From: an uncultured Clostridium sp. | GTDB taxonomy: Bacteria; Bacillota_I; Bacilli_A; RF39; UBA660 | Assembly (NCBI GenBank): GCA_946414595.1 | Contig: CAMKPE010000005.1 | Span: forward strand, 704 to 64,703 | Direction of reading: 5' to 3' | Length of the DNA stretch: 64,000 nt | Part shown: positions 1 to 64,000 of the stretch, piece by piece | Numbering within the stretch: position 1 is the first letter of the stretch | Layout: each line of letters opens with the position of its first letter | Made by a program: the position numbers and the translations under genes | Notes under the pieces: generated by a model | Database searches by the model: none | What the model was told of the DNA's origin: nothing | Seen by the model: the letters and a program-made list of their open reading frames with translations, nothing else

Positions 1-63
1 GCACAACCAGGAGCAGTAGAGAATAGTGTACCTGTTTCTGATGAGACAAAAGATAATAATTAA
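1..63 (+). CDS. 3' end of an upstream CDS (partial, ...AQPGAVENSVPVSDETKDNN*)
   Basis: The frame is open from the window edge to TAA at 61-63 and is followed directly by a hairpin with a T-run. Function cannot be assigned from 20 codons. Confidence 0.3.
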   Translation, partial: AQPGAVENSVPVSDETKDNN

Positions 64-86
64 AAAGAAGTTGATACTTCTTTTTT
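64..86 (+). terminator. Rho-independent terminator
   Basis: Stem aagaagt(65-71)/acttctt(76-82), 4-nt loop, then a T-run. Confidence 0.6.
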
Positions 87-101
87 AAGTTGAGGTATTA
101 T

Positions 102-1118
102 ATGATGAAAATAGTATATTCTTCTATAGATGAATTTAAAGAAAGTATTAAAGAATTAATAAGTACTTTAAATCTTGATGAATATCAAGAACTTATTTAT
201 TTATTTGAAAAAGAAGTGAAAAGGAAAAAACAAAAGGAGGACTATCTAGCTAATTTCTATAGATTACTGCTTGATAATACTTCTTTAGTTAATAATGCAA
301 AATATGGATTAGATGTTTTAAAATCAATTTGTAACAATGTAGAAAAGATAAAAATCAATAGTTTATTTGAATATAAAGTAATAATAGATGCCTATGTTTT
401 AACAGGCATTATGACATTTCAATTAAAACGATTAGATGAATCGAAGATTTATTTTTACAAAGCGATTAACTTTGGAGAGCAATACAGGAATTATTCTAAA
501 GAAAATTACTATGATGCTCTAAACTGTGCTTATACTTGGTATGCTTATTTCTTCATGATGATGAAAAAATATGATGGAGCGGAAAAAATATATAATAGAG
601 TTTTAACAAATTATAATGAAGTAAAAGATGATCCTAATTATTTTGTAACAGAAAAAGAATCAGTAGAAACTAGTAAGAAAAATTTAATCAAGTTAAGAAG
701 TATTAATAATGGAGGAAATAACATGGAAGAAGTATTAAAATTATTAAAACAGGCTAGAATATATTATTTAGCAACAATAGACAAAGACGAACCAAAGGTA
801 AGACCTTTTGGAACTGCAGAAATATTTGAAGGACATTTGTATATTCAAACAGGAAAGAAAAAGGAAGTATTTAAACAAATAAAGAAAAATAACAAAGTGG
901 AAATATGTGCAACTTTAAGTGATAGTAAGTGGATTAGAATATCAGGTACATTAGTTCTTGATGATAGAGTTGAAGCAAAAAAGTATTTGCTAGATAAAAA
1001 CCCTCATTTAAGAGGAATGTATGATGAAAATGATGACAATACAGCAGTGTTATATTTTGACAAGGCAACTGCAACTATTTCATCATTTACTGAAGCACCA
1101 AGAGTAATTAAGTTTTAA
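102..1118 (+). CDS. Two-part protein: helical/TPR-like N-terminal ~205 aa and a pyridoxamine-5'-phosphate-oxidase-like (FMN-binding split-barrel) C-terminal ~130 aa
   Basis: ORF 90-1118. GAGG at 92-95 favours the ATG at 102. The C-terminal segment (ARIYYLATIDKDEPKVRPFG...VLYFDKATATISSF) resembles PNPOx-like family proteins. The N-terminal assignment is weak. Confidence 0.55.
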   Translation: MMKIVYSSIDEFKESIKELISTLNLDEYQELIYLFEKEVKRKKQKEDYLANFYRLLLDNTSLVNNAKYGLDVLKSICNNVEKIKINSLFEYKVIIDAYVLTGIMTFQLKRLDESKIYFYKAINFGEQYRNYSKENYYDALNCAYTWYAYFFMMMKKYDGAEKIYNRVLTNYNEVKDDPNYFVTEKESVETSKKNLIKLRSINNGGNNMEEVLKLLKQARIYYLATIDKDEPKVRPFGTAEIFEGHLYIQTGKKKEVFKQIKKNNKVEICATLSDSKWIRISGTLVLDDRVEAKKYLLDKNPHLRGMYDENDDNTAVLYFDKATATISSFTEAPRVIKF

Positions 1119-1145
1119 AACAAGCAAATAAAGCTTGTTTTTTTA
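1119..1145 (+). terminator. Rho-independent terminator
   Basis: Stem aacaagc/gcttgtt followed by T8. Confidence 0.7.
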
Positions 1146-1262
1146 TGTTATAATCAAATTGTTAGTTAAATGCCACGTAAAGTAGCACAAAAAAATCAAA
1201 ATGTAATCAAACTTTGCTTGTTTGAATTTATATAAATAGTAAAATTTTTGCCATGAGGAGTG

Positions 1263-2090
1263 ATGAAAATGTTATTTAGTGAAAAATTAAAAATGTTAAG
1301 AAAAGAAAGAGGATATACTCAAGAAGAATTAGCAGAGGAAATTAATGTATCTAGACAAGCAATTACAAAATGGGAAAGTAATGAAGGACTTCCTGATATC
1401 GAAAACTTAAAACAAATAAGCAATTTGTTTAACACAACTATCGATGAGTTAATTAAAGAGGAAAAAGAAATATCTGAAGAAATTGTAAAAGAATTATTAG
1501 TTAAAGAAATGGATATTGATCATTCAAAACATTTTGATATTAAAGTAAGTAGAAATTATGAATTAGATATATTAGCTAATAAAGAAGAAAAGGTAAGAAT
1601 TGAAATTGAATCAAGTAATAAGGATGCTTTTAAAATTAAAGTTGATGACCTATACAATAGAATGGATATTAATATTAAAAATAGTAAAGGATATGAAGAT
1701 TCTTTAATTAAGATATATATTCCTGAAAAGTATATTGATGAGATTGAATTAAATTCTAAATTAAGAACATTAAGAATATCTGATTTAGAAATAGAAAAGA
1801 TTGAATATGATGGATCATTAAAATATTTAATAGTAAATAATTCAAAAGGAAAGATAGTTCTTAATACTTCAAAGTCAGATGTTGAAGCAAGTTATGATAA
1901 TTTTGATGGTGAATTAGAAGTTAACAGTGTTAACTCTACAACAAGAGTAGAATTACCTAAAAATACAAAATACAAAACTGTATTAAAAGGTATCAAAAAT
2001 AGGTTTGTAGATGAGTCTATTAACGAAGATACAGATAACATTGTTGAGTTAAATGGATTTAATAGTAAATTAATTTTTATAGAGAAATAA
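1263..2090 (+). CDS. XRE-family HTH transcriptional regulator fused to a DUF4097-like (beta-helix, putative adhesin) C-terminal domain
   Basis: The N-terminus LKMLRKERGYTQEELAEEINVSRQAITKWESNEGLPDIENLKQIS is a classic Cro/C1 HTH. The C-terminal half has repetitive beta-strand-like segments, as in DUF4097. GAGGAG SD precedes ATG 1263/1269. Confidence 0.7.
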   Translation: MKMLFSEKLKMLRKERGYTQEELAEEINVSRQAITKWESNEGLPDIENLKQISNLFNTTIDELIKEEKEISEEIVKELLVKEMDIDHSKHFDIKVSRNYELDILANKEEKVRIEIESSNKDAFKIKVDDLYNRMDINIKNSKGYEDSLIKIYIPEKYIDEIELNSKLRTLRISDLEIEKIEYDGSLKYLIVNNSKGKIVLNTSKSDVEASYDNFDGELEVNSVNSTTRVELPKNTKYKTVLKGIKNRFVDESINEDTDNIVELNGFNSKLIFIEK

Positions 2091-2187
2091 AATTCTCTTT
2101 TTTTATTGAAAAATTAATGTTAAAAATATGTAAAAACACTTTAAAATAAAGTGCATTTTTGCTATAATTATTCTATAGGTGGTATAT

Positions 2188-3093
2188 ATGAAAATAATGT
2201 GTATAGGACAATCAGCTTACGATATAACATTGCCATTAGATCATTACCCAGTAGAGAATAAAAAGGTAAGAGTTGAAAACAAGGTTGAGTGTGGTGGAGG
2301 AAGTGCTTCAAACTGTGCTTTTCTACTTGCAAAATGGGGACTTGATACTTACTTTGCTGGAGTTGTAGGAAATGATCATTATGGTAACAACATAAAGAAA
2401 GAATATGAAACAGTAGGAGTTAAAACAAAGTATTTACAAACAAGTGATGTATATCCAACTACATCAAGTTACATAATTGCTAATACTTCTATTGGTTCAA
2501 GAACAATTTTAACTAGTAAAGATAGTAATATCCAAATGGAGAATTTTATAGTTGAAGATAGCTTTGATTTTATTCTTCTTGATGGTTATGAAAGAGAATT
2601 TGCAGAGGAAGTAATTAGAAAGAGCCCTAATGCAATTAAGATACTTGATGCTGGAAGTAAGAAAGAAGCAACTGTAGAACTTGCTAAGATAGTAGATTAC
2701 GTTGTTTGCTCTCATGACTTTGCAGAAGATGTATCAGGTGTAAAAATTGATTATAATGATATTGATACGATTATTAGAGCATACAAAAAGTTAAAGGAAG
2801 AATTCAAAGGAAATGTTATTATTACTCTTGAGTCTTATGGATGCTTTACTTGTATAGACGGAATGTATAAAATAGTTCCAAGTATAAAAGTAGAAGCTAT
2901 TGATTCAACAGGAGCAGGAGATATCTTCCATGGTGCGTTTGTTTATTCATTAGCAAATGGCTTTGATTTAAATAAAGCATTGTTGTTTTCAAATATAACT
3001 GGAGCTCTATCAGTTAAAACAATTGGTAGTAGATTATCAATACCTGAATTAGAAAGCGTAGTAGAAAAATATAATGATGTTATTTCGAAATAG
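2188..3093 (+). CDS. PfkB-family carbohydrate kinase (ribokinase-like)
   Basis: An N-terminal GGG(S)ASN-type motif and the C-terminal DSTGAGDIFHGAF signature of ribokinase/PfkB kinases. AGGTGG SD precedes ATG 2188. Confidence 0.8.
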   Translation: MKIMCIGQSAYDITLPLDHYPVENKKVRVENKVECGGGSASNCAFLLAKWGLDTYFAGVVGNDHYGNNIKKEYETVGVKTKYLQTSDVYPTTSSYIIANTSIGSRTILTSKDSNIQMENFIVEDSFDFILLDGYEREFAEEVIRKSPNAIKILDAGSKKEATVELAKIVDYVVCSHDFAEDVSGVKIDYNDIDTIIRAYKKLKEEFKGNVIITLESYGCFTCIDGMYKIVPSIKVEAIDSTGAGDIFHGAFVYSLANGFDLNKALLFSNITGALSVKTIGSRLSIPELESVVEKYNDVISK

Positions 3094-3388
3094 TATGCCT
3101 CAGTTAGATCTTCATGGCGAAGATAGAATTGGTGCAAAGATCAAAGTTAATACATTTATAAATGATAATATTAAGCTTGGAAATCAAGAAATAGCAATTA
3201 TTCATGGAGTAGGAAAAGGCATTTTGAAAAAGGAAGTGTTAAATATGTTGAAAAAAGATAAAAGAGTGGTAGAATATTGTGTTGACTGTTTTAACGAAGG
3301 TTGTACTTTAGCACGTTTATGTAAAAATGTTGACATAATTGAAAAAAAGTGCTATAATATGCGACATAACTTAAGGGGGAGATTGTAA
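3074..3388 (+). CDS. Smr-domain protein (small MutS-related)
   Basis: LDLHGEDRIGAKIKV...IAIIHGVGKGILKKEV matches the Smr domain LDLHG...HG.G.G motifs. The start is uncertain (ATG 3074/3077/3098). Confidence 0.7.
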   Translation: MMLFRNSMPQLDLHGEDRIGAKIKVNTFINDNIKLGNQEIAIIHGVGKGILKKEVLNMLKKDKRVVEYCVDCFNEGCTLARLCKNVDIIEKKCYNMRHNLRGRL

Positions 3389-3390
3389 AT

Positions 3391-5727
3391 ATGTATACAG
3401 ACGACGAACAAAGAACAGGTTTACCTATTAAGACTTTTTTACTAAGTCTTATACTAATAATAATTTTCATATTATTATTAATGTGGCTATTACCTATGCC
3501 TAATTCTAGTAAGAATAATGGTAATGGCAATTCAACTACAGAAATAACTGGACTTGATGCATTGACAAACAGAATATTTAATGCAAATATTCAAGAAATG
3601 AAAAATGCAGGTATTTCTTATTTCACTAAGGATACTTTACCAAGCAAGGAAGGTCAAACTGTAACTCTAACATTACAAGAAATGTTAGACAAAAAATTAT
3701 TACTTCCATTTACTGATAAAAATGGAAACTCATGCGATACAGAAAAATCATATGTATCAATCACTAAGAAAGGTGACTTATATGAGATGAAAGTTAACTT
3801 ATCATGTGACGATCAAGAAGATTACATATTAGTTAACTTAGGATGTTATCCATACTGTACATCTGCTGTTTGTGAAAAGAAAGAAACAAACAACAATACA
3901 CCAACACCTACACCAACACCTACAACTGGATATCCATATTGTACATTATATGTATCTAGTGGAAAGGTTGGAAGCAATGGTTGGTATGTTGGAGATGCAG
4001 TAGTAAGCTTCAAATCTAAAGGTGCTACAGCAAGTGGTGCTTCAATCGTAGCTTACGGAATTGGAACATCTAGTACAGCAAGCTACAACAAATCAAATTC
4101 TTATACAGTTAAGAACGATGGTTCTACAACAGTATATGGATATGTAAAAGATTCAAATGGAAAAACTGCTACATGTAACATTGTAGTTAAGAAAGACACT
4201 AAAGCTCCATCTTGTACTTTAACAGTATTATCTGGATCTAAAGGAGCAAGCGGAGATTATGTTTCAGATGTTGTAGTAGGATTTAGTTCAAAAACTGATG
4301 CTACAAGTGGAATTTCTGCTTATGGATTAACTAATTCAACAAGCACAACTTACAATAGTGCATCAAAATACACTATAACAACAAATGGAACTCATACAAT
4401 ATACGGTTATGTTAAGGATGCAGCTGGGCATACTGCTAAATGTAATATAACAGTAAAACGTAATTATACAGATACTGGTTCTAAACCATCATGTACACTA
4501 AAAATAACTAGTGGAAAAACAGGAAGCAACGGATGGTACATTGGTAATGTAACAATTGGATTTGCTTCTAAATCAAGCACAAATGGTGCAACAATTAAAT
4601 CATATGGAATTGGAACTAAAGAAACATATGCTGGAAATGATTCATATACTTACAGTTCTGATGGATCAGCTACTATCTACGGATATGTAAAAGATTCTAA
4701 AGGAAATACTGCAACATGTAGTATACCTGTAAAGAAAGATGCAACAAAACCATCATGTGAATTAAAAGTAACTAGTGGAACTTATAATCAAGGTGGATAT
4801 TACACTTCTGATATAACAATTGGATTTGCTTCTAAGACTGATTCTACGAGTGGTATTGCAGGATACGGAATTGGAACAAGTACAACATACAGTGGAAATA
4901 CTTCATACAAAGTAACAACTATAGGAACAACTACTGTATATGGTTACGTAAAAGATGCAGCTGGAAATACTGCTACATGTAGTATCAAAGTTGAAAAGAG
5001 AAATAACTTAGAATATCAATATAAGAAAGATATAGCTAATCAATATAGTGATTGGTCTGCATGGACAACTTCAACATATAATCCAAGCAACCCACCATCA
5101 TTTGGAAAATATACATTAATTGAAATAGTTGACTTAGGAAAAACTCAAGAAGTTGATTACTATAAAGAAAGCACTGGACAAGCATTCTATAAATATAAAA
5201 CTGTAAAAGTTGGAACTGCTACACAAAAATATTGTAAAGGATACAACTATTACAGAGATACAAAATCTACAACAACAACTTATGCTATCAAAGTTGGAAC
5301 TGATTGGAAATTTGAAAAGATGGTTACAACAACAGGTTGGCCAACAGATACACTTTCAGTTAAATATGAATTCGTTGGATTCGATTGGAAATGTACTGGA
5401 TGTGAAACTACTCCAAGAAAGATTTGGAACAAGTACACAAGAACAGTTGGAACTGTAACTAAATCTGATACAGTAACAACTTCTGGAATAAGCGTAACTT
5501 GTGCTGAAACAGAAACACGTGAAATCGAAATTTTCGATACAGTTAAGATTTTCGTAGATTACGAAAAGATTAAAACACCAGTTTATAAAGATGTTTACAA
5601 ATATAAACAAAGAACTCGTACTTTAATCAAGAAAGCATATACAGATTACAAGTGGAGTTACTATAACGATCAAACATTAATTAAAGATGGTTATACAATG
5701 ACTGGTAATACAAGAGTAGCTGGATAG
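3391..5727 (+). CDS. Membrane-anchored envelope protein with four Cys-bracketed ~90-aa tandem repeats and a W/Y/T-rich C-terminal domain
   Basis: N-terminal TM helix (FLLSLILIIIFILLLMWLL), a (TP)n linker, four repeats, and a beta-rich tail. I recognise no family. Confidence 0.6.
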   Translation: MYTDDEQRTGLPIKTFLLSLILIIIFILLLMWLLPMPNSSKNNGNGNSTTEITGLDALTNRIFNANIQEMKNAGISYFTKDTLPSKEGQTVTLTLQEMLDKKLLLPFTDKNGNSCDTEKSYVSITKKGDLYEMKVNLSCDDQEDYILVNLGCYPYCTSAVCEKKETNNNTPTPTPTPTTGYPYCTLYVSSGKVGSNGWYVGDAVVSFKSKGATASGASIVAYGIGTSSTASYNKSNSYTVKNDGSTTVYGYVKDSNGKTATCNIVVKKDTKAPSCTLTVLSGSKGASGDYVSDVVVGFSSKTDATSGISAYGLTNSTSTTYNSASKYTITTNGTHTIYGYVKDAAGHTAKCNITVKRNYTDTGSKPSCTLKITSGKTGSNGWYIGNVTIGFASKSSTNGATIKSYGIGTKETYAGNDSYTYSSDGSATIYGYVKDSKGNTATCSIPVKKDATKPSCELKVTSGTYNQGGYYTSDITIGFASKTDSTSGIAGYGIGTSTTYSGNTSYKVTTIGTTTVYGYVKDAAGNTATCSIKVEKRNNLEYQYKKDIANQYSDWSAWTTSTYNPSNPPSFGKYTLIEIVDLGKTQEVDYYKESTGQAFYKYKTVKVGTATQKYCKGYNYYRDTKSTTTTYAIKVGTDWKFEKMVTTTGWPTDTLSVKYEFVGFDWKCTGCETTPRKIWNKYTRTVGTVTKSDTVTTSGISVTCAETETREIEIFDTVKIFVDYEKIKTPVYKDVYKYKQRTRTLIKKAYTDYKWSYYNDQTLIKDGYTMTGNTRVAG
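3940..4995 (+). repeat. Four in-frame tandem coding repeats of 264-279 bp (88-93 aa)
   Basis: The repeat units start at Cys codons 3940, 4213, 4492 and 4756. Each reads C-[TE]-L-x-[VI]-x-SG...GWY/GDY...G[IL][GT]...Y.[VY]...G..T[IV]YGYVKD[SA].G.TA.C.I.V[KE]K. Confidence 0.9.
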
Positions 5728-5743
5728 AAAGAGGGGATAGAAA

Positions 5744-8700
5744 ATGAAAAAGATAACAGTAGTTTATGAAAGAAATGAAGAAACTAATGCAATAGAATTA
5801 AGAACAATAGTAATTTTCGACGACAATAAAGCTCCAGTTGTTACAGATTATGTAAATAAAGAAAGCTTAATCGCAGCAGCTGAGTTTATTACAGCTAACG
5901 GATATGACGTATTAAAAGAAACTAACACTAGAAAAGCTGTAGATGATGGTTTAGTTACATTAGTATCACGTACTAATGCTAAAGCAATGGCTGAGTTAAG
6001 AGCAGAAATCATGCAAGAAGAACTTAAGTATGGTGCTGTTGAAGACAAAGTTGCTAAGGCAATAACTGATGGTGCTAAAGAAGAACCAAAAGAAGAAATT
6101 AAAGAAGAAGTAAAAGATGATTCTAAAGACGAAGAAACTGAAAGATTAGTTGCATCAGTTGAAGGTCATGAATTAGAATTATCACAAGATGATAGACAAT
6201 TCGCTCAATATTTAAAATTATATTTAATTAGAAAGAAGAGAGAATTAACTCGTGAAGAGGAAGGTCAACTATTTGGATTAGTTAGAGAAAACGAAAGAGC
6301 AAGAGTTCTTGAAGATGCTTTAATTAAATTAGAGAATAAAGAAATAACTAAAGAAACTTTCGATGAAATCTATAACAATTACAGAGCACAATTAAGTGGT
6401 GCAATTAAGAACGCTGGAATCAAGTTAATTGAAAAAGCTGCTCCAGTTGCTGTTGAACCAATGAAAGAAGAAGTTGCTCCTGCAGTTGTAGAAGAAGTTA
6501 AGGAAGAAAAAGCTCCTGCAGTTCCTGAAGTAAAAGAAGAAAAAGCAGAGGAACCAAAGGAAGAACCTGCTGTTGAAAAGAATGTATTAAACATTCCAAA
6601 AGAAGACAGGGATTATGCTAATTATTTAAAATTAGTTATGAAAAGAGAAAAAGCTCCATTATCTACAGAAGATGAAGGAAAATTAATGGGACTAGTTAGA
6701 GAAAACGAAAGAGCAAGAGCTCTTGAGGAATCTAATATTAGAAAAACAAATGGTACTATGACTGAAGAAGAATATAATACTATTTATGCACAATACAGAA
6801 AAGAACTTGCTGATTCATTCAAAAAAGCTTCAAAAGAAGCTAAAGTTGAAAGAAGAACAGTTGAAGTTCCAAAAGTAGAGGAAGCTGAAGTTAAATTACC
6901 TGAGGCTCCAGTAGTAACTGAAACTGAAGAACCAGTTAAGACTACAGTTATTCCTGTACCTGTTCCTGTAACTGAAGATGAAAAACCTGAAAAGGAACCA
7001 GCTAAGGAAGAAACTAAGGAAGAAGCTAAAGTTGAAACAGTTGTTCCTGCTCCAGTTCCTGTAACTGAAGAAAAGAAAGATGCAGCTGAACCAACAAAAG
7101 CTGAACCTGTTAAAGAAGAAGTTGTGGTTGAAGAAGCAGCTCCAGTAGTTCCTGTAACTGAAGAAAAGAAAGATGCAGCTGAACCAACAAAAGTTGAACC
7201 AGCTAAAGAAGAGGACAAATCAAAAGTAGTTCCTGTAGTTGTTCCAGTTGCAGTTCCAGCTGCTGAAAAAGCACCTGAAACTAAACCTGCTGAATCTGAA
7301 AAAGCACCTGAAAAGGAACCTGAAGCTAAACCAGCAGACGGAAGTTCAACTGAAGAACCTAAAAAGGATGATACAAAGGCTGAGCCTAAGAAAGAGGGGG
7401 AACCTGAAACTATGGTAGTAAAAACTGCTGATCCTGAAATTAAGGGATTAAAACCTGGAAAAACAGAAGAAAAAGTTGTTCCAGTAGATGGAAAAGACAT
7501 CAAAGTTAAGAAAACAGCTTGGTGGAAGAAATTACTAGCTGCACTAGGAATCATGACAATTGTTGGAGGAATTGGTGCATTAGTAGCTGAATTAACTGGA
7601 AAGAACAAACCTAATAGTAATGGAAGAGAACTTCCAAAAACTACAACTGATCAAGTTACACCTGGACCAACACAAACTGTTGGATTAGGAACAAATTCTG
7701 AAGCTATTTTAATCCCAGGAATTGGTGATTTAAATAATTCTATTCAATTACCTCCAGTTGCAACTGAAGAACCAGAAGAAAAAGCAGAAGTAACTCCTGG
7801 ACCAACAGAGCAACCAATAGTAATTGTTACTGCAAGCCCAGAAGAATTAGCTAACGCTCAAAGAAGAGAAACAATTAATGCTATCGAATCATATTGTACA
7901 AACTTCAGTGTACCTGCTGAAACAAAAGCATTCTTAATGAGAGCAGAAGTATTAGACTTCTTAACTCAATATACTAATGCTGATCAAAGATCTGAAGTAA
8001 TCAGTGCATTATGTTATGGATATGAAGCTAACTTATTAACAACAAAAGAAGGTAACTTTAGATTAGCTGAAGATGGATCTAATTACTTATATTCATTCAC
8101 AAGAGACTTCTTATGTGCTAAGGTTGTTGTTAATGGTTACAGCGCAAGACAAATGAAAACAGTATTTGGTAATCAAGATGTATCTTATGAACAAATCATA
8201 GGAGGATTCAAGAATTTCTGTTATACAGTTACAACTTATGGTATGACTGCTCATGAACCATTACCATTTAGATATTTAACTAATAACAGTAGAGCAAAAA
8301 CTGATGTACTAAATAACTTAATGGAAAAATTAATTGTAGTAAATACTAATAGAGATAATCATACATTAACAAGTCAACATACAGATGACTTTATCTCAGA
8401 AGTATTTGATACATTCGTATTAAACGATGAATCAATTGAATTAGGACAAGGAACAAAAGATGTTGCTGGTGCTATCGTTGAAGCATACGTTGCAATGCAA
8501 AGCCAAATCGCAAATGGTGAACCATTATACTTACATGAAGATCGTGGTTATGCAAGAGCAGGAATCAATCTTCAAGAAGTTGACGGACACTTTGCAATTG
8601 GTTACCCAGATAAAACTACATATGAGTTTACAAGCTTATATGATGTAATGAATCATGGATATGGATCACATGCTGAAAATGCTGAACGTTGTCTTTCTGA

Positions 8701-9838
8701 ACAAGAAGTACTAATGTCTAACATTACAGCTATGAGCTTAATTGATAATCCATCACCAGATGCAGAAAGATTAAGTTTCGCTACATTCTTAGATGACAAT
8801 GGATTACATGAAGATGCTCGTTATGTAAGATCTCACGAAGTAAGTGAATCATATCTTACTAACTTAGCAGCAAATAACCCACATCTAGCTAAATATATCA
8901 ATAGTTATATATATGGTGACAAAGTTGTAGGAAACGGATTAATCGATTTCGATACAACATGTGAAAATGTTGATAGATTAGTAGGAGTAAATGCTACTAA
9001 GAATAACTATGCTGACTTAATCAATAATAGAAGAACTAAGTATAGATTAAATGATGAATATACAGTACTTACTGGTAAGAGATATACATCTACAGGTAAG
9101 ACTTCTGGTAGACCAACAGGTACTACAAAACAAGAAGAAGGACATAAGACTGTAACAGTTGTTGAGACTCATGAACAAATTACTAAAAAAGATATGAATC
9201 CACAAGAACGAGAAGAAGCTGAACGTCGAGAGGAAGAAATCAGACATCAAGAAGAACAAGAACATGCTCAACAACAAGAAGAAATTAGAGAAGGAAAAGA
9301 AGAGTTACGTGATGCTGTTGAAGAAGGTGCTTCTCAAGAAAGACTTGAAGAAATAGCAGAAGAACACGGAATTACACTTGATCCTGATTATAAAGAAAAT
9401 ATGGAAGCTGCATTAGAAGAACAAAGACAAGGTGAAGCTGAACGTATTAGACAAGAACAAGAAATCGAAGAAAGAAATAGACAAGCTGAAGCTGAAGCTG
9501 CAAGAAGAGCTGAAGAAGAAGCTAGAAGACAAGAAGAGGAAAGACGTCAACAAGAAGAATTAATTCGTCAAAGTATGGAAGCTGATGAAGCAGAAGCTCA
9601 TCCAGAAGTACATGAAGAACAACCTGCTGAAGAACAACCAGCAGAAGAACATGGACCAGCTCAAGGTGTAGACCAAACTGATCCAGGAAGAGTTGATGAA
9701 GATGCAGAAGAAGAGGATTACAATCCAGATACTGCTTCTATTAAACAACAACTTAACGCTATGAAAATGGCAGCATTAAATCTTCCAGTTGATGTAGATG
9801 GATTTGGATACGAACCATCTGGACCAAGACTTGGATAA
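5744..9838 (+). CDS. 1364-aa acidic bitopic membrane protein of unknown function
   Basis: No signal peptide. The first ~580 aa are E/K/P/V-rich with internal duplications. A single TM helix (WWKKLLAALGIMTIVGGIGALVAELTG) lies at about nt 7520-7600. A ~600-aa globular region follows, then an E/R/Q-rich tail predicted to be coiled coil. Confidence 0.6.
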   Translation: MKKITVVYERNEETNAIELRTIVIFDDNKAPVVTDYVNKESLIAAAEFITANGYDVLKETNTRKAVDDGLVTLVSRTNAKAMAELRAEIMQEELKYGAVEDKVAKAITDGAKEEPKEEIKEEVKDDSKDEETERLVASVEGHELELSQDDRQFAQYLKLYLIRKKRELTREEEGQLFGLVRENERARVLEDALIKLENKEITKETFDEIYNNYRAQLSGAIKNAGIKLIEKAAPVAVEPMKEEVAPAVVEEVKEEKAPAVPEVKEEKAEEPKEEPAVEKNVLNIPKEDRDYANYLKLVMKREKAPLSTEDEGKLMGLVRENERARALEESNIRKTNGTMTEEEYNTIYAQYRKELADSFKKASKEAKVERRTVEVPKVEEAEVKLPEAPVVTETEEPVKTTVIPVPVPVTEDEKPEKEPAKEETKEEAKVETVVPAPVPVTEEKKDAAEPTKAEPVKEEVVVEEAAPVVPVTEEKKDAAEPTKVEPAKEEDKSKVVPVVVPVAVPAAEKAPETKPAESEKAPEKEPEAKPADGSSTEEPKKDDTKAEPKKEGEPETMVVKTADPEIKGLKPGKTEEKVVPVDGKDIKVKKTAWWKKLLAALGIMTIVGGIGALVAELTGKNKPNSNGRELPKTTTDQVTPGPTQTVGLGTNSEAILIPGIGDLNNSIQLPPVATEEPEEKAEVTPGPTEQPIVIVTASPEELANAQRRETINAIESYCTNFSVPAETKAFLMRAEVLDFLTQYTNADQRSEVISALCYGYEANLLTTKEGNFRLAEDGSNYLYSFTRDFLCAKVVVNGYSARQMKTVFGNQDVSYEQIIGGFKNFCYTVTTYGMTAHEPLPFRYLTNNSRAKTDVLNNLMEKLIVVNTNRDNHTLTSQHTDDFISEVFDTFVLNDESIELGQGTKDVAGAIVEAYVAMQSQIANGEPLYLHEDRGYARAGINLQEVDGHFAIGYPDKTTYEFTSLYDVMNHGYGSHAENAERCLSEQEVLMSNITAMSLIDNPSPDAERLSFATFLDDNGLHEDARYVRSHEVSESYLTNLAANNPHLAKYINSYIYGDKVVGNGLIDFDTTCENVDRLVGVNATKNNYADLINNRRTKYRLNDEYTVLTGKRYTSTGKTSGRPTGTTKQEEGHKTVTVVETHEQITKKDMNPQEREEAERREEEIRHQEEQEHAQQQEEIREGKEELRDAVEEGASQERLEEIAEEHGITLDPDYKENMEAALEEQRQGEAERIRQEQEIEERNRQAEAEAARRAEEEARRQEEERRQQEELIRQSMEADEAEAHPEVHEEQPAEEQPAEEHGPAQGVDQTDPGRVDEDAEEEDYNPDTASIKQQLNAMKMAALNLPVDVDGFGYEPSGPRLG
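7052..7200 (+). repeat. Direct coding repeat with 93-bp period (PVTEEKKDAAEPTK[AV]EP)
   Basis: An identical 43-mer, cctgtaactgaagaaaagaaagatgcagctgaaccaacaaaag, occurs at 7058-7100 and 7151-7193. Confidence 0.9.
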
Positions 9839-9850
9839 TAAAAAAATAAA

Positions 9851-9878
9851 AGAAATATAGAAATATATTTCTTTTTTT
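9851..9878 (+). terminator. Rho-independent terminator
   Basis: Stem agaaatata(9851-9859)/tatatttct(9864-9872) followed by a T-run. Confidence 0.75.
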
Positions 9879-9915
9879 GTGCCTTAATTCATATATTCTT
9901 TATAGGTGATTATAG

Positions 9916-10755
9916 TTGAAGAAAATAGTTAATATAGTAATAACTACAATAATGATATTTGGGAGTTTTATCTATACTAATAATGTTGTTAGAAAATCAA
10001 GGGATAATGATCCAATTATGATAAACATAAAAAATGAAGGACCCTTATATGAACAAAAGGTTATTGAAGCAGTTATAGAAGATGATTTATTAATACCAGG
10101 AATAAGTGGATATAAAATTAATATTGATTCAAGTTACTCTAAAATGAAACAAAATGGCAAGTATGATAAAAGCCTATTAGTATTTGATGAAATAACACCA
10201 AAAGTAGTAGCAGAAGAAAATTATGATAATTACATAATAAGTGGTAATAAAGATAATTATAATGTCAGTTTAGTATTCATTATTAAAGATATAAATAATG
10301 TAGAACAAATAGTAAAAATATTAAATGAAAGAGGAGTTAATGGGACATTTTTTGTAGATAAATCATTATTTGATGATGCTATTGATTTGGTAAAGTTTAT
10401 TGCAAATTCAGGAAATGATGTTGAATTATTATCAAATACATATTCAATATATGAAGTAAATAAATATAACTCTATATTAAGATTAACTACTAAAGATAAA
10501 CTATCTTATTGTATCTTTGATAGTAAAAATGAAGAAAAAAAGAAAAGTTGCAAAGAATCTAAACTAGTATCAATTCTACCAAATATAATTACAAACACTT
10601 ACATATATGGAATTGTAAGAAATGATTTATCTAATGGCTCAATAATTTCTATTAATAACAATTTAACTACAGTAAGAGAATTAAAATCTACGATAAATTA
10701 CATAACTCAAAAAGGTAAGAAAATAATATTATTAAAAAATTTAATAAAGGAATAA
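9916..10755 (+). CDS. NodB/polysaccharide-deacetylase-like protein with degenerate catalytic motifs, N-terminal TM anchor
   Basis: NVSLVFIIKD...ILNERGVNGTFFV...IANSGNDVELLSNTYSIY aligns by eye to the NodB pattern (LTFDDG ... ATFF ... GHE.G.H..SH), but the Asp-Asp and His-His positions are replaced. TTG start with an AGGTGA SD. Confidence 0.45.
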   Translation: MKKIVNIVITTIMIFGSFIYTNNVVRKSRDNDPIMINIKNEGPLYEQKVIEAVIEDDLLIPGISGYKINIDSSYSKMKQNGKYDKSLLVFDEITPKVVAEENYDNYIISGNKDNYNVSLVFIIKDINNVEQIVKILNERGVNGTFFVDKSLFDDAIDLVKFIANSGNDVELLSNTYSIYEVNKYNSILRLTTKDKLSYCIFDSKNEEKKKSCKESKLVSILPNIITNTYIYGIVRNDLSNGSIISINNNLTTVRELKSTINYITQKGKKIILLKNLIKE

Positions 10756-10806
10756 AAATAGACAAAATTCACCATCTATTATTAGTAGACTGATAATGGT
10801 GGTGAT

Positions 10807-11550
10807 ATGTTAATATATGTAGATTTATTATTTATAGTTAATATCTTTATTGATTATCTTCTTTTGATGAGTTTATCACTTATTCTTAAAAAGAATGTAT
10901 CAAATAAAAGACTAATTCTTTCTTCTTTAGTAGGTGGGTTATCAACTTTTTTAGTATTTATTAATAACAAACCACTTTTATTACTATTAAAAATAGTAAC
11001 ATGTTTTGCTATGATCTTAATCTTCGAAAAAAATAAAGGTATAAAAACATTGTTTGAAGATATAGTTTATTTTTATATGTTAAGTATCACTTTAGGTGGT
11101 GCCATATACTTATTTAAAGATAATACTAATTACAAAACAAATATTTTCCTTCTTTTTCTAATGACCCCTGTTATAATGAAAATCTACAGCAATAAGCTAA
11201 AAAAGTTCTACACCTACTATAAAGATAGATATGATGCAGTACTAATATACAAAAATAAAGAATACACGTTTAATGGTTATTTGGATACTGGTAATAACTT
11301 ATATGATCAGTATAAAAAGCGACCTGTAGTATTAGTCTATAACAAGAAAATTAAGTATAAATATGAAGATGTTATTATGGTACCTATGGAGACAGCAAAT
11401 AGTACTACAATACTTAAATGTATTAAACCAGACAAATTATATGTTGATGGTAAAGAAATAAAGAATGTACTAATTGGAATATCTCCAAAAGCATTTAAAA
11501 TACAAGATATTAATATGATATTACACAAAGATATAATAGGAGGCATATGA
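10807..11550 (+). CDS. spoIIGA: Sigma-E processing peptidase SpoIIGA
   Basis: Polytopic N-terminus plus the GYLDTGNNLYD aspartic-protease motif. It lies immediately upstream of, and is coupled to, sigE. Confidence 0.9.
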   Translation: MLIYVDLLFIVNIFIDYLLLMSLSLILKKNVSNKRLILSSLVGGLSTFLVFINNKPLLLLLKIVTCFAMILIFEKNKGIKTLFEDIVYFYMLSITLGGAIYLFKDNTNYKTNIFLLFLMTPVIMKIYSNKLKKFYTYYKDRYDAVLIYKNKEYTFNGYLDTGNNLYDQYKKRPVVLVYNKKIKYKYEDVIMVPMETANSTTILKCIKPDKLYVDGKEIKNVLIGISPKAFKIQDINMILHKDIIGGI

Positions 11551-12236
11551 TAACTTTATTACTATTAATAATTAATTTTGTAAAACTATCTAATGTATTA
11601 TTCTATGTAGGAGCAACAGATAAACTTCCTGAACCATTGTCAAAGGAAGAAGAGGAATTCTACCTTGTAATGGCGACAGATGGCGATATAATGGCTAAAG
11701 ATAAGCTTATTGAACACAATTTAAGGCTTGTTGTATTCTTAGCTAAGAAATATGAAAATACTCAAGTAGATCTAGAAGATTTAGTTAGTATTGGTACGAT
11801 TGGGTTAATTAAAGCAATTAACACTTATAGTATGGACAAACAAATAAAACTTGCGACATATGCATCACGCTGTATAGATAATGAAATACTTATGTATTTA
11901 AGAAAGAATAAGAAAGTAAGAACAGAAATTAGTCTTGAAGAATCATTAAGTTATGATGCAGAAGGAAATGAACTGCATCTTGAAGATATTATTGGAACTG
12001 ATAAAGATGTAGTAACTAAAAATATAGAAGAAGATAATGATAAGAAGATAATGCTTGAAGAAATAGATAAACTAAACAAAAGAGATAAAGAGATTATGAC
12101 AATGCGTTATGGACTGATGGGGCAAGAAGAAAAGACACAAAAAGAAGTGGCAGAAATCCTTGGTATTAGTCAGTCATATATATCTAGAATAGAGAAGAAA
12201 GTAATAAGAAGATTAAGAAATGTTATAAGAGTATAA
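11547..12236 (+). CDS. sigE: Sporulation sigma factor SigE (pro-sigma-E)
   Basis: Similar along its whole length to B. subtilis SigE, as recalled (YVGATDKLPEPLSKEEE, HNLRLVVFLAKKYENT, KLATYASRCIDNEILMYLRK, GISQSYISRIEKK). ATGA overlap with spoIIGA. Confidence 0.92.
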   Translation: MITLLLLIINFVKLSNVLFYVGATDKLPEPLSKEEEEFYLVMATDGDIMAKDKLIEHNLRLVVFLAKKYENTQVDLEDLVSIGTIGLIKAINTYSMDKQIKLATYASRCIDNEILMYLRKNKKVRTEISLEESLSYDAEGNELHLEDIIGTDKDVVTKNIEEDNDKKIMLEEIDKLNKRDKEIMTMRYGLMGQEEKTQKEVAEILGISQSYISRIEKKVIRRLRNVIRV

Positions 12237-12237
12237 T

Positions 12238-12263
12238 AACTATGTATATCATAGTTTTTATTT
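12238..12263 (+). terminator. Rho-independent terminator
   Basis: Stem aactatg/catagtt followed by a T-run. Confidence 0.65.
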
Positions 12264-12340
12264 ACAAATAAAATGTTAATAAAACGCAAAAAAAAATTAA
12301 TAAAAATCTAATTATGGTATAATATTTATTAGAGGTGATA

Positions 12341-13426
12341 ATGATGAAAATCATTGTTAGCGCAGGTGGAACTGGTGGACATATCTATCCAGCATTGGCA
12401 ATTATAAATAAATTAAAAGAACGTAATAAAGATTTAGAAGTATTATATATTGGAACAACTGATAGAATGGAAAAAGATATAGTGCCAGCACAAGGTATCA
12501 ATTTTATTGGTATTCCAATGAAAGGCTTAAACAGAAAGAATATCTTCAAGAATATTGAAGTATTAAAGACATATAGAAAAGCAGAAAAGAAAGCTGAAGA
12601 AATAATTAAAGAATTTAAACCAGATGTAGTCTTAGGAATAGGTGGTTATATAACAGCACCTGTTGTTAAAGCTGCAACAAAATTAGGAATAAAGACATTT
12701 ATCCATGAACAAAACTCTATTCCAGGTTTTACAAATAAAAGATTAAAAAAGAAAGCAACTGCAATAGGAGTTTCTTTAAAAGAAAGCGAAAAGTATTTTA
12801 AAGGTGGAAATGTTATATTTACTGGGAATCCAAGAAGTGAAGAAGCATTTAATGCTAAACCAGTAGATAAAAAGAAATATGGATTACACGAAAATAAAAA
12901 ACTTGTTGTATTTGTTATGGGAAGTTTAGGATCTTTAACAATTACAAATATAATGAAGGGAATAATTCCAGCATTCAAAGGAAAAGATTACGAAGTATTA
13001 TTCGTAACTGGAAACAACTATTATGATTCATATAAAGATGTCAAAGTACCTGAAAATGTTAAAATTGTTCCTATGTTAAAAGATATGTTAGATGTATTAA
13101 AAAAGACAGATATAATAGTAACAAGAGCAGGAGCATCTACAATTGCAGAAATAACTGCTATTGGAGTTCCAGCAATTATGGTACCATCACCATATGTAAC
13201 ACATAATCATCAAGAAAAGAATGCTTATGTATTAGAAGAAAATGGTGGAGCAGTAGTAATCAAAGAAAAAGAATTAACAGAAGAAAAACTAATTAGTACT
13301 ATTGATTCATTGATTTCATCAGAAGAAAAACTAAACAAGATGAAGGAATGCAACAAGAAACTAGGAGTAAAAGACAGTGCTACTAAGATTGCGACAATAA
13401 TAGAAAAGTTAGTTGATGGTGAGTAA
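12341..13426 (+). CDS. murG: UDP-GlcNAc:lipid I N-acetylglucosaminyltransferase MurG
   Basis: SAGGTGGHIYPALAI glycine-rich motif and overall MurG-like length. AGAGG SD. A TGgTATAAT extended -10 lies at 12315-12323. Confidence 0.9.
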   Translation: MMKIIVSAGGTGGHIYPALAIINKLKERNKDLEVLYIGTTDRMEKDIVPAQGINFIGIPMKGLNRKNIFKNIEVLKTYRKAEKKAEEIIKEFKPDVVLGIGGYITAPVVKAATKLGIKTFIHEQNSIPGFTNKRLKKKATAIGVSLKESEKYFKGGNVIFTGNPRSEEAFNAKPVDKKKYGLHENKKLVVFVMGSLGSLTITNIMKGIIPAFKGKDYEVLFVTGNNYYDSYKDVKVPENVKIVPMLKDMLDVLKKTDIIVTRAGASTIAEITAIGVPAIMVPSPYVTHNHQEKNAYVLEENGGAVVIKEKELTEEKLISTIDSLISSEEKLNKMKECNKKLGVKDSATKIATIIEKLVDGE

Positions 13427-14333
13427 AGTGAAAGAAATAGTAGAGTTTATAACAAAAAATAACATTGGAGAATATAAAGAAAACGTAAGTTTAGCAAATA
13501 ACACTACTTATAAAGTTGGTGGTAATGCCAAAGTCTTTGTATATCCAAAGAATACAGATAAATTAATAGTATTACTTAAAGAATTAAAAAGATTAAATAT
13601 AAAACATAAAGTTTTAGGTAATGGTTCAAATACATTATTCAGTGATAAAGAATATGATGGAGTTATTATTAAATTAGATGAATTTAATAAGATTACATTC
13701 TTTACTAATACAGTAAGAGCTGAAGCTGGAGTAAGCTTGATGAAACTTAGTAATCAAGCAGTTAAAAAAGGTTTAGCAGGACTTGAATTTGCAAATGGTA
13801 TCCCTGGGACAGTAGGGGGAGCAATATTCATGAATGCTGGAGCGTATAAAAGTGATATGGGATATATCACTAAATGGGTTAAAGTATTAACTCCAAAATA
13901 CGAAGTAATAAGAATGACTAACAAGGAATTACAATTCCATTACAGATCATCATTCTTACAAAAACATAAGGATTATATATGCTTAGAAGCATCAATCCAA
14001 TTAAGACCAAGTAGTAGAGAACTATTACAAGAAATAGTTGAAGATAGACGTAAAAGAAGAGTAGAAAGCCAACCACTTGAATACCCTTCAGCAGGATCAG
14101 TATTTAGAAATCCTGAAAACTTATTTGCAGGGAAACTAATTGAAGATCTAGGATATAAAGGATATTCAATTGGAGGAGCAAAAGTAAGCGATAAACATGC
14201 CAACTTTATCATTAACTATAACAATGCTAAAGGGCAAGATATAAAAGATTTAATAGAATTAATTAAAGAAAAAGTAAAGAAAGAATATGATGTTGATTTA
14301 AAAGTAGAACAAGAATTTGTTAACTGGGAGTAA
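13416..14333 (+). CDS. murB: UDP-N-acetylenolpyruvoylglucosamine reductase MurB
   Basis: TYKVGG, GNGSN, GIPGTVGGA and PSAGSVFRNP motifs typical of MurB. Confidence 0.9.
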   Translation: MVSKVKEIVEFITKNNIGEYKENVSLANNTTYKVGGNAKVFVYPKNTDKLIVLLKELKRLNIKHKVLGNGSNTLFSDKEYDGVIIKLDEFNKITFFTNTVRAEAGVSLMKLSNQAVKKGLAGLEFANGIPGTVGGAIFMNAGAYKSDMGYITKWVKVLTPKYEVIRMTNKELQFHYRSSFLQKHKDYICLEASIQLRPSSRELLQEIVEDRRKRRVESQPLEYPSAGSVFRNPENLFAGKLIEDLGYKGYSIGGAKVSDKHANFIINYNNAKGQDIKDLIELIKEKVKKEYDVDLKVEQEFVNWE

Positions 14334-14339
14334 CATAAA

Positions 14340-15137
14340 ATGAATAAGAAAGTGGAAAAGAAACCTACTGAGAAAAAATCTGACAAAAAGCCTAAGAAAA
14401 AGGTGCCAACAGAATTAAAGCCAATAGAAAATGATACTACAGATGCTATACCAGTAGAGAAGAAAACAAAAGTTAAAAGAAAAATTAAAATGATTCCAAT
14501 ATTGATACTTTTCGTAGCAATTGTTTTAGTATACTTTCTTGTAAAACTTGTATTTGGTATTAAAATACAAAATATTTATGTTAAAGGAAACAACAGTTTA
14601 AGTGATGAATATATCATTGAAAAAGCTGGATTAAAGGATTATCCAAGTTATTTTAAAAACTTATCTTTCATTGTAGAAAAAAGATTAAAGAATGATATCT
14701 TTATAAAAGATGTTAAAGTTAAAAGGCAATTCTTTGCAGTAATTAATATAGAAGTAGAAGAAAATAGGGTTCTATTCTATAAAGTAAGTGATGGATTATA
14801 TGTTTTAGAAAATGGCGAAGAAACAAATGAAATTCCATTTAAAACAAATCCAGTAACAGTTGTTAACTATGTTCCTGATACTGTATATGATAAATTTGTT
14901 AAGAAAATGTCACAGTTATCAGAAGACGTTAGAACAAAGATATCTGAGATTAAATATGATCCTAGTGATTATGATCAAGGAAGATTTTTGTTATATATGA
15001 TTGATGGAAACTATGTTTATGTTACTATAACTAAGTTTGAATCATTAAATTATTATAATGAAATATATCCAACTCTAGAAGGTAAAAAAGGAATACTTTA
15101 TCTAGATTCTGGAAACCATTTCCAAGAAATAAAATAA
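14340..15137 (+). CDS. divIB: Cell-division protein DivIB/FtsQ (POTRA domain)
   Basis: Basic N-terminus, a single TM helix, then IQNIYVKGNNSLSDEYIIEKAGL (POTRA). It sits downstream of murB, as in dcw clusters. Confidence 0.8.
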   Translation: MNKKVEKKPTEKKSDKKPKKKVPTELKPIENDTTDAIPVEKKTKVKRKIKMIPILILFVAIVLVYFLVKLVFGIKIQNIYVKGNNSLSDEYIIEKAGLKDYPSYFKNLSFIVEKRLKNDIFIKDVKVKRQFFAVINIEVEENRVLFYKVSDGLYVLENGEETNEIPFKTNPVTVVNYVPDTVYDKFVKKMSQLSEDVRTKISEIKYDPSDYDQGRFLLYMIDGNYVYVTITKFESLNYYNEIYPTLEGKKGILYLDSGNHFQEIK

Positions 15138-15162
15138 GACACTTATATAAGTGTCTTTTTTT
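15137..15162. terminator. Bidirectional terminator between convergent genes
   Basis: Palindrome agacact-tatata-agtgtct, flanked by an A-run and a T-run. Confidence 0.75.
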
Positions 15163-15328
15163 AATAATAACGATTATATGGATAATAAGGATATGGATAA
15201 TAGTAAACTGGATATGGAACATATCTATTGTTATTATTAGCCCATAAACTACCAACAACTCCTCCTAGTACGAAAGGTACAATTGGGAAAGAATTACCTC
15301 CATTAAAATGATTAAATCTAGGATTCAT
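15161..15328 (-). CDS. 55-aa Tyr/Pro-rich small protein (absent from the ORF track)
   Basis: My own translation: MNPRFNHFNGGNSFPIVPFVLGGVVGSLWANNNNRYVPYPVYYYPYPYYPYNRYY*. ATG at 15328-15326 is preceded by AGGAGG (plus-strand cctcct 15334-15339) with a 5-nt spacer. TAA is at 15163-15161 and abuts the terminator. Confidence 0.65.
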   Translation of the reverse strand: MNPRFNHFNGGNSFPIVPFVLGGVVGSLWANNNNRYVPYPVYYYPYPYYPYNRYY

Positions 15329-15361
15329 AAATACCTCCTAAAGTATTTTATGAATCATTTT

Positions 15362-16249
15362 TTATTTTGTTCTTAATCTATAGAAATTAATGCTTGGATG
15401 ATTCAATAATCTAAATGGATAATATGAATTACCTAAACCGCCAGAAATATATAAATCTATACCATCTATTATATAGTGAGATGAAACGTATTTCTTAGCT
15501 CCTTCTTTTTTAATAACAGGTCCAATTAAAGGTAATATTATTTGACCGTTATGTGAGTGACCTGCAATGATTAAGCCTGGTTCATAATCTTCAACAATAT
15601 TATCAGCTAAATCAGGTTTGTGAATTACTGCAATAGAGTAGTTAGCATCACTAAGAGCAACTTCTTCTTTTACATAAGTTTCGTCAACTGCAATTAAGTT
15701 TATTGTTGAATTACCAATATATAACTTTTCTACTTTATTATCTAATATAGTGAAATTAGAATTATCGAAGATATCTTTAAAGTCATCAAAATCTTCTTCC
15801 CCTCTAATAGCATATTTACCAATAGTACTATTAATTCTATTAAATTCACTCATAATACTTTCTTTATCTTCGTTATCGATAATATAATCTTTATCTATTA
15901 AATCACCTGTAAATATTACAATGTCAGGGTTAGTTTCATTAATTAAATTAACTAGCTTTGTAATATCACTAATAGAAGTATATTGATTATAGTGAATATC
16001 AGAGAATTGAATAACTTTAATACCATTTAATTCTTCATTAATATTTTCACTATAAATAGGATATTCTCTTACTACAATACCAATGTTTCCAATATATCTT
16101 AAACATGAATAAGATATTGTGAAAATAAGAAATAAAGGAATAAATATCCATAGAAGTATTTTAAATACTTTTTTACTTTTTTGTTTTCTTTCTTCTTCTA
16201 ATATCTCTTCGGCAATTTCAGAGTTTTTTTCAGTTCTTGACTCAGTCAT
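15362..16249 (-). CDS. Membrane-anchored calcineurin-like metallophosphoesterase (YkuE/YaeI type)
   Basis: QFSDIHYN, FTGDLID, GEEDF and GHSHNGQ metallophosphatase motifs, with an N-terminal TM helix. Confidence 0.8.
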   Translation of the reverse strand: MTESRTEKNSEIAEEILEEERKQKSKKVFKILLWIFIPLFLIFTISYSCLRYIGNIGIVVREYPIYSENINEELNGIKVIQFSDIHYNQYTSISDITKLVNLINETNPDIVIFTGDLIDKDYIIDNEDKESIMSEFNRINSTIGKYAIRGEEDFDDFKDIFDNSNFTILDNKVEKLYIGNSTINLIAVDETYVKEEVALSDANYSIAVIHKPDLADNIVEDYEPGLIIAGHSHNGQIILPLIGPVIKKEGAKKYVSSHYIIDGIDLYISGGLGNSYYPFRLLNHPSINFYRLRTK

Positions 16250-16975
16250 TTAAATCAATCCTTTCGATAAAATATAAAGTAAAACTAAAGCACCATTGTG
16301 TATCATATGTATAAATATAGTTGAGAAGATGTTATCAGTTTTATAATAAATTATTCCAAAACATATTCCTAAACTGCAATATGGAATTAAATATAATAGG
16401 CCAAGTAAAGATGTACTTAAAGTTGATATAACATGTATAGCACCAAATACAATACCTGAAGTTAAAATGAAAGGCCATTTGCTTGGCATCGCATCTTTAA
16501 AAGATTTTCTAAATACCAACTCTTCAATAAAAGGTGCACAAAACGTTGTTATTATTAAGGCTAAAATTGGTGAACTAGTGATTATATTATTAACACTTTC
16601 TTGGTTAGTTGCCATCTCTAGTGAAGTAAACTTTGCAATTAAAATATTACTTGTTGCCATAATAGCAAGACCAATAACCCAATACTTAATTGCAATATCA
16701 GATATTTCTCCAAATTTATGAATAAATTCTTTAAAGTCTTTAGCAATTGTTTTTCTATAGAAGATAATTAACATAGCCCCGAATGTAATGTCTGCTAAAA
16801 GTTTTAAAAATAAAGATAAATCATCACTTATGTTTAAAATAATTTCTTCGTTTTTATAAATAATATCTATACCAATCATCTTTGCATACAAAAGTTGCAA
16901 TAATGGATATATATAGAAAAGAAGGAAGATTATTCCTAAAATTATAATATTTTTGTATTTTCTTTTGATGTCCAT
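16250..16975 (-). CDS. CPBP-family intramembrane glutamic endopeptidase (CAAX protease-like)
   Basis: Polytopic, with the EELVFRK and FGAIH ... HMIHN motifs characteristic of CPBP/Abi proteins. Confidence 0.8.
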   Translation of the reverse strand: MDIKRKYKNIIILGIIFLLFYIYPLLQLLYAKMIGIDIIYKNEEIILNISDDLSLFLKLLADITFGAMLIIFYRKTIAKDFKEFIHKFGEISDIAIKYWVIGLAIMATSNILIAKFTSLEMATNQESVNNIITSSPILALIITTFCAPFIEELVFRKSFKDAMPSKWPFILTSGIVFGAIHVISTLSTSLLGLLYLIPYCSLGICFGIIYYKTDNIFSTIFIHMIHNGALVLLYILSKGLI

Positions 16976-17102
16976 AACTCCTCCTTAATATACAATTTAA
17001 TTTTAAATGTTTAAAAATTATGTGTCAACCAATTTCATATTAATGTATTATTAGATATAAAAATAATGTATAATAGAATATATAAGAGGATGGTGTATAA
17101 GA

Positions 17103-18413
17103 ATGAAATACTACTGTTTAGGAATTAAAGGAGCTGGAATGGCTACCTTAGCAAATATATTATACGATTTAGGAAATGAAGTTGTTGGATACGATGATGT
17201 ATTAGATCATAAATTTACTGAAGAAGGATTAGATAAAAGAGGTATAAAAATATATCACGATAATACGCATCCTTTAGATAAAGATATGATACTTACACAT
17301 TCTGTAGCACTTAAAGAAGATCATAAAGAAATAGTAAGAGCAAAAAAAGCAGGATTACAAGTTAAGAAATATAATGAAATTCTTGGTGATATTACAAATA
17401 TGTTTGAATCTATTTGTATATCAGGTACTCATGGTAAGACAACAACATCAACAATGATTACTCAAATACTAGATGCAATATATAAAGTTAATTACTTCAT
17501 TGGTGATGGAACTGGATATGCTAATAAAGATAATAAATACTTTGTTATTGAGTCCGATGAATTCAATAGACATTTCTTGGCATATCATCCTTCATATACA
17601 GTAATTACTAATATAGAACTTGAGCATACAGAAATATATAGAGATATTGAAGATATTAGGGAAACATTCGAGAAGTTTGCTAACAAGACTAAAAATGTTG
17701 TAGTAGCATGCGGAGATAATGAAAATATAAGAATGTTAAAACTAAATCCTAAAACAATCTATTATGGATTTAACGAAGATAATGATGTATGTGCTAAAAA
17801 TGTTACTCTAAGTGAAGCAGGATCAGAATTTGATTTATATGTAGATAAGGAATTAAAAGGACATTTCCATTTACCATTATTTGGAAAACATATGGTATTA
17901 AATGCATTAGCAGCAATTACAATATGTCATTTAAATGGAGTAAGTTACGAGAAGATAAATGAATTACTAGGAAACTTTCATAATGCTAAGAGAAGATTTG
18001 CTATTGAAAATGTTAAAGATAATGTAATAATTGATGATTATGCACATCATCCAACAGAAATCAAAGTAACACTTGAAGCAGCAAGACAAAAATATCCTAA
18101 TAAAGAATTAGTAGCAGTATTTAAGCCAAATACATATTCAAGAACAGAAAAGTTCTATAAAGAATTTGCAGATGCTTTGAATATTGCAGATAAAGTATAT
18201 TTAACTGAGATTGATTGTAATAGAGAAAAACCTGAAGACTATGGCAATGTTACATCAAAGAAGATATTTGATTTATTAAATAATGGAAGTATGATTAGTG
18301 ATGCTGAAGCAGATAAATTATTAAATCATAATAATGCAGCAATATGCTTTATGAGTTGTGCATCAATCGCACATTTAAAAGATGATTATATAAATAAATT
18401 AAAAAATAGTTAA
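17103..18413 (+). CDS. murC: UDP-N-acetylmuramate--L-alanine ligase MurC
   Basis: GIKGAGM N-terminus, the GTHGKTTTS P-loop and DDYAHHPTEI. Confidence 0.9.
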   Translation: MKYYCLGIKGAGMATLANILYDLGNEVVGYDDVLDHKFTEEGLDKRGIKIYHDNTHPLDKDMILTHSVALKEDHKEIVRAKKAGLQVKKYNEILGDITNMFESICISGTHGKTTTSTMITQILDAIYKVNYFIGDGTGYANKDNKYFVIESDEFNRHFLAYHPSYTVITNIELEHTEIYRDIEDIRETFEKFANKTKNVVVACGDNENIRMLKLNPKTIYYGFNEDNDVCAKNVTLSEAGSEFDLYVDKELKGHFHLPLFGKHMVLNALAAITICHLNGVSYEKINELLGNFHNAKRRFAIENVKDNVIIDDYAHHPTEIKVTLEAARQKYPNKELVAVFKPNTYSRTEKFYKEFADALNIADKVYLTEIDCNREKPEDYGNVTSKKIFDLLNNGSMISDAEADKLLNHNNAAICFMSCASIAHLKDDYINKLKNS

Positions 18414-18453
18414 TAAAATGATATAATATTAATATACAAAGTAGGTGAGAAGT

Positions 18454-18747
18454 ATGGATATGGATTTTGGAATAAGTAACAAAATAGAGTTATACAAAAG
18501 ACTAACTCCTGCTTTAAACTGCAAAGTAAGAGAATTAAAAAGAGAAAAAATAAATTATATCAAGAATGAAGATATATGGAATTTTCTTCTTAAAACAAGA
18601 TGGGAAAACGTTAAAGGGTTAGATCTTTCATCAATGGTTGATGATATCTTGAACTTAAACAATGATGAATTAGAGAAATACGTAAGTAATAAACTTACAA
18701 ATTTTGATAGTGATAATATAGTCAAAGATGAAATAGAACTTTTATAA
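18454..18747 (+). CDS. Post-transcriptional regulator, ComN/YrzD-like
   Basis: LTPALNCKVRELK...EDIWNFLLKTRWENVKGLDLSSMVDDILNL resembles the ComN family as I recall it. It sits upstream of relA. AGGTGAG SD precedes ATG 18454. Confidence 0.55.
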   Translation: MDMDFGISNKIELYKRLTPALNCKVRELKREKINYIKNEDIWNFLLKTRWENVKGLDLSSMVDDILNLNNDELEKYVSNKLTNFDSDNIVKDEIELL

Positions 18748-18761
18748 AAGGAGGTGATATC

Positions 18762-20906
18762 ATGACAAAAGATTATACCAGTTATACAATTGATAACCTC
18801 ATTGAGAAAGCAAGTGTATATATACCAAGCAAAGAAAATTTAAACAAAATAAGAAAAGCATATGAATATGCTAAAGAAAAACATCAAGGGCAATATAGAG
18901 TAAGTGGAGAAGATTACATATACCATCCACTATGTACAGCAATAATACTAACTACTGTGTATGCTGATACAGATACAATTTGTGCAGGACTTTTGCATGA
19001 TGTCATCGAAGATTGCGATGTTACAAGAGGAGAACTTGAAGAAGTTTTTGGAAGTGACATAGCAAGATTAGTTGATGGAGTATCAAAGATCAGCAAGATG
19101 CACTTTTCAACTGAAAATGAAGCATTAATTGAATATTATAAAAAGATAATTGTTGGAATGAGTGAAGATGTTAGAGTAATAATAATCAAACTAGCCGATA
19201 GACTTCATAATATGAGAACTCTATGGGCTCTTCCAAAAGAAAAACAAAAAACAAAGGCTAAAGAAGTATTGGAAATTCTTGCTCCTATAGCACATCACTT
19301 AGGTATTCATAAAATAAAAAGTGAACTTGAAGATTTATCACTTAGATACCTAAAACCAGATGTATTCTATGATATAGCAGAAAAACTTAATACAACAAAA
19401 CTAGAGCGTGATAACGCCGTTAGTGAAATGATTGATGAAGTTAGTACAATACTTAAAGAGCACAATATAAAATTCGATATTAAAGGTCGTAGTAAGAGTA
19501 TTTATAGTATTTATAAGAAAATGGAGAAAGGAAAGAAATTCAGTGAATTGTATGACCTTTTAGCCATAAGAATATTAGTTGATACAGAACAAGAATGTTA
19601 TTCTGCTTTGGGATTAATTCATGCTAAATTTAAACCAATACCAAAAAGATTTAAAGATTATATAGCAATGCCTAAAGTTAATGGATATCAATCTTTACAT
19701 ACAACAATATTTGGAATAGATGGACAAATATTCGAAGTTCAAATAAGAACTCATAGTATGGATGAAATAGCAGAAAATGGAGTAGCAGCACACTGGGCCT
19801 ATAAAGAAAAGAAAAACTTAAATGAAAAGTCACAAAATTCTACTGAAGCTAAATTACAATTCTTCAAATCAATAATGGAACTTGATGTAGAAAAGATGAG
19901 TAGTGAAGAGTTTGTTAATAGTGTTAAAGATGAAATATTAAATGATAATATTTATGTATTTACTCCAAAAGGAGATATCTTTGAATTACCAAAAGGATCA
20001 ACTCCAATAGATTTTGCTTATAAGATACATACACAAGTTGGAGATACAATGGTTGGAGCAATCGTCAATAACAACATTGTGACACTTGATTATGAATTAA
20101 AGAATAATGATATAGTAAAAATAATTACAAATAGAAATTCTTCACCATCAAAAGAATGGTTATCAATTGTTAAAACAACACAAGCAAGAAATAAGATAAA
20201 GAATTATTTTACTAAGTCAGAAAAAGATATTTATATTGAAAGAGGAAAAGAACAATTAGAGAAAGAATTAAGAAAGAAAAAGATTCCTTTCCAAGAATTC
20301 TTTACTGATGAAAATATAGATATAATAATTAAAGATACAAAATGTGTTGATTTAGATGAAGTTTATTTATCTATTGGTAATACAAAAATAAGTGCATCAT
20401 ACGTTATCAACTTAATAACTAAACAAGATGCACCACAAGAAATTAAACAAATAGCAACGCCAAAATCTAAAGATACTGATATAATAGTAGATGGAATAGA
20501 TAAGATTAAAGTAAATATTTCTAATTGCTGTAATCCACTTCCAGGAGATGATATAATTGGTTATATCAGTAAGAATAATGGTATTACTGTTCATAGAATA
20601 TCATGTCCTAACTTGGATAGATTAGAAGATCGTATGATAAATGTTAAATGGAATGATAATCCTAAATCTAAATACTTATCATCGATCTTAATAACAGCTA
20701 AGAAGAATGATAAAGCAATGCTTGAAATAATGCAAAGAGCAAGTACTGGTAATATTTCAATAGATAATATTAAGACATTAAGTAGAACTGATAATGTTAT
20801 CTATGAAGTGGATTTATGGGTTAATAGCTTAGAGCGATTAAATATATTCATAAGAGACTTAAATGCTTTAGATTATATAGATAATGTCGAGAGGATAATG
20901 CGATGA
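18762..20906 (+). CDS. relA: Bifunctional (p)ppGpp synthetase/hydrolase Rel
   Basis: HD hydrolase (HPLCTA...LLHDVIEDC), synthetase (RSKSIYSIYKKM, GYQSLHTTI, EVQIRT) and TGS/ACT-type C-terminal regions. Confidence 0.93.
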   Translation: MTKDYTSYTIDNLIEKASVYIPSKENLNKIRKAYEYAKEKHQGQYRVSGEDYIYHPLCTAIILTTVYADTDTICAGLLHDVIEDCDVTRGELEEVFGSDIARLVDGVSKISKMHFSTENEALIEYYKKIIVGMSEDVRVIIIKLADRLHNMRTLWALPKEKQKTKAKEVLEILAPIAHHLGIHKIKSELEDLSLRYLKPDVFYDIAEKLNTTKLERDNAVSEMIDEVSTILKEHNIKFDIKGRSKSIYSIYKKMEKGKKFSELYDLLAIRILVDTEQECYSALGLIHAKFKPIPKRFKDYIAMPKVNGYQSLHTTIFGIDGQIFEVQIRTHSMDEIAENGVAAHWAYKEKKNLNEKSQNSTEAKLQFFKSIMELDVEKMSSEEFVNSVKDEILNDNIYVFTPKGDIFELPKGSTPIDFAYKIHTQVGDTMVGAIVNNNIVTLDYELKNNDIVKIITNRNSSPSKEWLSIVKTTQARNKIKNYFTKSEKDIYIERGKEQLEKELRKKKIPFQEFFTDENIDIIIKDTKCVDLDEVYLSIGNTKISASYVINLITKQDAPQEIKQIATPKSKDTDIIVDGIDKIKVNISNCCNPLPGDDIIGYISKNNGITVHRISCPNLDRLEDRMINVKWNDNPKSKYLSSILITAKKNDKAMLEIMQRASTGNISIDNIKTLSRTDNVIYEVDLWVNSLERLNIFIRDLNALDYIDNVERIMR

Positions 20907-21337
20907 AAATAGTAGCACAAAGAGTAAAAGAAGCAAATGTAAAAGTAGATAATAAAGTAATTGGTGAAATAAAAGATGGATTAATGCTTTTAGTATCTTT
21001 TACACATACTGATACAGAAAAAGAAATAGATTATATGGTAAATAAAGTTCTTGCACTTAGAATATTCGATGATGAAAATGGTGTAATGAATAGAAGTGTT
21101 TTAGATGTTAATGGTAGTATCTTATCTATATCGCAATTCACATTATATGCTGATACAAAGAAAGGTAATCGACCTAGCTATATAAATGCATTAGGCGGAG
21201 ATCAAGCAGTTAAGCTTTATGATATGTTTAATGAGAAACTAAGAAATCATATTAAGGTAGAAACAGGTAAGTTTGGTGCTGATATGAAAGTATCATTACT
21301 AAATGATGGACCTGTAACTATAATATTAGAAAAATAA
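20903..21337 (+). CDS. dtd: D-aminoacyl-tRNA deacylase
   Basis: SQFTLYADTKKGNRPS and NDGPVT motifs. ATGA overlap with relA. Confidence 0.9.
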   Translation: MKIVAQRVKEANVKVDNKVIGEIKDGLMLLVSFTHTDTEKEIDYMVNKVLALRIFDDENGVMNRSVLDVNGSILSISQFTLYADTKKGNRPSYINALGGDQAVKLYDMFNEKLRNHIKVETGKFGADMKVSLLNDGPVTIILEK

Positions 21338-21346
21338 GGAGGAAAC

Positions 21347-22444
21347 ATGTTTAAAGACAGAATCAATTTCAAACTACTAAATATATTAATACTAGTAGTA
21401 ATTGTATATTTTGGATTAATCACATTTGATTATTGGGGATGGATTATTACTAAAACTTTAGCAATAATTACACCATTCTTAATAGCTTTTGCAATAGCAT
21501 ATGCATTTTACCCAATAGTTAAAAAACTCAAGAAGAAAGGACTAAGTAATACACTTGCTGTTGCAATAGTATCTGGAACGGTATTATTAGTACTACTTGC
21601 ACTGATATTAATAACAGTACCACTTGTATATGATCAGTTAGTATTACTATCTCAATCAATTGGAGAAGTAATGAACGACTTATCTAGAAAGTTTGAAGTT
21701 AACTTAGGTGACTTCCAAACTACTATTAATACAATAATGGATAATATAGTTCAATCAGCAGGTAAGTATGTTTCTGATGGTACATTTAACTTTGTTGGAA
21801 GAGCAGTAGACTTTGTATCTAACTCAATAATAATCTTAATTTTATCAATCTATTTCTTAGTAGATATGGAGAAGATTAGGGGAGAAGTACGTAAGATATT
21901 AACTAGAAATACTAATAGAAAGAAAACTTTTGAATATGTCAAAGTACTTGATAAAGAATTAGGTCAATACTTAAATGGTCTTGCAATATTTATTGGTATT
22001 CAATTTGTTGAATATACACTATTATTTAAAATAATAGGACACCCAAACTGGTTATTGTTAGGAATACTTGCTGCACTTACTACAGTAATTCCTTACTTTG
22101 GAGGATTAATTACTAACATTGTAGCAGTAATACTTGCATCAGTTGTATCTACACCATTGTTTATTGCAACATTAGTTATCTGTTTGGTATTCCCAAATAT
22201 CGATGGATATATCATTTCACCAAAAGTATATGGTAAGACAAACAACATTAATGCAATGTGGACAATATTCGCAGTAGTAGCAGGTGGAACGTTATTTGGA
22301 ATACCTGGAATCATGTTATCGCTTCCTGTATATATAGCAATTAATTGTACATTTAACTTCTTTAAAGAAGATATATATGATAAAGTAGCTCGTATTCAAT
22401 CAAAAGAAAAAGAAAAAAAGAGCATAGTAAAAGAGGATAAGTAA
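21347..22444 (+). CDS. AI-2E family transporter (PerM/YtvI-like permease)
   Basis: Roughly eight TM segments and the family-typical IPYFG and DGYIISPKVYG motifs. Confidence 0.75.
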   Translation: MFKDRINFKLLNILILVVIVYFGLITFDYWGWIITKTLAIITPFLIAFAIAYAFYPIVKKLKKKGLSNTLAVAIVSGTVLLVLLALILITVPLVYDQLVLLSQSIGEVMNDLSRKFEVNLGDFQTTINTIMDNIVQSAGKYVSDGTFNFVGRAVDFVSNSIIILILSIYFLVDMEKIRGEVRKILTRNTNRKKTFEYVKVLDKELGQYLNGLAIFIGIQFVEYTLLFKIIGHPNWLLLGILAALTTVIPYFGGLITNIVAVILASVVSTPLFIATLVICLVFPNIDGYIISPKVYGKTNNINAMWTIFAVVAGGTLFGIPGIMLSLPVYIAINCTFNFFKEDIYDKVARIQSKEKEKKSIVKEDK

Positions 22445-22457
22445 ATCCTCTTTTTTT
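22431..22457. terminator. Bidirectional terminator
   Basis: Stem aagaggat/atcctctt followed by T7, between convergent genes. Confidence 0.7.
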
Positions 22458-23364
22458 ATTTTACAAATTCTGTGTATACTGTTTCATCAAAGTGGTGTTG
22501 ATCATCATTTTGTTTTCTTAATTCTTCTGTTGTTATTAGGAAGTATGTATCATCTACAATATCTTCACCAGTTGATACAATTGGGTCATCCCATGTAAGA
22601 TCTAAGTGATACCATTTACCATCTAGATATACGGCATTCCATACGTGATTTTCACTTGATATTTTATAATTTGGTATATCGAAGTAATTTAAGAATATTG
22701 CCATTGCATCAGCATAACCACTACATATACCATAGCCTTGGAATAATACTCCATAAGCTGTATTAGATAAATAATTTATTTTATTATTATCAGTTCTTTC
22801 TTTATCATACTTTGTATGAGAAATTATATAGTCATGTATTATTTTAATTATCTTTCTTTGATCTTTTGTATCTTTAACTTCAGATTCAACTATTTCATTT
22901 ACTTTTTCATTTAATAATTCAATTTCACGATCCGTATAAGTTTTCGTAATTACTAAGTTAACTCTCCCTAATGAATCATAAATTGTTTCTACTGTATCAA
23001 AACTATTATATGGATGAACATATCCATTAACTGTAGATAATAGAGTAGGATTATTAGCAAGTTCCTTTACATCTTCAATACAGTAATCATAACTATCAGG
23101 ACAATAGAAATCGAATGTTTCGTTTCCACTATTAATTATCGTATAGTAAAGATTAAGTAAGTCTTGTTTATTATTTATATCAAAATCATTAACATTTTGT
23201 ACATAATCAAAGTCATATTTAACGTAGTAGCTATTGGCATACTCTAAAGATACTGTCTGCATCTTTACTACATTACTTATTATGAATTTGGCTATTACTG
23301 TTTTATTTAGGTATACTCCAACGAGTATTGATAATAAAAAAATTAAACCAATGATCTTTTTCAT
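22456..23364 (-). CDS. Transglutaminase-like cysteine-protease-fold protein, N-terminally anchored
   Basis: The core GICSGYADAMAIF ... HVWNAVYLDGKWYHLDLTWDD (Cys-His-Asp) is typical of transglutaminase-like domains. Confidence 0.75.
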   Translation of the reverse strand: MKKIIGLIFLLSILVGVYLNKTVIAKFIISNVVKMQTVSLEYANSYYVKYDFDYVQNVNDFDINNKQDLLNLYYTIINSGNETFDFYCPDSYDYCIEDVKELANNPTLLSTVNGYVHPYNSFDTVETIYDSLGRVNLVITKTYTDREIELLNEKVNEIVESEVKDTKDQRKIIKIIHDYIISHTKYDKERTDNNKINYLSNTAYGVLFQGYGICSGYADAMAIFLNYFDIPNYKISSENHVWNAVYLDGKWYHLDLTWDDPIVSTGEDIVDDTYFLITTEELRKQNDDQHHFDETVYTEFVK

Positions 23365-23407
23365 ACCATCACCAATATAATTGTATCATAAGTCAAAAAA
23401 AAAGAAA

Positions 23408-23680
23408 CTATTTTGTTTCTTCAATTTTATTATTCATCTTCATTAGTCTAGATTTTTGTCTAGCAGCTTTGTTTTTATGTATTAATCCAGAACTTGCAGC
23501 TTTATCGATATTCTTAATTGCGATATCTAATTTTTCTTTAGCTGATTCTTTGTTTCCAGTTTCAACTTCTTTAACGAATTTCTTGATTGATGTTTTAGTT
23601 CTAGTTTCTACAACGTTATTGTTTTCTTTCTTCTTAGCACTTGTTAAAACTCTCTTTTTAGCACTTTTTATATTTGGCAT
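23408..23680 (-). CDS. rpsT: 30S ribosomal protein S20
   Basis: MPNIKSAKKRV... start and a basic 90-aa protein. Confidence 0.92.
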   Translation of the reverse strand: MPNIKSAKKRVLTSAKKKENNNVVETRTKTSIKKFVKEVETGNKESAKEKLDIAIKNIDKAASSGLIHKNKAARQKSRLMKMNNKIEETK

Positions 23681-23781
23681 AGTATCACCTCTCTTTTTTT
23701 GACTACATATATATTAACAAAAAAATAGATAAAATGCAAATAAAACTTAAAAATATAGAGAAAATAATAATGGTGATACAC

Positions 23782-24594
23782 ATGCATAAGATTAATATTG
23801 AAAAGTTTAACACTAGATGTGACTTAATAAAAGACTCAAGTAAAGATATAAAAGAGCTTAATTGTAAGAAAATTAGGAAAGATAATATAGTTATTGAAAG
23901 GATAGAAATAGATAACAAATTATCAAGAATAGTAAATAAAAGAAAAGGTAATTATGTATCTATTTTATTTGATGATATAACTGATTATGATAATAGAAGA
24001 AAGGTTATAGATATTACTACTAATGAGTTAAGAAGAATGTTAAAGATAAATAACGTATTAAACAAAAAAGTATTAGTAGTAGGTCTAGGTAATTGCTTAT
24101 CAACTCCTGATTCACTAGGCCCTAAAACAATTGACAATGTAATAGTAACAAGGCACTTATTTGAAATATCAAAAGTAGATAATAAATATAATGTAGTAGC
24201 AAAATTATCTCCAGGAGTATATGCAAGTACTGGTATTGAAACATTTGATATTATTAAAGGAATAATTAATAGAATAGATATTGATTACTTAATTGTAGTT
24301 GATTCATTATTATCAACCTCTAAAACTCATATAAATAAATTAATTCAGATTACTGATTCTGGAATAGATCCTGGAAGTGGAGTAGAAAACCAAAGAAAAG
24401 AATTAACTAAAAAGACTTTAAATAAACCCGTTATAGCAATAGGAATACCTACTGTTATAGATATTAAAACATTTACAAATAATAAAGATGATAATTTAAT
24501 TGTTACTCCTAAAGAAATAGATTTTGTAATTGATAAGTTGTCTATAATACTTTCTAAATCAATTAATAATTCAGTACACAATCTGACAAATTAA
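23782..24594 (+). CDS. gpr: Spore germination protease GPR
   Basis: VGLGNCLSTPDSLGP and DSGIDPGSGVENQR motifs. The N-terminus MHKINIEKFNTRCDL parallels the GPR ...RTDLA start. The rpsT/gpr/spoIIP order matches Bacillus. Confidence 0.85.
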   Translation: MHKINIEKFNTRCDLIKDSSKDIKELNCKKIRKDNIVIERIEIDNKLSRIVNKRKGNYVSILFDDITDYDNRRKVIDITTNELRRMLKINNVLNKKVLVVGLGNCLSTPDSLGPKTIDNVIVTRHLFEISKVDNKYNVVAKLSPGVYASTGIETFDIIKGIINRIDIDYLIVVDSLLSTSKTHINKLIQITDSGIDPGSGVENQRKELTKKTLNKPVIAIGIPTVIDIKTFTNNKDDNLIVTPKEIDFVIDKLSIILSKSINNSVHNLTN

Positions 24595-24630
24595 GACATA
24601 TAGAGTTACTATAATTATCTTGGTGATTAA

Positions 24631-25518
24631 ATGAAAAAGAGAATCATTAAGATAATTATTTTTTTAATTGTAATAATACTTTCTTTTGTAATAACGCTTA
24701 AATATTTAAGTTCTATAAATATAGTATTAGATGAAGAATTAATAGATATATTACTTGAAGAAAGTGAAAATACTAACTTTGAAAATAGACTAGTTAATAA
24801 CTTAGTTAAACAAATAACTTCTTCTAAATATATTAATCCAGTGGGATACGTTTTAAATACTTATGATGTAGATAATACTACTCCTGTAGTACTTGAAACC
24901 AAAGAAATAAAACCAACTGTATATATTTATAATACTCATGAAAATGAGAAGTATAGTTCAACTAAAGAGATTAATATAAATTATTCTGTTAAAGATGCAA
25001 GTAGATATTTGAAAGAAAAACTTAAGACTTATAACATTTATTCAATTGTAGAAGAAGGAAGCATTACTGATGTTTTAAATACCAACAATTGGAATTATGC
25101 AAGTTCATATAAAGTCTCGAGAATGTACTTAGATAAAGCACAAAAGAATAATAAAGATCTAGTCTTTTATGTAGATATACATAGGGATTCAGTCAGTAAA
25201 AGTATAAGTACTATAAAAATAGATGAAAAAAAATATGCTAGAACTATGTTCCTTTTAGGATTAGAAAACCCTAATTATAAAGAAAATCAAGTAGTTATGG
25301 AATCTCTTGAGACATGGTTAAACATAAATTACAAAGGATTAAGTAGAGGAATATATAAAAAACAAGGTAAAGGAGTCAATGGAGTATATAATCAAGACTT
25401 TTCACCTAACTGTATCTTAATCGAAGTAGGAGGTGAAGAAAATACTTATGATGAAGTAGTGAATACAATGGATGTAATTGCAGAAATGCTTTATGAATAT
25501 ATGAAAGAGGACTTATGA
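24631..25518 (+). CDS. spoIIP: Stage II sporulation protein P
   Basis: N-terminal TM helix with the IYNTHENEKY and DIHRDS motifs, positioned after gpr. Confidence 0.85.
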   Translation: MKKRIIKIIIFLIVIILSFVITLKYLSSINIVLDEELIDILLEESENTNFENRLVNNLVKQITSSKYINPVGYVLNTYDVDNTTPVVLETKEIKPTVYIYNTHENEKYSSTKEININYSVKDASRYLKEKLKTYNIYSIVEEGSITDVLNTNNWNYASSYKVSRMYLDKAQKNNKDLVFYVDIHRDSVSKSISTIKIDEKKYARTMFLLGLENPNYKENQVVMESLETWLNINYKGLSRGIYKKQGKGVNGVYNQDFSPNCILIEVGGEENTYDEVVNTMDVIAEMLYEYMKEDL

Positions 25519-25817
25519 AAAATAAAATAATTAAATATGTATTATTATCAGTAGTATTCATCTTTTTAATACTTTATTTCTTTGGAGGAAGAATATATGA
25601 TTATAAGTTAACAGAGAAGAAAGTATTAACAGAAGAACAAATAAAGAAGTTTGAAGAAGATGTTAAAAATGGTATAGAAATAGATATAAATGACTACATA
25701 ATAAAAGACAAAGACTATAGCAATAGCATAACTAAGATTAATGGAGAAATATCAAATATAATTGAACTGGGATTTAAAAAAGTATTTGAACAGATTCTTA
25801 ATAATATTAATGTTTGA
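25515..25817 (+). CDS. Small N-terminally anchored protein (possibly YqxA-like, by position only)
   Basis: ATGA overlap with spoIIP and one TM helix. The YqxA suggestion rests only on its position after spoIIP. Confidence 0.4.
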   Translation: MKNKIIKYVLLSVVFIFLILYFFGGRIYDYKLTEKKVLTEEQIKKFEEDVKNGIEIDINDYIIKDKDYSNSITKINGEISNIIELGFKKVFEQILNNINV

Positions 25818-25858
25818 AAATAATTAAGACAATGATATAATTATCTATGAGGTAGTTT

Positions 25859-26197
25859 ATGGATAGTTATAGTTTAGATGAAGTAAAAATGCTTATAGAA
25901 AAAAACTTGCTAACTGGTGAAATATTAAAGAATATTTTAACTAGTTGTACAAGAAGAATAGAGCTATATGATAATAGTGAATCACTAGATATATTAAAGT
26001 ATCTTAAAGATGCTTCTTGTGTTCCTGATGAAACTAAAGAAGAACTATCTAAATTCTTATCTGAGTATGATAACTCCAAGATGGAAGAAGATTCCTCACA
26101 AAAAATTAAAGAAGAAATAAGTAATTGGAAGATTATACTACTTTATGGATTAGTTATTACTCTTATAGTAGTAGGTCTAGCATTCTACTTTTTATAG
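25859..26197 (+). CDS. Tail-anchored small membrane protein, unknown function
   Basis: GAGGT SD, an acidic soluble part and a C-terminal TM helix (IILLYGLVITLIVVGLAFYFL). Confidence 0.5.
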   Translation: MDSYSLDEVKMLIEKNLLTGEILKNILTSCTRRIELYDNSESLDILKYLKDASCVPDETKEELSKFLSEYDNSKMEEDSSQKIKEEISNWKIILLYGLVITLIVVGLAFYFL

Positions 26198-26206
26198 GTG
26201 AATAAT

Positions 26207-26473
26207 ATGAGCGTAAGAATTTCAAATGATGAGAATATAGCAAACTTAAAGAAAAGAAAAATACTAAGATACTTTATGATATTTTTTGATGCTTTAACAC
26301 TTGTTTTAGCAGTTTTATGTTTAGTATTTGGTATAAGTTTTATTTTCCCATTAATTACATACATAATTGCAGTTATACTAGCTAATATTAGGAAAAAGAC
26401 AATTATCAATAAACCTAATGATATTTATGAAGTAGAAGTTGAACTTGAAAAAGCAAAGAAACGTAAAAAATAG
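26207..26473 (+). CDS. Small two-TM membrane protein, unknown function
   Basis: AGGTG SD precedes ATG 26207. Two hydrophobic helices and a K-rich tail. Confidence 0.5.
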   Translation: MSVRISNDENIANLKKRKILRYFMIFFDALTLVLAVLCLVFGISFIFPLITYIIAVILANIRKKTIINKPNDIYEVEVELEKAKKRKK

Positions 26474-26475
26474 TC

Positions 26476-26504
26476 TTTTAAAGGCTGTTTTTTTTTGTTA
26501 TAAT
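26476..26504 (+). promoter_or_regulatory. Putative sigma-A promoter (extended -10) of the WXG/effector operon
   Basis: TGtTATAAT at 26496-26504. The -35 is poor (ttttaa). Confidence 0.35.
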
Positions 26505-26539
26505 AAAATGTAGTATATAAATAAGATAGGAGTGAAAGT

Positions 26540-27454
26540 ATGGCTCTAGAAATTACTTATAATTCAGATGAAATACATGAACTAGAAACCACTTTAGAGA
26601 ATCAAGAAAAGATTTTAGGCGACAATATGAAACAATCTCTAGCAAGTAATTTTGACTCTTTAACAGCAATTGGATTTGGAGGAATTAATAAACTTCAAAG
26701 TCAAACTGATTCGTTAATAACTAGTCATAGTTCATTTATAAAAGAATTAAAAGAACATGATGAAAATAAAATTGAGTTGGAAAATGCTATTAACACTGCT
26801 ATAAAAGCAAAACTTGATAATAACGAATATGAAGAAGCAAATGATGCTTCACAAACTCATGAATTAAATGATGTAGTTTTACAAGAAGTAAATGAAGGAC
26901 AAGAAATAAATACAGAAATGTTAACAGAAGCAGTAAAAGAGTTCTCATATACTGCTAAAGCTGCAATGTTACAAAATATATTAAATCTAGATGTTGGATC
27001 TTTGACATCTCTTTTAACAGATACAAATAAATCAAATATCTTAGTATACGAAATAAGACAAATGTTAAATGATGAAACAACTGACTTATCAAGAGCAGCT
27101 ACTAAAGGTGAAAAAGAAGTTCAAAAAGAATTCATTAGATCTTTAGCAAAAGAAACAAGTAATATCTTTAAAGAAGTTGATGAGAATACTTTCTTAAGAG
27201 GAATACCTTATTACAAAAAAATTTCAGAATTAAATGGAATAAATATAGAAGATTTATTATTAGATGATAAAAACAAGAAATTATTAACTGACTGCGTTAA
27301 ATTCGTATGTGAACATAATGCTGTTAATGGTATTGATGATAGTGATATTGCTGCAGTAAAAGCATACGTTAATGAAGTAGCAAACAAACATAAATTATCA
27401 ACAAGAGAATTATTAACAAGTTCTAACGCACAACTATTGAAAGAGGGTGTGTAA
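26540..27454 (+). CDS. Module 1 lead protein (304 aa, soluble, helical), paralogue of 29460-30368
   Basis: AGGAGTG SD. The N-terminal stretch NFDSLTAIGFGGINKLQSQTDSLITS parallels NFEALSKAGLYTNGLSKIKQQIEYVSS in the paralogue. Confidence 0.6.
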   Translation: MALEITYNSDEIHELETTLENQEKILGDNMKQSLASNFDSLTAIGFGGINKLQSQTDSLITSHSSFIKELKEHDENKIELENAINTAIKAKLDNNEYEEANDASQTHELNDVVLQEVNEGQEINTEMLTEAVKEFSYTAKAAMLQNILNLDVGSLTSLLTDTNKSNILVYEIRQMLNDETTDLSRAATKGEKEVQKEFIRSLAKETSNIFKEVDENTFLRGIPYYKKISELNGINIEDLLLDDKNKKLLTDCVKFVCEHNAVNGIDDSDIAAVKAYVNEVANKHKLSTRELLTSSNAQLLKEGV

Positions 27455-27455
27455 G

Positions 27456-27755
27456 ATGAAACTACAAGCTAAATATGATGATATAGATAAATTAGGTATA
27501 GAGATAAATAATAAAAAAGAAGAGATAGATAATATCTTAAAGAATATTGAAAAAATGCTTGATGAAGTAGAAACAGCATGGACTGGAACAGATAGTGATA
27601 CATATGTTAAAGGTACTAAAGAAATAATAGATGCAGAAAAAGCAAGAGCAGAAAAGATTAGATTAATAAGTGATGCATTAAGATACTCTGCAGCGAAGTA
27701 TAAAAATAATGATGAAGAAGGATCTTCAACTTTCAAAAATGAGGAGATTAACTAA
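27456..27755 (+). CDS. WXG100-family (EsxA-like) small helical protein, module 1
   Basis: 99 aa with a central W-x-G (VETAWTGTDSDTY) between two predicted helices. GAGGGTG SD. Confidence 0.7.
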   Translation: MKLQAKYDDIDKLGIEINNKKEEIDNILKNIEKMLDEVETAWTGTDSDTYVKGTKEIIDAEKARAEKIRLISDALRYSAAKYKNNDEEGSSTFKNEEIN

Positions 27756-28081
27756 TGAATAACTTACAGTTTGATCAAGCAAAACTACAAGATATTCTTA
27801 ATAATTTAGAAAAGAATATAGAAGATTTAAAAAGTACCTATAATGAAATAGCAAAAGAAATGACTGTTATAGATGGGACAAACGATATATGGAAAAGCGA
27901 TACCCAAAAAACAGTACATGAATATTATAAAGAAGTAGAAAAAGACTTCGAAGAAAGCGTACAAAACTTAAATAATTGTAAAGAATTTTTAAAAGCAACT
28001 ATAGATAACTATAGTAATAGTATTGCATCTAATCAAAAGAATGCAGAAGATAGTGGAGATAGCTTAGAAATAAATAATTAA
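27755..28081 (+). CDS. Second small helical WXG100-like/Lap-like partner protein, module 1
   Basis: 108 aa with central DIWKSDTQK. TAATG coupling to the previous gene. Confidence 0.6.
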   Translation: MNNLQFDQAKLQDILNNLEKNIEDLKSTYNEIAKEMTVIDGTNDIWKSDTQKTVHEYYKEVEKDFEESVQNLNNCKEFLKATIDNYSNSIASNQKNAEDSGDSLEINN

Positions 28082-28095
28082 GGAGGTGTGTTATT

Positions 28096-29448
28096 ATGTC
28101 ACAACATTATAAAGAATCATATAAAACTTATTATGAAAAATTAACTGCACACTCTCCAGATACAGACACTATTGAAGAAAAAGTACTAGAACTAGATGAG
28201 AATGCTAAGAAACTTGAAAGTGAAATAAGTGGATTTACTTGGAAAGAATTAGCAAGAGATGAAGTTAAAAATAGTATTATTCCTAGATTAAATAGTAGAG
28301 TATCAGTTTATTTAGAAAATATAAATAATCATTTATTGCCAGCAGCTTACAAAGCAAATAATGAATTATATCCACTTCTTAAAGACATTAAAACTAAGAG
28401 TGAAGAATATGATGCATTATTTAATGAAATAGAAGCAAATAGTGAAAATGATGTTGATACATCTAGTCTTAAAGAAAAGTTAACTACTTTAGATCAAGAG
28501 ATGAATCAAATATCAACTGATATTGATAAAGTAGTTAATGAAATTAAATCACTTGGAGACTTAAAAGAATTAGAAGGAAGTAGTGTAGTTGAAAACATAA
28601 CAAAAAATGAAGTACCAACTACACCAGCACAAGAGAATAATAGTTATATAGAAACATTTAACTATGATAATAGAGACTTCCCTAATATAGAAACAAATAG
28701 TGTTTATGTAGCAGATGAACCTTTATCAGATGAAGCTGCAGCTGAAACAAAGAAAAAGATTAGAACTAGAAAGAAATGTATTATTGGAACAGATATAGTA
28801 GAAGAGTTCTTAAAGATAAAAAGAAGACTTGATAAAGAAAGACAAAGTGAAGAATTACCTGCTGTTCCAATTAAGTCATCTTCTACATTTGATTTTTCAA
28901 ATAATAATAATGTTAAGAAATGGTCTGGTTTTAATAAGGATTGGGTTGTTGTTGATACAACATTTGCAATTGACAAGTATCAATCTTATGCTTACAGTAA
29001 AGGAATAAGACAAGATAGTAATGCTGGAAGATATGGAGATTTATGTTTGGCGTTTAGTTATGTTCATGCATCAAACTTAAAAAGCGGATCAACTGGTGAT
29101 ACTGCAGAATCAGCATTTAACTGGGATCATGCAGGAGAATTTAAAGATTATTTTTCCAATAGTAAAGGTGATACATTATCAACTATCTATAATGAAGTAA
29201 CAAAAGGAAATCCAGTAATATTACAAGTTAATGGTAATAAAGAAGGAACACATAGACATTTTGTTACTGTAGTAGGATTTAAAAATACAGTAACAGATGC
29301 TAGTAAATTAAAAGAATCTGACTTATTAATATTAGATAGTTGGGATGGACAACTTGAAACAATGGATAGTAGTAGCTCTAGATTTATGACAACTGGAGCA
29401 CAAACAAATAAGAGTTACAGTGGGTATTATTTAAGAATATGTAAATAG
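28096..29448 (+). CDS. Putative polymorphic effector: helical LXG/WXG-like N-terminus plus C-terminal papain-fold Cys-His-Asp domain, module 1
   Basis: AAGGAGGTG SD. The N-terminus has YKTYYEKL...FTWKELARDEV...LLP. The C-terminus has GDLCLAFS (Cys317, nt 29044-29046), RHFVTVVGF and LILDSWDG. Confidence 0.65.
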   Translation: MSQHYKESYKTYYEKLTAHSPDTDTIEEKVLELDENAKKLESEISGFTWKELARDEVKNSIIPRLNSRVSVYLENINNHLLPAAYKANNELYPLLKDIKTKSEEYDALFNEIEANSENDVDTSSLKEKLTTLDQEMNQISTDIDKVVNEIKSLGDLKELEGSSVVENITKNEVPTTPAQENNSYIETFNYDNRDFPNIETNSVYVADEPLSDEAAAETKKKIRTRKKCIIGTDIVEEFLKIKRRLDKERQSEELPAVPIKSSSTFDFSNNNNVKKWSGFNKDWVVVDTTFAIDKYQSYAYSKGIRQDSNAGRYGDLCLAFSYVHASNLKSGSTGDTAESAFNWDHAGEFKDYFSNSKGDTLSTIYNEVTKGNPVILQVNGNKEGTHRHFVTVVGFKNTVTDASKLKESDLLILDSWDGQLETMDSSSSRFMTTGAQTNKSYSGYYLRICK

Positions 29449-29459
29449 TGGAGGAAAAC

Positions 29460-30368
29460 ATGGCTATAAGAAAAAACACAGTTTCAATTGATAGTGATAC
29501 GTTAAATAGTGTTGTTAGTAATTTGAATAGTTCAGCAAGCACTCTAGAAAGTGATGTAGGATCAAAATTACCAGGTAATTTTGAAGCATTATCTAAAGCA
29601 GGGCTATACACAAATGGACTATCAAAAATTAAACAACAAATTGAATACGTTTCATCAATGGAAAAAGAATTAGCTAGTGATGTATCTAAGCATCTTGACG
29701 AATCTGTAGATACAGAAGAAGAACTTACAAATAAATTTAAAACCCACGGAAAATATGATGCCGATAATGGGCATAATGGTGGTAACAACCATGATTCAGG
29801 AGATAATTCTGATAACCAAGTTGACGATGGAAAGAAAGTTAATAGCACAAAACTAATGGATAACATTAAAGCAATTGATGCTACTAATGTAGAAAAACTA
29901 GTTAACTTTATTAATGTATACAAAGAAAAAGATTCACTTGTATCACTAATCTTTAACCATGAAAAATCTCAAAAGCTAGGTAATATAATTTTGAAAGCAT
30001 TTGGATATGAAGAATTCTCAAGTATTACCGAAAGCGAATATAAAGAAATACAAAAGACTTTAATAGATAAATTATTTGAACAAGAAACAATACCAACAAA
30101 ATTACAATATAATACGATACTTTCTGCAAAAGAATATTTAGTACAAGTAGCACAAAAGAATAATATTAAGGTAAGTGAACTTCTTGTTGAAGATAAACAT
30201 GAGAATATATTAAGAGAATCATTAAAGAATTTATATGCTGGTAATGTAAAAGACTATAATGTATCTGAACAAACAGTAAGTAGCTTTAGAACATATATAG
30301 ATGGAATTGCTAGTGATAATAATATTACTTATGATAAAGTGTTTGATAATTTAAAACTATTGTTTTAG
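29460..30368 (+). CDS. Module 2 lead protein (302 aa), paralogue of 26540-27454
   Basis: GGAGGA SD precedes ATG 29460. Same size and N-terminal pattern as 26540-27454. Confidence 0.6.
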   Translation: MAIRKNTVSIDSDTLNSVVSNLNSSASTLESDVGSKLPGNFEALSKAGLYTNGLSKIKQQIEYVSSMEKELASDVSKHLDESVDTEEELTNKFKTHGKYDADNGHNGGNNHDSGDNSDNQVDDGKKVNSTKLMDNIKAIDATNVEKLVNFINVYKEKDSLVSLIFNHEKSQKLGNIILKAFGYEEFSSITESEYKEIQKTLIDKLFEQETIPTKLQYNTILSAKEYLVQVAQKNNIKVSELLVEDKHENILRESLKNLYAGNVKDYNVSEQTVSSFRTYIDGIASDNNITYDKVFDNLKLLF

Positions 30369-30377
30369 GAGGCATCT

Positions 30378-30707
30378 ATGATATTTAAAGTTGATTATGA
30401 TTATGTAGATGAAACAGGTAAAAATGTTTTAACAGAAGTAAATAAACTTGAAACAAATAGACAGAACTTATTAACATACCTAGATGAACTTGGTGAGTCT
30501 TGGTCTGGCTCTGACTATGATGAGTTTAAAGAAAATGCTAAAACATATATTGATAATTTAAAAATAAAATTTGAAGAATTAGAATACATGTCTGGTTTTA
30601 TGAGATATGCTTCTAAAAGGTATTCAAATAATGATGATAAATGGGCTGATAAACTTAAAGAATATAGAAATAAGGATGAAGAAAAATGGCTATTGGAAAC
30701 CAAATAA
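30378..30707 (+). CDS. WXG100-family small helical protein, module 2
   Basis: 109 aa with GESWSGSDYDEF centrally placed. TAGGAGG SD. Confidence 0.7.
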   Translation: MIFKVDYDYVDETGKNVLTEVNKLETNRQNLLTYLDELGESWSGSDYDEFKENAKTYIDNLKIKFEELEYMSGFMRYASKRYSNNDDKWADKLKEYRNKDEEKWLLETK

Positions 30708-31012
30708 AAGCAACTGAATTCGAAGAAACAAAAAATAAGTTTATCAAAGCCACACAAGAAATTGAATCATCTTTAAAAAGAATAGAAGAATTAATGAAGC
30801 CTATAGATGGAAATAATGAAAATTGGTCTGGTAAGACAGCTAAAGCAGTAGTAGAGAAGTATGCTGAGTTTAGAGATAATTTTGATGAAATAAACTCTAA
30901 GTTAGCAGATTACGGAAGTTATCTAAATAAAACATTAGAAAATTATACAAATGCTATGGCAAAGAGTGAAGCTACAATAGCAATAACAGAAGATAATTTT
31001 AACGTAAGTTAG
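30686..31012 (+). CDS. Second small helical WXG100-like/Lap-like partner protein, module 2
   Basis: 108 aa with NENWSGKTAKAV. 22-nt overlap with the preceding gene. Confidence 0.6.
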   Translation: MAIGNQIKATEFEETKNKFIKATQEIESSLKRIEELMKPIDGNNENWSGKTAKAVVEKYAEFRDNFDEINSKLADYGSYLNKTLENYTNAMAKSEATIAITEDNFNVS

Positions 31013-31031
31013 AATAAGTTGGGAGGAGCAT

Positions 31032-32219
31032 ATGGCAACATATTTTATAGATCCATATACAAAATATTATGATGCTTTAAAAGGTGCACAAATAATCGCT
31101 TCAGAAAGTGAAGCAATGGCATCTAAAGTATCTGATAGCATGAGTTCAGTTGATCGATTATCCTCAATCGTATCAACATCTGATTGGAAAGAAAAAGGTG
31201 CAACAGAATTAACAAGCACAACTATTTCTAATCTAAAAGGATGTATACAAACAATTGAGAATAATATAACTAATTCTTTAAAAGCAGCATGTGATATTGC
31301 CATAAATAGTCTGCTTCCAGAATTAGAAGGTTTAAAAACTGAAGATGAAACATATGACGCTGTTACTACTGAATTAAATAATTTAGTTGTACCAATGCAA
31401 TATGATGATGAAGGGTATATAACAAGCGCATATCTAGAATATAAAGATACAAAGAGTAGATTAACAAGTGAACAAAATAGAGCAAAGACAAAGTGCATTG
31501 AACATCAAACTAATGCTAGAACATACGCTGATCAAGTAAAAGCAAAAGATGGGGCTCTAGAAGAAATTAAGCAAAAAGTTTCAACAGGAGGCGGAGGTAC
31601 TGGTACTCTTACAGTTCTTGATTATGATGCAAATAGTAATTTAATTAAAGTATCATACAATGGACAAGAGTTCTATGTAGTAAATACTAAGACTTCTGTT
31701 ATAGAATATGAAGAATATGTTCAAAAGAATAAATGTACTCAAAATGGTGGTATTCTAGGTGGAGAATGTATGCTTTTATCACAATATTATGCAGTAGACT
31801 TATTAAGAGGAACATTTACATCAAGAGATGATATGGCACAAGCAAAAGGTTCTCCAGCAACACGAATTAACGATTATGTTAGTTCACCTGATGAGGATGA
31901 TGTTTTAGAGTATATATATACTGAGGCATTAGCAGGAAGACCAACTGTATTACAAGTTACTCAAGTTAGATCTGACGAAGGTTTAAGACACTTAGTTACA
32001 GTAGTAGGTTTTGATTCAAGTGTAAAAAGTTATAAAGACCTAACACCAGATAATATATTGGTTTTAGACTGTGTTGATGGTAAGATTCAAACATTAGGAC
32101 AAGCAAGAGCTGAAGGTGGTCATGCTAGAAGTCTATTTGCACAAGGTGGTAAATACTTTGCAAGAGGTGCAACAGATGGCTTCTTAAGCAAAGAGGTATA
32201 TACTACAAAGAACGCATAA
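31032..32219 (+). CDS. Putative polymorphic effector, module 2 (helical N-terminus plus papain-fold C-terminal domain)
   Basis: GGGAGGAG SD. YTKYYDAL...SDWKEKGATEL...LLP at the N-terminus. GGECMLLS (Cys246, nt 31767-31769), RHLVTVVGF and LVLDCVDG are colinear with the 28096-29448 product. Confidence 0.65.
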   Translation: MATYFIDPYTKYYDALKGAQIIASESEAMASKVSDSMSSVDRLSSIVSTSDWKEKGATELTSTTISNLKGCIQTIENNITNSLKAACDIAINSLLPELEGLKTEDETYDAVTTELNNLVVPMQYDDEGYITSAYLEYKDTKSRLTSEQNRAKTKCIEHQTNARTYADQVKAKDGALEEIKQKVSTGGGGTGTLTVLDYDANSNLIKVSYNGQEFYVVNTKTSVIEYEEYVQKNKCTQNGGILGGECMLLSQYYAVDLLRGTFTSRDDMAQAKGSPATRINDYVSSPDEDDVLEYIYTEALAGRPTVLQVTQVRSDEGLRHLVTVVGFDSSVKSYKDLTPDNILVLDCVDGKIQTLGQARAEGGHARSLFAQGGKYFARGATDGFLSKEVYTTKNA

Positions 32220-32233
32220 ATATAAATAAATTG

Positions 32234-32262
32234 TTGACTTTTAGAATAAATTATTATATAAT
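32234..32262 (+). promoter_or_regulatory. Sigma-A-type promoter of the infC operon
   Basis: TTGACT(32234-32239)-17 nt-TATAAT(32257-32262). Confidence 0.6.
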
Positions 32263-32268
32263 CAAAAA

Positions 32269-32400
32269 CGTAATAAAAAAGGAAAGAGATGTATCCACAT
32301 CCACCTGATTGCGAAAAGCTTTGGGTAAAATGCCAAGAAGAAACAATAATTACAACGTTTTTATGGTATTAAAAGTGGATATATTATGTCCACTTTTTTA
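32269..32400 (+). promoter_or_regulatory. Ribosomal protein L20-type leader with intrinsic terminator (infC-rpmI-rplT attenuator)
   Basis: A ~130-nt untranslated leader lies between the promoter and infC. It ends in the hairpin aaaagtgga/tccactttt (32371-32397) plus a T-run, just before the infC SD. In Firmicutes this operon is regulated by an L20-binding leader. Confidence 0.55.
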
Positions 32401-32422
32401 TATTTTATTGGAGGTGTTTTAT

Positions 32423-32953
32423 ATAGCAAACTCAAAAAATGATTTGTTAATAAATGAACAAATCAAAGTTCCACAAGTTTTAGTAATTGGTCCCAATGGG
32501 GAACAAACAGGTGTTAAGTCAATTAATGACGCATTAACACTAGCAAATTATGCAAGTTTGGATTTAGTATTAATAGGTCCAAATGGTAATCCACCAGTAT
32601 GTAAGCTAATGGATTACAAAAAGTATAAGTATGAAAAGAATAAAAGGGAGAAAGACGCTCTTAAGAAACAAAGAGCATCTATGCAAGAGGTTAAAGAATT
32701 TAGATTGTCTCCATCTATTGATGTAGGTGATTTTGAAACCAAAGTAAAACAAGTTACTAAGTACCTTGAAAAAGGTGACAAGATAAAAGTAACTATTCGT
32801 TTTAAAGGAAGACAAATGGCTCATACAGAATTAGGGAGCGATGTTTTAGTGCGCTTTGCAGAAAGACTAAAAGACATCTCTGAAATCGAATCTCAACCAA
32901 AACTTGATGGAAGAAATATGATTATGTTATTAATGCCAAAGAAAACAAAGTAG
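32423..32953 (+). CDS. infC: Translation initiation factor IF-3
   Basis: INEQIKVPQVLVIGPNGEQTGV...LDLVLI...PPVCKLMDYKKYKYE are IF-3 hallmarks. GGAGGTG (32410-32416) is followed by an in-frame ATA at 32423, and IF-3 genes classically use AUU/AUA starts. The ORF-track extension back to 32309 is leader RNA. Confidence 0.85.
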   Translation: MANSKNDLLINEQIKVPQVLVIGPNGEQTGVKSINDALTLANYASLDLVLIGPNGNPPVCKLMDYKKYKYEKNKREKDALKKQRASMQEVKEFRLSPSIDVGDFETKVKQVTKYLEKGDKIKVTIRFKGRQMAHTELGSDVLVRFAERLKDISEIESQPKLDGRNMIMLLMPKKTK

Positions 32954-32965
32954 GAGGAATATACG

Positions 32966-33154
32966 ATGGGTAAAGTAAAAAAACATAAAGGATTAAGTAA
33001 AGTTCTTAAAGTTAGAAAATCTGGAACTATTACATTACGTCCAACTGGATTAAATCATAAAACAGGAAAGAAAAGTGGAGCTGTAAATAGAGCTAAGAGA
33101 AAGAATGCTCAATTAAGTAAGGCAGACTTCAAGAGATTAAAGAAAGTTATCTAA
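32966..33154 (+). CDS. rpmI: 50S ribosomal protein L35
   Basis: Basic 62-aa protein (MGKVKKHKGLSKVLKV...DFKRLKKVI). Confidence 0.9.
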   Translation: MGKVKKHKGLSKVLKVRKSGTITLRPTGLNHKTGKKSGAVNRAKRKNAQLSKADFKRLKKVI

Positions 33155-33169
33155 TAAGGAGGAGTTAAA

Positions 33170-33778
33170 ATGGCAAGAGTAAAGAATAGTGTAACAACAA
33201 GAGCACGTCATAAAAAAGTTCTTAAAGCTGCTAAAGGATACTTTGGAAGCAAACATAGATTATATAAGACTGCTAAAGAACAATTAATGCATTCTGGACA
33301 ATATGCATTTAGAGACAGACGTCAAAAGAAAAGAGATTTTAGAAAATTATGGATTACAAGAATTAACGCTGCATGTCGTGAAAACGAAATCAGTTATTCT
33401 AGATTCATTGAAGGATTAAACAAAGCTGGAGTTGAAGTTAACAGAAAGATGTTATCTGAAATAGCTATCGCTGATCCAAAAGCATTTGCAGAATTAGTTA
33501 AAACTGCTAAGAATGGATTAGAAGGAAAAGTTAAAGCAGCTAAAGTTGAAAGCAAAAAAGAAGTTGAAGTTGTAAAAGCAACTAAGGCTAAAGCAGAAAA
33601 GAAAGAAACTGCTAAAGAAGAAAAAGAGGAAAAACCAGTTAAAAAAGCAGCAGCACCTAAGAAGGCAGCAGCTACTAAAAAAGAAGAAAAAATAGAAGAA
33701 AAAGCACCTGCTAAAAAAGCACCTGCAAAGAAAACTACAACAGCTAAGAAAACAACTACAAAAAAAGAAACTAAATAA
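33170..33778 (+). CDS. rplT: 50S ribosomal protein L20 with an ~84-aa K/A/E/T-rich C-terminal extension
   Basis: The first ~118 aa form a canonical L20 core ([19 protein letters not shown]...RINAACRE...). The protein then continues to 202 aa with AKK/KKE/TTKK low-complexity sequence. Confidence 0.9.
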
Positions 33779-33865
33779 GCATATTAATGGATTTAATTAC
33801 CTAGTGCCAGTTTGGTGGTATTATTAGAAATTAATAGAAGATAAAAACGAAAAGGAGAAAGTATT

Positions 33866-34927
33866 ATGACAGTAGTGTCAATGAATTATTTATTAGAAGC
33901 AGGAGTTCACTTCGGACATCAAAAGAGAAGATGGAACCCAAAAATGAAGGAGTATATTTATACTTCAAGAGATGATATTTATATTATCGACTTACAAAAA
34001 ACTCAAAAGAAGATTGAAGAAGCTTATGAAGCAATGAAAGAGATTGCAGCAAATGAAGGAAAAATCTTATTTGTTGGAACTAAGAAACAAGCTCAAGAAG
34101 CTGCAGAAGAAAGTGCTACAAGAACTAACATGTATTTCGTAAATGAAAGATGGTTAGGTGGAACACTTACTAACTTCAAGACAATTAGATCAAGAATCAA
34201 AAGATTAGATGAAATCGAAAAGATGGAAGCTGACGGAACTTTTGATAAATATGAAAAGAAAGAAGTTATTAAATTCAAGAAGGAATACGAAAAGTTAAAT
34301 AAGAACTTAAGAGGAATCAGAGAAATGAAGAAACTTCCTGATGCTCTAGTAATCGTAGATCCAAGAAAAGAAGAAATAGCTATTAAAGAAGCAAGAAAGT
34401 TAAACATTCCAGTATTTGGAGTTGTAGATACTAACTGTGACCCAGATATGGTTGATTATGTTATTCCAGGAAATGACGATGCTGTAAGAAGTGTTAAATT
34501 AATGATTGGAGCACTTACTAACGCTATCGCTGAAGTAAATGGAAACGAAATAATCGATTATGTTACTGAAGAAGATAAAAACAAGGCAGCAGGAAAAGGA
34601 AAGAAAGATGACGTTAATGAATTCGTTGAATCTCTAGAAAGAGAAATCAAAGTTGAAAAAGACGACATTGATTCTGAAGAAAAAATAGAAAAGTCTAAGA
34701 AACCTGCAAAGAAAGCTAAAGTAGAAGAAAAAGAAGAAGTTAAGGAAGAACCTAAGAAAGAAAAGAAACCAGCTAAAGAAAAAGCTGTAAAAGAAGAAAA
34801 AGTTGAAGAAAAGAAAGATTATTCAGCTATGACTTTAACTGAATTAAAGGAAGCAGCTAAAGAACAAGGAATCAAAGGTTATTCTAAAATGAAAAAAGAA
34901 GAACTTGTTAAAGAATTAAGTAAATAA
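33866..34927 (+). CDS. rpsB: 30S ribosomal protein S2 with a ~120-aa charged C-terminal extension ending in a Rho_N/HeH-like motif
   Basis: The [27 protein letters not shown] core is S2. The protein is 353 aa, against ~235-260 aa typically. The tail ends [32 protein letters not shown]. Confidence 0.9.
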
Positions 34928-34944
34928 TTGGATTTGAAAGGGAA

Positions 34945-35826
34945 ATGTTTATGTTTAGTGCAGCAGATGTAAAAGAATTAAGAGAAAAAACAGGGGCAGG
35001 TATGCTTGATTGCAAAAAGGCTTTAGAAGCTTCAGAAGGAGATATGACTAAAGCTATAGATTGGTTGAGAGAAAAAGGAATTGCTAAAGCTAGCAAAAAA
35101 GAATCACGTATTGCAGCAGAAGGATTAAGTGAAATTTTTACTGAAGGAAACAAAGCTGTAATATTAGAAGTAAACTCAGAAACTGATTTCGTTGCTAAGA
35201 ATGAAGCATTTACTGATTTTATTAAAACAATTGGAAATGCAATATTAAATAGTGGAGCTACTACTATGGAAGATGCATTAAATATTAAATTAAAAGATGG
35301 ACAAACTATTAGTGAAACTCTAGTTGCATTAATTGCAAAAATTGGAGAAAAAATTAGTTTTAGAAGATTTGAATTAGTTGAAAAAACTAAGAAAGAAGTA
35401 TTTGGTGTTTATTCTCACTTAGGAGGAAAAATATCAGTATTAACTGTACTTGAAGGAGCAAACGCTGAAGTTGCAAAAGATGTTGCTATGCATGCAGCAG
35501 CTATGAGACCTTTATACATGACAAGAGATGAAGTTCCAGAAGAAGTACTTAACCATGAAAGAGAAATCATTAAAGAACAAGCTATTAATGAAGGAAAACT
35601 TGCAGATATAGCTGAAAAGATGGTTAATGGAAGAATTAACAAATACTACAAAGAAGTTTGTTTATTAGAACAAGAATTCATTAAAGATAGTGACAAGAGT
35701 GTTGAACAATATGTTAAAGACAACAAAGGAACTATCAAGAAAATGGTTCGTTACGAAGTAGGAGAAGGAATCGAAAAGAGAAACGATGACTTTGCTGAAG
35801 AAGTAATGAAACAAATCAATGGATAA
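34945..35826 (+). CDS. tsf: Elongation factor Ts
   Basis: VKELREKTGAGMLDCKKALEASEGDMTKAIDWLREKG (UBA-like N-terminus) and the rpsB-tsf order. The start is ATG 34945 or 34951. Confidence 0.92.
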   Translation: MFMFSAADVKELREKTGAGMLDCKKALEASEGDMTKAIDWLREKGIAKASKKESRIAAEGLSEIFTEGNKAVILEVNSETDFVAKNEAFTDFIKTIGNAILNSGATTMEDALNIKLKDGQTISETLVALIAKIGEKISFRRFELVEKTKKEVFGVYSHLGGKISVLTVLEGANAEVAKDVAMHAAAMRPLYMTRDEVPEEVLNHEREIIKEQAINEGKLADIAEKMVNGRINKYYKEVCLLEQEFIKDSDKSVEQYVKDNKGTIKKMVRYEVGEGIEKRNDDFAEEVMKQING

Positions 35827-35827
35827 A

Positions 35828-35856
35828 AAGAATAGATTAAATCTATTCTTTTTTTT
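35828..35856 (+). terminator. Rho-independent terminator
   Basis: 10-bp stem aagaatagat/atctattctt followed by T8. Confidence 0.85.
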
Positions 35857-35950
35857 ACACTTTTTTTCTATTATTGTGTTAAGTAAGGTAAATATCTATT
35901 TATAATTAACTATTTATAAACTATAATTAAGTTAAGATAAAGGAGGATAT

Positions 35951-37090
35951 ATGAAAGCATTAAAACATACAGATAAAGTATTATTAATTGTCAGTATCTT
36001 ACTTTTTTCTATTGGTTTAATTATGATATTTTCAGCATCTAATATAGCTGCATTTATGAGATATCATAAGACACCATATAACTTTTTATTAAGGCAGGGT
36101 GGAAGTTTATTAGTAGGACTAATATTTGTATTTTTACCTATAATACATTTAAATACTAAAACTATTAGTGCACTCTCGTGGTTTGCTTTAGTAATTAGTT
36201 TTATTTTATTGTTATTTGTATATTTCTTTGGGCCAATTATAAATGATGCCCGAAGTTGGATAAGTATAGGGCCAGTATCATTTCAACCAAGTGAGCTTGT
36301 TAAAGTTGTTATGATTGTGTGGTATGCGGCGTATTTTGAGCTGCGAAGGAAAAAACTGAATGACTTGAAAACAAGTTTATTCCCGTTAATTATTTCACTC
36401 GTTTTTGCAGCTGCAATAGTATTACAACCAGACTTTGGAACAGCAGGAATAATAGTATTAATATCATTTATGCTATATTTCTTAATGCCAGTTAATACAA
36501 TGCAAAAACTAAAAGTAATTGGTGGGTTTGGAGCAGTATTATTAATTGTAATAATGGGTTATTACATATTTAATACATCATCATTACAAAGACAAATATC
36601 AAGATTTGACTATAGATATCCATGTAGTGAAGAAAAGTTTTATACTACAGGAAACCAAGTATGTAACTCCTATATAGCATTCAATAATGGAGGAATGTTT
36701 GGAAAAGGACTAGGTAATAGTACTCAAAAGTATTTGTATTTACCTGAATCACATACTGACTTTATATTTGCAATAGTAGTAGAAGAATTAGGATTCTTAC
36801 AATCTGCTGGAATAATTCTATTATTTGGAATATTATTGTGGCGCATTATAAAGATTGGAAAAGAAAGTACAAGTAGTAGGGGATCTATAATGTGTTATGG
36901 AGTAGCCATATACATATTCTTACATACTGTAATTAACTTGTTAGGTATAATGGGTGTCTTACCACTTACTGGAGTACCACTTCCATTCTTATCTTATGGT
37001 GGTACATTTACTCTATGTATTATTGGAGCACTTTCAGTTGTACAAAGAGTAGCAATAGAAACTAAAGAAAAAAAGTTAGGAAATTCCTAA
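35951..37090 (+). CDS. SEDS-family peptidoglycan glycosyltransferase (FtsW/RodA/SpoVE)
   Basis: Ten-TM topology with the SWISIGPVSFQPSELVK, PDFGTA, PESHTDFIFA and LPLTGVPLPFLSYGG motifs. Confidence 0.85.
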   Translation: MKALKHTDKVLLIVSILLFSIGLIMIFSASNIAAFMRYHKTPYNFLLRQGGSLLVGLIFVFLPIIHLNTKTISALSWFALVISFILLLFVYFFGPIINDARSWISIGPVSFQPSELVKVVMIVWYAAYFELRRKKLNDLKTSLFPLIISLVFAAAIVLQPDFGTAGIIVLISFMLYFLMPVNTMQKLKVIGGFGAVLLIVIMGYYIFNTSSLQRQISRFDYRYPCSEEKFYTTGNQVCNSYIAFNNGGMFGKGLGNSTQKYLYLPESHTDFIFAIVVEELGFLQSAGIILLFGILLWRIIKIGKESTSSRGSIMCYGVAIYIFLHTVINLLGIMGVLPLTGVPLPFLSYGGTFTLCIIGALSVVQRVAIETKEKKLGNS

Positions 37091-37125
37091 CGAATGAGTA
37101 ATAATCTCCTTAGGGAGGTTTTTTT

Positions 37126-37710
37126 ATGAAAAAATATTTAGATATAATCTACTTTAATAGAAAGGAAATAATAATAGTAATAATTATGTTATTTGGATTT
37201 TTCTCTTTCAATTATTTTAATAAGAATGATTCATATATAGTAGAAAGTGAAATAGAAGAAAAGAAAGATATTAAAGAATCAATTGTTATTGATATTAAAG
37301 GAGAAGTTAATAATCCGGGAAGTTATGAAATAGAAAGCGATAAAAGAATTAAAGATGCTATTACTAAAGCTGGTGGACTAACTAATGATGCTGACACTGA
37401 AAGTATAAATTTAAGTGAAAAATTACAAGATGAAATGTTAATAGTAATTCCTAAAAAAGAAGAAATAAAAGAAAATAATACTAATACTGAAATAAAAACA
37501 ACAGCAGAAGTTAAAGATAACAAAATATCTATTAATACAGCAACTAAACAAGAATTAATGAAAATAAGTGGTATAGGAGAATCAAAAGCTCAAAGTATTA
37601 TTGACTATAGAAATCAAAATGGTAGATTTAACAAATTAGAAGAATTAACAAATGTATCAGGAATAGGTAAGAAAACATTTGAGAAAATTAAAAATTCTAT
37701 TAAACTCTAA
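37126..37710 (+). CDS. comEA: Competence protein ComEA (SLBB plus helix-hairpin-helix DNA receptor)
   Basis: N-terminal TM helix, IDIKGEVNNPGSYEI (SLBB), and C-terminal INTATKQELMKISGIGESKAQSIIDYR...LTNVSGIGKKTFEKIK (HhH x2). Confidence 0.85.
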   Translation: MKKYLDIIYFNRKEIIIVIIMLFGFFSFNYFNKNDSYIVESEIEEKKDIKESIVIDIKGEVNNPGSYEIESDKRIKDAITKAGGLTNDADTESINLSEKLQDEMLIVIPKKEEIKENNTNTEIKTTAEVKDNKISINTATKQELMKISGIGESKAQSIIDYRNQNGRFNKLEELTNVSGIGKKTFEKIKNSIKL

Positions 37711-39667
37711 TATATTTCTTGTCTTTCTTCTTTTTCTATCATTATTTAGAATTACTTTTATTAAAACCAAAAGCGATATAAAAGAGTCTAATCAATATAC
37801 ATGTGTTATAACCTCAATAAATGCCTCTAAAATGCTTTTAAATTGTAGTGAATATATTGAATCAAATATTATAGAAAAAGTCGAAATAGGGGATGTATTA
37901 TCGCTTTATGGAGAGTTAGAAGAATATACACCAAATACTAACTTTAATTTGTTTAATTACAGAGCTTATCAAAATATAAGAGGAATATTTTATAAGATAA
38001 ATATAAAAGAATATAAATTAATAAATAAAAGTAATAATATTGTTTTAAATATTAAGAAATTTATAAAGAATAGAATATCAAATCTTAAAAGTAGAGATTA
38101 TTTAGAATCATTTATTCTAGGAGATAAGTCATATATATCAAAAGATATTAAAAATACTTATACTTATCTAGGTATAATACATATCTTTTCTATATCAGGA
38201 ATGCACATATCTATTCTTGTAGAATTAATAAATAAAATTAATAAAAAAAATAATATAAGAAAAAGTATATGTACATATTTATTACTATTCTTATATTATT
38301 TATTAATTGAAAGCATATCATTATTAAGAACAATTGTATTTATTATCGTTAAAGATATAAATAAATATTTTAATTTGAATATATCAAAGTATCGAATAAT
38401 ATCTATATCTATTTTATTAATACTTATATTAAGACCATATACTATATATGAGATAGGATTTTATTATTCATCGATAATAAGTATAGGAATATATTTAAGT
38501 ACCAAAAGATTAAACAAGATAAATAATAAAGTATTAAAAACAATATACATATCATTTATTGCATTCCTTCTATCTCTTCCATTAAACATATATTCTTATT
38601 ATGAAATAAATCTCTTAGCAGTCTTATATAACATTATTCTAGTTCCTATAATTTCTTTATTAATATTTCCTTTATCATTAATAACTTTTATCTTTCCTAT
38701 ATTTGATGATATCTTATTATTTTTATTAAATTTATTTAATAATATTGCAGATATCTTTTCAATGATAGACACAAGTATTATATTGAAAAAACCAAGCATA
38801 CTTATAATAATTATTTACTACATAATCATCATAATTGTATTAACAAAACCAAAAACATTTTATTTATTAATAATTACTTTATTAATACACAAAAATATTA
38901 ATTATATTATCCCAAGTACATATGTAATATTTTTAGATGTAGGACAGGGGGATTCTATCTTAATACATGATAGAGACTATAATATATTAATAGATACTGG
39001 AGGAAAAGTTAATAGTGAATATGAAATAACAAGTAATATTACAACAAAAGTATTAAAGTCATTTGGAATTGAAAAGTTAGATTATCTAATCCTAACTCAT
39101 GGAGACTACGATCATATGGGAGAAGCAGTTAATCTAGTTAATGAATATAAAGTAGATAAAGTAATACTTAACTGCGGAGAATTAAATGAATTAGAAGAAG
39201 AATTAATTAAAACACTTAATGAAAAGCAAATAACTTATTACTCGTGTATTAAAGAACTTAAAATAAATAATAATTTATTACACTTTTTAAATACAAGAGA
39301 ATACGATAATGAAAATGATAATAGCAGTGTTATCTATACAAATCTTTATGGAGTTAAATTGTTGTTTATGGCAGATGCAGAAAAAGAAAAGGAATTAGAT
39401 ATAATAGAAAAATACAACATAAATGATGTAGATATTTTAAAAGTAGGACATCATGGGTCTAAAACAAGTAGTAACAAAGAGTTTATAGATGAAATAAAAC
39501 CAAAGTATTCAATTATAAGTGTAGGAAAGAATAATAGATATGGACATCCAAATAAAGAAGTACTAGATAACTTGAAAGAATCAATAATATATAGAACAGA
39601 TCAAGATGGAAGTATTATGCTTAATATAAAAAATAACAAGTTAATTATTGATGTATGTTATAATTGA
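37679..39667 (+). CDS. comEC: DNA internalization competence protein ComEC/Rec2
   Basis: Polytopic competence domain (GIIHIFSISGMHISIL) plus a C-terminal metallo-beta-lactamase domain (FLDVGQGDSILI, LTHGDYDHMG, VGHHGS, NRYGHP). The exact start is uncertain. Confidence 0.85.
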   Translation: MRKLKILLNSNIFLVFLLFLSLFRITFIKTKSDIKESNQYTCVITSINASKMLLNCSEYIESNIIEKVEIGDVLSLYGELEEYTPNTNFNLFNYRAYQNIRGIFYKINIKEYKLINKSNNIVLNIKKFIKNRISNLKSRDYLESFILGDKSYISKDIKNTYTYLGIIHIFSISGMHISILVELINKINKKNNIRKSICTYLLLFLYYLLIESISLLRTIVFIIVKDINKYFNLNISKYRIISISILLILILRPYTIYEIGFYYSSIISIGIYLSTKRLNKINNKVLKTIYISFIAFLLSLPLNIYSYYEINLLAVLYNIILVPIISLLIFPLSLITFIFPIFDDILLFLLNLFNNIADIFSMIDTSIILKKPSILIIIIYYIIIIIVLTKPKTFYLLIITLLIHKNINYIIPSTYVIFLDVGQGDSILIHDRDYNILIDTGGKVNSEYEITSNITTKVLKSFGIEKLDYLILTHGDYDHMGEAVNLVNEYKVDKVILNCGELNELEEELIKTLNEKQITYYSCIKELKINNNLLHFLNTREYDNENDNSSVIYTNLYGVKLLFMADAEKEKELDIIEKYNINDVDILKVGHHGSKTSSNKEFIDEIKPKYSIISVGKNNRYGHPNKEVLDNLKESIIYRTDQDGSIMLNIKNNKLIIDVCYN

Positions 39668-39695
39668 TATATACGATATAAGAGGTGAAATATTG

Positions 39696-40238
39696 ATGGA
39701 AATAATAAATATAGATCTACAAGAAAAAAGTTTAGAAGAATGCGCAAGTGTTGTAAGCAAGTGTAAGGAAATATTATTTGAAAACTTAGAGGTTAATGGT
39801 GGTACTTTAAAGCAAGCTGATATATTTGAAGAAGGATTAAGATGGACTAATTTAATTATTGCAGTTGATGGTGATAAAATAGTTGGTTTTATGCTTGTAA
39901 GAGATAGCACTAATACACACGATTTAGGTGGCAATACTGAACGCTATTATTACATTTCTGAAATTGCTGTATCATCTAAGTGTAAAAGGCAAGGAGTAGG
40001 TACTTCCTTACTTGAAAACGCAGTAGCATCCAAAGGAGAATTACCTCTTGTAGCAAGTGTCTTAAGCGACAACGCTCCATCAATCGGACTTCTATCAAAA
40101 TTTATGACTCGTTATAGTTCAAGTAGAACTGGAAAATATCAAAGATTTGTAGATAAAGAATCTTATAAAAAGATATACGGAGAAAAAGAAGAAACTCAAG
40201 ATAAAGATAGTGATGGATATCCATCAATGGGATTCTAA
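39696..40238 (+). CDS. GNAT-family N-acetyltransferase
   Basis: Motif A YISEIAVSSKCKRQGVGTSLLENAV. AGAGGTG SD precedes ATG 39696. Confidence 0.75.
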   Translation: MEIINIDLQEKSLEECASVVSKCKEILFENLEVNGGTLKQADIFEEGLRWTNLIIAVDGDKIVGFMLVRDSTNTHDLGGNTERYYYISEIAVSSKCKRQGVGTSLLENAVASKGELPLVASVLSDNAPSIGLLSKFMTRYSSSRTGKYQRFVDKESYKKIYGEKEETQDKDSDGYPSMGF

Positions 40239-40258
40239 AAAGAAAAGTGGTGTTATAA

Positions 40259-41293
40259 ATGATTAAGTATGAAAAAGAAGAAACAGAATACTCATATGAT
40301 AAAAGTAAAGTAGATAAAATTATTGAAATGTTAAATGAAGGAAACTTTCGTCAATTTGAAGATTGTACTCAAGAAAAAGTTTCAAGTCTATTGGACACAA
40401 TAAATGATTTTATATCAAGCTTTATTCCCCAAAAAAGAGTAGTGGAAGATGAACGACATGAAACAGAAGATGAAGCAAGAGCATACTTTGGAGAAGAATT
40501 TATCAAAAAGTTTGATGCTCTTCTAACAATGCTAGATAGACAAAAATCTATCCTAGCAATTCATGGAACATTCCCGTTTCACTTGCAATCTATTTGTGAT
40601 AATGGATTGCAATATAAATTTCCTTCGCTTTCAGCAACAGCAGTTCAACAAAGAATGAACTATGGTGATGGTGATATGCATTATGAACACTATGAAGGAT
40701 TATTAAACTGGCAACATCACCAACATAAAGGACTTGTTTTAATAGATATACCATATGAATGCTTTTATAAAGAAGGATTATGGGAACATTATCAAGAAAC
40801 AAACAGTGGTTATGGACAAGACTATAGAATTAATCCTGATTTCATAGTAGGGTATATAGACGTTGAAAAGAAGGAAATAGTATTAAATCCTAAATATAAA
40901 AGAGATCATGATTATTCTAATTTAGAACATGACAGTGAAATATATCATCCAGAAGAAGATATGGATAATGAAAAACTTCAAAGATTAATGGCTGAAGATA
41001 GAAAAAAGGAAGATGATCTAGAACTGCCAAAACAAGCAAAATCACAATATGTTCCTGACCCAAAGATGATTCCATACATTCTAGAACACTTCTTGGGATA
41101 CTTTGCAACACTTAAGAATAATCAAACAGATACATTAGATGAAGAAAGATATAAATGGTTCTTAGAACAGTTACATAATATTATTGATGATATCAAGACA
41201 GTTCTTCCATCTTTGTTAACAGATGAACAAGTAAAAGAAAAACAAGCATCTTTCGTATCAGTATTTGATAATCCAAGTGGACCAACTTTTTAA
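40259..41293 (+). CDS. Hypothetical 344-aa soluble protein (His/Tyr/Glu-rich, contains an HGTF motif)
   Basis: A long ORF 20 nt after the GNAT gene. I recognise no family. Confidence 0.5.
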   Translation: MIKYEKEETEYSYDKSKVDKIIEMLNEGNFRQFEDCTQEKVSSLLDTINDFISSFIPQKRVVEDERHETEDEARAYFGEEFIKKFDALLTMLDRQKSILAIHGTFPFHLQSICDNGLQYKFPSLSATAVQQRMNYGDGDMHYEHYEGLLNWQHHQHKGLVLIDIPYECFYKEGLWEHYQETNSGYGQDYRINPDFIVGYIDVEKKEIVLNPKYKRDHDYSNLEHDSEIYHPEEDMDNEKLQRLMAEDRKKEDDLELPKQAKSQYVPDPKMIPYILEHFLGYFATLKNNQTDTLDEERYKWFLEQLHNIIDDIKTVLPSLLTDEQVKEKQASFVSVFDNPSGPTF

Positions 41294-41364
41294 AAAATGT
41301 AACATATTTAAAATAATAGACATAATATATAATAGGCATTCTGTAAAGGATGTTTACATAGATT

Positions 41365-41386
41365 AAGAGTGGGCCCACTCTTTTTA
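41365..41386 (+). terminator. Rho-independent terminator
   Basis: aagagtg-ggcc-cactctt followed by a T-run. Confidence 0.8.
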
Positions 41387-41448
41387 TTTTACTTTTATAA
41401 GGAATAATGCTATAATCAATGTAATGCAAAAGAAGGTGTTATACGAAA

Positions 41449-41964
41449 GTGTTTTATGATTTTACAATAGATAATGATAGAGAATACAAGAAAATTGTTG
41501 AAGATATATTAGACCATGAGGAATTCCAAAAGACAAAAGACATTAACCATCATGGTTTGAATAGATATGATCACTCAATTAGAGTTTCATACTGTTCATA
41601 CAAAATAGCTAAATTTTTACATATAGGATATGAAGAAACAGCAAGAGCAGGACTATTACATGACTTCTTCTTAGTAAATAACAAAGAGATGTCAGCAAAA
41701 GAAAAGATGACTACATTAGTAACTCATCCTAAGTATGCTAAAGCATATTCTGAAAAATATTTTGACTTAACTGAAAAAGAAAAAGATATTATAGTATCTC
41801 ATATGTTTCCACTTGCTCCAACTAGAGTGCCAAAATATGCTGAAAGTTGGATAGTTAATCTAGTTGATGATTACATCACAATTAGAGAACAATTACATGT
41901 TAAAAGAAAACAAATATATAGATTTGCCAACTTTGTATTCGCATTAATACTATCAATTGATTAA
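41449..41964 (+). CDS. HD-domain phosphohydrolase
   Basis: HHGLNRYDHSIRVS ... AGLLHDFF (H...HD...D pattern). GTG start after AAGGTG. Confidence 0.75.
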   Translation: MFYDFTIDNDREYKKIVEDILDHEEFQKTKDINHHGLNRYDHSIRVSYCSYKIAKFLHIGYEETARAGLLHDFFLVNNKEMSAKEKMTTLVTHPKYAKAYSEKYFDLTEKEKDIIVSHMFPLAPTRVPKYAESWIVNLVDDYITIREQLHVKRKQIYRFANFVFALILSID

Positions 41965-41971
41965 AAAAAAG

Positions 41972-41997
41972 AAAACTGGTTATAAAACCAGTTTTTT
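41972..41997. terminator. Bidirectional terminator (HD gene and convergent tRNA)
   Basis: Stem aaaactggt/accagtttt, flanked by A8 and T6. Confidence 0.85.
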
Positions 41998-42003
41998 ATT
42001 TAG

Positions 42004-42079
42004 TGGTGTCCCCGGTAGGACTCGAACCCACATCTATCCCTTAGGAGGGGATTGCTCTATCCTGCTGAGCTACGAGAAC
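42004..42079 (-). tRNA. tRNA-Arg (anticodon CCU), CCA encoded
   Basis: The minus-strand sequence GTTCTCGTAGCTCAGCAGGATAGAGCAATCCCCTCCTAAGGGATAGATGTGGGTTCGAGTCCTACCGGGGACACCA folds as a cloverleaf. The acceptor stem is GTTCTCG/CGGGGAC, the anticodon stem ATCCC/GGGAT with loop CT-CCT-AA, and the T loop TTCGAGT. Confidence 0.9.
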
Positions 42080-42088
42080 AACAAAGAT

Positions 42089-42117
42089 ATTATAACATAA
42101 ATATTTACTTTAATTAA
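42089..42117 (-). promoter_or_regulatory. Putative promoter of tRNA-Arg
   Basis: The minus strand reads TGtTATAAT (-10 = plus-strand 42089-42094), 9 nt upstream of the mature 5' end. The -35 is weak (ttaatt). Confidence 0.4.
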
Positions 42118-42154
42118 ATAATTTGGTATATTTTTCTAGTAAAAGAGGTAGTCT

Positions 42155-43309
42155 ATGAAAGTATATGCAGTACCAATAAAAGTTGGGTTAGTAATATTCC
42201 CAATTATAGCACTTTTATTAACAATTCCTTATATGATAAGGCAATATCACAAGTATGGATCAATACCATTACTTAGAAGTGTTATAGTATATTCATTCGT
42301 ATTATATCTTTTAATTGCTTGGTTTATGGTAATACTTCCATTACCAAGTATTGAAGAAGTATCGAAGATGACAGGCCCTTGGGCCAATCTGGTGCCTTTT
42401 AGTTTCATAAAAGATATAATTGATGGAGTACATATAAGTTTATTTGATATTAAATCATGGCTAGCAGCATTTAAATCACCAGCAGTGTACACAGTCTTAT
42501 TTAACTTTGTACTAACGCTTCCTTTTGGAGTTTATCTAAGATATTACTTCAATAGAAAATGGTGGGAAGTTTTAACAATGTCATTCATGTTAAGTTTATT
42601 CTTCGAAGTAACACAGTTAAGTTGTTTATTTGGAATATATCCAAGACCATATAGATTATTTGATGTTGATGATTTAATTGTTAATACAACTGGTGGAATG
42701 CTAGGATACTTAATGACACCATTATTTAGTAAAGTATTACCAACAAGAGAAGAGTTAGATGCGAAAGCTTATACAAAGGGCGAGAGTGTATCAATGCCAA
42801 GAAGATTAATTGCAGACTTAATTGACTTTGTAATTGTATCAGTTCTTACATTCTTCTCAGTACTTTCTAAAGATTCACTTGATTTTTCAATACTAACATT
42901 AATCTATATAATGTACTTTATAATACTTACATCAATATTTGGAAAAACAATAGGTAAGTTTATTGTGGGAATTAAAGTAGTTAGCGAAGATGGTAAAAGA
43001 GCAATGCCTCATCAAATATTATTAAGATATGTAATAAAATATATATTATATTTTGAAATATTCTATGTAGTATTTGTAATGGATAACTTATCAAGTTTAG
43101 GAGACTTAGGGGACTTTATATCAATAATGCTTTTAGTAACATTAGCATTCATCTATATAAAAACAATAATAAATGCATTTAATAAGAAATCACCATTAGT
43201 ATACGAACAATTCAGTAAAACAAAACACATAAGCACAATAAAAAATAAATATAAAGAAAAACTTGAAGAAAAGAAAAAGGATAAAGAAAAAGAAAAGAAG
43301 GAAGAATAA
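42155..43309 (+). CDS. VanZ-like / RDD-domain fusion membrane protein
   Basis: The N-terminal half resembles VanZ (NLVPFSF...LTLPFGVYL...DVDDLIVNTTGGMLGY). The C-terminal half resembles RDD (RRLIADLIDFVIV...GKTIGKFIVGIKVV). Confidence 0.7.
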   Translation: MKVYAVPIKVGLVIFPIIALLLTIPYMIRQYHKYGSIPLLRSVIVYSFVLYLLIAWFMVILPLPSIEEVSKMTGPWANLVPFSFIKDIIDGVHISLFDIKSWLAAFKSPAVYTVLFNFVLTLPFGVYLRYYFNRKWWEVLTMSFMLSLFFEVTQLSCLFGIYPRPYRLFDVDDLIVNTTGGMLGYLMTPLFSKVLPTREELDAKAYTKGESVSMPRRLIADLIDFVIVSVLTFFSVLSKDSLDFSILTLIYIMYFIILTSIFGKTIGKFIVGIKVVSEDGKRAMPHQILLRYVIKYILYFEIFYVVFVMDNLSSLGDLGDFISIMLLVTLAFIYIKTIINAFNKKSPLVYEQFSKTKHISTIKNKYKEKLEEKKKDKEKEKKEE

Positions 43310-43321
43310 TCCTTCTTTTTT
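43297..43321 (+). terminator. Rho-independent terminator
   Basis: gaagga/tccttc stem with a 7-nt loop, followed by T6. Confidence 0.7.
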
Positions 43322-43391
43322 AGTGTAAACAAAAGACTAATTTATAGACTTATTATTATATTTTTGATACTATTTATAATAGAGGGAAGAT

Positions 43392-44357
43392 ATGAAAAAG
43401 AAAAATAGAAAATTATTAACTTTTTTATTTGTTGCCTTATTTTTATTAGGTTCTTTTTTTGTTGATAGAAGTATCTTCTTATCTTTAAAAGATACTTTAG
43501 TTAAACAAGGAGAAAAAGTATTAAAAAAGATAGATAAGGAATTAAATAAAGATAAAAAGAAGATAGAAAAAGTAAGCAATATTGAAATTAAAAATGGTTT
43601 AATGGTCTTTTTTATAGATGTTGGTCAAGCAGATGCCATATTAATTAAGTCACAAGATGAATACATGATAATTGATGCTGGTAATAATGCTGATGGTAAA
43701 AAGCTAGTTGAGTTCTATCAATCTTTAGGGATAAAAGAATTTAAATATGTTATTGGAACACATGCCCATGAAGATCATATAGGTGGAATGGACAATATAA
43801 TTAGAAACTTTAAAGTAAAGAATTTCTATATGCCAGATGAAACGACAACCACAACGACATTCTTATCGATACTTTATGAACTAGAAAAGAAAAATATTAA
43901 GTTCCAAACTCCAAAAGAAGGAACTAAATTGAAACTAGGAGATGCCAATGTAGATATATTATACGTTGGAGAAAGTAAAGAAGATTTAAATGATACTTCA
44001 ATAATAGTTAAAGTAACATATAAGAATACATCATTCTTGTTTACTGGAGATGCTACTCAAAATGAAGAAAGATTAATACTTGATAAAGACTTAAAAAGTA
44101 CAGTATTAAAGGTAGCCCATCATGGTTCTAGTTTTAGTACAAGTGCCAGCTTTTTAGCAAAAGTAAAGCCAGAATATGCAGTTATTTCTGTTGGAGCAAA
44201 TAACGATTATAGTCATCCACATGATGTTATCTTAAACAAATTAAAAAAGATTAATGCCAAAATATATAGAACAGATAAACTTGGCACAATCATCGCTTAT
44301 TCAAATGGAAAAGAAGTAACGTTTAAAAATATAAAAACGGATACTAATGGAGAGTAA
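43392..44357 (+). CDS. Secreted/anchored MBL-fold hydrolase (ComEC C-terminal-domain-like)
   Basis: Signal-anchor sequence, FFIDVGQADAILI, GTHAHEDHIGG, VAHHGS and NDYSHPH. Confidence 0.8.
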   Translation: MKKKNRKLLTFLFVALFLLGSFFVDRSIFLSLKDTLVKQGEKVLKKIDKELNKDKKKIEKVSNIEIKNGLMVFFIDVGQADAILIKSQDEYMIIDAGNNADGKKLVEFYQSLGIKEFKYVIGTHAHEDHIGGMDNIIRNFKVKNFYMPDETTTTTTFLSILYELEKKNIKFQTPKEGTKLKLGDANVDILYVGESKEDLNDTSIIVKVTYKNTSFLFTGDATQNEERLILDKDLKSTVLKVAHHGSSFSTSASFLAKVKPEYAVISVGANNDYSHPHDVILNKLKKINAKIYRTDKLGTIIAYSNGKEVTFKNIKTDTNGE

Positions 44358-44358
44358 T

Positions 44359-44592
44359 ATGGAAGAAAAATTAGAAAAATATGCAGTTGATAGAATAGAA
44401 GGACAGTTCGCAGTACTTGAAAACATTGAAACAAGAGAAATAAAACTTGTTGAATTATTACTTCTTCCTGTTGTTAAAGAAAAAGATATTTTAGTATATA
44501 AAGATGACTTATATATGATTGATGATGAAGAAAGAAGAAAAAGATTAAAAATAATCGAAGAAAAGTTAGCCAAATTAAAAAACTTGGAGTAA
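44359..44592 (+). CDS. DUF3006-like small protein
   Basis: YAVDRIEGQFAVLE opening and an acidic C-terminus. As I recall, this family typically follows MBL genes of this type. Confidence 0.6.
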   Translation: MEEKLEKYAVDRIEGQFAVLENIETREIKLVELLLLPVVKEKDILVYKDDLYMIDDEERRKRLKIIEEKLAKLKNLE

Positions 44593-44620
44593 AATAATAT
44601 AAGAATTAGAAGGTGTTTAT

Positions 44621-46936
44621 ATGAAAAGACTTGATCCAAAAGCAGAATATGGATTATCAAGTGAAGAAGTAGAAGAACGTTTACGAGAAGGACTTAACTA
44701 TACCGATGTATCCGTTCCTACAAAAACAATTAAAAGAATTGTTAGCGATAACTTCTTTACTTTGTTTAACTTCTTAAACTTTGGTATAGCAGCAGCCATC
44801 TTTATGGTTGGAGCATATGAAAATATGCTTTTTATAGGTACTGTAATATTCAATATCATAATCAGTACAGTACAAGAAATAAGAGCTAAGAAAATAGTAG
44901 ATAAATTATCTTTAATTAGCCAATCCAAAGTAGTAGTTGTTCGAAATGGTAAATTAAAAGAAATAAATAGAGAAGAAATGGTTCTTGATGATATCGTCGA
45001 ATTAAGTGTAGGAATGCAAGTCGTTGCAGATTCAATAGTGCAAACAGGAACATGCTTAGTTAATGAATCATTTATCACTGGTGAACAAACACCTATAGAG
45101 AAAAAAGAAGGAGACATGGTCTTGTCTGGAAGCTTTATAACTGGTGGTAAAGTAAGAGCTAAAGTAGAGCACGTTAAAGATGATAACTATACATCAATAA
45201 TCAGTAAAGATGCTAAGTACGTTAAGAAATTAAATTCAGTATTAATGAACTCTTTGAATAAGATTATTAAATATATCTCATTTACAATAGTTCCAGTTGG
45301 GATAATGTTATTTATTAACCAATACTACATTGCTGGAAATGGTTATAGTGAAGCAGTTTTATATACTACTGCTGCCTTAATAGGAATGATACCTGATGGA
45401 TTAATTCTATTAACAAGTACAGTTTTAGCAGTATCAATTATTAGACTTAGTGAGTATAAAGTATTGGTACAAGAATTATATTGTATAGAAACTCTTGCAA
45501 GAGTAGATGTATTATGTCTTGATAAGACAGGTACTATTACTGAAGGAGTTATGGAAGTAGTTGACTTCATACCAAATATCAAATACTCACAAGAAGAAGC
45601 TGAACGTATTCTTGATGGATTATGCCATACACTTGAAGACGTATCACCAACAATGAATGCTGTAAGAAATAGATTTGAAACAAAGAAAGGTAAAGCACTT
45701 GATTGTATCAAGATAGATCCTTTCTCATCAGATAAAAAATATTCTAAGGTATACTTAGAAGGAATTAATTATTATTTAGGAGCTCCTGAATTTATCATTA
45801 AAGATAGTGATTATAGTAATTATTCTAAAGATTATAGAACACTTCTTTTAGCAGGAGAAAAAGATGATAAGAAATTCCCAATTGCACTTATTCTTATCCA
45901 AGATAAGATAAGAAAAGAAGCTAAAGAAACACTTGAATACTTTAAACAACAAGGTGTAGAAATTAAGATTATTTCTGGAGATAATCCAATTACTATTTCT
46001 CAAATTGCCAAAAGAGTAGGAATAGAAGATTATGATAAATATGTTGATTTAAGTACTATTAAAACTAAGAAAGAATTAAAAGAAGCATATTTAAATAACA
46101 CTATCTTTGGAAGAGTTAAACCAGATCAAAAGAAAGAATTAATATTATTAATTAAGAGTCTTGGTCATACAGTTGCTATGACAGGAGATGGAGTTAATGA
46201 TGTTCTAGCATTAAAAGAAGCAGATTGTTCTATTGCTATGGCAAGTGGAAGTGATGCAGCAAGAAATGTAAGCCAATTAGTGCTTATGGAATCAAACTTC
46301 GATGCAATGCCTAAGGTAGTTGAAGAAGGAAGAAGATGTATCAATAACATTGGAAGAAGTGCATCACTATTCTTAACAAAGACAATATACACAGTATTAC
46401 TTGTATTAATGACTTTGTTTACTGCCTTCCATTATCCATACTTACCAATACACTTAAGTTTAATGAACTTAATTACAATAGGAGCACCTTCATTAATTCT
46501 TGCACTTGAACCAAATAAAGAAAGAGTTAAAGGTAACTTCCTAGTTAAGATAATTGCTAATGCAGCACCAGCAGCATTAACAGTATTCTCAACATTATTT
46601 ATATTCTTATTTATAACAAGAAACTCATCATTAACAACAACAGAAAGTTCAACTGTATGTGTTATCATGACAACAATTATTATGCTTATTTATCAATACA
46701 AATTATGTAAGCCATTTAACTTAATAAGAAGATTATTAATGATTACGATGGTTACTATATTCTCAGTAGAATTATTATTCTTTAGAGATTTCTTCTCACT
46801 TGCTGATCTTGATTCAGGAATGTTTATTTTAATAGGATTGTTAATTCTATTAGCAGTAGTATTATGGAAGCTATATAATAAGTTGTTCTATTATTTACAA
46901 CATAGTAACAAGAGATTCAAAAAAATGATGCAATAA
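44621..46936 (+). CDS. Cation-translocating P-type ATPase (HAD-IC)
   Basis: CLDKTGTITEG phosphorylation site, the TGE-type actuator (ITGEQ) and MTGDGVNDVLALKEAD. About ten TM segments. Confidence 0.9.
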   Translation: MKRLDPKAEYGLSSEEVEERLREGLNYTDVSVPTKTIKRIVSDNFFTLFNFLNFGIAAAIFMVGAYENMLFIGTVIFNIIISTVQEIRAKKIVDKLSLISQSKVVVVRNGKLKEINREEMVLDDIVELSVGMQVVADSIVQTGTCLVNESFITGEQTPIEKKEGDMVLSGSFITGGKVRAKVEHVKDDNYTSIISKDAKYVKKLNSVLMNSLNKIIKYISFTIVPVGIMLFINQYYIAGNGYSEAVLYTTAALIGMIPDGLILLTSTVLAVSIIRLSEYKVLVQELYCIETLARVDVLCLDKTGTITEGVMEVVDFIPNIKYSQEEAERILDGLCHTLEDVSPTMNAVRNRFETKKGKALDCIKIDPFSSDKKYSKVYLEGINYYLGAPEFIIKDSDYSNYSKDYRTLLLAGEKDDKKFPIALILIQDKIRKEAKETLEYFKQQGVEIKIISGDNPITISQIAKRVGIEDYDKYVDLSTIKTKKELKEAYLNNTIFGRVKPDQKKELILLIKSLGHTVAMTGDGVNDVLALKEADCSIAMASGSDAARNVSQLVLMESNFDAMPKVVEEGRRCINNIGRSASLFLTKTIYTVLLVLMTLFTAFHYPYLPIHLSLMNLITIGAPSLILALEPNKERVKGNFLVKIIANAAPAALTVFSTLFIFLFITRNSSLTTTESSTVCVIMTTIIMLIYQYKLCKPFNLIRRLLMITMVTIFSVELLFFRDFFSLADLDSGMFILIGLLILLAVVLWKLYNKLFYYLQHSNKRFKKMMQ

Positions 46937-46964
46937 AAAACTATAGTATAAAACTATAGTTTTT
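46937..46964. terminator. Bidirectional terminator
   Basis: 11-bp stem aaaactatagt/actatagtttt between convergent genes. Confidence 0.8.
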
Positions 46965-49026
46965 ATTTTTTTTCTAGTCTTTGTCCTGGAGTACCAAATA
47001 CTTCAGAAATGATCTTTAATCTACTATCATCTAAAACACTACCATAAATCATAGCATTAAATATTTTCTGTTCTCTAGATAATTCATCACATTCACTATT
47101 ATTTTGTAATATAGCAAAGTTTCTTAATACTTTTTGTTTAGATATTATAATTCCATTTATGTTGTATTCTAGATCACTAATAGAGTACTTTTCTAATTCT
47201 TCAATAATAAATGATTCTTTTGGTATTCCTTTGCTTTCAGCAATTGCTTTATAGCAACTATCATCCATAAATCTATAAACAGCATTAGGAACATATCCAT
47301 CTATATCTTCATCACTAATAATATTCTTACCAACTCTAAAAGCTTGATCAGTTATCTTTGGTGATAGTTTATTATCAATTACTAAAGGAAGACCAAGTTC
47401 TCTACATAATTCCATACGTTTTAAATATGTATAAGATTCTTGCCCAATATATTTAGGATTATTTCTAATAAACTTAGAAAGACCTAATTCAATAAATCTA
47501 TCTATTATTTCAACAAGATTTGTATTTTCAAAAAATTCATAATTATTAGAAGTTGAATATCTAAGACTATAAGTATTGATTAATCTTAATACATTTTCAA
47601 GTTGTTCTCTATCTTGTAAAAGAGTAGCACTATTTCTTGATTTAGATATTGCAAAAGCATCTATCTTGTTATCTCTTAATAAATTAACGTTATTAACGAT
47701 TCTATCGAATGCAGCTTCTTTTATAGTTGTTTCTTGCATTATTTCTTCATTAATATCTTTTACAAATATTTCTGGATTTCTTTTAACAAATTCTTGACTA
47801 ATTACACTACTTGTAATCATTTTATTTACTGTTGATACTATTGCAGGTGTAGATAAAAGTAAAATATCACAAATAGGGTAGGAATCATTATAAATCTTAA
47901 TTCCTGACTCAGTTAATAATGTCATTATCTTTTCTATGTTTTCAATGTTACCATATCTAGTTAATTTAGATAGGTTTTCCATTAAATATTCATGAGTACA
48001 ACAACTCTTCTTAAATATTTTTTCTAATCTAGTCATTGTTTCTTCTTCTTTTAATCTATTAATTGTTTCATTATGGAATTGTAAGTTATGTTTTAATACA
48101 GTTCTTAATACTAAATATTTAATTCTTTCATCAGTAATACTATCTAAAGTACCTTTTGATAGATCTATTGGTCTATTTAAATTGAAAGATTTAATTATAT
48201 TGATAACTTTATCTCTTTTTCTTATGATTGAATTATTTTCTTTTTCTCTTAATCTAGGTAAGTTTTTAATTTCTGTTGCACGCTCTCTTATTGAATCTAA
48301 ACAGTCTAGTGCTTTTGTAACTCTTAATGTAATATCATAGTTTATTTCTTTTTCTCTTATTTCATCTTGTGCAATTTGCATGTAACGTGTTTGAACTATT
48401 GCGCGATAACCAGCGTTAGAAGCTAATGTAAAATTACTTATATCTTTTCCATTATCTGCTACAAAATCTTTTGCTTGCGCTGTAAATTTTAAACCATTAA
48501 CTGCTCCAGCTACTACTAAAGCATTAATTAATGGGACACCAAAATCTTCAATTAATCTAAAATACATAATCCTAGATTTATCTGTTGGGCACATAGTTCT
48601 AATTATTTTTTGAGCTTTCTCAGCAAGATCTAATAAACCTGCTTCTTTAAGCTTTAATGCGTCTTCATCGAATTCTAAATGTTCATATGGAAGAAATACA
48701 AATTCTTCTAATAAACCTTTGTCATTAAATTCTTTTACATAGTCATTAAAAATGAAACAGTAATCATAATCAGGTATTTTCTCTACATTTAATAAACTAA
48801 CTTTATCTCTTATTTCTTTATAAGTAAGTTCTGACTCACTTCCACAAAGAATTGCTATTACTAAATCTTTAACATTTATTTTTAATATAGAATCTTTTCC
48901 ATTTATATCCATTGTTTTACATATACTTTCAAGAAACTCTAATTCTTCTTTTTCATCTTCTGATAGTTCAGTACTTTTAAGTCTTTCTTTATAATAATTA
49001 TTTATATAATGTATCAATCTATCCAT
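46963..49026 (-). CDS. Hypothetical 687-aa soluble, predominantly helical protein
   Basis: Long ORF with an 8-nt overlap with the upstream 329-aa gene. No recognisable motif, TM helix or signal peptide. Confidence 0.55.
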   Translation of the reverse strand: MDRLIHYINNYYKERLKSTELSEDEKEELEFLESICKTMDINGKDSILKINVKDLVIAILCGSESELTYKEIRDKVSLLNVEKIPDYDYCFIFNDYVKEFNDKGLLEEFVFLPYEHLEFDEDALKLKEAGLLDLAEKAQKIIRTMCPTDKSRIMYFRLIEDFGVPLINALVVAGAVNGLKFTAQAKDFVADNGKDISNFTLASNAGYRAIVQTRYMQIAQDEIREKEINYDITLRVTKALDCLDSIRERATEIKNLPRLREKENNSIIRKRDKVINIIKSFNLNRPIDLSKGTLDSITDERIKYLVLRTVLKHNLQFHNETINRLKEEETMTRLEKIFKKSCCTHEYLMENLSKLTRYGNIENIEKIMTLLTESGIKIYNDSYPICDILLLSTPAIVSTVNKMITSSVISQEFVKRNPEIFVKDINEEIMQETTIKEAAFDRIVNNVNLLRDNKIDAFAISKSRNSATLLQDREQLENVLRLINTYSLRYSTSNNYEFFENTNLVEIIDRFIELGLSKFIRNNPKYIGQESYTYLKRMELCRELGLPLVIDNKLSPKITDQAFRVGKNIISDEDIDGYVPNAVYRFMDDSCYKAIAESKGIPKESFIIEELEKYSISDLEYNINGIIISKQKVLRNFAILQNNSECDELSREQKIFNAMIYGSVLDDSRLKIISEVFGTPGQRLEKK

Positions 49027-50008
49027 TTAAATCATCTCTTTTTCTTTCTTTTTTCTTACCAGTTAAAGTGAGTTTAATTCTTCTTAGGATTTCTTGATGC
49101 TCTTCTATGAAACTATCATTTGATAAAGCTTCTTTTAACATTTCTCTTTGCAATCTAAATTCTTTAGCTCTTGCTTCTAGCATTTCACGATAAGGTGCTG
49201 TATTTTGGAATCTTTTAACAAGTATTCCAAGTATAACAATTACATCATTATCAAGTCTTGTAAAGATTATTCTTGAGTCTCTTCTTCTTATTGCAGATAT
49301 TCCTTTTAATGGATTATAGTTATAGAATCTTTTTTCTCTTGTCATTTTATTCTTTTCTATATCTTCAATAATAGGTATCATATCTTCTTCATCGTTAATC
49401 TCATCTATATCTGAATCAACATAAAGTGATCCATTAGATTTTCTTAAGAATATAATTTTATTTTTATGTTCATCAAAAGTTTCTTCTATAGTTTCTTCTT
49501 GAAGATTATATGCTTTAATTATTTCAATTAATCTTCTATTATTATTAATTAAATCAATTAAATATTCTTCATCTTCTTCATTCATCATTTCATGAGCAAT
49601 TTGTATTTCACGTAATAAATATAAAAGAATAGATGAGATAATTGTGTCATAGTTAGTATCATAACTTGATGGAAGAAGTTCAGTTAAGAAGTCTTCATCA
49701 TCACAATCTTTTAAAGATAAAACGTATGGAAGCACATCAGTTAAGTTTGATTTAACTGTTGGTTTAACTTCAACGCTTTCTTCTTCCACATTATTTTTCT
49801 TTTGAACTTTTTCTTTTCTTCTTGTATGTTCAAATGACTTTTTATGCTCACTATCAACACTTAGGTTATGTTTTAAAACATCTATTAAGATTTTATTTAT
49901 ATCTTCAGAAGAAGTCTCTTCTTCACGCAAAAAAGTAACTAAACTTCTAATGTCAGTTACATAACCATATTCACCCGTAAATTTCTTAATTATTTCATTA
50001 GTTGTCAT
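49019..50008 (-). CDS. 329-aa protein with a RelE/HigB (Gp49-like) toxin-fold C-terminal domain
   Basis: The C-terminal KIIFLRKSNG...YNPLKGISAIRRRDSRIIFTRLDNDVIVILGILVKRFQNTAPYREMLEARAKEF matches the pattern of RelE/ParE/HigB toxins (L.G....R.R.g.yRiiy...d...vvil.i..K..q.tP..ei..A). AAGGGG SD. Confidence 0.55.
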   Translation of the reverse strand: MTTNEIIKKFTGEYGYVTDIRSLVTFLREEETSSEDINKILIDVLKHNLSVDSEHKKSFEHTRRKEKVQKKNNVEEESVEVKPTVKSNLTDVLPYVLSLKDCDDEDFLTELLPSSYDTNYDTIISSILLYLLREIQIAHEMMNEEDEEYLIDLINNNRRLIEIIKAYNLQEETIEETFDEHKNKIIFLRKSNGSLYVDSDIDEINDEEDMIPIIEDIEKNKMTREKRFYNYNPLKGISAIRRRDSRIIFTRLDNDVIVILGILVKRFQNTAPYREMLEARAKEFRLQREMLKEALSNDSFIEEHQEILRRIKLTLTGKKKERKRDDLNG

Positions 50009-50038
50009 ATAGCTAAAACCCCTTTAAAATCACGGCAT

Positions 50039-50067
50039 ATTATATCATATTATCTTTTCTTTGTCAA
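50039..50067 (-). promoter_or_regulatory. Consensus sigma-A promoter for the 329/687-aa operon
   Basis: The minus strand reads TTGACA (plus 50062-50067)-17 nt-TATAAT (plus 50039-50044). Confidence 0.65.
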
Positions 50068-50089
50068 TTTATGATTAATATGTTATAAT
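50061..50089 (+). promoter_or_regulatory. Sigma-A promoter for pssA-psd
   Basis: TTGTCA(50061-50066)-17 nt-TATAAT(50084-50089) with a TG extension at 50081-50082. Confidence 0.6.
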
Positions 50090-50121
50090 TATTCTATAAT
50101 GTAAAGAAAGAGGAATTATAT

Positions 50122-50754
50122 ATGTTAATAGGAAAGTATAACAAATCATTAATAATTAGTTATGTAGGAGTAATTGCAGCAGTTTTAGGATTGTACTTTT
50201 TGATACAAGACCCAACAGATTTAAAACCAACAATGATCTGTTACTTAATCGCTGGTGTTTGTGACATGCTTGATGGTATGGTTGCTAGAATGATGAAAAG
50301 AGATAAAGATGAAGAATTATTTGGTATTCAACTTGATTCACTAGCAGACACAATAGATTTCGTAGTATTTCCAATAGTAGTTGGACTTACTTTAGGTTTC
50401 TCAGAATGGTTTCAAGTAATTGGATACATTCTTCTTGCTATGGCAGGAGTACAAAGACTTTGTCATTTTAACGTATTAGTTATAAACAAGAAAGATAAAG
50501 GACCTGTTAAATACTATAGTGGATTACCAGTAACATCAACATCAATAACATATCCTATAATATATTTGATTAGTAAAATATTATTTAATATAAATAATGA
50601 TATTAATGTTTTTGAAGTATTATTTACTTTATTAACTTTTGCATCTGCAATATTATTTGTATTAAATATTAAAGTTCCAAAACCAAGAGGAAAAGCATAT
50701 CCAATAATGGGAGCTCTTGCAGTTGTTGGAGTAATTCTAATTTGCGTACTATAA
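50122..50754 (+). CDS. pssA: CDP-diacylglycerol--serine O-phosphatidyltransferase
   Basis: CDP-alcohol phosphatidyltransferase motif DMLDGMVAR(x8)G(x3)D(x3)D, within a polytopic protein. Confidence 0.85.
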   Translation: MLIGKYNKSLIISYVGVIAAVLGLYFLIQDPTDLKPTMICYLIAGVCDMLDGMVARMMKRDKDEELFGIQLDSLADTIDFVVFPIVVGLTLGFSEWFQVIGYILLAMAGVQRLCHFNVLVINKKDKGPVKYYSGLPVTSTSITYPIIYLISKILFNINNDINVFEVLFTLLTFASAILFVLNIKVPKPRGKAYPIMGALAVVGVILICVL

Positions 50755-51614
50755 TGACAAAAGTAGTAATTAGAAAGACAAATGAAATAATAGAAGAAAA
50801 AAGTCCTAAAGGGGCTAATTTTCTTTATAAAAACCTTTTTGGAAGAGTAATATTATCTCTTGCTACAAAAAGATTTGTATCATCAATTGCAGGGTGGTAT
50901 CTAAATAGAAAAAAATCAACTAAATATATAAAAGGTTTTATTGAAAGTAACAATATTGATATGAGCGACTATGTAGAAAGAGACTATAAATCATTCAATG
51001 ATTTCTTCTCAAGAGAAATAAAACCTAATAAGAGAATTTTTTCAAAAGATAAAAAAGATTTTTGTGCACCAAGTGATTCTAAACTAATAGTTTATAAAAT
51101 TACTAAAGATCAAGAATTTACTATTAAGGAAAAGAAATATACTATTAAACGTATTCTAAGAGATGAAGAGTTGGCCAAAGAATATGAAAATGGATATTTC
51201 ATGGTATTTAGATTATCAGTTGATGATTATCATAGATATGCCTATATAGATAATGGAAGAGTATTAAGTAACAAAAAGATTAAAGGTAAATATCATACAG
51301 TAGGGCCAATTGCGTTTGAACGTCATAAAGTTTATGAAGAAAATCATAGAGAATATGATGTTTTAGAAACAGAAAACTTTGGTAAAATTGTTCAAATGGA
51401 AGTTGGAGCAATGATGGTAGGTAAGATAGTTAATCATGATAAAAAGACTTTCAAAAGAGCAGAAGAAAGAGGATACTTCTTATTTGGAGGATCTACAATA
51501 GTTATCATGGTTAAAGACAATGTAATCAAAATAGATAAAGATATATTAGATAACTCTAAAAAGAACATAGAAACAAAAATCAAACAAGGAGAAAAAGTAG
51601 CAAAGGGGTTGTAA
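50754..51614 (+). CDS. psd: Phosphatidylserine decarboxylase proenzyme
   Basis: DYHRYAY and the C-terminal FLFGGST self-cleavage motif. TAATG coupling to pssA. Confidence 0.85.
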   Translation: MTKVVIRKTNEIIEEKSPKGANFLYKNLFGRVILSLATKRFVSSIAGWYLNRKKSTKYIKGFIESNNIDMSDYVERDYKSFNDFFSREIKPNKRIFSKDKKDFCAPSDSKLIVYKITKDQEFTIKEKKYTIKRILRDEELAKEYENGYFMVFRLSVDDYHRYAYIDNGRVLSNKKIKGKYHTVGPIAFERHKVYEENHREYDVLETENFGKIVQMEVGAMMVGKIVNHDKKTFKRAEERGYFLFGGSTIVIMVKDNVIKIDKDILDNSKKNIETKIKQGEKVAKGL

Positions 51615-51616
51615 TT

Positions 51617-52342
51617 ATGTGTAGTAGAAGAGCAGTATTAATAATTCATGGTTTAGCAGGTGGTACTTATGATGAAGAGCCACTTGCAAATTTTCTAGAA
51701 AAACATAGGAAGTTAGATGTTTTTTCATTCACGCTTCCAGGGCATGATGTAAAAGATAAAAGAAAAGCAACAAAGGAAGAATGGATGAAAGAATCAGAAA
51801 GACAATTAAATGACTTAATTAATTCAGGATACAAAAAGATTTATCTTGTTGGTCATAGCATGGGTGGTGTTATAGCAGCACATTTAGCAAGCAAGTATAA
51901 GCAAGTTAAAAAGCTTGTTTTAGTCGCACCAGCATTTACATCAATCGCAGCAAAAGAAGAAGGAGGACTATTAAGTGCTATTGTTAAAATACCTGAATTA
52001 ATAAAAGCTTATAGTTATAACGAATTAATGACTAGACTTAATAAACTACCAATATCAGCAGAAAAAGAATTCTTTGATCTTGTTGATACATATAAAAAAG
52101 ATATATATAAAGTAGAAGTACCAACACTATTCGTGCATGGCACAATTGACCAGGTTGTTCCTGTTAAATCTACAATAGATATATTTAATAAATATGAAAA
52201 CCATAAGAAAGTATTATTACTTGTAAAAGACTATTATCATGATGTTTTTAAAGGTAAAAAAGTATTAGAAATAAATAAAGAAATACAAACTTTCTTATTA
52301 AAAAGAAATTATAAAATAAAAGAAGAAAAATTAGAGATATAA
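51617..52342 (+). CDS. Alpha/beta hydrolase (carboxylesterase/lysophospholipase-like)
   Basis: HGLAGG oxyanion region, the GHSMGG nucleophile elbow, and C-terminal D...H. Confidence 0.75.
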   Translation: MCSRRAVLIIHGLAGGTYDEEPLANFLEKHRKLDVFSFTLPGHDVKDKRKATKEEWMKESERQLNDLINSGYKKIYLVGHSMGGVIAAHLASKYKQVKKLVLVAPAFTSIAAKEEGGLLSAIVKIPELIKAYSYNELMTRLNKLPISAEKEFFDLVDTYKKDIYKVEVPTLFVHGTIDQVVPVKSTIDIFNKYENHKKVLLLVKDYYHDVFKGKKVLEINKEIQTFLLKRNYKIKEEKLEI

Positions 52343-52397
52343 TTATTTACAAAAATAAAATATATAGTAAAATTGTATTAAGGAGACGATAAAACTT

Positions 52398-52943
52398 ATG
52401 GATGAAAACTTTATTGAAGAAGCAGAAGTAAAAATGTTAAATACTCTTGATAACTTAGAGAAAAGATTTGCAACAGTAAGAGCAGGAAGAGCAAATCCAA
52501 GTGCTCTTGATGGTGTTATGGTATCTTACTATGGTGTTGATACACCACTTAAACAACTTGCAACTATTTCAGTTCCTGAAGCAAGACAATTATTAATTAA
52601 ACCTTTTGATAGATCTTGCTTACATGCTATTGAAAAAGGAATCTTTGAAGCTGACTTAGGATTTACTCCTAATAATGACGGTGAAACAGTAAGAATTGTT
52701 ATTCCACCACTAACAGAAGACAGAAGAAAAGAACTTGCAAAACAAGTTAAAGCAATGGCAGAAGATGCTAAGGTATCTATTAGAAACACAAGAAGAGAAA
52801 CAATGGAAGATATTGAAAAAGCTGATCTTCCAGAAGATATCGAAAAAGCAAAAGATAAAGAAGTTCAAGATTTAGTAAACGAATATAATAAAAAAGTTGA
52901 AGATATGTTAAAAGTAAAAGAAGAAGAACTAATGAGCGTATAG
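52398..52943 (+). CDS. frr: Ribosome recycling factor
   Basis: RAGRANPSALDGVMVSYYG, PPLTEDRRKEL and IRNTRRE. Confidence 0.92.
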   Translation: MDENFIEEAEVKMLNTLDNLEKRFATVRAGRANPSALDGVMVSYYGVDTPLKQLATISVPEARQLLIKPFDRSCLHAIEKGIFEADLGFTPNNDGETVRIVIPPLTEDRRKELAKQVKAMAEDAKVSIRNTRRETMEDIEKADLPEDIEKAKDKEVQDLVNEYNKKVEDMLKVKEEELMSV

Positions 52944-52953
52944 TTCTTTTTTT
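52924..52953 (+). terminator. Probable terminator after frr
   Basis: aagaact/agttctt stem with an 11-nt loop, then a T-run. Confidence 0.5.
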
Positions 52954-52954
52954 A

Positions 52955-52983
52955 TTGTAAAAAAATAACAATTATGTTATAAT
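52955..52983 (+). promoter_or_regulatory. Sigma-A promoter of the first paralogue pair
   Basis: TTGTAA(52955-52960)-17 nt-TATAAT(52978-52983) with a TG extension. Confidence 0.6.
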
Positions 52984-53008
52984 ATAGAACATTTATGGGG
53001 GTATTGCT

Positions 53009-53830
53009 ATGGTGTGTTATAAAGATGAAATAGAATCTTTTAAATGGCAAGTAGAAGCAGATAAAGAAATCTTTATGCCAAGAAAAGAAGATGAATTTGC
53101 TATTTGTAGACAATTAATAAGAATGAGTTTTAATAAAATTGAACACTTGAATGTTGACCATAGAAACTTTAAAAAATTGTTTCTAAGATCTATTGACCCT
53201 CTAGGAGCAAAAACAAAAGATTATTATGTAGAAGCTACAAGCAAGATAGGACTTGAAAGAACTTCAAAAATAAGAAATGGTGACTCTATAATAGTAGGTA
53301 ATTCTAAAGATCAAACAGCATACATAACAAATAGAAAAACAAGAGAAGATGATTTCTTTGCGTTCTCACATGAAATGGGCCATTATAAAGTAATAGTAGA
53401 TTCAAGTCATGGTGATTATTTTGAATATGGTGAAGTATTGCCAATATTCTTTGAGTATCTAGCATGTAAGACAATAGATGAAAAGAATGCTTTTGAAATG
53501 TTTTTAAGAAATAGATTACAAGCAGTTAAAGGTGATGCCCAAGATTACTTCAAATTAAGAAGTGACTTAAGAGGTAATAAATCAGCAAAAGATGAATACA
53601 CAAGATTAGAAATAAAACATAGAATGCGTTACTTTATTTCAGTTGATTATGTATTACAACTAATCGAAAGATTCAAAAAGGATAGAAGTGAAGTAAGTAG
53701 AGCAATAGATGAATATCTAATAGATCATAATACATTTAAAAATCTAGAATCAAGATTAGATATTGATACAACAGGATGTAAAACTCTTCTTAGAAGAGCA
53801 AACTATTATGTAAGGGGTCCAAAATTATGA
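53009..53830 (+). CDS. HExxH zincin-like protein, array member A1 (273 aa)
   Basis: FSHEMGHY (HEMGH = nt 53369-53383), with the conserved Glu of EVLPIFFEY 17 residues after the second His. Shares the C-terminal LDIDTTGCKTLLRR box with all array members. Confidence 0.6.
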   Translation: MVCYKDEIESFKWQVEADKEIFMPRKEDEFAICRQLIRMSFNKIEHLNVDHRNFKKLFLRSIDPLGAKTKDYYVEATSKIGLERTSKIRNGDSIIVGNSKDQTAYITNRKTREDDFFAFSHEMGHYKVIVDSSHGDYFEYGEVLPIFFEYLACKTIDEKNAFEMFLRNRLQAVKGDAQDYFKLRSDLRGNKSAKDEYTRLEIKHRMRYFISVDYVLQLIERFKKDRSEVSRAIDEYLIDHNTFKNLESRLDIDTTGCKTLLRRANYYVRGPKL

Positions 53831-54648
53831 GTGAAGAATTAGATTACCAAGAAAGACTTTTTATGTTTAATTCTCAAATTGCATATGCAAATAAAACTTT
53901 TTGTGAAGATACAACTGACTATGAAGAAGTATGTGAAGCACTAGCAAATACAGAAAAAAAACAAATAGAAAGTAAAAGTGCAAGTATCAGAAAAGTTAAA
54001 AATGTTTTTTTAAGATCAATAGAAAACTTAGGTGAAGATACTATTTCTTTCTATAAAGGTGAGTTACCTAACGTAAGAATTAAAAAGAAAAAATATTTTC
54101 CAGGGCGAGTAGAGATCTCAAATGGTTCTGCAGGAATATTTGATCTTAATGGAAAGTATATATTATTCACTCATAAAAAGGATCATAACGAACAAGATAT
54201 TGCCGCAATTTATCACGAATTTGGACATATACCAGTAATAAGAGATGGTGCACACGGAGATTATTATGAATTTGATGAAGTGCTTCCAATATATTTTGAG
54301 TATATAGCATACAAGAATCTTCATCCTGAAAATCCAATGGAATTGTTTTTACAAGATAGAATAAATATTTCTATAGATCAAGCAAGATTACTTTTAAGAT
54401 ATGCAAAAGATTATTACTGCAGTGATAGCGATAAATCAAGATTCATTAGTTGTCAAATGAGAAGTAGCTTTAAATACATTAAATCTTTTGAATATGCTCT
54501 ACAATTAATTGAAAGAGAACATGAAGATAAGTTAATGACTAATTATGCTATCGATAAAGTTTTAAATGGTGAAAGTACATTTAAAGATTTAGAAGGTCTA
54601 TTGGATATAGATACACATGGATGTAAGAAAATTTTACAAAGATTATAA
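53827..54648 (+). CDS. HExxH zincin-like protein, array member A2 (273 aa)
   Basis: IYHEFGHI...DEVLPIYFEY...LDIDTHGCKKILQRL. ATGA overlap with A1. Confidence 0.6.
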   Translation: MSEELDYQERLFMFNSQIAYANKTFCEDTTDYEEVCEALANTEKKQIESKSASIRKVKNVFLRSIENLGEDTISFYKGELPNVRIKKKKYFPGRVEISNGSAGIFDLNGKYILFTHKKDHNEQDIAAIYHEFGHIPVIRDGAHGDYYEFDEVLPIYFEYIAYKNLHPENPMELFLQDRINISIDQARLLLRYAKDYYCSDSDKSRFISCQMRSSFKYIKSFEYALQLIEREHEDKLMTNYAIDKVLNGESTFKDLEGLLDIDTHGCKKILQRL

Positions 54649-54672
54649 AAACTCACAAATAGTGAGTTTTTT
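54647..54672 (+). terminator. Rho-independent terminator inside the paralogue array
   Basis: aaaactcac/gtgagtttt stem followed by a T-run. Confidence 0.85.
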
Positions 54673-54674
54673 CA

Positions 54675-54703
54675 TTGATTTATAAGGATAAAATCATTAT
54701 AAT
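54675..54703 (+). promoter_or_regulatory. Sigma-A promoter of the second (four-gene) part of the array
   Basis: TTGATT(54675-54680)-17 nt-TATAAT(54698-54703). Confidence 0.55.
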
Positions 54704-54732
54704 AGATAACTAATAAAGTTTGAGGGGATACT

Positions 54733-55608
54733 ATGGGGAATATTTTCGGTGATGAAAGAATTGATTATGAACTAGCAATACTAAAATATCGTGAAGATAT
54801 GGAATCTCTTGGTATGAGATATAAGTATTCTTATGATTCAGAAATGCTTCAATCAATTAATTTATTAGCAAGAAAACTAGTCAAACTTAAAAGAAAAGCT
54901 AATGAAAACGCACAAGGTATAGTTGACGAGGACATGATTAAGTTTTTCTTTATTGAATCCCTAAGAGTTTTAGAAAATAAAGGAATAATAGATTATTACA
55001 AAAGTATACTTAAAAGAACTGAAATAAGAAGAGATTCATCACTAGACTTTAACGATGGAAGAATAGTTAATTATGAAGATCTAGATGGTTTAACTTATTT
55101 TGATGTTAAATTACCAACAGGCAAGTTAACTCTTGAAGATGAATTTATATTTTCACATGAAATGGGACATGTTCCAGAAATAGATGTTCCAAGAAAAACT
55201 TTTTTAGAATATCAAGAAGTTTTACCTATACTTATGGAATACTTATTGTTTTTAAAAAGATATGGAAAGACTTTTGCTAAAGAATGTTTTATAGAAGAAA
55301 GAATTCCTATGGATGTAGAACATTCTGAAGAGATTAAAAGATTTCATAAAGCATGCGATAAAAATTCTAAAATACAACAGTTGTATGCTAAATTAAGACT
55401 TGCTGATTCATTTAAATATCTTGAATCAACTGAGTTTGTACTGCAACTCATCGATATATTTGAAAAAGATAAAACTAAAGTATCAAAAGAAATAGAAAAA
55501 GTAATCGAAGGTAAATCAATGATTGATGTTGCAAAAGATCTGTCTATTGATACTGCTGGTTGCAAGAGATTACTTAAAGAATATCAAAGCTACAGAAAGA
55601 GGGATTAA
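54733..55608 (+). CDS. HExxH zincin-like protein, array member A3 (291 aa)
   Basis: FSHEMGHV...QEVLPILMEY...LSIDTAGCKRLLKEY. GAGGGG SD. Confidence 0.6.
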   Translation: MGNIFGDERIDYELAILKYREDMESLGMRYKYSYDSEMLQSINLLARKLVKLKRKANENAQGIVDEDMIKFFFIESLRVLENKGIIDYYKSILKRTEIRRDSSLDFNDGRIVNYEDLDGLTYFDVKLPTGKLTLEDEFIFSHEMGHVPEIDVPRKTFLEYQEVLPILMEYLLFLKRYGKTFAKECFIEERIPMDVEHSEEIKRFHKACDKNSKIQQLYAKLRLADSFKYLESTEFVLQLIDIFEKDKTKVSKEIEKVIEGKSMIDVAKDLSIDTAGCKRLLKEYQSYRKRD

Positions 55609-55609
55609 G

Positions 55610-56389
55610 ATGGGAAGAATTATGGGAAGAAGTATGGAAACATACGATTTATCAAAAGAATTTATGAATGCAAAATTTCCAAAATATAAAAAAAATAAAA
55701 GAGTAATAACTCTCGAAGAATTAGAGAAGTGCCCTGACGCGATTAAATCTTATTTACCAGAAAGTGCAATTGAATTTATAAAAACTCATCAAATAAATAT
55801 TGTAAGGAACTTTTTTGTTCCAGGAATAATAACAATCTTTCCTGATAATATTAGAACACAAGAACCTTTTATGATTGTTCATAATAAAACTTATGAAGAA
55901 CATAAAAGAGATTTAATTTATTTTATTGGTGGACTTTTAAATAGATTAGAGGATGATCATATGGACTTGAATGCTTTAAATATCCCATGTCAGTTTGCCT
56001 CTGTCTTACCAATTCTTTTTGATTCTATATATATGAAAGAAACGGGAAGAATGGATGAAGCAAGTCTAAAATTTTTGCACGAATTAAGAGGCAATGCTAG
56101 AAGATATATAAGAACGTATGAAAAATATAATAGAAACCCTGATAACGAAGATATGAGACAATTTATTATAAATACATTAATATTCTTAATACCATTCTCA
56201 TCAATGGATGCCTCACTTCAAATAATGGAAAAATACGGTGAAGATAAAGAAGGAATGAAGAAGTTAATAGATGAATTCATAGTAAACGAAAATGGAAATC
56301 AAAGAGAACAAATCCTTCTTGATAGAGGAATAGAAACAACTGGTTTCAAATCATTAAGAAAAGAAATAGAAAGGAATAAAGTAAGATGA
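55610..56389 (+). CDS. Array member B1 (259 aa): same family, HExxH lost
   Basis: ATG 55610 lies 1 nt after the A3 stop and gives the MGRIMGRS N-terminus, which is homologous to B2 and B3. The HExxH position reads YFIGGLLNRL. It retains SVLPILFDS, SSMDASLQIM and GIETTGFKSLRKEI. Confidence 0.55.
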   Translation: MGRIMGRSMETYDLSKEFMNAKFPKYKKNKRVITLEELEKCPDAIKSYLPESAIEFIKTHQINIVRNFFVPGIITIFPDNIRTQEPFMIVHNKTYEEHKRDLIYFIGGLLNRLEDDHMDLNALNIPCQFASVLPILFDSIYMKETGRMDEASLKFLHELRGNARRYIRTYEKYNRNPDNEDMRQFIINTLIFLIPFSSMDASLQIMEKYGEDKEGMKKLIDEFIVNENGNQREQILLDRGIETTGFKSLRKEIERNKVR

Positions 56390-57228
56390 GTAGATTATTA
56401 GCAAAAAGTATAGATGTTTATAAAGCATGTAATGAAATAAATGCAATTAATATACCTAGACATAAACAAAATAGAACAAAGATAAAATGGGAAGATATTG
56501 AAACAGGAGTATATTTCATCGAATGTTATTTAAGTAAAGAAGCAGTTGATTTATTAACAAGTCATAAAATAGAAATACTAAAAGATCCTTTCTCAATGCA
56601 CGCAAGAAGTTCAGAAGTTCTAGATGATGAAACAACTAAAGTAAGTTTCCCATCATACTTTAGTGCTAAAGAAGAATATAAAAGAGATTTTGTATTCCTT
56701 TTAGGAACAATATTAAGTCTTCATAATCTTGATAAAGATAAAGGAGAATTTTCATACGAAATAACTGATGAATATAGAGAAGTCCTTCCTTTATTACTTG
56801 AATATTTATATATGAAAGATTCTTGTCAAGAAGATGCTTTTGCACTTAAAAGAATTGAAGAGTTAAAGACTAGAACAAAAGATTATACTAAAAAAGCTGA
56901 TAAATATAAAGCACAAATTGAAGAGTGCGAAAACATAGTAAAAAATCCATTCTTAACTGCAGGTATATTTGAAGAAACACTTGATTATAAACAAAAATGT
57001 ATTGATGGATTAAAAGACTTAACACATCAAACAATTATTCCTATGTCATCAATGGATGCAACATTACAGTTAATTGATAAGAATTTATCAGTAGATGAAC
57101 TATGTAGAGTAATAGCAAAACTATTTAGAAATGAATATCAAGATAGATCAAGAATAATGGAACAATATGGAGTAGAATCTAACGGATATAAAAGATTAAT
57201 AAAAGAATACGAGCAACACAAGAGGTAA
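56386..57228 (+). CDS. Array member B2 (280 aa): HExxH lost
   Basis: MSRLLAKS N-terminus. FLLGTILSLH replaces HExxH. It retains EVLPLLLEY, SSMDATLQLI and GVESNGYKRLIKEY. ATGA overlap. Confidence 0.55.
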   Translation: MSRLLAKSIDVYKACNEINAINIPRHKQNRTKIKWEDIETGVYFIECYLSKEAVDLLTSHKIEILKDPFSMHARSSEVLDDETTKVSFPSYFSAKEEYKRDFVFLLGTILSLHNLDKDKGEFSYEITDEYREVLPLLLEYLYMKDSCQEDAFALKRIEELKTRTKDYTKKADKYKAQIEECENIVKNPFLTAGIFEETLDYKQKCIDGLKDLTHQTIIPMSSMDATLQLIDKNLSVDELCRVIAKLFRNEYQDRSRIMEQYGVESNGYKRLIKEYEQHKR

Positions 57229-57230
57229 TT

Positions 57231-58076
57231 ATGAGTAGAATATTAGGGAGAAGTTATGATGTATATCTAGCATCCAAAGAATTGAAAGATGCACATATAA
57301 GAAAATACAAAGACGATCACACTAAAACATCTTGGAAAAGTATTGATGAATCTCCAGAGAAATATCAAATGTATTTACCAGATAGTGCAATAGAATATCT
57401 TACAGATAAAAAAATAAAAATATGTAAGGATCCATTCTTGTTATATACAGAAATGCAAATACCATGTAATGAGGAAGAAGATAGATACATTAAATTCCCA
57501 TCAATGATTCCAATTGAAAAATTCAAAACAGAACTTGCATACTTTATAGGAATGCTTCTTGCTGATTATCATGTAGATAATGAAGAAACATTATATTCAT
57601 TTCCAAAAGAATATAGTGATTTACTTCCATTATTAATCGTATATCTTAGATTAAAAGTTGATGGAAAAGAAGAAGAATTTAGAAAGAAGTATTTATCAAT
57701 ACTTAGTAACTATGTAGGAACATATATAACAGATTATGAAGCTTATAAAGATTTTGAAGATTTTTATGGAAGTGCAATAATATCAGAAATGACTAGAGAA
57801 CAATATGATAAACTGGTTGAACTAAGTAAAGAAAACGAAGAGAAAATGACAAGTGCAGTTGGAGAAACAATAATACAGTTATCTGCAATGGATGGAGCAC
57901 TTCAAATAATTGATAGATGTAAAAGTGAAGAAGATTTTAAAAATGTAATAGAAGCCTTATTCTTAAATAAAGATGGAGATAGATCTAGTTTACTAAGAGA
58001 ACAGGGTATAGAAAGTTATGGTTATAAAAGATTAAGAAAAGAAATTGAAGCAATAAAAAACAATTGCAAAAAATAA
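57231..58076 (+). CDS. Array member B3 (281 aa): HExxH lost
   Basis: MSRILGRS N-terminus. YFIGMLLADY replaces HExxH. It retains DLLPLLIVY, SAMDGALQII and GIESYGYKRLRKEI. Confidence 0.55.
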   Translation: MSRILGRSYDVYLASKELKDAHIRKYKDDHTKTSWKSIDESPEKYQMYLPDSAIEYLTDKKIKICKDPFLLYTEMQIPCNEEEDRYIKFPSMIPIEKFKTELAYFIGMLLADYHVDNEETLYSFPKEYSDLLPLLIVYLRLKVDGKEEEFRKKYLSILSNYVGTYITDYEAYKDFEDFYGSAIISEMTREQYDKLVELSKENEEKMTSAVGETIIQLSAMDGALQIIDRCKSEEDFKNVIEALFLNKDGDRSSLLREQGIESYGYKRLRKEIEAIKNNCKK

Positions 58077-58099
58077 TAATATGTTTTATAATCTAAAAT

Positions 58100-58322
58100 G
58101 AATATTTGATTGCGATAATTAGGAAGTAGTAGTAAAAGTACTATCTAATAGAGAGCTAGTGTTAGGTGGAAGACTAGTAAGAAAAGTATTTATGAATTCG
58201 TCCTATAGGCATTTATTAATAATAAACGGCTGCACCGTTATAGCAATGAGAGTATTTAAAAATACTAAATTAAGGTGGTACCACGAGTAAAATCGTCCTT
58301 AGGTGCTGCCTTTTTTATTTGT
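58100..58322 (+). promoter_or_regulatory. T-box riboswitch leader, Phe (UUC) specifier, upstream of pheST
   Basis: Stem-I elements (AGAGAG at ~58151, GGTGGAAG). GAA-UUC-G in the specifier position (UUC = 58197-58199). The T-box sequence AAATTAAGGTGGTACCACGAG lies at 58267-58287. The terminator 3' arm CGTCCTTAGGTGCTGCC plus T6 lies at 58293-58316. TATAAT at 58087-58092. Confidence 0.85.
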
Positions 58323-58334
58323 ATGGAGGTTATT

Positions 58335-59381
58335 ATGAAAGAAAAAGTTGAAAGCATTAAAACTGAATTAGCAAAAGATTTAAAAGATGTTAAAACAACA
58401 CAAGAAGTAGGTAATCTTAAAGTAAAATATTTAGGTAAAAAAGGTCTTGTAACAGAACTTACAAGTAATATGAAGGATTTATCTATTGAAGAGAAAAAAG
58501 AAGTAGGTCGCCTTTCTAATGAAGTTAAAAACTATGTTACAGAAGAGATTACTAAACTAGAAGAAGAAATCAACAACAAAGAACTTGAAAAGAAGTTAGC
58601 AAGCGAAAAGATTGATATTACTTTACCTAGTACAAAAGTAAATGTTGGGGGAGCAAATATCCTTGAAAAATTAATTGAAGAAGTAGAAGAGTTAGCAATA
58701 TCTATGGGTTATGATGTAGTAGAAGGGCCAGAAGTAGAAAAAGATTTATATAATTTCGAACTATTAAATCTTCCAAAAGGACATCCAGCAAGAGATGCTC
58801 AAGATACATTCTATACTGAAGGAGATACATGGCTATTAAGAAGTCAAACTTCACCAGTTCAAATTAGAACTATGTTAGCTAACGAAGAAAAAACTCCTAT
58901 TAGAATCATCTGCCCAGGTAAGACTTATAGAAGAGATGACGATGATGCTACTCACTCACATCAATTTACTCAAATTGAAGGATTATTAGTAGACAAAGAT
59001 ATTTCACTTGCAAACTTAAAAGCTACTTTCGATATTATTGCTAAGAAATTGTTTGGTAATGATAGAGAAACAAGATTTAGACCTAGCTTCTATCCATTTA
59101 CTGAACCATCAGTTGAGATGGACATATCTTGCTTTAACTGTGGTGGTAAAGGATGTAACATTTGCAAAGGTACTGGATGGATCACTGTAGGTGGTGCTGG
59201 TATCGTTCATCACAATGTATTAGATAATTGTGGTTATGATTCAAACAAATGGACAGGATTTGCCTTCGGTTTTGGAGCAGAACGTTTAGCAATGCTTAAA
59301 TATGGTATTACTGATATTAGAACATTCTATACAAATGATTTAAGAATTAAAGACACATTTGATAGAAAGGAGGCTGAATAA
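58335..59381 (+). CDS. pheS: Phenylalanine--tRNA ligase alpha subunit
   Basis: GHPARD, TSPVQIR, FRPSFYPFTEPS and GFAFGFGAERLAM. GGAGG SD precedes ATG 58335. The ORF-track extension to 58275 overlaps the T-box terminator. Confidence 0.93.
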   Translation: MKEKVESIKTELAKDLKDVKTTQEVGNLKVKYLGKKGLVTELTSNMKDLSIEEKKEVGRLSNEVKNYVTEEITKLEEEINNKELEKKLASEKIDITLPSTKVNVGGANILEKLIEEVEELAISMGYDVVEGPEVEKDLYNFELLNLPKGHPARDAQDTFYTEGDTWLLRSQTSPVQIRTMLANEEKTPIRIICPGKTYRRDDDDATHSHQFTQIEGLLVDKDISLANLKATFDIIAKKLFGNDRETRFRPSFYPFTEPSVEMDISCFNCGGKGCNICKGTGWITVGGAGIVHHNVLDNCGYDSNKWTGFAFGFGAERLAMLKYGITDIRTFYTNDLRIKDTFDRKEAE

Positions 59382-59382
59382 T

Positions 59383-61758
59383 ATGGCAATAAGCATGAAT
59401 TGGGTTAAAGAATATGTTAACCTTGATGATGTAGATTTAAAAGATTTAGCTAAGAAAATAACAGACTCCGGAGTAAATGTTGAACATGTTACTTCAAATG
59501 AATTAAATAATTTAGTAGTAGGGGAAGTATTAGAATGTGAAGATATTCCTGATACTCACTTACATAAATGTGTAGTAGATACAGGACTTGATAAAAGACA
59601 AATAGTATGTGGTGCTAATAACTGTAGAAAAGGTATTAAAGTAATAGTATCTTTACCAGGAGCAATTTTACCAGGAGGATTTGAGATTAAACCATCTGTA
59701 ATAAGAGGTGTTGAATCAAATGGTATGTTATGTGCTTTATCAGAATTAGGGCTTGAAGAAGATACACCAGAAAATCATGCTAAAGGTATCTATGAGTTAC
59801 CAGCTGATGCACCAGTTGGTGAAGATGTAGTTAAATACATGGCACTTGATGATACAATTTATGAACTTGATTTAAATCCAAATAGAAATATTGACTGTAC
59901 TAATCATATTGGATTTGCTTATGAAGTAGCATCAGTTTTAGGAAGAAAAGTAACTCTTCCAGACTTATCTACAAGTCCAATAAAAGATTCAGTTAAGAAA
60001 CATTTCTCATTAGAAATTGATACACCAAACTGTATGATGTATAATGCTAAAATGGTAACTGGAGTAAAGATTAAAGAGTCACCAGACTTCATCAAACATA
60101 GATTAATTGCAGCAGGTATGAGACCAATTAATAACGTTGTAGATATCTCTAACTACGTAATGCTTGAATTTGGTCAACCTCTACACTTCTTCGATAAAGA
60201 TAAACTAGGAGATAAGATCAAAGTAAGAATGGCTGGAGCTAATGAAACTATTATTACTTTAGACAAAAAAGAAAGAACATTAACAGAAGAAGATATAGTT
60301 ATTACTGATGGTAAGAAACCTGTATGTATCGCTGGAGTTATGGGTGGAGAAAACACTGAAGTTGATGAAAATACAAAAGATATCTTAATCGAAAGTGCAA
60401 TATTTAATTCATATAATGTAAGATATACTTCTTTAAGACTTGATTTAAGAAGTGAAGCTTCATTAAGATATGAACGTGGTCTTAACTACGAATATTGTAA
60501 TATGGCAATTGAAAGAGCATGTCATTTACTTGAAAAGTATGCTGATGGTAAAGTATTAAGCGATACTATTACACATGATGCTATAGAAAAGAAAGTAAAA
60601 GTAGCAGATGTTACACTTGATGACGTTAACAAGACTTTAGGACTTTCAATGACTAATGCTGATGTTAAGAAAAGCCTTGATAATTTAGGTTTTGAATATA
60701 AAGAAAACAAAGGAACTTATACAGTAACTATTCCTAATAGAAGATTAGATGTTGAACCTCATAGACAAGATTTAATTGAAGAAATTGGAAGACTTTATGG
60801 TTACGATAAGATTGAATCTAAACTTCCTGTTGTAGAAACAAAAGAAGGAAATTATATTGGAAGTGTTAAATATAGAAAACTTATTACAAAAAGATTAAGA
60901 GCACTTGGACTTAATGAATGCAAAACATACACTTTAATTAGTGATGAAGAAAATGAATTATTCAAATACAATAGAAAAGAATCAATCGAATTATTAAGAC
61001 CAATGAGTAATGATAAGAAAGTAATTAGACAATCATTAATCTCATCACTTTTAAAGACTTATGAATATAATAAAGCAAGAAATGTTAAAGATGTAATGAT
61101 CTATGAAATTGCAAATACTTACTATAATAAAACAGAAGAAGATACAAAGATTGCAATCTTAATGAAAGGTAACTATATTAATTCATCATGGAATCCAAAT
61201 GGAATTAAAGTAGATTTCTACTTATTAAAAGGAATCCTAGAGGACTTACTTGATTACTTAGGACTTAAAAATAGATATCAATTACAAGCAAGTGTTATTG
61301 ATGGAATACATCCAGGAATAAGCGCCGAAATAACTCTTGATAAAGAACCAATTGGATTCTTAGGAAGAGTACATCCAAATATAGCTAAAGATGAAATATA
61401 TGTACTTGAAATGTCTTTAACTAAATTAGTAGATAAGAAGATTAAACCAATTAAGTTTAAAGAATTATCTAAATATCCATCAATTGTTAAAGACTTAGCA
61501 TTCATAATCAAAAAAGATGTAACTAGTGGAGAACTTGAAGAAACAATTAAGAGAAGTGGTGGTAAACTACTTACTAACATTGATGTATTTGATGTATATA
61601 CTGGAGAAAATGTTAAAGATGATGAGAAATCAATCGCTTACTCATTAACATTCAGTGATCCTACTAAAACATTAAGTGATGAAGAAGTAATGCAAGTATT
61701 TAATAAGATAATAGAAGATGTATCTAAAAAACATAATGCAGTACTAAGAGATAAATAA
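59383..61758 (+). CDS. pheT: Phenylalanine--tRNA ligase beta subunit
   Basis: MAISMNWVKEYV start with tRNA-binding, B3/4, B5 and FDX-ACB-type regions (FDVYTGENV...KSIAYSLTF). AGGAGG SD. Confidence 0.93.
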   Translation: MAISMNWVKEYVNLDDVDLKDLAKKITDSGVNVEHVTSNELNNLVVGEVLECEDIPDTHLHKCVVDTGLDKRQIVCGANNCRKGIKVIVSLPGAILPGGFEIKPSVIRGVESNGMLCALSELGLEEDTPENHAKGIYELPADAPVGEDVVKYMALDDTIYELDLNPNRNIDCTNHIGFAYEVASVLGRKVTLPDLSTSPIKDSVKKHFSLEIDTPNCMMYNAKMVTGVKIKESPDFIKHRLIAAGMRPINNVVDISNYVMLEFGQPLHFFDKDKLGDKIKVRMAGANETIITLDKKERTLTEEDIVITDGKKPVCIAGVMGGENTEVDENTKDILIESAIFNSYNVRYTSLRLDLRSEASLRYERGLNYEYCNMAIERACHLLEKYADGKVLSDTITHDAIEKKVKVADVTLDDVNKTLGLSMTNADVKKSLDNLGFEYKENKGTYTVTIPNRRLDVEPHRQDLIEEIGRLYGYDKIESKLPVVETKEGNYIGSVKYRKLITKRLRALGLNECKTYTLISDEENELFKYNRKESIELLRPMSNDKKVIRQSLISSLLKTYEYNKARNVKDVMIYEIANTYYNKTEEDTKIAILMKGNYINSSWNPNGIKVDFYLLKGILEDLLDYLGLKNRYQLQASVIDGIHPGISAEITLDKEPIGFLGRVHPNIAKDEIYVLEMSLTKLVDKKIKPIKFKELSKYPSIVKDLAFIIKKDVTSGELEETIKRSGGKLLTNIDVFDVYTGENVKDDEKSIAYSLTFSDPTKTLSDEEVMQVFNKIIEDVSKKHNAVLRDK

Positions 61759-61762
61759 TTTA

Positions 61763-61788
61763 AAAACTACACATTTGTGTAGTTTTTT
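61763..61788 (+). terminator. Rho-independent terminator
   Basis: aaactacac/gtgtagttt stem followed by T6. Confidence 0.85.
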
Positions 61789-61813
61789 GTTATTATTAAA
61801 ATAGGTGAGAGTA

Positions 61814-63325
61814 ATGAGTTTTAAAGAAAGCTTTAAAGAAAACAAAATTACATATATCATTTTTGGCCTAATGCTATTATGGTGCATTTTATCTATTGTT
61901 CATGATATAGTTGAAAATAATAAAACAATTGAAGAACATGATTATGTTTTTTCGTATTGGAATGAAGATGATCAAGAAATATTACATGTATCAAACTTTA
62001 CTAAGAGATATGGAGTAGTTAAAGTAAGTATTCCTGATAAATGGCTTGATCATGAAACATGTAGAGTAGTAATGAACAAAGATATGTTTATTGAATATGA
62101 AGGATCATATTATTACAATAAGATAATTAAATATTATGATAGTATAGAAGATATTATATATTCAATTTCATGTGATGATGAAAAAATAGATACTTTTGAA
62201 TATCGTTACGAATTTGATTTAGATTATTCAGATGATGTAAAGGTTGAAGTGATTGAAACAAATCAAATCAAGAATTTATTTGATATCATTGATAAACCGA
62301 TAGAGACAGCTCTTTATAATGGTAATTCTATTAATGAAGAAATAAAGGAGTTAGTTCAAAAATATGGTATGGATGAAGATGAAAGTTTAATTCCTAAGGT
62401 AAAAATAATCGAAATAACTAATGAAAAACCAAGAATAAAATGCGACAGTAATATCGCAGATGATTACATACCTGTATATATGTGTTTTGATAGTGATATA
62501 GATACATTATATTTTTACACTGAAGCAAATAAAATATATGTAAACGAATATAGTAACTCAATGTTTGCTGACCTAAATAATTTAGAAGAAATTAAAGGAT
62601 TTGAAAAACTTGATTTTTCTAATGTTTCGTATATGTCATATATGTTTTCAAAAACAAATTTAAAATCTTTAGATTTTTCATCAATAAATTTGGAGAATGT
62701 TAAGAATATTTCTGGTTTATTTTATAAATCAAATATAGATAACTTGTTTTTTGCAAACATAAAAATTCCACATGTAGATTCATTATCATATGTTTATGCT
62801 GGACTTACAACACATGAAATTGATTTATGTAGCAATTTAATAGATACTAAACATATAAATGATATGTCTCATATGTTTAGTGATTCTGAAATAGATACAG
62901 TTAAATTATGCTTTGATACTTCAAACGTTAATAATACGTCTTTTATGTTTTATTATTCTAAAATAAATAATCTTGAATTATCAGATTTTAATTTATCTAA
63001 TTTGACTAAAGCATCGTATATGTTTAAAGGAAGCAGTATAGAAACACTTGATTTAAGTAAATTTGTTTTTCCAAATTTAGTTGGAAAAGATTTTGATTCT
63101 ATGTTTTCTGGTATGAGAAATCTAAAAACATTAGATATATCAAGTATTGATTACGATGATTTTGTAGATATAAAAACAAGTGAACCAGATAGAGAAACAG
63201 TAGAAAACTTCTTCAAAGGTATAGAAAAAGAAGTTAAAATAATTGTTAAAGATGAAAAAGTTAAAACTTTGATAAAGGTATACTGTCCAGATTTAAAAGA
63301 TAATAATATAGAAATCAAAAAGTAA
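61814..63325 (+). CDS. BspA-type leucine-rich-repeat surface protein (26-residue-repeat/DUF285-like), N-terminal anchor
   Basis: One TM helix, then ~25-aa repeats of the form F..L..LDLS.F..SNV.NMSYMF (for example LDFSNVSYMSYMFSKTNLKSLDFSSINLENVKNISGLFYKS). Confidence 0.65.
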   Translation: MSFKESFKENKITYIIFGLMLLWCILSIVHDIVENNKTIEEHDYVFSYWNEDDQEILHVSNFTKRYGVVKVSIPDKWLDHETCRVVMNKDMFIEYEGSYYYNKIIKYYDSIEDIIYSISCDDEKIDTFEYRYEFDLDYSDDVKVEVIETNQIKNLFDIIDKPIETALYNGNSINEEIKELVQKYGMDEDESLIPKVKIIEITNEKPRIKCDSNIADDYIPVYMCFDSDIDTLYFYTEANKIYVNEYSNSMFADLNNLEEIKGFEKLDFSNVSYMSYMFSKTNLKSLDFSSINLENVKNISGLFYKSNIDNLFFANIKIPHVDSLSYVYAGLTTHEIDLCSNLIDTKHINDMSHMFSDSEIDTVKLCFDTSNVNNTSFMFYYSKINNLELSDFNLSNLTKASYMFKGSSIETLDLSKFVFPNLVGKDFDSMFSGMRNLKTLDISSIDYDDFVDIKTSEPDRETVENFFKGIEKEVKIIVKDEKVKTLIKVYCPDLKDNNIEIKK

Positions 63326-63399
63326 TAATTATTTATTACTTTTTCTTATTAATAAATATTTGTTAAATATGTTATAATTAAAGAGAGTTGGTGATAAAT

Positions 63400-64000
63400 A
63401 TGGATAATGAAAAACCCAATAAAAAACCATTTTTTATAATGCTTGCTATTTCAATTATGGTAATCGGATCCATCTTAATATTTGAGAAAGGATCAAGTGT
63501 TCTAAATCAATCTAAATATAGTGATTTAAATAAGATTGTAATTGATGCAGAATACTCTAACATTAAGATAAATTTCTTAGATACAGATACAGTAAGTGTT
63601 TTAATATATGGTAAGAAAGCTGATGAGTTATCTGTAAAAGAAGAAGATAAAGTACTAACTATCAAAAAAACAAGTACCAAAGGAGTATGTATATTAAACT
63701 GTGATGATAAAATAATTCTTTATTTACCAAAGAACTTTGAACGTCTTGATATTACAACAGAGATGGGAGATATAAATGCCAAAGGTACAACAATAAATGA
63801 TGTGTATATAAAAAGCAAAATTGGAAATGTTAACTTAGGAACAGTAAAAGTAGCAGATATAGAAACTGAAATTGGAAATGTAACAATAGAAGAATTGGAT
63901 GGTGAGTTTGATTCTATTATTAAAACAGATACAGGAAATGTTACTATTAAGAAAACAAATAACCTAAATATAGAAGCATCTTCTAACTCAGGAAGAATAA
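63400..64000 (+). CDS. DUF4097-like (putative adhesin beta-helix) membrane-anchored protein, 3'-truncated by the window edge
   Basis: ATG 63400 after GAGAG/GGTG. I checked that the frame stays open to position 64000. It has a TM helix (FFIMLAISIMVIGSILIF) and repetitive G[ND][IV]...I segments like the C-terminal domain of the 1263-2090 product. Confidence 0.6.
   Translation, partial: MDNEKPNKKPFFIMLAISIMVIGSILIFEKGSSVLNQSKYSDLNKIVIDAEYSNIKINFLDTDTVSVLIYGKKADELSVKEEDKVLTIKKTSTKGVCILNCDDKIILYLPKNFERLDITTEMGDINAKGTTINDVYIKSKIGNVNLGTVKVADIETEIGNVTIEELDGEFDSIIKTDTGNVTIKKTNNLNIEASSNSGRI

Follow-up and report, generated by a model that had tools for sequence, protein, structure and literature searches.

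The array at positions 53009-58076 of a 64,000-nucleotide stretch of DNA from an uncultured rumen bacterium (the window) comprises six neighbouring, mutually homologous genes on one strand. They belong to an undescribed, unannotated and lineage-restricted family of proteins of about 270 aa. According to structure models and profile comparisons, the array proteins are distant, half-length relatives of the M3B oligoendopeptidase F (PepF), with a predicted M3-type catalytic core fold. Three of them (A1-A3) keep an HExxH motif, which is replaced in the other three (B1-B3). In the best reading, to which we give an even chance, the locus encodes cytoplasmic mini-M3 peptidases (A) together with non-catalytic paralogous partners (B).

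Composition of the array

All six genes are read from the forward strand. A1 (53009..53830, 273 aa) and A2 (53827..54648, 273 aa) are joined by an ATGA overlap. A3 (54733..55608, 291 aa) is separated by 1 nt from B1 (55610..56389, 259 aa), which shares a further ATGA overlap with B2 (56386..57228, 280 aa), and a gap of 2 nt leads to B3 (57231..58076, 281 aa). The start of B1 is an internal ATG of a longer ORF beginning at 55523; its orthologues are called as 259 aa. A G-rich ribosome-binding site lies ahead of each of the six genes. These coordinates agree with the junctions described in the first-pass annotation, which had also regarded the proteins as cytoplasmic and free of TM helices. No hydrophobic stretch of transmembrane grade occurs in the six proteins (top 19-residue Kyte-Doolittle score, 1.57), and they appear cytoplasmic.

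The mutual homology claimed for the six genes was confirmed by BLASTP and hhalign, whose scores put it far above chance. A-A pairs match at 1e-18 to 1e-42, B-B pairs at 1e-26 to 1e-36, and A1 matches B1 at 9e-7. At the profile level, A aligns with B over 185 columns (hhalign probability 95.6%, E 1.3e-8), a 40-sequence B profile matches A1 at 1.6e-13, and an A/C profile, C being the type found as a single copy in sister lineages, matches B1 at 4.6e-10.

Metal-site motifs and their loss

The motifs of A1, A2 and A3 are HEMGH (residues 121-125), HEFGH (130-134) and HEMGH (142-146), and the last His precedes the Glu of EVLP by 16-17 residues; in A1, this Glu is E142 and is followed by E149. The aligned columns of B1, B2 and B3 read YFIGG, FLLGT and YFIGM (pattern Y/F-F/L-x-G-x), as the first-pass annotation had stated. 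B2 retains both Glu of E-x6-E despite FLLGT at the HExxH position. Three boxes common to all six proteins are present as reported, with residue classes that had been drawn slightly too narrow: box 2 reads S-T-E in A3 and A-M-D in B3, and box 3 of A2 ends in Q. The N-terminal box M[SG]R[IL][LM][GA][RK]S, attributed to B1-B3, was also found.

Among 49 diverse HExxH members, H121, E122, H125 and E149 are invariant, and E142 is conserved in at least 90%. The motif is retained in 73 of 76 A-clade and 15 of 16 C-clade sequences. The B sequences form a single clade that contains no HExxH member, and B1-B3 are descendants of one ancestor that lost His-Glu-His. Further losses of HExxH, each independent, affect P0055, P0041, P0110 and the single-copy C-type P0108, and the A2-position orthologue in L020 lacks it; judged from these sequences, loss of the catalytic site has recurred independently within the family. 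The case of P0108 suggests that a non-catalytic role may matter in its own right.

Relation to M3B oligoendopeptidase F

The AF2 models of A1 (pLDDT 93, pTM 0.92) and B3 (pLDDT 93.9), derived from shallow alignments, are confident and well packed. The six best PDB matches of the A1 model in Foldseek are all M3 enzymes (3sks, 2h1n, 2h1j, 3ce2 and two 3ahm chains), with E-values of 1.5e-4 to 1.2e-3 and TM-scores of 0.48-0.61 on the query and 0.25-0.33 on the target, and the top match of B3 is PepF 3sks (probability 0.99). M3B PepF (3sks, 2h1n, 2h1j, 2qr4) and Pz-peptidase A (3ahm) are the best structural matches to A1 and B3, and they also provide the best and only sequence-profile links of the family. 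The family profile matched M3B 2qr4 among PDB sequences at E 0.008, and a search of 5.8 billion proteins yielded a single non-family match, a protein with PF08439 and PF01432 (hhalign probability 83%, E 8.5e-6). In the latter alignment, HEMGH falls on HEMGH and EVLPIFFE on EVASTFME; in the profile alignment to 3sks, HExxH pairs with HExxH and EvLPiFfE with EIHSMSME.

In M3 enzymes the active site is at the bottom of a deep channel, which restricts the size of substrates, and the zinc ligands of the M3A enzymes thimet oligopeptidase and neurolysin are both His of HEXXH together with one Glu (PMC7565970). Because HExxH and E-x6-E of the family align with the M3 motifs, the Glu of EVLP, earlier proposed as a conserved metal-site residue, is probably the third zinc ligand. 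The first-pass annotation had left the choice between an M3-type and an ImmA/IrrE-type zincin; Foldseek and two profile comparisons favour the former, whereas matches to the latter are sub-threshold. The same comparisons place HExxH in an M3-type zincin fold rather than in the non-zincin fold that had been considered.

The family and M3B PepF are alike in having HExxH followed by E-x6-E, an aligned beta-sheet region ahead of the active-site helix, and a cytoplasmic location without a signal peptide. They differ in size (about 270 aa versus about 565-600 aa): set against a PepF of roughly 590 aa, the family proteins correspond to about half its length. Some 230 residues at the N-terminus, the Peptidase_M3_N region among them, are missing, as is probably a portion of the C-terminus. 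The spacing from the last His to the ligand Glu is 16-17 residues in the family and about 25 in M3 enzymes, and the family occurs in multi-gene arrays with catalytically dead paralogues among their members. Pfam M3 models, including PF01432, stay below significance for every family member. Thimet oligopeptidase and neurolysin (M3A), in which the third-ligand Glu is located in an EAPSQMLE-like segment, follow the same zinc-ligand logic; they are, however, two-domain enzymes of about 680 aa and are absent among the Foldseek matches of A1 at E <= 1e-3.

Transcription units and flanking genes

Both flanks had been named correctly. Upstream lies frr (ribosome recycling factor; 52398..52943, + strand), whose 100%-identical L001 orthologue carries Pfam RRF, and downstream, outside the array, is the T-box leader of pheST (58106..58303, +; Rfam RF00230, 112.5 bits). 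An A-U-rich hairpin followed by a U-run marks the 3' end of frr (about 52919-52953, +; -11 kcal/mol, z -2.0). The promoter-like P1 of A1-A2, located by consensus scan (52955..52983, +), reads TTGTAA-17-TATAAT with a TG-extended -10, and its blocks TTGxxA and TGnTATAAT are conserved in the frr-A1 spacers of seven related loci. Between A2 and A3 stands an intrinsic-terminator-like element (54647..54677, +; -10.4 kcal/mol, z -3.8), a hairpin with a 10-bp stem (54647-54671) and then a T-run; its stem is conserved and its loop variable in the window, L001, L002, L004, L010 and L006. The promoter-like P2 of A3-B1-B2-B3 (54675..54703, +; TTGATT-17-TATAAT) occupies an unusually conserved spacer. This AT-rich DNA contains no excess of promoter-like matches (31, versus 37.5 in shuffles); nevertheless, the P1 and P2 sites are conserved in orthologous spacers of other species. 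The promoters and terminator proposed earlier were thus all located, and they predict two conserved transcription units, P1-A1-A2-terminator and P2-A3-B1-B2-B3.

Distribution and evolution

The family has no match in Pfam, NCBIfam, PADLOC or PHROG. Its rarity shows in a count of 152 clusters (50% identity) in 1.84 billion proteins; all are unnamed, with members of about 250-300 aa. Homologues are absent from 50,697 phage and 72,556 plasmid records and, by pattern scans of IMG/VR, from viral contigs.

Within a small clade of low-GC Bacilli, the array is stably maintained on the chromosome. A genes stand ahead of B genes in each of the 10 array loci recovered (the window, L001, L002/L003, L004, L005, L006, L010, L015, L016 and L017). 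The array usually directly follows frr, and 1:1 orthologues occupy one housekeeping site in unchanged order in species that share about 78% DNA identity. Copy numbers range over 2-3 A and 3-4 B (2A+3B, 2A+4B, 3A+3B), so the stoichiometry is not fixed. Sister lineages have a single C-type copy beside uppS-cdsA, and a dead partner is therefore not intrinsically required. In these lineages uppS-cdsA follow rpsP-khpA and the frr-array-pheS order is common to the clade, which lends no support to the suggestion that the array was inserted at the expected site of uppS-cdsA. No mobile-element genes were found in the neighbourhoods examined, and no HTH repressor gene adjoins any array examined. In both L002 and L003, a frameshift breaks up the A2 orthologue.

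The array genes are fast-evolving yet under purifying selection, with a dN 5-10 times that of their neighbours and dN/dS below 1 for every gene (0.16-0.58 for the B genes). A1 evolves fastest (46% identity to its L002 orthologue, dN/dS 0.53), and B1 has a dN/dS of 0.16-0.38. By between-species identity, the presumably dead B3 and B1 (67-73%) are better conserved than A1 and A2 (39-47%), which keep the zinc site. B3 is the best conserved of the six (67-70% to other-species orthologues), and all three B orthogroups are intact in every species examined. Since B1-B3 are true paralogues with a replaced metal site and evolve under purifying selection, they are best regarded as pseudo-enzymes, as first proposed, and not as decayed genes. 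Comparison of the window with L001 yields a dS mosaic. Other unannotated neighbours (687-aa, 329-aa and DUF285 proteins) evolve as fast as the array genes.

Proposed function and alternative explanations

The A-type proteins would be catalytically active and, like PepF, use zinc to cleave short peptides in the cytoplasm. In full M3 enzymes the active site is buried in a channel between two domains; because the family has the catalytic half alone, its proteins are proposed to work as oligomers in which dead B paralogues, as non-catalytic partners, would close, gate or give specificity to the A-subunit cleft. With several A and B versions, a range of complexes that differ in peptide preference could then arise. 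The A-B heteromer step is plausible, and the fixed order of A and B genes, their tight junctions and the conserved terminator and promoter were counted for it. The model for this mechanism comes from M16B peptidases, in which heterodimers of active and inactive paralogues encoded by neighbouring genes are established and the inactive half cannot be dispensed with, since the substrate chamber is built from both halves (PMC12731061). Like the array, M16B and MPP alpha/beta have an active and an inactive paralogue encoded by neighbouring genes. Their inverzincin HxxEH fold and motif are unrelated to the family, however, and M16B enzymes are proven 1:1 dimers, whereas in the array the A-B interaction is proposed and copy numbers are 2-3 A to 3-4 B. 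Counted against the overall reading were the variable copy number, the single-C sister lineages, the loss in P0108, the lack of an A-B fusion among the 152 family representatives, the short His-Glu spacing and the lack of a significant Pfam M3 match.

Several of these points fit a rather unlikely alternative, in which each A protein works independently, as a monomeric or homo-oligomeric peptidase, and B proteins do a separate non-catalytic job (peptide binding, sequestration or regulation) without A-B complexes, the shared operon reflecting only common ancestry and co-regulation. One C-type copy is enough for sister lineages, HExxH was lost repeatedly (P0108 included), copy numbers vary, and B proteins are marked by a longer helical hairpin and a conserved, B-specific motif at the N-terminus. 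Such independence sits poorly with the fixed-order co-occurrence of A and B in all 10 loci, the translational juxtaposition of A3 to B1, and a truncated fold without the second wall of the M3 channel. A defence-type, immunity-like or decoy role had also been suggested. Such a conflict system, directed for example at phages or at protease or peptide toxins and evolving fast in an arms race, is improbable. The elevated dN, dN/dS of up to about 0.5, tandem paralogues in variable number, the dS mosaic and a weak capP match of A1 (E 0.0015) would fit it, but no PADLOC or PHROG match is significant, relatives are absent from the phage, plasmid and viral records scanned, orthologues keep their order in a housekeeping region free of mobile-element genes, dN/dS is below 1 throughout, and unannotated neighbours evolve equally fast.

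A further view, in which repressor-cleaving regulatory proteases of the ImmA/IrrE type (M78) are encoded by the A genes and their modulators by the B genes, is highly improbable. ImmA/IrrE and CapP are likewise small cytoplasmic HE[LM]GH zincins, IrrE is matched weakly in BFVD (probability of at most 0.97, with E >=0.08 and a TM-score of about 0.25), and PF06114 reaches E 0.041 in 2 of 49 members. All these signals are sub-threshold, the global fold match is to M3B, E-x6-E aligns with M3, and the arrays lie outside mobile or defence contexts and lack a partner HTH repressor gene. No more credible is the view that duplication left the B genes, perhaps along with some of the A genes, as relics without function that are drifting to loss. 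The frameshifted A2 of L002 and L003, the A2 without HExxH in L020 and the high evolutionary rates would suit such decay; against it stand the well-packed AF2 models obtained despite shallow alignments, the constrained dN/dS of the B genes, their intact orthogroups, and B3 as the most conserved gene of the array.

Gene organization of the array

The array lies on the forward strand downstream of frr and upstream of the T-box leader of pheS. It comprises three genes whose products carry HExxH, A1 (53009-53830), A2 (53827-54648), and A3 (54733-55608), followed by three genes whose products read YFIGG, FLLGT, and YFIGM at the same position, B1 (55610-56389), B2 (56386-57228), and B3 (57231-58076), respectively. 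ATGA overlaps join A1 to A2 and B1 to B2, gaps of 1 nt and 2 nt separate A3 from B1 and B2 from B3, and a G-rich ribosome-binding site precedes the start of all six genes. BLASTP E-values range from 1e-18 to 1e-42 among the A proteins and from 1e-26 to 1e-36 among the B proteins, whereas A-B pairs match more weakly (9e-7 for A1-B1). Profiles connect the two groups: hhalign pairs them over 185 columns (probability 95.6%, E 1.3e-8), a B profile of 40 sequences retrieves A1 at 1.6e-13, and a profile of the A proteins and a third, single-copy group (C) retrieves B1 at 4.6e-10. The first-pass annotation, which had described six mutually homologous same-strand ORFs between frr and the pheS T-box, with HExxH or its replacements, three common boxes, and an N-terminal motif restricted to the B proteins, is thus confirmed by these comparisons. 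It had also noted the absence of transmembrane helices, and none of the six proteins contains a segment of membrane-grade hydrophobicity.

The frr gene ends in a weak hairpin with a U-run, and a promoter of the form TTGxxA / TGnTATAAT is kept in the frr-A1 spacer. The A2-A3 spacer contains a hairpin (-10.4 kcal/mol, z -3.8) that ends in a T-run and is followed by TTGATT-17-TATAAT. In five species, the stem, both hexamers, and the promoter spacer are nearly unchanged even though coding DNA is only ~78% identical, whereas the loop varies. The array is likely transcribed as two units, A1-A2 and A3-B1-B2-B3. The promoter spacer TATAAGGATAAAATCAT and its flanking bases (54672-54732) are nearly invariant in the five species; because this conservation exceeds what a promoter by itself needs, it hints at a putative regulator-binding site. 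Downstream of the array, a mechanical ORF call starts pheS at GTG 58275, which still belongs to the T-box leader (58106-58303). Translation probably begins at ATG 58335 instead, giving the 348-aa protein called in relatives.

Relationship to M3 oligopeptidases

None of the six proteins matches a model in Pfam, NCBIfam, PADLOC, or PHROGs, and a search of the BFVD viral structures returned nothing significant. An exhaustive HMMER search recovered 152 relatives at E <= 1e-3 among 1.84 billion representative proteins, and none of the 152, from any source, is a named protein; the largest has 388 aa, and the full-length ones mostly have 250-295 aa. Neither the six proteins nor 49 diverse members match PF01432 (Peptidase_M3), even at E <= 1, and the Pfam scan of those 49 gave only scattered sub-threshold matches to M48, M78, and M12. 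A separate Pfam scan found no additional domain in the longer members P0081 (388 aa), P0158, and P0076. So far as libraries and literature show, the family has been neither annotated nor described, although it is of a familiar kind, namely an M3B-related gluzincin with pseudo-enzyme paralogues; a literature search on M3B pseudo-enzymes found nothing relevant, and one on PepF structures retrieved unrelated papers only.

Predicted structures link the family to M3. AlphaFold2 models built from shallow alignments (A1, pLDDT 93, pTM 0.92; B3, pLDDT 93.9, pTM 0.89) both match the neurolysin-like catalytic-domain fold. The top six PDB matches of A1 in Foldseek, all with probability 1.00, are M3 oligopeptidases, comprising oligoendopeptidase F (PepF; 3sks, 2h1n, 2h1j, and 3ce2) and two chains of Pz-peptidase A (3ahm), and 3sks is again the top match of B3. 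TM-scores of A1 to these six are 0.48-0.61 when normalized to the query but only 0.25-0.33 when normalized to the target. Sequence profiles point independently to M3; these links are remote, and the PF01432 gathering score is not reached. The family profile detects the M3B protein 2qr4 among PDB sequences at E 0.008, and in its alignment to 3sks, HExxH falls on HEAGH and EvLPiFfE on EIHSMSME. Among 5.8 billion sequences, the only protein retrieved from outside the family, P0199, carries Peptidase_M3_N (PF08439) and Peptidase_M3 domains; in the hhalign alignment to it (probability 83%, E 8.5e-6), HEMGH falls on HEMGH and EVLPIFFE on EVASTFME.

The start of the family aligns at about residue 235 of a 587-aa PepF, and family position ~35 aligns with PepF residue ~269. 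Because of this offset, the family is interpreted as an M3B catalytic half that lacks the N-terminal domain. Length, alignment, and target-normalized TM-score all depart from the two-domain, ~600-aa channel architecture of M3 enzymes with its N-terminal Peptidase_M3_N domain. An M3-like ancestry and fold is very probable, and, as a minimal, half-length M3/PepF catalytic domain, the array family would reveal how far this fold can be trimmed.

The predicted zinc site

In thimet oligopeptidase, the EAPSQMLE segment supplies the zinc-ligand Glu as its first residue. More generally, M3 enzymes bind zinc through both His residues of HExxH and a downstream Glu (PMC7565970). Among 49 diverse HExxH members of the array family, H121, E122, H125, and E149 (A1 numbering) are invariant, and the EVLP Glu, E142, is kept in at least 90%. 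The M3 pattern of HExxH with a downstream E-x-x-S/P-x-x-x-E is present in the A and C types and absent from the B types, and in the alignments to 3sks and P0199 the zinc motifs correspond position by position. The last His and the ligand Glu are 16-17 residues apart in the family versus ~25 in M3, because one loop is shorter. By homology to M3, E142 would be the third zinc ligand and E149 the second conserved Glu of E-x6-E, so the alignments to 3sks and P0199 favor the putative ligand role that the first-pass annotation had given to the EVLP Glu. E149, invariant and 24 residues past H125, was considered as the third ligand and dropped, since both alignments place E142 on the ligand Glu. The A proteins are predicted to be cytoplasmic zinc oligopeptidases, and we regard their catalytic competence as likely.

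Loss of HExxH and the B proteins

Throughout the B clade, the H, E, and H of the motif are swapped for Y/F, F/L/Y, and M/G/T, respectively. The B proteins therefore have the hallmarks of pseudo-enzymes, combining homology to an enzyme family with replacement of the catalytic and metal-binding residues. They also evolve under purifying selection across species: in three comparisons between species, B1-B3 have dN/dS of 0.16-0.58, ratios that are approximate because dS is near saturation (0.65-1.0). B orthologues are intact in every locus, and the clade records one ancient loss of HExxH followed by duplication and retention. Further independent losses occurred in P0041, P0110, the C-type protein P0108, whose gene adjoins thiF, and P0055, encoded at the A2 position of another genome. 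A2 is the weakest link of the array, carrying a frameshift in the related loci L002 and L003. The family thus offers a natural series from enzyme to pseudo-enzyme, with one ancient, later diversified loss and at least four recent ones.

Distribution and copy number

The family occurs only in a few uncultured Bacilli from rumen and gut, which limits its practical reach; a related species is represented by a sheep-rumen MAG labelled "Bacilli bacterium", and the G+C content of all loci is 22-28%. Its members fall into an A clade (HE[LMIFY]GH), the monophyletic, HExxH-free B clade, and the more distant C group (~286 aa, HEL[TS]H). In every array, the A genes precede the B genes. Three of each occur in the window, L001, L002/L003, L004, and L010; L005 and L006 have 2A+3B, L015 has 2A+4B, and the truncated loci L016 and L017 have 2A and at least 2-3 B. 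A survey of gene neighborhoods for copy-number variation, proposed in the first-pass annotation, therefore gives 2-3 A and 3-4 B genes per complete array. At all array loci except L015, the array lies directly 3' of frr, and pheS comes next where the contig reaches. The constant A-then-B order and the nearly constant position after frr identify the array as a stable, vertically inherited feature of the clade, not a recent insertion. The uppS-cdsA pair that had been expected after frr does not follow it in these genomes, where the order frr-array recurs.

The L015 array (8238-13256) lies away from frr, so the family can occupy other sites. A 460-aa gene precedes it and a 1084-aa gene follows it; no significant Pfam match was obtained for either. 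Genes of the C type are single-copy and located between a ThiF-family gene and rpsP-khpA-uppS-cdsA-rseP; relatives of this type occupy that site in L011 (10001-10867), L013 (10001-10852), and L018 (178-1026). P0108, which lacks HExxH, is one of these relatives and was found in two samples. The corresponding rbfA-thiF-rpsP region does not fall within the 64-kb window.

Evolutionary rates

Flanking genes are strongly conserved between the window and L002 (dN 0.002-0.07, approximate dN/dS 0.006-0.15), with frr 100% and pheS 97% identical, whereas the six array genes show dN of 0.19-0.51 and approximate dN/dS of 0.22-0.53. Amino acid identity is 46% for A1, 45% for A2, 62% for A3, 68% for B1, 57% for B2, and 70% for B3. 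Because all ratios are below 1, every array copy is under selection, and constraint is stronger on the dead B3 and B1 than on the live A1 and A2. Variation is greatest in the first ~60 residues of the A proteins and at the long helical hairpin's tip. Other unannotated neighbors, the genes for a 687-aa, a 329-aa, and a DUF285 protein, match the array in rate, so a high rate alone is no sign of an arms race.

Possible mechanism and alternatives

The M3 channel is formed by two domains and limits substrate size (PMC7565970). Array proteins would supply only one of these two halves, which makes oligomerization likely, with the B proteins as non-catalytic partners. An A-B complex gains indirect support from strict co-occurrence, the fixed A-then-B order, and the coupled gene junctions. 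The proposal resembles the M16B/MPP heterodimers, in which an inactive subunit pairs with an active one from a neighboring gene (PMC12731061), the likeness being the inactive paralogous subunit encoded next door. A-B heteromers specifically are possible, if somewhat doubtful, whereas the account as a whole in its hedged form, with A proteins as mini-M3 zinc peptidases and B proteins as dead paralogue partners, has about an even chance of being correct. A stronger form, in which dead paralogues replace the missing M3 lid in a "split clamshell" version of the neurolysin fold and interchangeable A and B subunits set the peptide range of modular hetero-oligomeric peptidases, is unlikely. To our knowledge, no such architecture has been described for this clan. 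A bolder variant still, suggested by the repeated loss of HExxH, even in a single-copy lineage, is that peptide binding without catalysis may be what the family conserves as its core function, with proteolysis an optional extra. If A and B proteins do assemble, they would constitute a second, independent active/inactive-paralogue clamshell after M16B/MPP, now in clan MA, and demonstration of the split-clamshell heteromer would increase the value of the finding.

The main alternative holds that the A proteins are independent enzymes and that the B proteins have acquired a new function in binding. It draws on the single-copy state of C lineages, the varying copy numbers, and the recurrent loss of HExxH, and we consider it somewhat unlikely, the co-occurrence and fixed gene order favoring partnership instead. 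The defense or immunity system suggested by the first-pass annotation fits the data poorly and is improbable: the best PADLOC match, to capP (E 0.0015), spans 43 residues and is not significant, and the context is syntenic housekeeping DNA without a mobile or defense island. Searches for relatives in phages (tblastn with A1), plasmids (tblastn with A1 and B3), and viral contigs (IMG/VR pattern scans built on alignments of either group) found none. Regulation of the M78 (ImmA/IrrE) type, which that annotation had offered as an alternative, has very little chance of being correct, since PF06114 appears in 2 of 49 members at a sub-threshold E of 0.041 at best and the cognate HTH repressor gene is absent from every locus. 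Equally remote from the data is the view that the genes, all of them under selection, are functionless relics.

Other features of the locus

The 687-aa and 329-aa proteins are encoded by two overlapping genes on the reverse strand (46963-50008) and have no Pfam match. The pair is syntenic in L001, L002, and L010, with 52% and 67% identity to L002 and approximate dN/dS of 0.44 and 0.30, respectively. In L016, a pssA-like gene directly follows the ATPase gene and the pair is missing from that position; it appears to be independent of the array. A lone tRNA gene identified by Rfam (42007-42079, reverse strand) has no evident link to the array. The DUF285 domain was first described in Mycoplasma proteins, and the protein that carries it here (61805-63325) is 48% identical to its L002 counterpart, compared with 95% for the neighboring pheT. 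Between the window and L001, the segment 43392-63325 is 96% identical overall, with a mosaic of synonymous divergence: dS is high in A1 (0.40), B1 (0.32), A3 (0.21), the MBL-fold gene (0.38), and the DUF285 gene (0.40), and low in frr (0), pheS (0.014), B2 (0.026), and B3 (0.02). This pattern suggests recombination among strains or a chimeric metagenome assembly.
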